A stretch of DNA of 64,000 bases from Phyllobates terribilis (taxonomy: Eukaryota): positions 257,300,001 through 257,364,000 of the forward strand of contig NW_027362767.1 in the NCBI RefSeq assembly GCF_046119375.1, read 5' to 3'. The number at the start of each line of letters is the position of its first letter. Position 1 is the first letter of the stretch. Made by a program: the position numbers and the translations under genes. Under the pieces are notes generated by a model. That model was not told the origin of the DNA, ran no database searches, and saw nothing but the letters and a program-made list of their open reading frames with translations. Below are positions 1 through 64,000 of this stretch, in pieces.

Positions 1-1266
1 GTGTATTGGCCCCTCTAACATCAATGACAGCTTGAAGTCTTTTGTGGTAGTTGTGGATGACGTTCTTTATTTTCTCGGATGGTAAAGCTGCCCATTCTTC
101 TTGGCAAAAAGCCTCCAGTTCCTGTAAATTCCTGGGCTGTCTAGCATAAACTGCGCGCTTGAGATCTCCCCAGAGTGGCTCAATGATATTGAGGTCAGGA
201 GACTGAGATGGCCACTCCAGAACCTTCACTTTGTTCTGCTGTAGCCAATGACAGGTCGACTTGGCCTTGTGTTTTGGATCCTTGTCATGTTGGAACGTCC
301 AAGTACGTCCCATGTGCAACTTCCGGGCTGATGAGTGCAAATTTACCTCCAGTATTTGCTGATAACTTTTATGGTTGTGGCCTAAAAGTTAAATTTTGGT
401 CTCATCACTCCAAATTACCTTGTTCCAGAAGTTTTGAGGCTTGTCTCTGTGCTGTTTGGCGTATTGTAGGCGAGATACTTTGTGGCATTTGCGCAGTAAT
501 TGCTTTCTTCTGGCGACTCGACCATGCAGCCCATTTTTCTTCAAGTGTCTCCTTATTGTGCATCTTGAAACAGTAACACCGCTAGTTTTCAGAGAGTCCT
601 GAATTTCACCTGATGTTATTTGTGGGTTTTTCTTTGCATCCCAAACAATTTTCCTGGCAGTTGTGGCCGAAATTTTTGTTGGTCTACCTGACTGTGGTTT
701 GGTTTTTACAGAGCCCCTGATTTTCCATTTGTTAATCACAGTTTGAACGCTACTGACTGGAATTATCAATTCCTTGGATCTTTTTTTGTATCCCTTTCCT
801 GTGTTATACAGTTCAACTACCTTTTCCCGTAGATCCGTTGACAATTCTTTTGCTTTCCCCATGACTCACATTCCAGAAACATCAGTGGCTGGATGAAAGA
901 TGCAAGAGTCTGTCTGGATCCCAGAAACTCACTCAGCTTTTATGCACATACACTGATTACAAGCAAACAGGTCACCGGTGAGGATGTTACCTTTAGTAGC
1001 CATTCAAACCCATTTGTGTCAAATTCTGTGCATGTTATCAGGCCAAAATCACCAGCATATGTGAACTTTTGATCAGGGTCATTTGGATGTTTTTGGTTGT
1101 CATTAAGATTTAAAAAGAAAAAACACAGTAGTTTGACAATAAATGGCTTCACCCAACCAATAACCATGAGTGAAGAAAAAGTTTTTTTGTTATCATTCAT
1201 ATTCTCTGAAACAAGGCCAAGAAAGGAAAAATTCTGCCGGGGTATGTAAACTTTTGAACACAACTG
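1..1266 (-). mobile_element. Tc1/mariner transposon, internally deleted, left end outside window
   Basis: ORF 389-862 is MGKAKELSTDL...WSDETKI (HTH plus first catalytic D), then a nonsense codon and a deletion. The C-terminal QHDKDPKH...SPDLNIIEPLW is readable at about 130-350. The TIR ends ...cacaactg|TA at 1266-1268. Confidence 0.92.
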
Positions 1267-1339
1267 TAAATTCAAGCTGTCCTGCAGGCTCAGGGTGCAT
1301 CAGTGTCAGAGCAAACTATACATTTGAATGAAATGAAAC

Positions 1340-2194
1340 GCCCCACTGCTGACACAGACATAAAAAAGATAGACTGCAATTTGACAAAATGTACGCGAGT
1401 AAGCCAAAATCCTTCTGGGAAAGCGTCTTGTGGACAGATGAGACCAAGATTGAGATTTTTGGTAAAGCGTATCCTTCTACTGTTTACTGAAACAGAGGCC
1501 TACAAATAAAAAAGGACACATACCTACCTACAGTCATATATGGTGGAGGTTCAAAGATGTTTTGCTGCCTCTGGCACTGGGTGCCTTTACTGTGTGCAAG
1601 GCATCATGAAATCTGAAAATCACCAAAGGATTTTGGGTTGCAATGTGGTGCCCAGTGTCAGGAAGCTGGGTTTGCGTCCTAGGTCATGGGTCTTCCAGCA
1701 GGACAATGACCCAAACATACTTCAAGAAGCCCCCAGAAATGGGTGGAAACAAAGCGCTGGAGAGTTCTGAAGTGGCAGCAATGAGTCCGGATCTGTGGAG
1801 AGATCTTACAATTACTGTTGGGAGGAGACGTCTTCATATATGAGAGACCTGGAGCAGTTTGCAAAAGAAGAGTCGTCAAAAATTCCAGCTGAGAAGTGTA
1901 AGAAGCTGCTGATGGTTATAGGAAGCGATTGATTACAGTTATTTATTCCAAAGGCTGTGCAACCAAATATTAAAGTTAAGGGCGGCAACAATTTTATCTG
2001 GCCCATTTTTGGGGTTTTGTTTGAAATTATCTCCAATTTGCCTTTTATTCCTCTGTTTTTCTGTGTTGTTCCAATACACACAAAAGAAATAAACATGTGT
2101 ATAACAAAACATGTGTAATTGTAATAATTTTCTGGGAGAAATGCTTCATTTTCTGATGCACTTTTGAGGGTGCCAACACTTTTGGCCATGACTG
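1340..2194 (+). mobile_element. Degenerate Tc1 fragment (3' half plus right TIR); same family as 22355-26202
   Basis: Frameshifted WTDETK, YGGG, FQQDNDP, SPDL and KEE..KIPAEKC motifs. The terminus is ttggccatgactg|TA. Confidence 0.85.
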
Positions 2195-2526
2195 TATATA
2201 TTAAAAAAGATGCCAGTCGCAACTAGGTGGCGCTCATTGCTATGGTGTTATACTACTATTGCAAACCTTTTGGGGGTGTATAATCCTGTGTGCAGTGAGC
2301 TCCCCCTAGTGGTGGCTGCATGTATAAACCCCTCAACATTGAAACAGCAACACCAAGGAAGAAAAGTTGTGGAGTGATGGAAATCACAGGATGGAGACGT
2401 GTTACTAATCTGAAAATTAGAAGTGGGAACTCCATACTGAATTGAGATGTTTGGAATATGTATACGCGCCACGTGCAGAAAAATCCTGGCACTTACAGCC
2501 TCGGCTGCCATCACTGAGGCTACTAA

Positions 2527-2951
2527 AGGGATTGTCCACTACTAGGACACCCTCTTCTCATTCCCCATGTTTGGCCCCATTAAAATAAAAACACCTATAC
2601 TCACCTTCGGCGCTGTTCCAGCGGTGTCGGCACTCACGTTCCCGGGACTCAGGTGAGGTTGATATGTTACGTGAGCCCTGCGCCCAATCAGCGTTGGTGT
2701 CACTGTCCGACCTTCGGACGTATTGAATATTAACAGGAAGCCGGAGCTGCAGCTGCTCTCCGAATTCCTCTTGATGTCTGATTTGACTGAAGGCGTGGAC
2801 AGTGACGCCAGCGCTGATTGGGCGCCGAGCTCGTGTGACGCAAGAACCGCACATGAGCCCCAGGACCGCGAGTGCCGACACGGGAGGAAAGTATAGGCAT
2901 TTTATTTTAACAGGGCCAAACATGAGGAATGAGACTACTTGGACAACCCCT
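2527..2951. mobile_element. T2/Kolobok-type MITE
   Basis: TIRs AGGGATTGTCCA...TGGACAACCCCT with ctaa/ttaa flanks; no coding capacity. Confidence 0.7.
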
Positions 2952-3134
2952 TTAATGGTTGTCTAAAGAGGTTCTGCCACTGAATGTACTCAAGCAAATC
3001 ATCAAGATCTGCTGTTGGCAGCTCCTGTGTAATCACTGGCCAATGAGGTCTTAGATGTGCTCTATGAGAGATAAGTCAGGAGATGCTGCAGCCATGGGAG
3101 CATGGTTAGGCCACGGACAGCATGCGACTATAAG

Positions 3135-3770
3135 TAGCGAGCTCCCCCTAGTGGTGGCTCTATAAATCAAGCCACACGCGGCGAGCTCCCCCTAGTGGGG
3201 GCTCTATAAATCAAGCCACACGCGGCGAGCTCCCCCTAGTGGGGGCTCTATAAATCCGTACGCGGCGAGCTCCCCCTAGTGGGGGCTCTATAAATCCGTA
3301 CGCGGCGAGCTCCCCCTAGTGGGGGCTCTATAAATCCGTACGCGGCGAGCTCCCCCTAGTGGTGGCTCTATAAATCCGTACGCGGCGAGCTCCCCCTAGT
3401 GGTGGCTCTATAAATCCGTACGCGGCGAGCTCCCCCTAGTGGTGGCTCTATAAATCCGTACGCGGCGAGCTCCCCCTAGTGGTGGCTCTATAAATCCGTA
3501 CGCGGCGAGCTCCCCCTAGTGGTGGCTCTATAAATCCGTACGCGGCGAGCTCCCCCTAGTGGTGGCTCTATAAATCCGTATGCGGCGAGCTCCCCCTAGT
3601 GGTGGCTCTATAAATCCGTACGTAGCAAGCTCCCCCTAGTGGTGGCTCTGTAAATCCGAATGTAGCAAGCTCCCCCTAGTGGTGGTTGTATAAATCCATA
3701 TGTAGTGCACTCTCCCTAGTGGTGGCTGCATAAATCTGTATATACTAAGCTCCCCCCGGGTGGCTGCAGG
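3135..3770. repeat. 40-bp minisatellite, about 15 copies, in NDUFB11 intron 1
   Basis: The unit gcggcgagctccccctagtggtggctctataaatccgtac repeats every 40 bp (3301, 3341, ...). Confidence 0.97.
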
Positions 3771-4643
3771 AAAACAGTATTTTATCATTTTAGTTCCAGG
3801 TCATGCATCTAGGATCTGCTTGCATGGCCTATATTACACTTTGGAAATTAGGATTTCATTAATTTTGCCCTAGTGGGCCAGGTGACTTATGAATTGGATA
3901 TGATCACTTTACGCTTCACTAGTGCAGAGAGGGATTCAAGAGTTTATTATAAAGATCCCGACACTATGGAAAAGTCCTGAAAACCCCTTCAATAGGGAAA
4001 GCTATGAATGTAAAGTAATACTCTCAGCTAATTGGTTAAGAAGGATCACATGACAATATGCAGCACAAAATGTGGTCACATGATTCATGTGTGGCCAATC
4101 ATCTGAAGGATCTATGGCAGGCTTCATTATTGGCCACATATATGGTTTCTTAGGGCATGTAGCAGTGGCCACTTTTTAACCCCTTAAAATGATTGTCCAC
4201 TACTGGACCTCCTTTATTAATGGGGACATTTTTGTACTTGCTGTGGAGATTAATCAGGTGTAGGTTTTTTTCTCCGATTGAAGAGTATTTAAAAAAAAAC
4301 TAATATATATATATAATTTTTTTTTATTTTTCAATAAACGTCGATATTTTGTGTCACTGGGATGTGAACAGCCGATCGGTCACATCAATGATCCTGTAAT
4401 ACACCTGTCGGGGTTATAGTCACAGGGGCCCTGACACTGAGGGGCGATGATGGAGCCTCACTCCCAGCCTCCCCATACCCGGCCTCATGGACAATACCAG
4501 ACACAGGCACAAGGAGGCGCTTTTCCTGCAGCCAATCAGATCTCAGCTTCTATTTCCCAGGGCGGGTTACATAGGTGAAAGCTGGAGTCTGATTGGTCAC
4601 CATGACTCCCTATAACCACCAGTAGGGGGCGCCGTGACGTTAC

Positions 4644-4829
4644 CTTGTCGTACATATTGATCTCGCCATGGTCGTCGTGCTCGTGTTTGGACGGGCTGCC
4701 ATGACTGACAGTGACCGGGGTTGTGGCCTCAGGCCGAGGAGCCGTATGAAGCTTGTATACCGGGGCCGTCCTCAGGAGCCGCGCAGCCCCGGACAACCTC
4801 AGCGCCCGCAGACACAAGGGCATCGCCAT
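4644..4829 (-). CDS. NDUFB11: NADH:ubiquinone oxidoreductase subunit B11, coding exon 1 (62 codons); remaining exons lie left of the window
   Basis: Arg/Leu/Ala-rich mitochondrial-presequence-like N-terminus followed by ...HDDHGEINMYDK and a phase-0 donor AAG|GTAACG at 4643. This matches the recalled NDUFB11 exon-1 end (human ENLYEK|NPD). The region is CpG-rich and in an Xp11-type gene neighbourhood. Confidence 0.78.
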
Positions 4830-5115
4830 GTTTGTTCTGCCCCGAGAAGAGACTCTGAAAACACCGGAAGAGGCGGGCTCCTGTCATAATCCACCTATCA
4901 GCGCTAGGGAACCGATAACCACTGGCAAATATTAACCAATAAAAAGCTTTAAATGAGTCGCTGAAAGGGGCGGGACTTGACCAATCCATGACCATAGTGA
5001 CAGACTAGCCAATCAGATGCGTAACTATAGGCGCCATCTTTACTTCGGGCAACCGTCCTTATAAAAGGCGAATGACCGCATAGGTAACTATGGAAACGTT
5101 GCCGGGCAGGTGAAG
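4830..5115. promoter_or_regulatory. Bidirectional CpG promoter shared by NDUFB11 and LZTFL1
   Basis: 286 nt separate the divergent ATGs. CCAAT at 4936, 4981 and 5009; GC box at 4967-4975; YY1-like GCCATCTT at 5033-5040; TATAAAAG at 5060-5067; X-box GTAACTATGGAAAC at 5084-5097. Confidence 0.75.
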
Positions 5116-6012
5116 ATGGCGGAGCTGGGTGAGCACCACCGCGGAGAGGTTCTTAGCTACATGCGGTTCGCTCAGTGTAAGCGGCTGCTCCGGCTGAAGA
5201 GTGTGGCGTCCTGCTTCCTGGACGTGCGGGAGAGCCGGCTGGTGGAGGACACGTACACGGCGGAGGAGGTGTCTGAGCTACTGAGCGGCCTGCAGGCGGT
5301 GGTGCTGAGCGAGCTGGAGCTGGAGCTCATCAACTCTGCGCACACCAATGTGCTGCTGCTGCAGCAGCTCTTCTCCCAGGCCCAGCACTGGCACCTGCGG
5401 CTGCACACCGACATCTCCGAGCTGGAGAACCGCCAGCTGCTGGAGCAGGTGGCCGAGCTGGAGAAGAGCCAGGAGCTGGGGCCCTCAGCCAAGGGCCCCC
5501 AGAGCAGCAAGCCCAGACTGGCCCCGCTGAGTGATGGCGGCGGCTCCGCAGACCTTCTCCACAGTCAGATCGGCCGCCTCCAGGAAGAGAACGACAAGCT
5601 CCGCGCCCGGCTCCGCACCCTGGAGAGCCAGGCCACCACCGCCCTGGACCACAAGCGCAGCGCCGAGCAGGCCCTCCAAGACCTGCAGGTCCAGGCCCAG
5701 CACAACTCCCAGGACACCCGCCACCTGGAGGACACTCGCCACCTGGAGGACACCATGGCCAACCTCAAGCTGGAGTTCCAGAAGACCCTGGTGAACCACA
5801 CGGCCAGCCAGAGAGACCTGGAGGAGAACCTGACCAAGACCAAGCACGAGCTGCTGCGGGTCAATGAGCAGCTGCTAATGGCAGAGAAGGAGCTGGACAA
5901 GAAATTCCAGGAAACCGGGGCCTACCGCAACATGAAGGACATCCTGACCCGCAAGAACGAGCAGATCAAGGAGCTGCGCCGGAGGTTGTGCAAGTACGAG
6001 CCCGAAGACTGA
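5116..6012 (+). CDS. LZTFL1: Leucine zipper transcription factor-like 1 (BBS17), single-exon intact ORF of 298 aa
   Basis: MAELGEHHRGEVLSYMRFAQ...AYRNMKDILTRKNEQIKELRRRLCKYEPED* is colinear end to end with recalled human LZTFL1 (299 aa, MAELGLNEHHQNEVINYMRFA...YEPED). The true ATG is 5116 (AAGATGG context); the ORF track started at the upstream GTG. There are no introns, stops or frameshifts. Confidence 0.95.
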   Translation: MAELGEHHRGEVLSYMRFAQCKRLLRLKSVASCFLDVRESRLVEDTYTAEEVSELLSGLQAVVLSELELELINSAHTNVLLLQQLFSQAQHWHLRLHTDISELENRQLLEQVAELEKSQELGPSAKGPQSSKPRLAPLSDGGGSADLLHSQIGRLQEENDKLRARLRTLESQATTALDHKRSAEQALQDLQVQAQHNSQDTRHLEDTRHLEDTMANLKLEFQKTLVNHTASQRDLEENLTKTKHELLRVNEQLLMAEKELDKKFQETGAYRNMKDILTRKNEQIKELRRRLCKYEPED

Positions 6013-7010
6013 GCCGGGCCCCTGACCAAAGATTTGGACCAATGGCCCCGATTGTTCTTGTGCGGGTCATCACAGTAAATGACAATAGTCTAGAAATTAT
6101 CCTGTAGCTGGACTGTTCCATGTAGAGACTTCACACGGCCGATCTCAAGCTGACTGAGTTCTCCAACCTTTCCTGATGGCTGTCCGGGCATGATGGGAAT
6201 TGTAGACCACATGGCCACCCTCAACCTGACTATGACCAGACAAGAATTCTTCTACCATGGCTGAAAAGTTGTTGGGCAAGACTGAGACTAGGGCATGGAA
6301 AGAACCAGCCCCAGACACTGCTGCCTCCCCTGTTGGTGCACATAAAGCCACAGGTTACAGGATAACTTGCCAATTCCTGGTGGTCCGTCCGCTGGGACTT
6401 TCACTCATCCCGAAAATAGGGATTCATTGTCTATGGCCCGTCGGAGATGGGGAAGCACAGCATGGCCATATCTGGTACCATAGACAATGAATGGAGTGGA
6501 GGTGTGCATATTCTACCACCATTTCTGGGATCGTTGGGGGTCTCAGTGGTTGGACTTTCACCAGTGAGTAAGTTATCTTCTACCGTATAGATGGGGACTA
6601 ACATTTGGTCTTAGGGAAATCTTTAAGGGTGCCACCTTTTAATAGCTGTCATCAGCGCACTAGTTTCCCCTACCGCTATTCTACATGCTCCATGCACACG
6701 TACACTCAGCTAGGCCAGATGTGCATGTATTCTCAGCGGGGAGGAAGCTGCTGGTGGAAGTGGGGGGGAAATACTGGGCTTTAAAATTCAACTTGTGTTT
6801 TCCCTATGTCCTCAGACATTTATGTGAGGTGCAAGTCAGGACATCCCGGTGATCAGCAGGTTCAGCAGCTTGATATGGGACAAGATCACATGTTGGTGGA
6901 TTCTGCAGGTTTCGCCTCTTGTTAGTAAGGATTTAACCCTTTGTACATTGCATCATCCACTTGTAGACTCACCTTGACATTCAGAGCAGAGATTTATGGT
7001 GAGCTCCTAA

Positions 7011-7339
7011 GGGTATGTGCACATGGCATCTTAGAGCGAGCACGCCGGCGTCTTTTTACAAGCAGAAGGTGCTTCAGGAGACCGCTGGCCGTGTTTTTCC
7101 TGAAGTGTCTTTACTGGCGTCTGTCTTTTATTTTTTTTTTAATTCCTTATATAACCTAGCGGAAGCCACTAGAATAAAGGACCGATCGCTTCTTTTAGTC
7201 ACCACACTGCTTTCGAAGCCTGAGGTTGTTAAGAGAAGTGACAAAAGAGGAAACATCGTTTTGACTTTCTATGCACGTTCATTATTTTTAGCGCTTTAAG
7301 GTGGAATCCGTCTGAAAAAGACGATGTGTGCACATATCC
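7011..7339. mobile_element. Harbinger/PIF-type MITE
   Basis: TIRs GGGTATGTGCACA...TGTGCACATATCC with TAA/TGA flanks. Confidence 0.65.
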
Positions 7340-8195
7340 TGAATCTGTGCTGTCTGGCTCATCCTACAACTCATGGGGGTCTGACCCCTCTGTACTAAGG
7401 GTCTTATTTTACTATCTTGTGTATTGCATTTATGGAACCTGTCTATAACGGATCCTCACCCACCAATGTCCATTCCTCATGGGTCAGTATAATGGCAGAG
7501 CTGGGATCAGCGGCGGTGGCTGAAGTGGAGTATACGCCAATCACACCTTTCTTTGCCATGTTTGGCTCCATATATTGTGTTCCTACCTGTCATGACTTTA
7601 AAGGCCTTTTTTTTTTTTTGAAGCGCCCATGTAGCCCTGACCTTCAGTGGTGGTCCTTCCCCATCTAATCTTCAGGCCATCCTCCATCTGCTGATACATG
7701 GATTTGTGACTTATGATTTTTCTGTTTCTGCATTACTCATTTCATTAAACCGTTTTTTTTTTTTCTGATGCTTAATATGTGGTTTGTGTTTATTTTTTAT
7801 TTATTTTTTTATCTACGAGATTCCGCCCCCCTCCAAGAAGAAAAGCATCAAGGTCTTATTTCCATGACCCCGAAGAAAGCCATCTCAGTAGTAAAATACG
7901 CTAATCAGTAGATGCATTATTTTCCCCCAATATCGTTATGTAACACCATAGTCTGCAGGACCTAGAGTGGTGGTCTCCCATGTGAGCTTCAATACAGCAG
8001 CGAGACCCTACACCTGGCACACTGAGGTGGAGAGAAGCAATGTGACGCTGATGCAGATCACCCATCTTGTCGGCAGCGTTAATCATTCTCGGGAGCTCAC
8101 ATTTTTTTAAACATTTTATTTCACACAAACATCACACTGAGCAGGGAAAACTGTACAAAGCTGAAATACATGGGTTCTCCAGGAGAAATGGATCC

Positions 8196-11100
8196 TTATT
8201 CCAGGGGTTTAGCGCGAGAGGCTTCGGCGTTAGCCCTTAACACGGCCCCCGGACTGGGATATGGCCTCTGCTGAAACAAGGGTCCTGCAGCTGTGGTGTC
8301 TGCTCCAGTTTTGGCCTCGTTTCTTTTGGGAAGTCCAGTAGACCAAGTGCCTCTAGAAACAGCAATGCAAACAGTGGGATTACAATCCTATTAGAATGGT
8401 TTCCTTTCCAAGTTGTAGTTATCTGGTAAGAAGTCTAAGTACACCCAACTCCACCAGCAGAATAGTGAGTGCAGCTCTGGAGTATAATACAGGATGTAAC
8501 TCAGGATCAGTACAGGATAAGTAATGTATGTACACAATGACTGCACCAGCAGAATAGTGAATGCAGCTCTGGAGTATAATACAGGATGTAACTCAGGATC
8601 AGTACAGGATAAGTAATGTAATGTATGTACACAGAGACTGTACCAGCAGAATAGTGAGCGCAGCTCTGGGGTAGAATACAGGATGTAACTCAGGATCAGT
8701 ACAGAATAAGTAATGTATGTACACAATGACTCCACCAGCAGAATATTGAGTGCAGCTCTGGGGTATAATACAGGATGTAACTCAGGATCAGTACAGGATA
8801 AGTAATGTAATGTATGTACACAGTGACTCCACCAGCAGAATAGTGAGTGCAGCTCTGGAGTATAATATATGATGTAACTCAGGATCAGTACAGGATAAGT
8901 AATGTAATGTATGTACACAGTGAATCCACCAGCAGAATAGTGAGTGCAGCTCTGGAGTATAATATAGGATGTAACTCAGGATCACTACAGGATCAGTAAT
9001 GTAATGTATGTACACAGTGACTGCACCAGCAGAATAGTGAGTGCAGCTCTGGGGTATAATACAGGATGTAACTCAGGATCAGTACAGGATAAGTAATGTA
9101 ATGTATGCACACAGTGACTGCACCCGCAGAATAGTGAGTGCAGCTCTGGAGTATAATACAGGATGTAACTCAGGATCAGTACAGCATAAGTAATGTAATG
9201 TATGTACACAGTGACTACACCAGCAGAATAGTGAGCGCAGCTCTGGAGTATTAGGCTGCGTGCCCACTTTGCGTTTTTCAAGCGTTTTTGCCCCATGGTC
9301 CCCAGTGATAATCCGCATGTGCTGTGCACATGCTGCGGATTATCATTGCGGAAGAATACGCAGCATGTCAATTAATTTTGCGGACACGCAGCGTAATTGC
9401 CGCCATTGACTTGCATTGGACCGCGTGACATCAGCATCACTGCATCTGCACAAGTGGATATCACACGGTTCAATGTGCGGATGGTACCCGGGTTTGGAGA
9501 AGATGAGACTCTCCTCTGGACCCGGGTACCATAGAAACTGTAAAAAAAAAAGAAGAATTTAAAATAAAAAATAAAGATTATACTTACCTTCCGATGTCCT
9601 CCCGGTGTTTTCTCCAATCCGTCTGGTCTGCTGTATGGGTCGCGTTGTTGTGAAGGACCTGCCATGACGTCATTGAGTCATGTGACCTGTCACACAACTC
9701 AATGACGTCACCGCAGGTCCTTCACACCACCACAAGCCGCCCAAAACACCGGGAGGACATCGGAAGGTAAGTATAATCTTTATTTTTTACCATTCTTATT
9801 CTTTTTTTTTTTTTTTTTTTTTTTAACTAACTTGGTCACACTACTATAAATTCATGCCGGTTGCATGGATTTATATAGTGTGACCAAGTTATCAAGCACT
9901 TTTGGGGACAACCCGCATGCAGAAATGCATGCAAAAACGCATGACAAACGCTTCTACCTGGCGGGAAAAACGCATGTAAAAACCGCATGCGTTTTTCCTG
10001 CCAGGGAGAAGCGGAAAAAATATGCAGCATTTCTGCATCGTGGGCACATAACCTAATACAGGATGTAACTCAGGATCAGTACAGGATAAGTAATGTAATG
10101 TATGTACACAGTGACTGCACCAGCAGAATAGTGAGTGCAGCTCTGGAGTATAATACAGGATGTAACTCAGGATCAGTAATGTAATGTATGTGCACAGTGA
10201 AGGCACCAGCAGAATAGTGAGTGCAGCTCTGGAGTATAATACAGGATGTAACTCAGGATCAGTAATGTACAGTCATGGCCAAAAGTATTGAGAATGAGAC
10301 AAATAGTAATTTTTCCAAAGTTTACTGCTTCATTTTTTGTAATGGCAATTTGCATATACACCTGAATGTCAAAGAGTGATCAGCTTAACAGCAATTACTG
10401 TACTTGCAAAGTCAATATTTGCCCAGAAAATGAACTTTAACCCCCAAAACACATTTCAACATCATTGCAGTCCTGCCTTAAAAGGAGCAGCTAACATCGT
10501 TTTAGTGATTGATCCATTAACACAGGTGTGGGTGTTGATGAGGACAGGGCTGGCGATCAATCAGTCATGATTAAGTAAGAATGACATCACTGGACACTTT
10601 AAAAGGAGGCTGGTTCTTGGTATCATTGTTTCTCTTCAGTTAACCATGGTTATCTCTAAAGAAACACATGCAGCCATCATTGCACTGCACAAAACTGGCC
10701 TAACAGGGAAGAGTATCGCAGCTACAAAGATTGCACCTCAGTCAACAATCTATCGCATCATCAAGAACTTCAAGGAGAGAGCTTCCATTGTTGTCAAAAA
10801 GGCTCCAGGGCGCCCAAGAAAGACCAGCATGCGCCAGGACCGTATCTTAAAACTGTTTCAGCTGCGGGATCGGACTACCAGCAGTGCCGAGCTTGCTCAG
10901 GAATGGCAGCAGGCTGGTGTGAGTGCTTCTGCACGCACTGTGAGGCGGAGACTCTTTGAGCAAGGGCTGGTTTCAAGGAGGGCAGCAAAGAAGCCACTTC
11001 TCTCCAGAAAAAACATCAGGGACCAACTGATATTCTGCAAAAGGTACAGAGAGTGGACTGCTGAGGACTGGGGCAAAGTCATTTTCTCTGATGAATCCCC

Positions 11101-14100
11101 TTTTCGATTGTTTGGGACATCTGGAAAACAGCTTATTCGGAGAAGAAGAGGTGAGCGCTACCACCAGTCTTGTCTCATGCCAACTGTAAAGCATCCTGAA
11201 ACCATTCATGTGTGGGGTTGCTTCTCAGCCAAGGGAATCGGCTCACTCACAGTCTTGCCTAAAAACACAGCCATGAATAAAGAATGGTACCAGAATGTCC
11301 TCCAAGAGCAACTTCTCCCAACCGTCCAAGAGCAGTTTGGCGCCCAACAATGCCTTTTCCAGCATGATGGAGCACCTTGCCATAAAGCAAAGGTGATAAC
11401 TAAATGGCTCATGGAACAAAACAGAGATTTTGGATCCATGGCCTGGAAACTCCCCAGATCTTAATCCCATTGAGAACTTGTGGTCAATCATCAAGAGACG
11501 GGTGGACAAACAAAAACCAACAAATTCTGGCAAAATGCAAGCATTGATTATGCAAGAATGGACTGCTATCAGTCAGGATTTGGTCCAAAAGTTGATTGAG
11601 AATTACAGAGGTCTTGAAGAAGAAGGGGCAACACTGCAAATATTGACTTGCTGCATTAACTCATTCTAACTGTCAATATAACCTATTGGTACTCATAATA
11701 TGATTGCAATTATATTTCTGTATGTGATATAAACATCAGACAAACACTAATAAAAACCAGAGGCCAGCAGATCATGTGAAAATATAATTTTGGTGCCATT
11801 CTCAAAACTTTTGGCCATGACTGTAACGTATGCACAGTGTCTCTGTAGCGGCGGCGTCTCTGCCCCCTGCCAGGTAGAGACGCCGTCCCCCTTACCACCG
11901 CGGTCCTGCTCCGGCGTCGTCCCGCCTCCCTGCTGTTGGTGCGCGCAGCTTCCCCGGCACTGTGCTTAGGGCGCACGCGCGCTCCCTCCCTCTTAAAGGG
12001 GCCGCGCGCGCCGTCCTAAAAAGTCCCCGGCCAATGGCCGGAGGACTTTCTCTATGAAAGGCACCTCCTCCAATATGGAGGTGCCCGTGCAAGGTTGTTG
12101 CTCTGTGATACTTACTTTGCTTCAGCCCTCAGGTCCTCTGCAAGTCAGTCCTGTCCGCCAGTCTGCCTACAGTCCAGTCCGCCAGTCGGTCTATGGTCTC
12201 TGCCCGCCTGCTTACCTGGAAGCACCTGCCTGTTACCTGCCGTGCCCACCTGCCTGCTTACCTTGAAGCACCTGCCTGTTACCTGTTGTGCCCACCAGCT
12301 TGCCTACCCGGAGCACCTGTCTGGCTATCAGCCGAATCAGCCAGCCTGACTACCTGGACCACCAGTCAGCCTGCCTGCCGTGCTCTTCCGCTGTACTGGT
12401 CAGTTCCTGCCTTCTGACCCGTCGGAGTCACCTGCTCTCATACAAGGTCGGTCCCAGAGTGGCACCTGGTCCCTCTGCTCGGTCCCTCCCTGGTTCACGG
12501 AGTCAACTGAGCCGCCGTGCAACCTTGGTCAGGCCGAGTAGATACTTAGTCACGCCCCTCTGGTCCCTCCTTGCACCACAGCACAGAGGTTCCATCACCC
12601 AGATCCGTAACAGTCTCCACCAGCAGAATAGTGAGTGCAGCTCTGGAGTACAATACAGGATGTAACTCAGGATCAGTGCAGGATCAGTAATGTAATGTAT
12701 GTACACAGTGATTGCACCAGCAGAATAGTGAGTGCAGCTCTGGAGTATAATACAGGATATAACTCAGGATCAGTACAGGATAAGTAATGTATGTACACAG
12801 TGACTGCACCAGCAGAATAGTGAGTGCAGCTCTGGAGTACAATACAGGATGTAACTCAGGATCAGTGCAGGATCAGTAATGTATGTACACAGTGACTGCA
12901 CCAGCAGAATAGTGAGTGCAGCTCTGGGGTATAATACAGGATGTAGCTCAGGATAAGTAATGCAAGTATACTGACTGCAGCTCTGGCATACCTTGGAGCA
13001 TCAGAATAAGCACTTGGATCCATGGGATCGATCTCTTCTTCTTTTCTCCCTATGAAAAGAGAAACTATGGTTATTCTACCTACTCTTCTAGCAGAGAACC
13101 TGTTTACAATCTGTTGGTGAGGCACCTTTTTTGGGTTTCTGATATGGAGCAATTTCTTCTCTTCGGATATGTCTCCTCTCCTTGATCTCTTCCCTCTCTG
13201 GCCTTTCTGGCTTCTCCGGCCGCTCCTCTGAGTCTGAAAAGTGTAATTCGTCTATGAATATTAAGAGAATATAACAGGAAAAAAGCTACAAATTGTTGTT
13301 ACCTTTCTGTTTAGAAGGGCATTTAGTGAGGATAGCATTGGGGTCATGTGGGGATAACCAGGACACCATATCTGTCTCCACATTCCAGTAATACGGGAGA
13401 CCACTGTGCAGAAGGGGGGAAAAATACAAAATAATTCACATCTCCTGTCACAGGTTAAGAAGACCCTGATATAACTGATACCAAGACCATCACCAGCCAC
13501 AATCCACACATCAGCACCGAGATCACCATCATCATCCCATGTGATGTATGCATGATAAGGACCACTATGGTGTATAGACTAACCATCATTACAGAGATCA
13601 CCGGTATCACTAGCTCTCCGTGATCACCATTATCCCAGGTACTGACCCTCCATCTTACTAGACCCTGCCCTATGGTTCTCCCTCATCACTAAACATGACC
13701 TCAGCCATGTCCACTGTCACCATATATACATCACTTTGGAGATCATGATCATCACAAGATACTGCTTATATATCTACCTGGTCAAAACTAGACCAAAAGC
13801 ATCCCCCACCAGCGACTCCGCGCCCCCCCCCCCACCTACCTGTGTACATAACAGACGTACAGAGCAGAGCTGTCATTGACCACAGATGCCAACACATGTA
13901 GCTGCCCTTACATAGTCACTTGGCATCCATGTACAGAGCCTGTTCAGTTGCAGATCCTCACCATATCAGGTCATACACCTTGTACCAGTTAGGAGGGAGA
14001 TTCTCTATCCGCGTAGCCTCGTAGTCCACGTTGTCATCATCATAGTCTTCAGCAATGACCTCCTCTGCCGCCTCTGGGGAAGCACATATAGAAGACGTCA

Positions 14101-14545
14101 GTGCCGATTAGCTAAACAATGTTAAAAATACAATTTATTCACCATTTTTAAGATGTCTGTCTGCTGTCAGTGAATGGTAACATTCAGAGCCAAAATGTCC
14201 AGCTGACTCAGAGGCCGTAACGAGTGCATCAGAGCACTCTGGTTACTACCTCTGCACCTGGGTGTGATCAGGAGAGGTTTGCAGGTCACAAATGTTTCCA
14301 TTCACATGCAGCACGCAGAGATCTAGAAACGGTGGCATATTAGAGAGTCACAGAACTTTTCATTTCACTCTCAGTACCCTCGAGTTATAAGGAATGAGAG
14401 AGGTAGCGGTCCTCCGGGTCTCAGCAGCGGGTCACCAGTGTGTGGTGTAGGCTGTGCTCTCAGGGCGCCACAACTTACCAGCTTCCACGTGTTTCAGGAT
14501 CCCTCTTTTTGCCAATCGAGCTTGAAGGGCCAAAGGCAGCGGCAT
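8196..14545 (-). CDS. PQBP1: Polyglutamine-binding protein 1, 200 aa. Coding exons 14545-14479, 14073-13962, 13403-13303, 13233-13126, 13049-12992, 8352-8196; non-coding exon 1 ends at 15394, exon 2 acceptor at 14560
   Basis: The spliced product reads [21 protein letters not shown]..., WW domain [87 protein letters not shown]. All introns are GT-AG with compatible phases and the CDS totals 603 nt. Confidence 0.97.
9254..10054. mobile_element. Harbinger/PIF-type MITE, related to 51847-52692
   Basis: TIRs GGCTGCGTGCCCAC...GTGGGCACATAACC with TTA/TAA flanks. Internal blocks are shared with the 51.8-kb copy (gcagcatgtcaattaattttgcg, aatgtgcggatggtaccc). Confidence 0.8.
10270..11823 (+). mobile_element. 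Full-length Tc1 with frameshifted DD34E transposase (10646 to about 11650)
   Basis: TA|cagtcatggccaaaag...cttttggccatgactg|TA. Motifs FSDES, FQHDGAP and [11 protein letters not shown] are present, with a frameshift before WPGNSPDL. Confidence 0.95.
11844..12612. mobile_element. Solo LTR, 769 bp
   Basis: Termini TGTAGCGG...CCGTAACA, flanked by a 5-bp direct repeat GTCTC (11839-11843 and 12613-12617) inside a minisatellite unit. Confidence 0.8.
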
Positions 14546-14699
14546 CACGAGTCACCAACCTGCAGATGTAGACACTGGTGAGCGGTGCCAGCCCCAAAAT
14601 GTGCCCCGACCCCACACTGCTGTATAATACCACTGCTCCTGAAGGCACCAGGGTGTGGGGACCCTCCGCACCCCTTTAGCTCCACCACTGCCCCACACT

Positions 14700-15310
14700 C
14701 TGCTGGTACCTGTGGTATCCCAGACTACACTCTGCACTGTGCTGGTACCTGTGGTACCCCAGACTACACTCTGCACTGTGCTGGTACCTGTGGTACCCCA
14801 GACTACACTCTGCACTGTGCTGGTACCTGTGGTACCCCAGACTACATTCTGCACTGTGCTGGTACCTGTGGTACCCCAGACTACACTCTGCTGGTACCTG
14901 TGGTACCCCAGACTACACTCTGTACTGTGCTGGTACCTGTGGTACCCCAGACTACACTCTGCACTGTGCTGGTACCTGTGGTACCCCAGACTACACTCTG
15001 CACTGTGCTGGTACCTGTGGTACCCCAGACTACACTCTGCTGGTACCTGTGGTACCCCAGACTACACTCTGCTGGTACCTGTGGTACCCCAGACTACACT
15101 CTGTACTGTGCTGGTACCTGTGGTACCCCAGACTACACTCTGCACTGTGCTGGTACCTGTGTTACCCCAGACTACACTCTGCACTGTGCTGGTACCTGTG
15201 GTACCCCAGACTACACTCTGCACTGTGCTGGTACCTGTGGTACCCCAGACTGCACTGTGTTGGTACCTGTGGTACCCTAGACTGCACTGTGCTGGTACCT
15301 GTGGTACTCC
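14700..15310. repeat. 39-bp minisatellite (32-bp variant) in PQBP1 intron 1
   Basis: Unit ctggtacctgtggtaccccagactacactctgcactgtg. Confidence 0.95.
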
Positions 15311-15393
15311 ATACTGGTAGGTAAAGCTGATACTTGCACCAGTTAGAAAGACATGAACCCTCCCAGAATAAAGCTGAGCGTAAATATACTAAC

Positions 15394-15609
15394 CCAGCTC
15401 TGCGTGCACCGCCGCTTTTTGCTTCGTCTTCCCCTCCTGTTTGTGGAGGTCGCGGGCTGATGGCGTCACTGACACGCAAGGTTCTGCGTTCCACGTCTCG
15501 ATTCCGGCTCGTTGACCAATCCCTGTTGCCCATAGGAAGTGCTTTGTTTTCCCACGTGATCTAATGCGGTTAAAGCGGCCGACGTCACTTCCACTGCTGG
15601 CCCCAAAGA
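15394..15609. promoter_or_regulatory. Bidirectional promoter and 5' exons of PQBP1 and TIMM17B
   Basis: CpG-rich. Minus-strand donor GG|GTTAGT at 15393, CCAAT at about 15516, ETS-like GGAAGT/ACTTCC, and CACGTG at about 15553. The head-to-head arrangement is also seen in human. Confidence 0.75.
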
Positions 15610-27015
<11,406 letters not shown>

Positions 27016-27429
27016 CGCCGGAGACCGCCAGCCGCTCAGGCTTTGTATTTCAATGGTGGTGATGTTGAAGACTTGCGACACAGGTTGAGGAAGAATATGG
27101 GATTTGTATAAGCGAAGCGTTCTTATCCTTCTGTATAGAAATAAACAGTGTTTATTGTATAATGTGTGACCTGCAGCGTGTGTATGATCGCCCCCCGCGT
27201 GCAGGAGAATGGGGGTGTTATGGCATGTTTTCTGATGGACACATTAATTATGTTTATTTTCATTTGTCCAATAAGAATCCCTCCTACAATCCCCATGCCA
27301 CAGTCTTCATTACAGGGCAACGAAGGAAAAATGTTTCTAGAAACAGACACTTTTTTACTTGGACGTCGCATTCGGTCGTTTCTTCAGTTTTCAGTAGCGA
27401 GGGTGAATCTAAAAAGACAAAGCAGACGA

Positions 27430-27512
27430 TGCTGTATATAACAGGATGGCACTACTGTATGTGACTTGTATGCTGTATGTAACTGGATGGTACTGCTATA
27501 TATGGCTTATAT
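27430..27512. repeat. Detached two-unit piece of the 41-bp minisatellite, left of the CR1
   Basis: atgctgtatgtaactggatggtactgctatatatggcttatat runs directly into the CR1 tail. Confidence 0.85.
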
Positions 27513-29943
27513 AGTAACATAGTTTTTAAGGTTGAAGGAAGACTAAAGGCCCCGTCACACTTAGCGACGCTGCAACGATCCCGACAACGATACGACCTGT
27601 CAGGGATCGTTGCTGCGTCGTTATGTGGTCGCTGGTGAGCTGTCAAACAGGCAGGCTCACCAACGATCAGGGGAGCAGCGACATCGTGGAAAGAATCTTT
27701 CCACGATGTCCTGCTCCTGGTTACCAGCCTGCTGAAGCAGGAGCAGGCTGGTAACTATGGTAAACATCGGGTTACTAGGGGCACACGCGCTCCTAGTAAC
27801 CCGTTGTTTATCATGGTTACCACTCTGCTACAGTGAGCGGGAGGTTACCGCTCACTTTAGCAGGCTCGTAACCATGATAAACAACGGGTTACTAAGTGCG
27901 CGTGTGCCCCTAGTAACCCGATGTTTACCATAGTTACCAGCCTGATCGCTGCTCCCGCTGGTCACACACAGCGATGTGTGCTGACCAGCGGGAGGGCAAC
28001 GACCAAAAAATGGTCCAGGACACTTTGCAGCGATCAGCGACCTCACAGCAGGGGCCTGATCGCTGCAAAGTGTCACACATAGCGACATCGCTGGTGAGGT
28101 CGCTGTTGCGTCCCCAAAACCGTGACACAGCAGCGATCTCACTAGCGATCTCGCTATGTGAGACGGGGGCTTAAGTCCACCTAGTTCAACCCATAGCCTA
28201 ACATGTTGATCCAGAGGAAGGCAAAAAAAAAAACATGTGGCAAACACTAAGCTCCACATTGGGGAAAAAAATTCCTTCCCGACTCCATACGACAATCAGA
28301 CTAGTTCCCTGGATCAAGGCCCTATCAAGGAATCTAGTATATATAACCTGTAATATTATACTTTTCAAGAAAGGCATCCAGGCCCTTCTTAAATGTTAGT
28401 AGTGAATCACTCATTACAACATCATGCGGCAGAGAGCTCCATAGTCTCACTGCTCTTACAGTAAAGAATCCCCGTCTGTGATTATGATTAAACCTTCTTT
28501 CCTCCAGACGTAGAAGATGCCCCCTTGTCCCCGTCTCAGGCCTCAGAGTCAAAAGATCAGTAGAAAGGTCTTTGTACTGTCTCCTCATATACTTGTACAT
28601 AGTAATAAGATCACCCCTAAGCCTGTGTTTTTCCAACGTAAATAACCCCAAGTGTAATAACCTGTCTTGGTATTGCAGACACCCAGTCCTCTAATAACCT
28701 TGGTCGCTCTTCTCTACACCCGCTCTATGTCTTTCTTATACACCGGAGACCAGAACTGTACACAGTATTCTAAGTGTGGTCGCACTAGTGACTTGTATAG
28801 AGGTAAAATTATGTTCTCCTCATGAGCATCTATGCCTCTTTTAATGCATCCCATTATTTTATTTGCCCTTGTAGCAGCAGCCTGACACTGGCCACCAAAC
28901 GTGAGATTGTCATCCACCAATACACCCAGGTCATTTTCAGTTACAGTTTTGCCCAGTGTTTTACAATTAAGCATATAATTATACATTTTATTTCCTCTGC
29001 CCAAGTGCATTACCTTACAATTATCCCCATTAAAGCTCATTTGCCATTTATCAGCCCAAGCTTCTAGTTTACATAGATCCTCCTGTAATATAAATTTGTC
29101 CTCCTCTGTATTGATTACCCTGCTGAGTTTAGTGTCATCTGTAAATATTGAAATATTACTCTGTATGCCCCCTACAAGGTCATTAATAAATATGTTAAAA
29201 AGAAGCAGGCCCAATACTGACCCCTGTAGTACCCCACTGTTAACTGAGACTCAGTCTGAGTGTGTTCCATTAATAACCACCCTTTGTTTCCTATCACTGA
29301 GCCAGTTCTTAACCCACATACATATATTTTCCTCTATCCCCATTGTTCTCATTTTATGCATCAACCCTTTGTGTGGAACCGTATCAAAAGCTTTTGCAAA
29401 GTCCATATACACAACATCCACTGCATTTCCTTGGTCCAGTCCAGAACTTGCCTCCTCATAAAAACTGATCAGATTAGTTTGACAGGAACGGTCCCTCGTA
29501 AACCCATGTTGATATTGGGTCATGAGGTTATTCTTCTTCAGATACTCTATTATAGCATCTCTTAGGAAACCCTCCAGGATTTTACCCACAGTAGAGGTTA
29601 AGCTTACTGGCCTATAATTTCCAAGTTCAGTTTTTGTCCCCTTTTTGAATATTGGCACCACATTTGCTATACGCCAGTCCTGTGGTACAGACCCTGTTAT
29701 TATGGAATCTTTAAAGATTAAAAATAATGGTTTATCTATGACGTTACTTAATTCCTGCAGTACTCGCGGGTGTATCCCATCCGGGCCCGGGGATTTGTCA
29801 ACTTTAGTGATTTTTAGACGCCGCTGTACTTCCCGCTGGGTTAAGCAAGTGACATTTACTGGAGAATTTTTGTTATCACTGATCATGTTTTCTGTCATGC
29901 GATTCTCTTGTGTAAATACGGTTGAAAAAAAATAATTTAGCAT
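27511..29943 (-). mobile_element. 5'-truncated CR1 LINE (RT domain, frameshifted)
   Basis: SPGPDGIHPRVL, NYRPVSLTS, QHGF...RSCQTNL, YMDFAKAFDTVPH, FTDDTKL and RPHLEYCVQFWSP. The 3' hairpin ggttgaac...ttcaacct is followed by an atagtaac-type tail. Confidence 0.96.
27547..28171. mobile_element. Harbinger-type MITE inserted in the CR1 3' UTR
   Basis: TAA|aggcccgtcacac...gtgagacgggggct|TAA with internal palindromes. Confidence 0.8.
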
Positions 29944-31790
29944 ATGCTGTATATAACTGGATGGTACTGCTATATATGGCTTATATGCTGTATATAACTG
30001 GATGGTACTGCTATATATGGCTTATATGCTGTATATAACTGGATGGTACTGCTATATATGGCTTATATGCTGTATATAACTGGATGGTACTGCTATATAT
30101 GGCTTATATGCTGTATATAACTGGATGGTACTGCTATATATGGCTTATATGCTGTATATAACTGGATGGTACTGCTATGTATGGCTTATATGCTGTATGT
30201 AACTGGATGGTACTGCTATATATTGCTTATATGCTGTATGTAACTGGATGGTACTGCTATATATGGCTTATATGCTGTATATAACTGGATGGTACTGCTA
30301 TATATGGCTTATATGCTGTATATAACTGGATGGTACTGCTATGTATGGCTTATATGCTGTATATAACTGGATGGTACTGCTATATATGGCTTATATGCTG
30401 TATATAACTGGATGGTACTGCTATATATGGCTTATATGCTGTATATAACTGGATGGTACTGCTATATATGGCTTATATGCTGTATATAACTGGATGGTAC
30501 TGCTATATATGGCTTATATGCTGTATATAACTGGATGGTACTGCTATGTATGGCTTATATGCTGTATATAACTGGATGGTACTGCTATGTATGGCTTATA
30601 TGCTGTATATAACTGGATGGTACTGCTATGTATGGCTTATATGCTGTATATAACTGGATGGTACTGCTATGTATGGCTTATATGCTGTATGTAACTGGAT
30701 GGTACTGCTATATATTGCTTATATGCTGTATGTAACTGGATGGTACTGCTATATATGGCTTATATGCTGTATATAACTGGATGGTACTGCTATATATGGC
30801 TTATATGCTGTATATAACTGGATGGTACTGCTATGTATGGCTTATATGCTGTATATAACTGGATGGTACTGCTATATATGGCTTATATGCTGTATATAAC
30901 TGGATGGTACTGCTATATATGGCTTATATGCTGTATATAACTGGATGGTACTGCTATATATGGCTTATATGCTGTATATAACTGGATGGTACTGCTATAT
31001 ATGGCTTATATGCTGTATATAACTGGATGGTACTGCTATATATGGCTTATATGCTGTATATAACTGGATAGTACTGCTATATATGGCTTATATGCTGTAT
31101 ATAACTGGATGGTACTGCTATGTATGGCTTATATGCTGTATATAACTGGATGGTACTGCTATGTATGGCTTATATGCTGTATATAACTGGATGGTACTGC
31201 TATGTATGGCTTATATGCTGTATATAACTGGATGGTACTGCTATGTATGGCTTATATGCTGTATATAACTGGATGGTACTGCTATGTATGGCTTATATGC
31301 TGTATATAACTGGATGGTACTGCTATGTATGGCTTATATGCTGTATATAACTGGATGGTACTGCTATGTATGGCTTATATGCTGTATATAACTGGATGGT
31401 ACTGCTATGTATGGCTTATATGCTGTATGTAACTGGATGGTACTGCTATATATGGCTTATATGCTGTATATAACTGGATGGTACTGCTATATATGGCTTA
31501 TATGCTGTATATAACTGGATGGTACGGCTATGTATGGCTTATATGCTGTATATAACTGGATGGTACTGCTATATATGGCTTATATGCTGTATATAACTGG
31601 ATGGTACTGCTATGTATGGCTTATATGCTGTATATAACTGGATGGTACTGCTATATATGGCTTATATGCTGTATATAACTGGATGGCACTGCTATATATG
31701 GCTTATATGCTGTATATAACTGGATGGTACTGCTATATATGGCTTATATGCTGTATATAACTGGATGGTAGTACTGTATATATGGCTTAT
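29942..31790. repeat. 41-bp minisatellite, about 45 copies
   Basis: Unit atatgctgtatataactggatggtactgctatatatggctt. Confidence 0.98.
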
Positions 31791-33161
31791 AGCAGCGGTG
31801 TACAGCATGTGGCCGTTGTCTGCAGCCGCAGCCTTCTGGGCACGTATACTTGTCTGTGGCTGGGGACTGCCACATGCATTTTCCATGTTAGAGAGCAATG
31901 GCGCAGGGACGGGTAAGTAATAATGCGGCGATGGGAAGCCATCTATGGGACCGACGTATAGGATTAGGGTCTCCTGACCCCTATATGGGACTTCAGAGAG
32001 ATGAGGTGGCCATGCATGGATGTTATGGGGGTATTGAAATATTTGGCTGTTTTGGCATCCTGCATAAATGACACTGGAGAGAGACCTATGCATGGTCTTT
32101 CTTTCTGTAAGTCCTTCCTGCCCCAGGATGTAATGGTACTTGATGAGGAGGGTGCCGTATGGAGCAGGCTAAGGCGCTCAGACTTCTGCTCAAGAAGGGG
32201 GTGAATAATTCTGAGACTAAGTAAAAGGGCTTTTAGTGGAGAATTTGGAAAAACCACTTGCTAGTGATGATGTGAATTGATTTGTAAGACTCGTTCCAGC
32301 CGACAAGTTCGTGTGGCCTTCCGATGGGAGCAGCTCTAAGGGCTCCTTACCTGCCGACCTGCGCGGTGCCTTTACTTAGCCGACCCAGCGTGATAGCACG
32401 TGCGTCACACAGCGTCGATGACGTACTGCCCGGCCGTCTAATCAAGAGGAGCCGCAGATACGGGAGGAGGATCGCAGGGCTCCTGTCCAGGGGCCACAGA
32501 TCACCGATGTGACCGCTGGATCGGGTCCTACGAATCGACTGCCACCAATGCCACTAGCTGTGTTCAGCAATTTACATTGTTCTTTGGTTTATTGCAAATA
32601 GCAGAAAGTTAGATAATTATAAACTGTATTTCCAATGGGGGGAATAATTTTGATTGCATCTATACATTATTCTATAGGTGAGCCTTGTAGGTCGATATCC
32701 ATGTACAGCGCTCAGATCTAGACATACACTTATGCTCTATATCTGGAGCAGATATCATGGCCACGGGTGCAGTGAATCCTATTAAAGCCTCTTTAATTCT
32801 TCTTATTTCCCTTTTATTACACCTATCTACAGGAGAACGCTGAAATGACAGAAAGAGACCTCCAGACTTCGCGCCGCATGTCGTCAATGGGATGTTAAAT
32901 AGGTGTTAATGTTTTATGTAGGTTGTTGGCGCCAAATGATCACAGCCAGGATCAGATCTCCTACCTAACATGTCTCCAAAGCCACCAGAGAATTTCCCTA
33001 GTTCATGCTATAGGCACTTCGCCTCTAATTAACCCCATACACCTCCATCAGGATAACACCGGCCCGGTTGGTACAGTAGAGGTAGGTGTTGGTAAGGCAG
33101 GAATCGGCCCCCGCAGGGGGCAGCAGTAGCCTCCTCTATTAGCATAGCATCCTGTATATTA

Positions 33162-40288
<7,127 letters not shown>

Positions 40289-40989
40289 GGAATCGGGTGT
40301 AATAACAGAGCTGGGAGGATTGCTTCTTCCTCTCCTCATCATCCGGTGAGGCTGTAATCCATCTGGGATGTGTGAGTGAGGGGGAGGAGGGCTGGGTGCC
40401 ATGTGTGATAACAGAGAGTGGGGAGTGATGAAGAGGAAGCAGTGGGGGTCCATGGTGCCCTGTATGAGAGGTGCCAGCTGGGTGTGAGGGAGGGAGGTGG
40501 ATTCTGCCCCTCACCATATCTCCACCTTTCTCATTGCACAGCCCACCATGCTTTCTCCTACTTTTCCCACTAGTGACTTTCGCCCGCTCCTTTCCATTCT
40601 CAGTTTTCCTCCAGACGTGCTGCCCACGGCTCCTCCTGTTCACTTGCTCATCCTCATTCATTTCTCACCAGTGGATGCCGTCATTTCATCTCAATACTTT
40701 CCCTGGGTTTAAACTGAAACTGGCGTCTCCAACCTGCGTCCGTAAAACAAGGGCTTTTATTATTTTTTACCTCCCAGGGGTCATTAGAAATGAGACACAG
40801 GGGTTTAAGCACAGAGCATTCGCAGCAGTGGGGCTCACCATCTAATTTTTCCTATTTTAGACCCACAAGACGTCAACTCCGCTGGGGTGACACAGCCACT
40901 GTAGCAAAGACATGAACCCCATAATAAATGCAAATGTAGCCACATTGCATCCCGCACGTCACCAGGAATCCAAACCTACCGGACGTGTG

Positions 40990-41175
40990 TTGTGGCAGCT
41001 TTACTTTGGTGCAATGTAGCAGCGACTGTGTAGCCCCAGCCTTATCCCACCCATATGTTCTTACAGCGTTCAGTGACACACATGCAAACGGGAGAAACAT
41101 ACAAACTCTACTGAGATTTTTTCCTAGGTGCAATTCCAACCCATGCGCCAGTGCTAACCACTGAGCCACCAGTGG
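40990..41175 (-). mobile_element. Degraded SINE fragment
   Basis: aacatacaaactc...gtgctaaccactgagccacc resembles the 22.8-kb SINE. Confidence 0.5.
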
Positions 41176-41884
41176 CTGAAAGCCGGCCATACAGATAAGA
41201 TCGACCGATGATGAACCATTGACCAATCACCCATAAAAACTGGACTCATTCCGTATTTCTACACTGGAAGTGAGATACACCATGAACATGATGTGTTTTC
41301 TGCATCCATTACTATGGGCCATGTCTGGTATTCATTCAGTTGTAGTACCATTAATATCCTATGCATAGGAGTGGCGCTGTGTCAGGAAAAACAGAGCTGA
41401 CCTATTGTATGTCCAATCTCCTACAACCTGTATGCATAAAAGTGCTTCTAGGAGCAAATTCCGTAACGGTCTCTTTAAATAAAAAAAGGCTCCATCATTG
41501 GTGATAACGTGTGGCAGCGTTACATGTGAATGAGGCCGGAGATGGATTGAAGAATTGCTGGAGCCTCTCGGTGCTCTAGTGCTCCCATCCTGCCCCCTCC
41601 TATTGTGCTCAGACAAGACAAACATTCCTTACTCCTTATTTTCTCTCTTCTTACTTTATCTGAATTAGGACTTGACAAGTGGGAATTTATAAAAGTGCAA
41701 TCTGCCTGCAGAACGTAAATGAGCAGCAGCAGCGTAAGGCAAATTCTCTGCACGGGATTTCTCTGGGGACAAAGACACTTCCAATGGGCAAGAAAGCTTC
41801 AGGTTGCACAGAGCAAGCTGTATCCCAACCGAGACGGAGCACAGCTTCCATCTAATATCATATATAGCAGTGTCCACAATGCCG

Positions 41885-44800
41885 CTATAACCTGGGCATC
41901 TTCTGTATATAATTATATATGTACAGCCGGTATAACCTGGGCATCTCCTGTATATAATTACACATGTACAGCCGGTATAACCTGGGCATCTCCTGTATAT
42001 AATTATACATGTACAGCTGGTATAACCTGGGCATCTCCTGTATATAATTATACACGTACAGCTGGTATAACCTGGGCATCTCCTGTATATAATTACATAT
42101 GTACAACCTGGGCATGTACAGCCGGTGTAACTTGTGCATCTCCTGTATATAATGGTACATGTACAGCCGGTGGAACCTGTGTATCTCCTGTATATAATGA
42201 TACATGTACAGCCAGTGTAACCTGTGCATCTCCTGTATATAACGATACATGTACGGCCAGTGTAACCTGTGCATCTCCTGTATATAATGATACATGTACG
42301 GCCAGTGTAACCTGGGCATCTCCTGTATATAATAATACATGTACAGCCGGTGGAACCTGTGCATCTCCTGTATATAATGATACATGTACAGCCGGTGGAA
42401 CCTGTGCATCTCCTGTATATAATGATACATGTACGGCCGGTGTAACCTGTGCATCTCCTGTATATAATGATACATGTACGGCCGGTGTAACCTGGGCATC
42501 TCCTGTATATAATGATACATGCACGGCCGGTGTAACCTGTGCATCTCCTGTATATAACGATACATGTACGGCCGGTGTAACCTGTGCATCTCCTGTATAT
42601 AACGATACATGCACGGCCGGTGTAACCTGGGCATCTCCTGTATATAATGATACATGCACGGCCAGTGTAACCTGGGCATCTCCTGTATATAATGATACAT
42701 GTACGGCCGGTGTAACCTGGGCATCTCCTGTATATAATGATACATGTACGGCCGGTGTAACCTGTGCATCTCCTGTATATAATGATACATGCACGGCCGG
42801 TGTAACCTGTGCATCTCCTGTATATAATGATACATGCACGGCCGGTGTAACCTGTGCATCTCCTGTATATAATGATACATGCACGGCCGGTGGAACCTGG
42901 GCATCTCCTGTATATAATGATACATGCACGGCCGGTGGAACCTGGGCATCTCCTGTATATAATGATACATGCACGGCCGGTGGAACCTGGGCATCTCCTG
43001 TATATAATGATACATGCACGGCCGGTGGAACCTGGGCATCTCCTGTATATAATGATACATGCACGGCCGGTGGAACCTGGGCATCTCCTGTATATAATGA
43101 TACATGCACGGTCGGTGGAACCTGGGCATCTCCTGTATATAATGATACATGCACGGCCGGTGGAACCTGTGCATCTCCTGTATATAACGATACATGTACG
43201 GCCGGTGTAACCTGTGCATCTCCTGTATATAACGATACATGCACGGCCGGTGTAACCTGGGCATCTCCTGTATATAACGATACATGCACGGCCGGTGTAA
43301 CCTGTGCATCTCCTGTATATAATGATACATGTACGGCCGGTGTAACCTGTGCATCTCCTGTATATAATGATACATGCACGGCCGGTGGAACCTGGGCATC
43401 TCCTGTATATAATGATACATGCACGGCCGGTGGAACCTGGGCATCTCCTGTATATAATGATACATGCACGGCCGGTGGAACCTGGGCATCTCCTGTATAT
43501 AATGATACATGCACGGCCGGTGGAACCTGGGCATCTCCTGTATATAATGATACATGCACGGCCGGTGGAACCTGGGCATCTCCTGTATATAATGATACAT
43601 GCACGGCCGGTGGAACCTGGGCATCTCCTGTATATAATGATACATGCACGGCCGGTGGAACCTGGGCATCTCCTGTATATAATGATACATGCACGGCCGG
43701 TGGAACCTGGGCATCTCCTGTATATAATGATACATGCACGGCCGGTGGAACCTGGGCATCTCCTGTATATAATGATACATGCACGGCCGGTGGAACCTGG
43801 GCATCTCCTGTATATAATGATACATGCACGGCCGGTGGAACCTGGGCATCTCCTGTATATAATGATACATGCACGGCCGGTGGAACCTGGGCATCTCCTG
43901 TATATAATGATACATGCACGGCCGGTGGAACCTGGGCATCTCCTGTATATAATGATACATGCACGGCCGGTGTAACCTATATAATGATACATGCACGGCC
44001 GGTGGAACCTGGGCATCTCCTGTATATAATGATACATGCACGGCCGGTGGAACCTGGGCATCTCCTGTATATAATGATACATGCACGGCCGGTGGAACCT
44101 GGGCATCTCCTGTATATAATGATACATGCACGGCCGGTGGAACCTGGGCATCTCCTGTATATAATGATACATGCACGGCCGGTGGAACCTGGGCATCTCC
44201 TGTATATAATGATACATGCACGGCCGGTGGAACCTGGGCATCTCCTGTATATAATGATACATGCACGGCCGGTGGAACCTGGGCATCTCCTGTATATAAT
44301 GATACATGCACGGCCGGTGGAACCTGGGCATCTCCTGTATATAATGATACATGCACGGCCGGTGGAACCTGGGCATCTCCTGTATATAATGATACATGCA
44401 CGGCCGGTGGAACCTGGGCATCTCCTGTATATAATGATACATGCACGGCCAGTGTAACCTGGGCATCTCCTGTATATAATGATACATGCACGGCCAGTGT
44501 AACCTGGGCATCTCCTGTATATAATGATACATGCACGGCCAGTGTAACCTGGGCATCTCCTGTATATAATGATACATGCACGGCCAGTGTAACCTGGGCA
44601 TCTCCTGTATATAATGATACATGCACGGCCGGTGTAACCTATATAATGATACATGCACGGCCGGTGGAACCTGGGCATCTCCTGTATATAATGATACATG
44701 CACGGCCGGTGGAACCTGGGCATCTCCTGTATATAATGATACATGCACGGCCGGTGGAACCTGGGCATCTCCTGTATATAATGATACATGCACGGCCGGT

Positions 44801-45360
44801 GGAACCTGGGCATCTCCTGTATATAATGATACATGCACGGCCGGTGGAACCTGGGCATCTCCTGTATATAATGATACATGCACGGCCGGTGGAACCTGGG
44901 CATCTCCTGTATATAATGATACATGCACGGCCAGTGTAACCTGGGCATCTCCTGTATATAATGATACATGCACGGCCAGTGTAACCTGGGCATCTCCTGT
45001 ATATAATGATACATGCACGGCCAGTGTAACCTGGGCATCTCCTGTATATAATGATACATGCATGGCCAGTGTAACCTGGGCATCTCCTGTATATAATGAT
45101 ACATGCACGGCCAGTGTAACCTGGGCATCTCCTGTATATAATGATACATGCACGGCCAGTGTAACCTGGGCATCTCCTGTATATAATGATACATGCACGG
45201 CCAGTGTAACCTGGGCATCTCCTGTATATAATGATACATGCACGGCCAGTGTAACCTGGGCATCTCCTGTATATAATGATACATGTACAGCCGGTATAAC
45301 CTGGGCATCTCCTGTATATAATGATACATGTACAGCCAGTGTAACCTGGGCATCTCCTGT
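41885..45360. repeat. 45-bp minisatellite, about 77 copies; continues at 46954-47190 beyond the Tc1
   Basis: Unit acctgggcatctcctgtatataatgatacatgcacggccggtgga. The 15-codon period explains the long ORFs. Confidence 0.98.
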
Positions 45361-45361
45361 T

Positions 45362-46953
45362 CAGTGGGGGAAAAAGTATTTAGTCAGCCACCAATTGTGC
45401 AAGTTCTCCCAATTAAAAAGATGAGAGAGGCCTGTAATTGACATCATAGGTCGACCTCAACTATGAGAGACAAAATGAGAAAACAAATCCTGAAAATCAC
45501 ATTGTCTGATTTGGAAAGAATTTTTTTTTCAAATTTTGATGGAAAATAAGTATTTGGTCAATTTCAAAAGTTCATCTCAATACTTTGTTATATATCCTTT
45601 GTTGGCAATGACAGAGGTCAAACGTTTTCTGTAAGTCTTCACAAGGTTGGCACACACTGTTGCTGGTATGTTGGCCCATTCCTCCATGCAGATCTCCTCT
45701 AGAGCAGTGATGTTTTGGGGCTGTCACTGTGCAACACGTCCCTCCAAAGGTTTTCTATAGGGTTTAGATCTGGAACTGGCTAGGCCACTCCAGAACCTTG
45801 AAATGCTTCTTACGAAGCCACTCTTTCGTTGTCCTGGCAGTGTAATTGGGATCATTGTCATGCTGAAAGACCCAGCCACGTTTCATCTTCAATGCCCTTG
45901 CTGATGGAAGGAAGTTTGCACTCAAAATCTCACGATACATGGCCCCATTCATTTTTTCATGTACACGGATCAGTCGTCCTGGTCCCTTGGCAGAGAAACA
46001 GCCCCAAAGCATGATGTTGCCACCCCCATGTTTCACAGTAGGTATGGTGTTCTTAGAATGCTGAGTAACATCCATTCTCCTCCAAACACGACGAGTTGTG
46101 TTTCTACCAAACAGTTCTACTTTGGTTTCATCTGACCATATGACATTCTCCCAATACTCTACTGCATCATCCAAATGCTCTCTAGCAAACTTCAGATGGG
46201 CCCGGACATGTAATGGCTTAAGCAGGGGGACACGTCTGGCACAGCAGGATCTGAGTCCCTGGCGGCGTAGTGTGCTACTGATGGTAGCCTGTGTAACGTT
46301 GGTCCCAGCTCTCTGCAGGTCATTCACTAGGTCCCCCCGTGTGGTTCTGGGATTTTTGCTCACCGTTCTTGAGATCATTTTGACCCCATGGGGTGAGATC
46401 TTGTGTGGAGCCCTAGATCGAGGGAGATTATCAGTGGTCTTATATGTCTTCCATTTTATAATTATTGCTCCCACAGTTGATTTCTTCACACCAAGCTGCT
46501 TGCCTATTGCAGATTCAGTCTTCCCAGCCTGGTGCACGGCTACAATTTTGTTTCTGATGTCCTTCGACAGCTCTTTGGTCTTCACGATACTGGAGTTTGG
46601 AGTGTGACTGTGTGAGGTTGCGGACAGGTGTCTTTTATACTGATAACAAGTTCAAACAGGTGCCAGTACTACAGGTAATGAGCGGAGGACATTGGAGACT
46701 CTTAAAGAAGAAGTTACAGGTCTGTGAGAGCCAGAAATCTTGCTTGTTTGTAATTGACCAAATACTTCTTTTCCTCCAAAATTGGAAAAAAAATTCTTTC
46801 CAAATCAGACAATGTGATTTTTAGGATTTGTTTTCTCATTTTGTCTCTCATAGTTGAGGTCTACCTATGATGTCAATTACAGGCCTCCCTCATCTTATAA
46901 AGTGGGAGAACTTGCACAATTGGTGGCTGACTAAATACTTTTTTCCCCCACTG
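45362..46953 (-). mobile_element. Full-length Tc1 with a frameshifted transposase (45764-46585)
   Basis: cagtgggggaaaaaagtatttagtcagcc...ggctgactaaatactttttccccca-ctg|TA (left TA reads TT). Motifs WSDETK and FQHDNDP; a deletion occurs at SPDLNPIE. Confidence 0.95.
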
Positions 46954-49683
46954 TATATAATTACACATGTACAGCCAGTATAACCTGGGCATCTCTTGTA
47001 TATAATTATACATGTACAGCCGGTATAACCTGGGCATCTCTTGTATATAATTATACACGTACAGTCGGTATAACCTGGGCATCTCTTGTATATAATTATA
47101 CACGTACAGTCGGTATTACCTGGGCTTCTCTTGTATATAATTATCCACGTACAGCCAGTATAAGTTATACATCTTCTTGTATATAGGGATAAGGGTAATG
47201 CTGGTATAAGCTGAGCATCCCTATCCCAACTAGGAGGTTCCTTACACTTGGTAACCAATAACCCACCAGTAACATACCCCTTATACTGCACTTAGTTAAA
47301 TATACACATTTGAGGTGTTTTTGTTTTCCACAGAGATGCCGGAGAAGAGAGATTTCGCCGCTCTTCATAAACCTGACAACCCTCCCATGGAAGGCATTTC
47401 CTTGTTTGCACTTTACACTGTGTTAATTGGATGCTTGAAATGTGAGAAATACTTTTGTGCAACGAACTGATTTGGAGCCGGGGACGCTTAATGAAAAACG
47501 GGACAATTACCTTTAGCAGTCGCCGCTGCCTCTGATACACTGGGAGGAAGAGCACAGCTTATTAATTATTACATTAGCTGCACCCAGCCATGGGCTAGCT
47601 ATGGGTCTGTGGGGGGCCAGGTTTAGGATGACCTTACTTCCTATTAGCTGAGAAGGGCATTATATTGTCCTTTTATCACATCATGAGCTCTGCTCTGCAG
47701 ATAGTGACGGTCGCCCCAGCAGTGTCAGTATAACGGGAGGGACATGTCTGATATTTCCTCCTATACAGTCATTTAGCAATTCTAATAACAGCAATGACTG
47801 AAATTGCCTTGAAATTGGAGACCCATTATTGAGAACCCGTCTTATTATCCCAATGATTAGGACGCAGGTATAAATGGGTTAAGTCTTGCGGGCAGGTTAC
47901 TGTCTCCTTCGCACCTTGTCCTGTGTGGGAAGTTTGTGTTCTTCCAGTGACGTGCATCCCCAGTCTATCACCACGGCTCTGCCATGTCTCTGGTCGTTAG
48001 TCCTTTTCTTGCTCCTTTTATATTAGGGCATTTCCGGATACAAGCAGTCTCTCTAGCTCTCTCTCTCAGCAGTTTTTAACTCTCTCTTGCATTGGTCAAT
48101 GGAAGAATGCCTGACCATGCAATTCCTCACCATGCAAGCAGTGGTACGACATGAGTGCAACTTTGGGTGATTCACCTGTGACTTGGTGGTAGTGGTGTAG
48201 CGTGGATTGACAAGGCAAGTATTTACCTTCCTGAGTCCCTTAAAGGGAATCTGCTATATAACCTGAGAGCAGCAGCATAATGTAGGACAAGTGAGCTTGA
48301 TTCCAGGGATGTGTCATTTATTAGGCTGGGTGCTGTAGTTTCAATACAATCAGTGTTTTATCAGCAGGAGCTTATCACTGCTGGACTAGTTCTCAGGTGC
48401 AGGCCAGTCCAGCTAATCTGTGTAACCCGGCCCCCACCACGGATAGGCAGCTGACTGACAATGTACAGTATACACATGAAGCTGCCAATCTGGGGGGTGG
48501 GCCGGGTTATACACAGCTCGGCATTCTGAGCACTGCTACATCTACAGCAGAGAAAACAGGGATTCTTTCAATACTATAGCTAGCAGCCCAGCAAGTGAAT
48601 CAGGTTCTCTGCGCCTACATCATACTGCTCTCAGATTTCATACAAAACAAAAAACCTGAGCCAGACAACAAGCTGGCATGTGTGTAAGAGCATGCTCACA
48701 CTGTAGCCATATCACAGAGAAAACCCAAGTTAAAAAAATACAAAATGAGCATAGACCCTACAATGAGTAAATAGTAATAGTACATGTAAATAACATGGGG
48801 TACTTGGTTATCAGTGTTTTGATAAAAAAAAAAAAAGCATTAAAACCACCCCACCACGTCATAGTGTAGCCAACAGGATGGTCCTGACCTATCTGGTATT
48901 AAAACCTTTCCATGTGTCATACGACGTCAATGTGAACAAGGGCAGAACAGGATAAAGCCCCGAAAAAGACACCCATCCATGGGAACCTATGCAGATGGAA
49001 TAGTTAGCTCAGAAAAGGAGCCATGCTTGAAACAGCACAAAAAAATTACAGCAAAACCAAAAACCTGAGCCGGACTACAAGCTGGTATATGTGCAAAGTG
49101 TAAGAGCACGTTCACACCGTGGCCATATCACCGAGAAAATAATAAAATGAGCATTTTGGTTTTTATACTTTTTTTTTTTAAAATCAAAATAGCGTTAACT
49201 ATGTACTTGTTGTTGTAGGGTTTATACTCTTAAATACTGATGTAATAGTCATCATGGCGGTCTGGGCCATTTACGCTTTCTTGATGACTCTTTTTATTCA
49301 GCTATTTACTTATTATTTAATGCAATAAGCAGTATCAGAAAAAGAAAATGTCTGCGTGTTGTAGTAACAAAAACAAAAATAACTAAATAATTAACGTGTC
49401 TCCACAACAGTATGAGCAAGTGTCAAGAAGTAAATTCTTGATTTTTCAATATAGAACAGTGTAATGGGTGAACGGTGCAACATCTAGATCTTCAAGGACC
49501 AAGTCTAAATCACAGAAACCATGGAAACCATTGTATTGATGGAACACAGTGCTGAACTACTCATGACCTACCCAGGAATGTCCTATAAGAGAAATGGCTG
49601 ATGTTCACTAGAGTTTTGGAGAGCACTCACGTGAGCCATCCAAGATGGAAAACTGAGGAGGAAATTGCTACTAGTGGCTGCAA

Positions 49684-51094
49684 TGTATGGAGGAGAGCGC
49701 TGGTTGTTACTGCGCAGTATGGAGGAGAGCGCTGGTTGTTACTGCGCAGTATGGAGGAGAGCGCTGGTTGTTACTGCGCAGCATGGAGGAGAGCGCTGGT
49801 TGTTACTGCGCAGTATGGAGGAGAGCGCTGGTTGTTACTGCGCAGTATGGAGGAGAGCGCTGGTTGTTACTGCGCAGTATGGAGGAGAGCGCTGGTTGTT
49901 ACTGCGCAGCATGGAGGAGAGCGCTGGTTGTTACTGCGCAGCATGGAGGAGAGCGCTGGTTGTTACTGCGCAGCATGGAGGAGAGCGCTGGTTGTCACTG
50001 CGCAGCATGGAGGAGAGCGCTGGTTGTCACTGCGCAGCATGGAGGAGCGCGCTGGTTGTCACTGCGCAGCATGGAGGAGAGCGCTGGTTGTCACTGCGCA
50101 GCATGGAGGAGAGCGCTGGTTGTCACTGCGCAGCATGGAGGAGAGCGCTGGTTGTCACTGCGCAGCATGGAGGAGAGCGCTGGTTGTCACTGCGCAGCAT
50201 GGAGGAGAGCGCTGGTTGTCACTGCGCAGCATGGAGGAGAGCGCTGGTTGTCACTGCGCAGCATGGAGGAGAGCGCTGGTTGTCACTGCGCAGCATGGAG
50301 GAGAGCGCTGGTTGTCATTTCGCAGCTTGGAGGAGAGCGCTGGTTGTCACTGCGCAGCATGGAGGAGAGCGCTGGTTGTCACTGCGCAGCATGAAGGAGA
50401 GCGCTGGTTGTCACTGTGCAGCATGGAGGAGAGCGCTGGTTGTCACTGCGCAGCATGGAGGAGAGCGCTGGTTGTCACTGCGCAGCATGGAGGAGAGGTC
50501 TGGTTGTTACTGCGCAGCATGGAGGAGAGGTCTGGTTGTTACTGCGCAGCATGGAGGAGAGGTCTGGTTGTTACTGCGCAGCATGGAGGAGAGGTCTGGT
50601 TGTTACTGCGCAGCATGGAGGAGAGGTCTGGTTGTTACTGCGCAATATGGAAGAGAGCGCTGGTTGTTACTGCGCAGTATGGAAGAGAGCGCTGGTTGTT
50701 ACTGCGCAGTATGGAAGAGAGCGCTGGTTGTTACTGCGCAGTATGGAAGAGAGCGCTGGTTGTTACTGCGCAGTATGGAGGAGAGCGCTGGTTGTTACTG
50801 CGCAGTATGGAAGAGAGCGCTGGTTGTTACTGCGCAGTATGGAAGAGAGCGCTGGTTGTTACTGCGCAGTATGGAGGAGAGCGCTGGTTGTTACTGCGCA
50901 GTATGGAAGAGAGCGTTGGTTGTTACTGCGCAGTATGGAGGAGAGCGCTGGTTGTTACTGCGCAGTATGGAGGAGAGCGCTGGTTGTTACTGCGCAGTAT
51001 GGAGGAGAGCGCTGGTTGTTACTGCGCAGTATGGAGGAGAGCGCTGGTTGTTACTGCGCAGTATTGAGGAGAGCGCTGGTTGTTACTGCGCAGT
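49684..51094. repeat. 32-bp minisatellite, about 44 copies; resumes at 53256-53520
   Basis: Unit ggaggagagcgctggttgttactgcgcagtat. Confidence 0.98.
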
Positions 51095-53255
51095 AACAGT
51101 GTTTTGTATCTGAAAGTCAGGAGGACTGGGTTACTTATTTGCCGTTAGCCCTTCTGGATTACCGGAGGAGAAATGGTTTTCATCTTCTATTTTTACCATT
51201 TGGCTGGGGGGGTTACTAATAATTTTAGGAAGATGGGATCCAAGTATAAGAGTGTGGCTGATCAGAGATGTTTGGTGGGTCCGGACCTGTGTGTGGGTGA
51301 CTTGGTGTGGCTGTCCTCTAGGAACATTAAGTTGAAAGTTCCGTCGTGGAAACTGGGTCCCAGGTTTATCGGTTCTTATAAAATCATAGCCGTCGTCAAT
51401 CCCATAGCATTTCGCCTTGCTCTGCCACCTACCTTTTAGGATCCATAATATTTTTCATCGTTCTCTCCTCAAAAAATACGTTGCATCTTCTGTACCATCA
51501 CCTCTACCTCCATCACCTGTCAATGTCAACGGTAATTTTCAGTTTCAGATTGCTAAGATCTTGGATTCTCGTCTTGTTCGTCGGTGGCTTCAGTATCTGG
51601 TACATTGGATGGGGTATGGTCCTGAGGAGAGGATGTGGGTACCAGCATGAGGTTCATGTGGCCAGACTGGTCCGGGCTTTTCATGCGGCTCACCCCAACA
51701 GGCCTGGTCCTGAGGTTCTGGAGGTCTCTCGTAGAAGGAGGGGGGGTACTGTCACAGGGTTACCACGACAGTTTGGAGCCAGAAGACCTCAGCGGCGGAT
51801 GGCTCCTACTCCAGCTCTGAGAAGAAGCACTTCTCCGTCATTTTAAGGCTGAGTTCACATGATGCGTATTTAATGCGTTTCCGCGGCGTTTTTGCAGTTG
51901 CGTAAACGCCGTGGAAACGCATGAAAAACGCATGGTAGAAGGGCAGCAATGTTCCCCAATTGAAATCCGCATGTGCTGTGCCCATGATGCGGATTTTTCC
52001 GCAGCGTAAACGCTGCGCTCAAAAATCCGCAGCATGTCAATTAATTTTGCGTAAACGCGGCGTTTTCGCCGCCATTGACTTGCATTAGAACGTGCCAATT
52101 CCGCAAGACTGCATCTGTACTTGCGTTATTGGCGCGTTCTAATGTGCGGATGGTACCCGAGTGTGGAGAAGAGGAGAGTCTCACCCACACCCAGGTACCA
52201 TTAAAAAAGCTGTAAAACAAGAATAAAATAAAAAATATATATATACTTATCATCTGTCGGCCCGCGCAGCGCTCCTGCTTGGTTCCCGGCACTTGCAGTG
52301 AGTTGAAGGACCTGCGCTGACGTCAGAGTCATGTGACTGGTCACGTGACGCTGATGGCAGGTCTTTCAATTCAAAGTTGCCGGGAGAACGGAGTGTAAAG
52401 CAGGACAGCGCGTGCCATCGGAGGTAAGTATATACACTCTCTCGGGTCACACTATATAAATCCATGCTGTTTGCATGGATTTATATAGTGTGACCTAGTT
52501 GTCAAGCACTTTCCAGGTGATGCTAAAATCGCCTGGAAAGCGCTTGTCAATCTGCATGCGGAAACGCATGTGAATCCGCATGTATTCTGCAGGAAAAACG
52601 CATGCACAATCTGCATGCGTTTTTTCTGCCAGGGAGATGCAGAAATGATGCAGAAATTTTCTGCTTCATTTCTGCATCGTGTGCACATACCCTAAGTGTT
52701 TATTTCTTCCGGCAGAACAGGGGTGAAGCGGCCATGTTGGAATTCCCTGTGCTCACAGCTGAGCTCGGTTAGCCACTCCTTTTCCCTTTATAATCTGGGC
52801 TCTGATACAAATCCTTGTCAGAGCTAGCTTTTGCTGCATAGCTAGCGGAGGGAGAGGAGTTCTTATGAGAAGGAGCGTTGAAGGAATTATTTGTCACTGT
52901 AGTCTTGTTTGTACGCGTGGTAATTCCTTATCCTTCTCCATTTTTGGCTTATTCTCCTACCTTCACACCCCAATGCTTTCCTCTGTTATGTGAGTGAATA
53001 TTTCGTGTGCCTGGAGATTTCTGTTTACTCCTGTCTGTGTAACTCTGTTTTTCGTGTTGGTGTACTACGGTGCACAGTAGCGCCACCTTCTCTGGGTGGG
53101 GGTACTGAACAGACGGAGGGCTTACTCAGGAGTTAGGGTGAGGGTGGAGGCCCTGGCATCCTCACCTTCAGAGGTATCCCGGAGAATAGGGCAAGCTAGG
53201 GTGCCCCCTAGTGTTAGGGACAGGGTAGGAGCCCCTGGTCCCTGGTGACCCGACA
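51095..53255 (+). mobile_element. Ty3/Gypsy chromovirus remnant: integrase C-terminus, chromodomain, PPT and 3' LTR (51750-53255)
   Basis: VGDLVWLS..KLGPRFIGSYKI..FRLALP..IHNIFHRSLLK and KILDSR...QYLVHWMGYGPEERMW. The PPT agaaggaggggggg-tac|TGTCAC precedes an LTR ending in GACA. Confidence 0.9.
51847..52692. mobile_element. Harbinger-type MITE inside the LTR
   Basis: TAA|ggctgagttcacatg...cgtgtgcacataccc|TAA. Confidence 0.82.
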
Positions 53256-53726
53256 GCTGGTTGTTACTGCGCAGTATGGAGGAGAGCGCTGGTTGTTACT
53301 GCGCAGTATGGAGGAGAGCGCTGGTTGTTACTGCGCAGTATGGAGGAGAGCGCTGGTTGTTACTGCGCAGTATGGAGGAGAGCGCTGGTTGTTACTGCGC
53401 AGTATGGAGGAGAGCGCTGGTTGTTACTGCGCAGTATGGAGGAGAGCGCTGGTTGTTACTGAGCAGTATGGAGGAGCGCGCTGGTTGTTACTGCACAGTA
53501 TGGAGGAGAGCGCTGGTTATCGTAAATGCTGTAAAGAGAAAAAATATATAACTCTAGAATAGTGTTTTTTTGTTGTTGTTTCCGCAACTCTTTAAAACAT
53601 ATATGTTAAAAAATGTATGAAAAAATCATATGTACCCTAATTTGGTATCAATAAAAAAAAAAAAAAAGCCCTCAACAACAGAAAAAAATGTTTTCTTACA
53701 AACCAATTAATGTTTTCACCACTTAA

Positions 53727-54364
53727 AGGGAATCTGTCAGTAGGATCAACCCTCCTAAGCCTTCGGTATGGGCATGTAGGTCATAGGAAGCTGAATAACA
53801 TGATCCCTCAATATCTGCCTTCTGATTCCAGAGAAATCCATATTTTTCTTATAGGTAAATGATCTTATTATAATAAAAGGGGAGTTACCAGTGTGATGTA
53901 TAATGGTTACCAGCAGTGTCGTACTGCCAATGGTGGCAAGCCACGCGACTGCTATGGGGCCCGTGAGCTGGGTGAACCTGGTGTCAAAGCGCGCACCAGA
54001 CCCCCCCGCCTCTGCCCATCAGCGCCCACTGGGCCCCCCATCCGGCACTCAGCGCAAGCATTTATGATGGAGGAGGGAGTGTCAGCAGACGCTTGCACCC
54101 CCATCATTGTGCCTCTGCGTCTGATGTGTTGACGTCATCGCACCCGATGTTCTGAGATATGCGGCGCTTCACACCGCACGCTGGGGAGACCGGAGCATCG
54201 GGTGGAACGAGGAGATGTGAGTATTGTAATTTTTTTTAATGGGGTGCATTATATTGTATGGAGGATCATGGGGGAGGTGCATTATATTGTATGGAGGACC
54301 ATGGGCGAGGTGCATTATATTGTATGGAGGACCATGGGGGAGGTGCATTATATTGTATGGAGGA
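53727..54364. mobile_element. Left part of a T2/Kolobok-type MITE, with a short repeat of about 33 bp at 54241-54364; runs into the 45-bp satellite
   Basis: TTAA|AGGGAATCTGTCAG terminus; no matching right TIR in the window. Confidence 0.6.
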
Positions 54365-57300
54365 CATGTCTCGTGATTGGTGCTTCTCCAGCTGAGTAAC
54401 ACAGCCGGCGTGTCTCGGGATGCAGTGCGGCCTCCAGCTGTGTAACACAACCGGCGTGTCTCGGGATGCGGTGCGGGTTCCAGCTGTGTAACACAGCCGG
54501 CGTGTCTCAGGATCGGTGCGGCCTCCAGCTGTGTAACACAGCCGGCGTGTCTCAGGATCGGTGCGGCCTCCAGCTGTGTAACACAGCCGGCGTGTCTCGG
54601 GATGCGGTGCTGGCTCCAGCTGTGTAACACAGCCGGCGTGTCTCAGGATCGGTGCGGCCTCCAGCTGTGTAACACAGCCGGCGTGTCTCGGGATGCAGTG
54701 CGGGTTCCAGCTGTGTAACACAGCCGGCGTGTCTCGGGATCGGTGCTGGCTCCAGCTGTGTAACACAGCCGGCGTGTCTCAGGATCGGTGCGGCCTCCAG
54801 CTGTGTAACACAGCCGGCGTGTCTCAGGATCGGTGCGGCCTCCAGCTGTGTAACACAGCCGGCGTGTCTCGGGATGCGGTGCTGGCTCCAGCTGTGTAAC
54901 ACAGCCGGCGTGTCTCAGGATCGGTGCGGCCTCCAGCTGTGTAACACAGCCGGCGTGTCTCGGGATGCAGTGCGGGTTCCAGCTGTGTAACACAGCCGGC
55001 GTGTCTCGGGATCGGTGCTGGCTCCAGCTGTGTAACACAGCCGGCGTGTCTCGGGATCGGTGCTGGCTCCAGCTGTGTAACACAGCCGGCGTGTCTCGGG
55101 ATCTGTGCTGGCTCCAGCTGTGTAACACAGCCGGCGTGTCTCGGGATCGGTGCTGGCTCCAGCTGTGTAACACAGCCGGCGTGTCTCGGGATGCGGTGCT
55201 GGCTCCAGCTGTGTAACACAGCCGGCGTGTCTCGGGATGCAGTGCGGCCTCCAGCTGTGTAACACAGCCGGCGTGTCTCGGGATGCAGTGCGGCCTCCAG
55301 CTGTGTAACACAGCCGGCGTGTCTCGGGATGCAGTGCGGCCTCCAGCTGTGTAACACAGCCGGCGTGTCTCGGGATGCAGTGCGGCCTCCAGCTGTGTAA
55401 CACAGCCGGCGTGTCTCGGGATGCAGTGCGGCCTCCAGCTGTGTAACACAGCCGGCGTGTCTCGGGATCGGTGCTGGCTCCAGCTGTGTAACACAGCCGG
55501 CGTGTCTCGGGATCGGTGCTGGCTCCAGCTGTGTAACACAGCCGGCGTGTCTCGGGATCGGTGCTGGCTCCAGCTGTGTAACACAGCCGGCGTGTCTCGG
55601 GATCGGTGCTGGCTCCAACTGTGTAACACAGCCGGCGTGTCTCGGGATCGGTGCTGGCTCCAGCTGTGTAACACAGCCGGCGTGTCTCGGGATCGGTGCT
55701 AGCTCCAGCTGGCGTGTCTCGGGATCGGTGCTGGCTCCAGCGGTGTAACACAGCCGGCGTGTCTCGGGATCGGTGCTGGCTCCAGCTGTGTAACACAGCC
55801 GGCGTGTCTCGGGATCGGTGCTGGCTCCAGCTGTGTAACACAGCCGGCGTGTCTCGGGATCGGTGCTGGCTCCAGCTGTGTAACACAGCCGGCGTGTCTC
55901 GGGATCGGTGCTGGCTCCAGCTGTGTAACACAGCCGGCGTGTCTCGGGATCGGTGCTGGCTCCAGCTGTGTAACACAGCCGGCGTGTCTCGGGATGCGGT
56001 GCTGGCTCCAGCTGTGTAACACAGCCGGCGTGTCTCGGGATGCAGTGCGGCCTCCAGCTGTGTAACACAGCCGGCGTGTCTCGGGATGCAGTGCGGCCTC
56101 CAGCTGTGTAACACAGCCGGCGTGTCTCGGGATGCAGTGCGGCCTCCAGCTGTGTAACACAGCCGGCGTGTCTCGGGATGCAGTGCGGCCTCCAGCTGTG
56201 TAACACAGCCGGCGTGTCTCGGGATCGGTGCTGGCTCCAGCTGTGTAACACAGCCGGCGTGTCTCGGGATTGGTGCTGGCTCCAGCTGTGTAACACAGCC
56301 GGCGTGTCTCGGGATTGGTGCTGGCTCCAGCTGTGTAACACAGCCGGCGTGTCTCGGGATCGGTGCTGGCTCCAGCTGTGTAACACAGCCGGCGTGTCTC
56401 GGGATTGGTGCTGGCTCCAGCTGTGTAACACAGCCGGCGTGTCTCGGGATCGGTGCTGGCTCCAGCTGTGTAACACAGCCGGCGTGTCTCGGGATCGGTG
56501 CTGGCTCCAGCTGTGTAACACAGCCGGCGTGTCTCGGGATCGGTGCGGGCTCCAGCTGGCGTGTCTCGGGATCGGTGCTGGCTCCAGCTGTGTAACACAG
56601 CCGGCGTGTCTCGGGATCGGTGCTGGCTCCAGCTGTGTAACACAGCCGGCGTGTCTCGGGATCGGTGCGGGCTCCAGCTGTGTAACACAGCCGGCGTGTC
56701 TCGGGATCGGTGCTGGCTCCAGCTGTGTAACACAGCCGGCGTGTCTCGGGATCGGTGCTGGCTCCAGCTGTGTAACACAGCCGGCGTGTCTCGGGATCGG
56801 TGCGGGCTCCAGCTGTGTAACACAGCCGGCGTGTCTCGGGATGCAGTGCGGCCTCCAGCTGTGTAACACAGCCGGCGTGTCTCGGGATCGGTGCGGGCTC
56901 CAGCTGTGTAACACAGCCGGCGTGTCTCGGGATCGGTGCGGGCTCCAGCTGTGTAACACAGCCGGCGTGTCTCGGGATCGGTGAGGGCTCCAGCTGTGTA
57001 ACACAGCCGGCGTGTCTCGGGATGCAGTGCGGCCTCCAGCTGTGTAACACAGCCGGCGTGTCTCGGGATCGGTGCGGGCTCCAGCTGTGTAACACAGCCG
57101 GCGTGTCTCGGGATCGGTGCTAGCTCCAGCTGGCGTGTCTCGGGATCGGTGCTGGCTCCAGCGGTGTAACACAGCCGGCGTGTCTCGGGATCGGTGCTGG
57201 CTCCAGCTGTGTAACACAGCCGGCGTGTCTCGGGATCGGTGCTGGCTCCAGCTGTGTAACACAGCCGGCGTGTCTCGGGATCGGTGCTGGCTCCAGCGGT

Positions 57301-60300
57301 GTAACACAGCTGGCGTGTCTCGGGATCGGTGCTGGCTCCAGCTGTGTAACACAGCCGGCGTGTCTCGGGATCGGTGCTGGCTCCAGCTGTGTAACACAGC
57401 CGGCGTGTCTCGGGATCGGTGCTGGCTCCAGCTGTGTAACACAGCCGGCGTGTCTCGGGATCGGTGCTGGCTCCAGCTGTGTAACACAGCCGGCGTGTCT
57501 CGGGATCGGTGCTAGCTCCAGCTGGCGTGTCTCGGGATCGGTGCTGGCTCCAGCGGTGTAACACAGCCGGCGTGTCTCGGGATCGGTGCTGGCTCCAGCT
57601 GTGTAACACAGCCGGCGTGTCTCGGGATCGGTGCTGGCTCCAGCTGTGTAACACAGCCGGCGTGTCTCGGGATCGGTGCTGGCTCCAGCGGTGTAACACA
57701 GCCGGCGTGTCTCGGGATCGGTGCTGGCTCCAGCTGTGTAACACAGCCGGCGTGTCTCGGGATCGGTGCTGGCTCCAGCTGTGTAACACAGCCGGCGTGT
57801 CTCGGGATCGGTGCTGGCTCCAGCGGTGTAACACAGCCGGCGTGTCTCGGGATCGGTGCTGGCTCCAGCTGTGTAACACAGCCGGCGTGTCTCGGGATCG
57901 GTGCTGGCTCCAGCTGTGTAACACAGCCGGCGTGTCTCGGGATCGGTGCTGGCTCCAGCTGTGTAACACAGCCGGCGTGTCTCGGGATCGGTGCTGGCTC
58001 CAGCTGTGTAACACAGCCGGCGTGTCTCGGGATCGGTGCTTGCTCCAGCTGTGTAACACAGCCGGCGTGTCTCGGGATCGGTGCTGGCTCCAGCTGTGTA
58101 ACACAGCCGGCGTGTCTCGGGATCGGTGCGGGCTCCAGCTGTGTAACACAGCCGGCGTGTCTCGGGATCGGTGCGGGCTCCTGCTGTGTAACACAGCCGG
58201 CGTGTCTCGGGATGCAGTGCGGCCTCCAGCTGTGTAACACAGCCGGCGTGTCTCGGGATCGGTGCGGGCTCCAGCTGTGTAACACAGCCGGCGTGTCTCG
58301 GGATCGGTGCGGGCTCCAGCTGTGTAACACAGCCGGCGTGTCTCGGGATCGGTGCGGGCTCCAGCTGTGTAACACAGCCGGCGTGTCTCGGGATCGGTGC
58401 GGGCTCCAGCTGTGTAACACAGCCGGCGTGTCTCGGGATCGGTGCGGGCTCCAGCTGTGTAACACAGCCGGCGTGTCTCGGGATCGGTGCTGGCTCCAGC
58501 TGTGTAACACAGCCGGCGTGTCTCGGGATCGGTGCTGGCTCCAGCTGTGTAACACAGCCGGCGTGTCTCGGGATCGGTGCGGGCTCCAGCTGTGTAACAC
58601 AGCCGGCGTGTCTCGGGATGCAGTGCGGCCTCCAGCTGTGTAACACAGCCGGCGTGTCTCGGGATCGGTGCTGGCTCCAGCTGTGTAACACAGCCGGCGT
58701 GTCTCGGGATCGGTGCTGGCTCCAGCGGTGTAACACAGCCGGCGTGTCTCGGGATCGGTGCTGGCTCCAGCTGTGTAACACAGCCGGCGTGTCTCGGGAT
58801 CGGTGCTGGCTCCAGCTGTGTAACACAGCCGGCGTGTCTCGGGATCGGTGCTGGCTCCAGCTGTGTAACACAGCCGGCGTGTCTCGGGATCGGTGCTGGC
58901 TCCAGCTGTGTAACACAGCCGGCGTGTCTCGGGATCGGTGCTGGCTCCAGCTGTGTAACACAGCCGGCGTGTCTCGGGATCGGTGCGGGCTCCAGCTGTG
59001 TAACACAGCCGGCGTGTCTCGGGATCGGTGCGGGCTCCAGCTGTGTAACACAGCCGGCGTGTCTCGGGATCGGTGCGGGCTCCAGCTGTGTAACACAGCC
59101 GGCGTGTCTCGGGATCGGTGTGGGCTCCAGCGGTGTAACACAGCCGGCGTGTCTCGGGATCGGTGCTGGCTCCAGCTGTGTAACACAGCCGGCGTGTCTC
59201 GGGATCGGTGCTGGCTCCAGCTGTGTAACACAGCCGGCGTGTCTCGGGATCGGTGCGGGCTCCAGCTGTGTAACACAGCCGGCGTGTCTCGGGATCGGTG
59301 CTGGCTCCAGCTGTGTAACACAGCCGGCGTGTCTCGGGATCGGTGCGGGCTCCAGCTGTGTAACACAGCCGGCGTGTCTCGGGATCGGTGCGGGCTCCAG
59401 CTGTGTAACACAGCCGGCGTGTCTCGGGATCAGTGCGGGCTCCAGCTGTGTAACACAGCCGGCGTGTCTCGGGATCGGTGCGGGCTCCAGCTGTGTAACA
59501 CAGCCGGCGTGTCTCGGGATCGGTGCTGGCTCCAGCTGTGTAACACAGCCGGCGTGTCTCGGGATCGGTGCGGGCTCCAGCTGTGTAACACAGCCGGCGT
59601 GTCTCGGGATGCAGTGCGGCCTCCAGCTGTGTAACACAGCCGGCGTGTCTCGGGATCGGTGCGGGCTCCAGCTGTGTAACACAGCCCGCGTGTCTCGGGA
59701 TCGGTGCGGGCTCCTGCTGTGTAACACAGCCGGCGTGTCTCGGGATGCAGTGCGGCCTCCAGCTGTGTAACACAGCCGGCGTGTCTCGGGATCGGTGCGG
59801 GCTCCAGCTGTGTAACACAGCCGGCGTGTCTCGGGATCGGTGCGGGCTCCAGCTGTGTAACACAGCCGGCGTGTCTCGGGATCGGTGCGGGCTCCAGCTG
59901 TGTAACACAGCCGGCGTGTCTCGGGATCGGTGCGGGCTCCAGCTGTGTAACACAGCCGGCGTGTCTCGGGATCGGTGCGGGCTCCAGCTGTGTAACACAG
60001 CCGGCGTGTCTCGGGATCGGTGCGGGCTCCAGCTGTGTAACACAGCCGGCGTGTCTCGGGATCGGTGCGGGCTCCAGCTGTGTAACACAGCCGGCGTGTC
60101 TCGGGATCGGTGCGGGCTCCAGCTGTGTAACACAGCCGGCGTGTCTCGGGATGCAGTGCGGCCTCCAGCTGTGTAACACAGCCGGCGTGTCTCGGGATCG
60201 GTGAGGGCTCCAGCTGTGTAACACAGCCGGCGTGTCTCGGGATCGGTGCTGGCTCCAGCTGTGTAACACAGCCGGCGTGTCTCGGGATCGGTGCGGGCTC

Positions 60301-63300
60301 CAGCTGTGTAACACAGCCGGCGTGTCTCGGGATCGGTGCGGGCTCCAGCTGTGTAACACAGCCGGCGTGTCTCGGGATCGGTGCGGGCTCCAGCTGTGTA
60401 ACACAGCCGGCGTGTCTCGGGATCGGTGCGGGCTCCAGCTGTGTAACACAGCCGGCGTGTCTCGGGATCGGTGAGGGCTCCAGCTGTGTAACACAGCCGG
60501 CGTGTCTCGGGATGCAGTGCGGCCTCCAGCTGTGTAACACAGCCGGCGTGTCTCGGGATCGGTGCGGGCTCCAGCTGTGTAACACAGCCGGCGTGTCTCG
60601 GGATCGGTGCTAGCTCCAGCTGGCGTGTCTCGGGATCGGTGCTGGCTCCAGCGGTGTAACACAGCCGGCGTGTCTCGGGATCGGTGCTGGCTCCAGCTGT
60701 GTAACACAGCCGGCGTGTCTCGGGATCGGTGCTGGCTCCAGCTGTGTAACACAGCCGGCGTGTCTCGGGATCGGTGCTGGCTCCAGCGGTGTAACACAGC
60801 TGGCGTGTCTCGGGATCGGTGCTGGCTCCAGCTGTGTAACACAGCCGGCGTGTCTCGGGATCGGTGCTGGCTCCAGCTGTGTAACACAGCCGGCGTGTCT
60901 CGGGATCGGTGCTGGCTCCAGCTGTGTAACACAGCCGGCGTGTCTCGGGATCGGTGCTGGCTCCAGCTGTGTAACACAGCCGGCGTGTCTCGGGATCGGT
61001 GCTAGCTCCAGCTGGCGTGTCTCGGGATCGGTGCTGGCTCCAGCGGTGTAACACAGCCGGCGTGTCTCGGGATCGGTGCTGGCTCCAGCTGTGTAACACA
61101 GCCGGCGTGTCTCGGGATCGGTGCTGGCTCCAGCTGTGTAACACAGCCGGCGTGTCTCGGGATCGGTGCTGGCTCCAGCGGTGTAACACAGCCGGCGTGT
61201 CTCGGGATCGGTGCTGGCTCCAGCTGTGTAACACAGCCGGCGTGTCTCGGGATCGGTGCTGGCTCCAGCTGTGTAACACAGCCGGCGTGTCTCGGGATCG
61301 GTGCTGGCTCCAGCGGTGTAACACAGCCGGCGTGTCTCGGGATCGGTGCTGGCTCCAGCTGTGTAACACAGCCGGCGTGTCTCGGGATCGGTGCTGGCTC
61401 CAGCTGTGTAACACAGCCGGCGTGTCTCGGGATCGGTGCTGGCTCCAGCTGTGTAACACAGCCGGCGTGTCTCGGGATCGGTGCTGGCTCCAGCTGTGTA
61501 ACACAGCCGGCGTGTCTCGGGATCGGTGCTTGCTCCAGCTGTGTAACACAGCCGGCGTGTCTCGGGATCGGTGCTGGCTCCAGCTGTGTAACACAGCCGG
61601 CGTGTCTCGGGATCGGTGCGGGCTCCAGCTGTGTAACACAGCCGGCGTGTCTCGGGATCGGTGCGGGCTCCTGCTGTGTAACACAGCCGGCGTGTCTCGG
61701 GATGCAGTGCGGCCTCCAGCTGTGTAACACAGCCGGCGTGTCTCGGGATCGGTGCGGGCTCCAGCTGTGTAACACAGCCGGCGTGTCTCGGGATCGGTGC
61801 GGGCTCCAGCTGTGTAACACAGCCGGCGTGTCTCGGGATCGGTGCGGGCTCCAGCTGTGTAACACAGCCGGCGTGTCTCGGGATCGGTGCGGGCTCCAGC
61901 TGTGTAACACAGCCGGCGTGTCTCGGGATCGGTGCGGGCTCCAGCTGTGTAACACAGCCGGCGTGTCTCGGGATCGGTGCTGGCTCCAGCTGTGTAACAC
62001 AGCCGGCGTGTCTCGGGATCGGTGCTGGCTCCAGCTGTGTAACACAGCCGGCGTGTCTCGGGATCGGTGCGGGCTCCAGCTGTGTAACACAGCCGGCGTG
62101 TCTCGGGATGCAGTGCGGCCTCCAGCTGTGTAACACAGCCGGCGTGTCTCGGGATCGGTGCTGGCTCCAGCTGTGTAACACAGCCGGCGTGTCTCGGGAT
62201 CGGTGCTGGCTCCAGCGGTGTAACACAGCCGGCGTGTCTCGGGATCGGTGCTGGCTCCAGCTGTGTAACACAGCCGGCGTGTCTCGGGATCGGTGCTGGC
62301 TCCAGCTGTGTAACACAGCCGGCGTGTCTCGGGATCGGTGCTGGCTCCAGCTGTGTAACACAGCCGGCGTGTCTCGGGATCGGTGCTGGCTCCAGCTGTG
62401 TAACACAGCCGGCGTGTCTCGGGATCGGTGCTGGCTCCAGCTGTGTAACACAGCCGGCGTGTCTCGGGATCGGTGCGGGCTCCAGCTGTGTAACACAGCC
62501 GGCGTGTCTCGGGATCGGTGCGGGCTCCAGCTGTGTAACACAGCCGGCGTGTCTCGGGATCGGTGCGGGCTCCAGCTGTGTAACACAGCCGGCGTGTCTC
62601 GGGATCGGTGCGGGCTCCAGCTGTGTAACACAGCCGGCGTGTCTCGGGATCGGTGCTGGCTCCAGCTGTGTAACACAGCCGGCGTGTCTCGGGATCGGTG
62701 CTGGCTCCAGCTGTGTAACACAGCCGGCGTGTCTCGGGATCGGTGCGGGCTCCAGCTGTGTAACACAGCCGGCGTGTCTCGGGATCGGTGCTGGCTCCAG
62801 CTGTGTAACACAGCCGGCGTGTCTCGGGATCGGTGCGGGCTCCAGCTGTGTAACACAGCCGGCGTGTCTCGGGATCGGTGCGGGCTCCAGCTGTGTAACA
62901 CAGCCGGCGTGTCTCGGGATCAGTGCGGGCTCCAGCTGTGTAACACAGCCGGCGTGTCTCGGGATCGGTGCTGGCTCCAGCTGTGTAACACAGCCGGGCG
63001 TGTCTCGGGATCGGTGCTGGCTCCAGCTGTGTAACACAGCCGGCGTGTCTCGGGATCGGTGCGGGCTCCAGCTGTGTAACACAGCCGGCGTGTCTCGGGA
63101 TGCAGTGCGGCCTCCAGCTGTGTAACACAGCCGGCGTGTCTCGGGATCGGTGCGGGCTCCAGCTGTGTAACACAGCCCGCGTGTCTCGGGATCGGTGCGG
63201 GCTCCTGCTGTGTAACACAGCCGGCGTGTCTCGGGATGCAGTGCGGCCTCCAGCTGTGTAACACAGCCGGCGTGTCTCGGGATCGGTGCGGGCTCCAGCT

Positions 63301-64000
63301 GTGTAACACAGCCGGCGTGTCTCGGGATCGGTGCGGGCTCCAGCTGTGTAACACAGCCGGCGTGTCTCGGGATCGGTGCGGGCTCCAGCTGTGTAACACA
63401 GCCGGCGTGTCTCGGGATCGGTGCGGGCTCCAGCTGTGTAACACAGCCGGCGTGTCTCGGGATCGGTGCGGGCTCCAGCTGTGTAACACAGCCGGCGTGT
63501 CTCGGGATCGGTGCGGGCTCCAGCTGTGTAACACAGCCGGCGTGTCTCGGGATCGGTGCGGGCTCCAGCTGTGTAACACAGCCGGCGTGTCTCGGGATCG
63601 GTGCGGGCTCCAGCTGTGTAACACAGCCGGCGTGTCTCGGGATCGGTGCGGGCTCCAGCTGTGTAACACAGCCGGCGTGTCTCGGGATGCAGTGCGGCCT
63701 CCAGCTGTGTAACACAGCCGGCGTGTCTCGGGATCGGTGAGGGCTCCAGCTGTGTAACACAGCCGGCGTGTCTCGGGATCGGTGCTGGCTCCAGCTGTGT
63801 AACACAGCCGGCGTGTCTCGGGATCGGTGCGGGCTCCAGCTGTGTAACACAGCCGGCGTGTCTCGGGATCGGTGCGGGCTCCAGCTGTGTAACACAGCCG
63901 GCGTGTCTCGGGATCGGTGCGGGCTCCAGCTGTGTAACACAGCCGGCGTGTCTCGGGATCGGTGCGGGCTCCAGCTGTGTAACACAGCCGGCGTGTCTCG
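54365..64000. repeat. GC/CpG-rich 45-bp satellite, over 9.6 kb (more than 200 copies), running off the window
   Basis: Unit ccagctgtgtaacacagccggcgtgtctcgggatcggtgc(t/g)ggct with 46-bp and 32-bp variants and a higher-order duplication of about 3490 bp. Confidence 0.99.

What the first reader, a model, noticed from the sequence alone, without database searches (positions are those of the whole stretch)
4644..6012. Intact intronless LZTFL1 (BBS17) head-to-head with NDUFB11: probable functional retrogene
Seen: a full 298-aa LZTFL1 ORF without introns starts 286 nt from the NDUFB11 ATG on the opposite strand. It differs substantially from the recalled human protein yet has no stop or frameshift, and no poly(A) tail or TSD is visible. 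Known: human LZTFL1 is a multi-exon BBSome/Hedgehog trafficking regulator on 3p21, human NDUFB11 is head-to-head with RBM10, and retrocopies often survive by capturing bidirectional CpG promoters. Inference: an old retrogene under selection, either a second copy or a replacement for the parental gene.
Basis: partly seen in the sequence, partly recalled or inferred. Interest (0 to 1): 0.82.

Follow-up and report, generated by a model that had tools for sequence, protein, structure and literature searches.

The report
Frog cilia gene replaced by retrocopy
This poison-frog relative carries an intact, transcribed, intron-free copy of the cilia-trafficking gene LZTFL1 (BBS17) beside the NDUFB11 promoter, and this intron-free form is the only LZTFL1 found in the annotated proteins of the 'modern' frogs (Neobatrachia) examined, so a retrocopy seems to have replaced the original gene.

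Summary
Window 5116-6012 (+) is an uninterrupted 298-aa ORF with a full-length Pfam Leu_zip match. Its ATG lies 286 nt from the NDUFB11 ATG on the opposite strand.

RNA contigs from four runs show an unspliced mRNA of about 2.5-2.7 kb. The codon-model omega is 0.07-0.20, and omega = 1 is rejected.

- **Intron-free state:** the coding sequence has no introns in every neobatrachian frog examined. It has 10 coding exons in Spea and spans 98 kb in Pelobates.
- **Single origin:** all neobatrachian copies form one clade (100/100) on a very long stem. They share a 2-aa deletion and GC3 of 0.90-0.94, against 0.34 in Spea.
- **Parent apparently lost:** no parent-type protein from any neobatrachian appears among the best matches to the Pelobates gene.
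- **Second move:** the site beside NDUFB11 is specific to hyloid frogs. Mixophyes has an empty PQBP1-like/NDUFB11 interval and keeps its LZTFL1 on another chromosome. The gene therefore moved at least twice.
- **Regulatory motif:** an RFX X-box-like motif sits just upstream of the ATG at both kinds of locus.

This is a new, apparently unreported example of a known kind, the orphan retrogene. The scan noted a similar replacement (UHRF1) elsewhere in this genome. Parent loss in this particular genome was not tested.

The parts
4644..4851 (-). NDUFB11 exon 1 (CDS 4829-4644, 62 aa; 5' UTR to at least 4851). Exons 2-3 lie outside the window.
   Evidence: ORF and GT donor. RNA contigs at depth 600-1570 end at 4644 and continue into exon 2 sequence that is absent from the window. 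Hyloid NDUFB11 proteins are 72-90% identical.
4830..5051 (.). Ancestral compact NDUFB11 promoter, now shared by both genes. It holds an ETS/GABP-like CCGGAAG (4862-4877), CCAAT boxes (4936-4940, 4981-4985, 5009-5013) and a YY1-like GGCGCCATCTTTACTTCGGGC (5030-5050). CpG o/e is 0.94.
   Evidence: It aligns with the region upstream of NDUFB11 in Mixophyes, which has no LZTFL1 there. It is conserved among hyloids. CpG profile. Factor names are inferred from consensus motifs.
5052..5115 (+). 5' edge of the hyloid-specific inserted unit and the 5' UTR. It holds a TATA-like TATAAAAGG (5060-5068) and an X-box-like GTAACTATGGAAAC (5084-5097).
   Evidence: Homology to the Mixophyes empty site stops right after the YY1-like element. 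RNA contigs start at 5024, 5062, 5090 and 5091. X-box scan.
5116..6012 (+). Intronless LZTFL1 (BBS17) coding sequence, 298 aa plus stop. GC3 is 0.91.
5713..5748 (+). In-frame 18-nt tandem duplication (DTRHLE x2). One RNA run carries an E211K allele at 5746.
   Evidence: Sequence, alignment A1, variant table.
6013..7757 (+). 3' UTR of about 1.75 kb with an ATTAAA signal at 7744-7749. The mRNA ends near 7757.
   Evidence: Colinear RNA contigs without joints reach 7516-7757. Signal read from the sequence.
8102..8369 (-). Last exon and poly(A) site of the neighbouring PQBP1-like WW-domain gene. This is the distal anchor of the insertion.
   Evidence: RNA contigs at depth 250-550 with a T-run loose end at 8102. 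Window 8358-8109 is 76% identical to Mixophyes L008 9029-9290, E 6e-48.

Best explanation
The ORF is the working LZTFL1 (BBS17) gene of this frog, and it descends from a processed (intron-free) copy. The most likely history has four steps.

1. In the stem lineage of Neobatrachia, a spliced LZTFL1 mRNA was copied back into DNA.
2. That copy took over and the 10-exon parent was lost. The copy then went through a burst of change: a protein stem branch of 0.58 substitutions per site, and GC3 rising from about 0.34 to about 0.9.
3. In the stem of Hyloidea, the already intron-free gene was inserted a second time. A unit of about 2.6-2.7 kb, matching its transcript, landed in the short interval between the 3' end of a PQBP1-like gene and the NDUFB11 promoter. 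It sits in divergent orientation, about 20 nt beyond the distal YY1-like element.
4. The older copy was lost in hyloids.

Today the gene is transcribed as an unspliced mRNA of about 2.5-2.7 kb, starting 170-240 bp from the NDUFB11 start region. It probably uses the shared CCAAT/YY1/ETS promoter together with an RFX X-box-like motif that it carries just upstream of its ATG. The protein keeps the full Leu_zip domain and is presumed to regulate BBSome and Smoothened traffic in cilia as in mammals.

Shown here: the intact ORF, transcription, selection, the derived intron-free state, a single clade, the filled versus empty site, and the GC shift. Inferred: an RNA intermediate for each move, loss of the parent in this genome, use of the X-box and promoter, and the protein's function.
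For: - **Identity and integrity:**
- **Transcription:** four RNA runs from two studies hold colinear contigs from 5024-5091 to 7516-7757 at depth 18-47, with no joints. NDUFB11 intron 1 and the 7923-8071 spacer have about zero depth, and NDUFB11 is spliced, so this is RNA and not contaminating DNA.
- **Selection:** omega is 0.07 (GY+F3X4), 0.15 (MG) and 0.20 (F1X4) among five neobatrachian copies. Omega = 1 is rejected (LRT 448, p 2e-99). Every one of the many indels is in frame.
- **Derived intron-free state:** the coding span equals the ORF length in Anomaloglossus, Bufo, Eleutherodactylus, Mixophyes, Rana, Ranitomeya, Mantella and an unnamed hyloid. Pelobates spans 97.6 kb, and Spea has 10 coding exons over 28.5 kb.
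- **Single origin:** 19 neobatrachian rows form one clade (100/100) with a stem of 0.58. They share a 2-aa deletion and 23 fixed replacements.
- **Parent loss:** no neobatrachian protein is among the 120 best matches (72% identity or more) to the Pelobates parent.
- **Composition:** GC3 is 0.90-0.94 against 0.34 in Spea. Of the fixed replacements, 12 raise GC at codon positions 1-2 and 2 lower it (p 0.013). This fits the report that functional retrogenes gain GC (PMC7181179).
- **Hyloid-specific site:** Mixophyes NDUFB11 lies on a different chromosome from Mixophyes LZTFL1. Its locus reads Tim17 | WW gene | NDUFB11. About 490 bp separate the two anchors there, against 3,058 bp in the window. 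Gastrophryne has no Leu_zip gene called in the same interval. Rana LZTFL1 has no called neighbour within 10 kb.
- **X-box:** the motif sits 17-19 nt upstream of the ATG in hyloids and in Mixophyes, and a perfect match lies 148 nt upstream of the ATG in the Spea parent.
Against: - No poly(A) remnant or target-site duplication is visible at either edge. Given the age this is expected, but the RNA intermediate of the second move is therefore unproven.
- The genomic site of the copy in Mixophyes and in ranoids could not be identified. No genes or Pfam hits lie within 7-10 kb. In-situ loss of all introns at the parental locus is therefore not excluded for the first step.
- Parent loss rests on annotated proteomes of other species. 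This genome itself could not be searched.
- The tree places the neobatrachian clade beside the caecilians (91/78) instead of beside the other frogs. This is probably a long-branch effect.
- In the window the X-box-like motif has two mismatches to the consensus.
- Contig ends only approximate the transcription start.
Confidence: 0.78

Rival explanations
1. Independent retropositions. A fast-evolving multi-exon parent persisted into early neobatrachian diversification and was retrocopied separately in hyloids (beside NDUFB11) and in the Mixophyes and ranoid lineages. The parent was then lost in each lineage.
For: The copies lie at different loci, on different chromosomes within Mixophyes. No flank homology was found between hyloid, Mixophyes and Mantella loci.
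Against: All copies share the long stem, the 2-aa deletion, GC3 near 0.9, and the X-box-like motif at -17 to -19 from the ATG, against -148 in Spea. A spliced parent would have had to acquire all of these first, for no evident reason. No such parent is annotated in any neobatrachian.
Confidence: 0.08
2. The move to NDUFB11 was DNA-mediated. The intron-free gene reached the NDUFB11 promoter by segmental duplication, transposition or rearrangement, and not by a second reverse transcription.
For: No poly(A) tail or target-site duplication is visible. An intron-free source gene leaves no intron-based way to tell RNA from DNA.
Against: The extra DNA relative to the Mixophyes empty site is about 2.6 kb, which matches the transcript (5024/5062 to 7757). 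Its proximal edge lies within about 40 nt of the mapped contig starts. Homology between copies at different loci starts only about 40 nt upstream of the ATG.
Confidence: 0.2
3. The first step was in-situ loss of all nine coding-sequence introns at the parental locus, by recombination with a cDNA. Only the hyloid copy is then a true relocation.
For: The Mixophyes and ranoid loci are uncharacterised, so they could be the parental locus.
Against: No similarity was found between the Spea parental flanks and the Mixophyes or Mantella flanks, apart from one transposon-like piece. Simultaneous loss of nine introns spread over 28-98 kb is rare in vertebrates (general knowledge).
Confidence: 0.12
4. 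The gene is a second copy, not a replacement. The multi-exon parent still exists in this genome and has simply been missed.
For: This genome could not be searched. The scan's notes do not mention LZTFL1 elsewhere, which is uninformative.
Against: About 18 neobatrachian species each contribute only the intron-free type to the protein database, including several named by NCBI's pipeline. None appears among the parent-type hits.
Confidence: 0.1

Closest known systems
Vertebrate LZTFL1 / BBS17 (Pfam PF15294 Leu_zip)
   Same: Full-length domain match, same length (298 aa) and 58-65% identity to Spea, Pelobates, Xenopus, Ascaphus, salamander, caecilian, tortoise and hyena LZTFL1. It nests inside the vertebrate LZTFL1 tree.
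   Different: No introns (10 coding exons in Spea). GC3 is 0.91 against 0.34. A 2-aa N-terminal deletion and 23 fixed replacements at otherwise conserved positions. A different genomic neighbourhood, TIMM17B / PQBP1-like / NDUFB11.
'Orphan' retrogenes that replaced their parents (Ciomborowska et al. 2013, PMC3548309; e.g. CHMP1B)
   Same: The retrocopy is the only family member found, is under strong purifying selection, and was annotated for years without being recognised as a retrocopy.
   Different: The lineage is Neobatrachia and the gene is a Bardet-Biedl gene. The copy appears to have moved a second time, and it shows an extreme GC3 shift. Absence of the parent is shown only at the annotation level.
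Retrogenes that recruit bidirectional CpG promoters
   Same: Head-to-head with a housekeeping gene, start regions about 170-240 bp apart, and CCAAT/YY1/ETS-type motifs that predate the insertion.
   Different: The copy also brings its own X-box-like motif, and in some hyloids a TATA-like box, so it may not depend on the host promoter alone.
GC enrichment of functional retrogenes (Mordstein et al. 2020, PMC7181179)
   Same: The intron-free functional copy is much more GC-rich at synonymous sites than the spliced parent, and more GC-rich than its flanks.
   Different: The size of the shift (+0.57 in GC3) is far larger than the average shift reported for mammalian pairs. GC-biased gene conversion was not separated from selection here.

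Membership tests
LZTFL1/BBS17 (Leu_zip, PF15294) | Full-length match to the family profile above the curated cut-off | tested here: met
   349.9 bits against a cut-off of 28.2; profile positions 1-275 of 275.
LZTFL1/BBS17 (Leu_zip, PF15294) | Orthology: nests within vertebrate LZTFL1 and is the only family member per species | tested here: met
   Tree; one protein type per neobatrachian species.
LZTFL1/BBS17 (Leu_zip, PF15294) | Binds BBS9 and restrains BBSome/Smoothened entry into cilia | not testable with these tools
   Function is known from mammals (general knowledge). Only conservation was seen here: 90 invariant columns across tetrapods.
Processed retrocopy / retrogene | Lacks all introns of the parental coding sequence | tested here: met
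   Nine coding-sequence intron positions mapped in Spea; the window ORF is continuous through all of them. The RNA shows no joints.
Processed retrocopy / retrogene | Sits at a locus different from the parent's, with an empty site in relatives | tested here: met
   Filled site in the window against an empty site in Mixophyes, with anchors on both sides. This applies to the hyloid insertion. The first insertion site is unknown.
Processed retrocopy / retrogene | Poly(A) tract at the 3' end and flanking target-site duplication | tested here: not met
   A T-run, not an A-run, follows 7757. The longest flanking direct repeat is 7 nt. Both features are expected to have eroded at this age, so this is not disqualifying.
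Orphan retrogene (parent replaced) | The retrocopy is functional: expressed and under purifying selection | tested here: met
Orphan retrogene (parent replaced) | The parental gene is absent from the genome | tested here: inconclusive
   No parent-type protein from any neobatrachian. Neither this assembly nor any other was searched at the DNA level.
Bidirectional promoter pair | Divergent genes with start sites less than 1 kb apart, both transcribed | tested here: met
   NDUFB11 contigs reach 4851 and LZTFL1 contigs start at 5024-5091.
RFX-regulated ciliary gene | X-box (GTNRCC N0-3 RGYAAC) near the start site | tested here: inconclusive
   The window motif has 2 mismatches. E. coqui, the unnamed hyloid and Mixophyes have 1 mismatch at the same position. 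The Spea parent has a perfect match. The background rate is 0.04-0.44 hits per kb. RFX binding was not tested.

The most novel reading that the evidence does not exclude
LZTFL1 in modern frogs may be a 'portable' ciliary gene. Its mRNA would carry its own RFX X-box in the 5' UTR, so each reverse-transcribed copy arrives with ciliary regulation built in. That would have allowed serial replacement: parent, then a first retrogene in stem Neobatrachia, then a second at the NDUFB11 promoter in stem Hyloidea. It may belong to a wider burst of parent-replacing retrogenes in the neobatrachian stem, since the scan also notes UHRF1 and candidates TIPRL, PPIL1 and CEP43 in this genome. The extreme GC3 rise would then be the price of expressing an essential gene without splicing.
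Probability: 0.3. Interest if true: 0.72.

Novelty: new member of a known kind. Interest (0 to 1): 0.55.

Why it matters
LZTFL1 is a Bardet-Biedl syndrome gene (BBS17). In the large majority of living frog species it appears to exist only as a retrocopy, with a different promoter, no introns, a recoded sequence (GC3 0.34 to 0.9) and 23 changed positions that are otherwise conserved from frogs to mammals.

This has three consequences.

- **A natural experiment.** It gives a dated test of what an essential spliced gene must change to survive without splicing, and of how a retrocopy obtains regulation: a borrowed bidirectional promoter plus an X-box it carries with it.
- **A caution for model work.** Regulatory findings from Xenopus, which is expected to have the ancestral multi-exon gene (its protein groups with the parent type; its gene structure was not looked up), should not be transferred to ranid, bufonid, hylid or dendrobatid frogs.
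- **A rare genomic change.** The filled or empty NDUFB11 site marks Hyloidea, and the intron-free state marks Neobatrachia.

Together with the scan's UHRF1 note, the finding points to a possible episode of retrogene replacement at the base of Neobatrachia that merits a genome-wide census.

Tried and rejected
- **NDUFB11 exon 1 near the Mixophyes and Mantella copies:** searched at both strict and very lax thresholds and found only noise.
- **Flank comparisons:** six-frame and blastn comparisons among hyloid, Mixophyes, Mantella and Spea loci found only the ORF, transposons and satellites.
- **Pfam on flanking ORFs:** ten ORFs flanking the Mixophyes and Mantella copies gave no hits, so those loci stay unidentified.
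- **Target-site duplication and poly(A):** none found.
- **NDUFB11 exon 2:** not in the window.
- **Pairwise dN/dS:** NG86 gave 0.33-0.45 and pairwise ML gave 0.02-0.10 with saturated dS. I did not rely on either. I used joint codon models under three frequency settings.
- **Ranoid NDUFB11:** the word-based search found only hyloids and myobatrachids. A representative-library search then gave Gastrophryne, but without DNA, so that empty site rests on gene calls only.
- **Literature:** searches for LZTFL1 with retrogene, amphibian retrogene replacement, and Neobatrachia with retrocopies found no prior description.
- **The scan's own notes:** they hold nothing under 'LZTFL1'.
- **Rejected readings:** assembly or cDNA contamination is ruled out, because the same gene with the same flanks appears in many independent assemblies and genomic contigs. 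A pseudogene is ruled out by the open frame, the low omega and the transcription evidence.
- **Not attempted:** structure prediction was not run, because the sequence evidence was already sufficient.
Full report
**Observation.** The window holds an uninterrupted ORF at 5116-6012 on the plus strand, 298 aa from the ATG, with an in-frame GTG two codons upstream. It matches Pfam Leu_zip (PF15294), the LZTFL1 family, over the whole profile at E 1.4e-104.

On the minus strand, NDUFB11 exon 1 starts at 4829 and ends at 4644 with a GT donor. The ORF is far more GC-rich (0.62-0.66) than its surroundings (0.40-0.50). No A-rich tail or flanking duplication is present.

**It is transcribed.** Four runs from two studies of what appears to be the same organism were laid on 3900-8350.
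- NDUFB11 exon 1 is covered at depth 600-1570. Every contig leaves the genome at 4644 and continues into sequence encoding NPDWHGFSND, which is exon 2 and is not in the window.
- Intron 1 has essentially no depth. The libraries are therefore RNA with little DNA.
- In each run a contig colinear with the genome runs from 5024, 5062, 5090 or 5091 to 7516-7757 at depth 18-47, without any joint.
- An ATTAAA signal lies at 7744-7749.

LZTFL1 is thus expressed as an unspliced mRNA of about 2.5-2.7 kb with a 3' UTR of about 1.7 kb. Its level is roughly 1/30 to 1/50 of NDUFB11. A third transcript, from a PQBP1-like WW-domain gene on the minus strand, ends with poly(A) at 8102.

**The intron-free state is derived and shared by Neobatrachia.** The best protein matches are dendrobatoid frogs: Anomaloglossus at 90%, and Ranitomeya at 97% over a truncated model. 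Other hyloids follow at 82-86%, then ranoids and Mixophyes at 65-72%. All are named simply LZTFL1 by their sources.

Gene tables show a coding span equal to the ORF length in Anomaloglossus, Bufo gargarizans, Eleutherodactylus coqui, Mixophyes fleayi, Rana temporaria, Ranitomeya imitator, Mantella aurantiaca and an unnamed hyloid. In contrast, the Pelobates gene spans 97.6 kb and the Spea gene 28.5 kb. I mapped 10 coding exons in Spea, with introns after residues 1, 43, 108, 127, 151, 173, 199, 258 and 293. The window protein aligns straight through all nine positions.

**One origin, then a burst.** In a maximum-likelihood tree of 50 LZTFL1 proteins, all 19 neobatrachian rows form one clade with 100/100 support. 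The stem branch is 0.58 substitutions per site. For comparison, the whole root-to-tip path of the other frogs is 0.11-0.21.

The clade shares a 2-aa deletion after MAE. It also shares 23 replacements at positions otherwise conserved from Spea to hyena. Its placement beside the caecilians (91/78) is most likely a long-branch effect.

After the stem, hyloid branches are short (0.04-0.13), so constraint returned. Ranoids and E. coqui evolve faster.

**Selection.** Joint codon models on five neobatrachian coding sequences give omega of 0.07 (GY+F3X4), 0.15 (MG+F3X4) and 0.20 (GY+F1X4). Fixing omega at 1, 0.5 or 0.3 is rejected, with LRT values of 448, 256 and 142. The many indels among the copies are all in frame. 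Pairwise NG86 values (0.33-0.45) are inflated by the extreme codon bias, and pairwise ML values suffer from saturated dS.

**Composition.** GC3 is 0.90-0.94 in the window, E. coqui, Mixophyes, Mantella and the unnamed hyloid, against 0.34 in the Spea coding sequence. GARP residues rise from 0.14 to 0.20-0.28, and FYMINK residues fall from 0.27 to 0.11-0.16. Of the 23 fixed replacements, 12 raise and 2 lower GC at codon positions 1-2 (p 0.013). Part of the protein burst is therefore compositional.

This agrees in direction with the finding that functional retrogenes, but not retro-pseudogenes, become more GC-rich than their spliced parents, and that unspliced mRNAs need GC for expression (PMC7181179). 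GC-biased gene conversion is an untested alternative or contributor.

**Replacement.** A search with the Pelobates parent protein returned other non-neobatrachian frogs (Pelodytes, Leptobrachium, Spea, Ascaphus, Bombina, Discoglossus, Xenopus, Hymenochirus). After these came turtles, salamanders, caecilians, mammals and fishes at 72% identity or more. No neobatrachian protein appeared among the 120 best hits.

Each neobatrachian species contributes only the intron-free type. This fits the 'orphan retrogene' pattern (PMC3548309). It is annotation-level evidence, and I could not search this genome's DNA.

**The NDUFB11 site is a later, hyloid-specific insertion.** In Bufo, E. coqui and Anomaloglossus the order is NDUFB11(-) | LZTFL1(+) | ~200-aa gene(-) | Tim17(+). 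NDUFB11 exon 1 lies head-to-head with LZTFL1 in the window, E. coqui and the unnamed hyloid, but not within 10 kb in Mixophyes or 6.9 kb in Mantella.

Mixophyes NDUFB11 is on chromosome record CM076011.1, while its LZTFL1 is on CM076003.1. The Mixophyes NDUFB11 locus reads Tim17 | WW-domain gene | NDUFB11, with nothing between.

Three anchors align that locus to the window:
- the WW gene's last exon and 3' end (window 8358-8109, 76% identity, E 6e-48);
- the NDUFB11 start region (window 4876-4759, 79%);
- a 20-nt YY1-like element about 200 nt upstream of the NDUFB11 ATG in both species (window 5032-5051).

Between the outer anchors Mixophyes has about 490 bp and the window has 3,058 bp. The excess of about 2.6 kb equals the LZTFL1 transcript unit. 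Homology to the empty site stops right after the YY1-like element, about 10 nt before the TATA-like box and about 30 nt before the X-box-like motif.

In the ranoid Gastrophryne, the WW gene and NDUFB11 are 3.7 kb apart with no Leu_zip gene called. No DNA was available to check this. Rana LZTFL1 has no called neighbour within 10 kb.

On the accepted frog phylogeny, in which Myobatrachoidea is closer to Hyloidea than Ranoidea is (general knowledge), the NDUFB11 position arose on the hyloid stem. Whether that move went through RNA is inferred from the match between insert and transcript. It is not proven.

**Promoter anatomy.** The 4830-5051 segment carries an ETS-like CCGGAAG, three CCAAT boxes and the YY1-like element. 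All have counterparts upstream of NDUFB11 in Mixophyes. They therefore predate the insertion and belong to a compact, CpG-rich promoter (CpG o/e 0.94).

The insert contributes TATAAAAGG (5060-5068), which is present in the window and the unnamed hyloid but not in E. coqui. It also contributes an X-box-like motif.

| Species | Motif | Mismatches | Position relative to ATG |
|---|---|---|---|
| E. coqui, unnamed hyloid | GTAACCATGGAAAC | 1 | 19 nt upstream |
| Mixophyes | GTGTCCATGGTAAC | 1 | 17 nt upstream |
| Window | GTAACTATGGAAAC | 2 | 5084-5097, 18 nt upstream |
| Mantella | motif at the same place | 2 | same position (not computed) |
| Spea (parent) | GTAACCCTAGGTAAC | 0 | 148 nt upstream |

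The Spea match is the only perfect one in its 48.5-kb locus. The background rate is 0.04-0.44 hits per kb at one mismatch or fewer.

Because the motif sits at the same offset in copies on different chromosomes, it travelled with the gene. The window's RNA contigs that start at 5024 and 5062 include it. RFX dependence is an inference.

**Limits.**
- The site of the first intron-free copy is unknown, so in-situ loss of all introns cannot be excluded for step one.
- The parent's absence was not tested on DNA.
- The strand of the RNA contigs is inferred from the ORF and the poly(A) signal.
- Tissue origin of the runs is unknown.
- Protein function is assumed from conservation.

**Comparison and verdict.** This is LZTFL1 by every sequence test. 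By structure and history it is a retrogene of the orphan kind, with two additions of interest: a second relocation onto a pre-existing bidirectional promoter, and a very large GC3 shift.

No paper in the searchable library describes it, although databases already list the gene under the ordinary name. Notes of this scan report a similar replacement of UHRF1 in the same genome, plus further candidates. I did not test them. If they hold, the phenomenon is broader than one gene.

I rate this a new member of a known kind, of moderate interest.

Noticed in passing
window 3150-3800; L001 ~400-5000 and 8600-8800: A GC-rich minisatellite with a ~40-nt period (CpG o/e about 1) lies in NDUFB11 intron 1. 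A look-alike 41-nt array lies in the same intron of Eleutherodactylus coqui.
   Followed up: no
window 5713-5748 and 5746: An in-frame 18-nt tandem duplication (DTRHLE x2) lies inside the LZTFL1 ORF. One RNA run carries G>A at 5746 (E211K) within it, and a synonymous C>A at 5980.
   Followed up: partly
L002 4300-9600 (Mixophyes): A GC-rich (0.64), CpG-free satellite of more than 5 kb starts about 400 bp upstream of the Mixophyes LZTFL1 ATG. That gene lies about 2.2 Mb from the end of a 464-Mb chromosome record.
   Followed up: no
window 8102-8369, 12991-13068, 13289-13429, 13961-14095, 14474-14551 (minus): These are exons of a ~200-aa PQBP1-like WW-domain gene conserved with Mixophyes. It is highly expressed, with a poly(A) site at 8102 and an AATAAA signal at 8115-8120 on the minus strand.
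   Followed up: partly
window 41600-45400, 49600-51100, 54100-64000: Large tandem satellite arrays produce very long spurious ORFs in several frames.
   Followed up: no
window 389-862, 10646-11464, 18839-19924, 45764-46585; 28714-29943: Tc1/mariner-type transposase ORFs and reverse-transcriptase fragments. One mariner-like piece also occurs in the Mixophyes locus L002 at 18300-19300.
   Followed up: no
other pieces of this genome (scan notes s1-204883, s1-209076, s1-237579, s1-230083): The scan's notes list other intact intron-free genes in this genome (UHRF1, TIPRL, PPIL1, CEP43). UHRF1 was judged by a follow-up to have replaced its parent in modern frogs. This may point to a burst of orphan retrogenes.
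   Followed up: no
L001 10001-10843 (E. coqui): The E. coqui copy is shortened to 280 aa by in-frame deletions. It has the longest terminal branch (0.41) and the highest GC (0.70; GC3 0.94), yet it remains open.
   Followed up: partly
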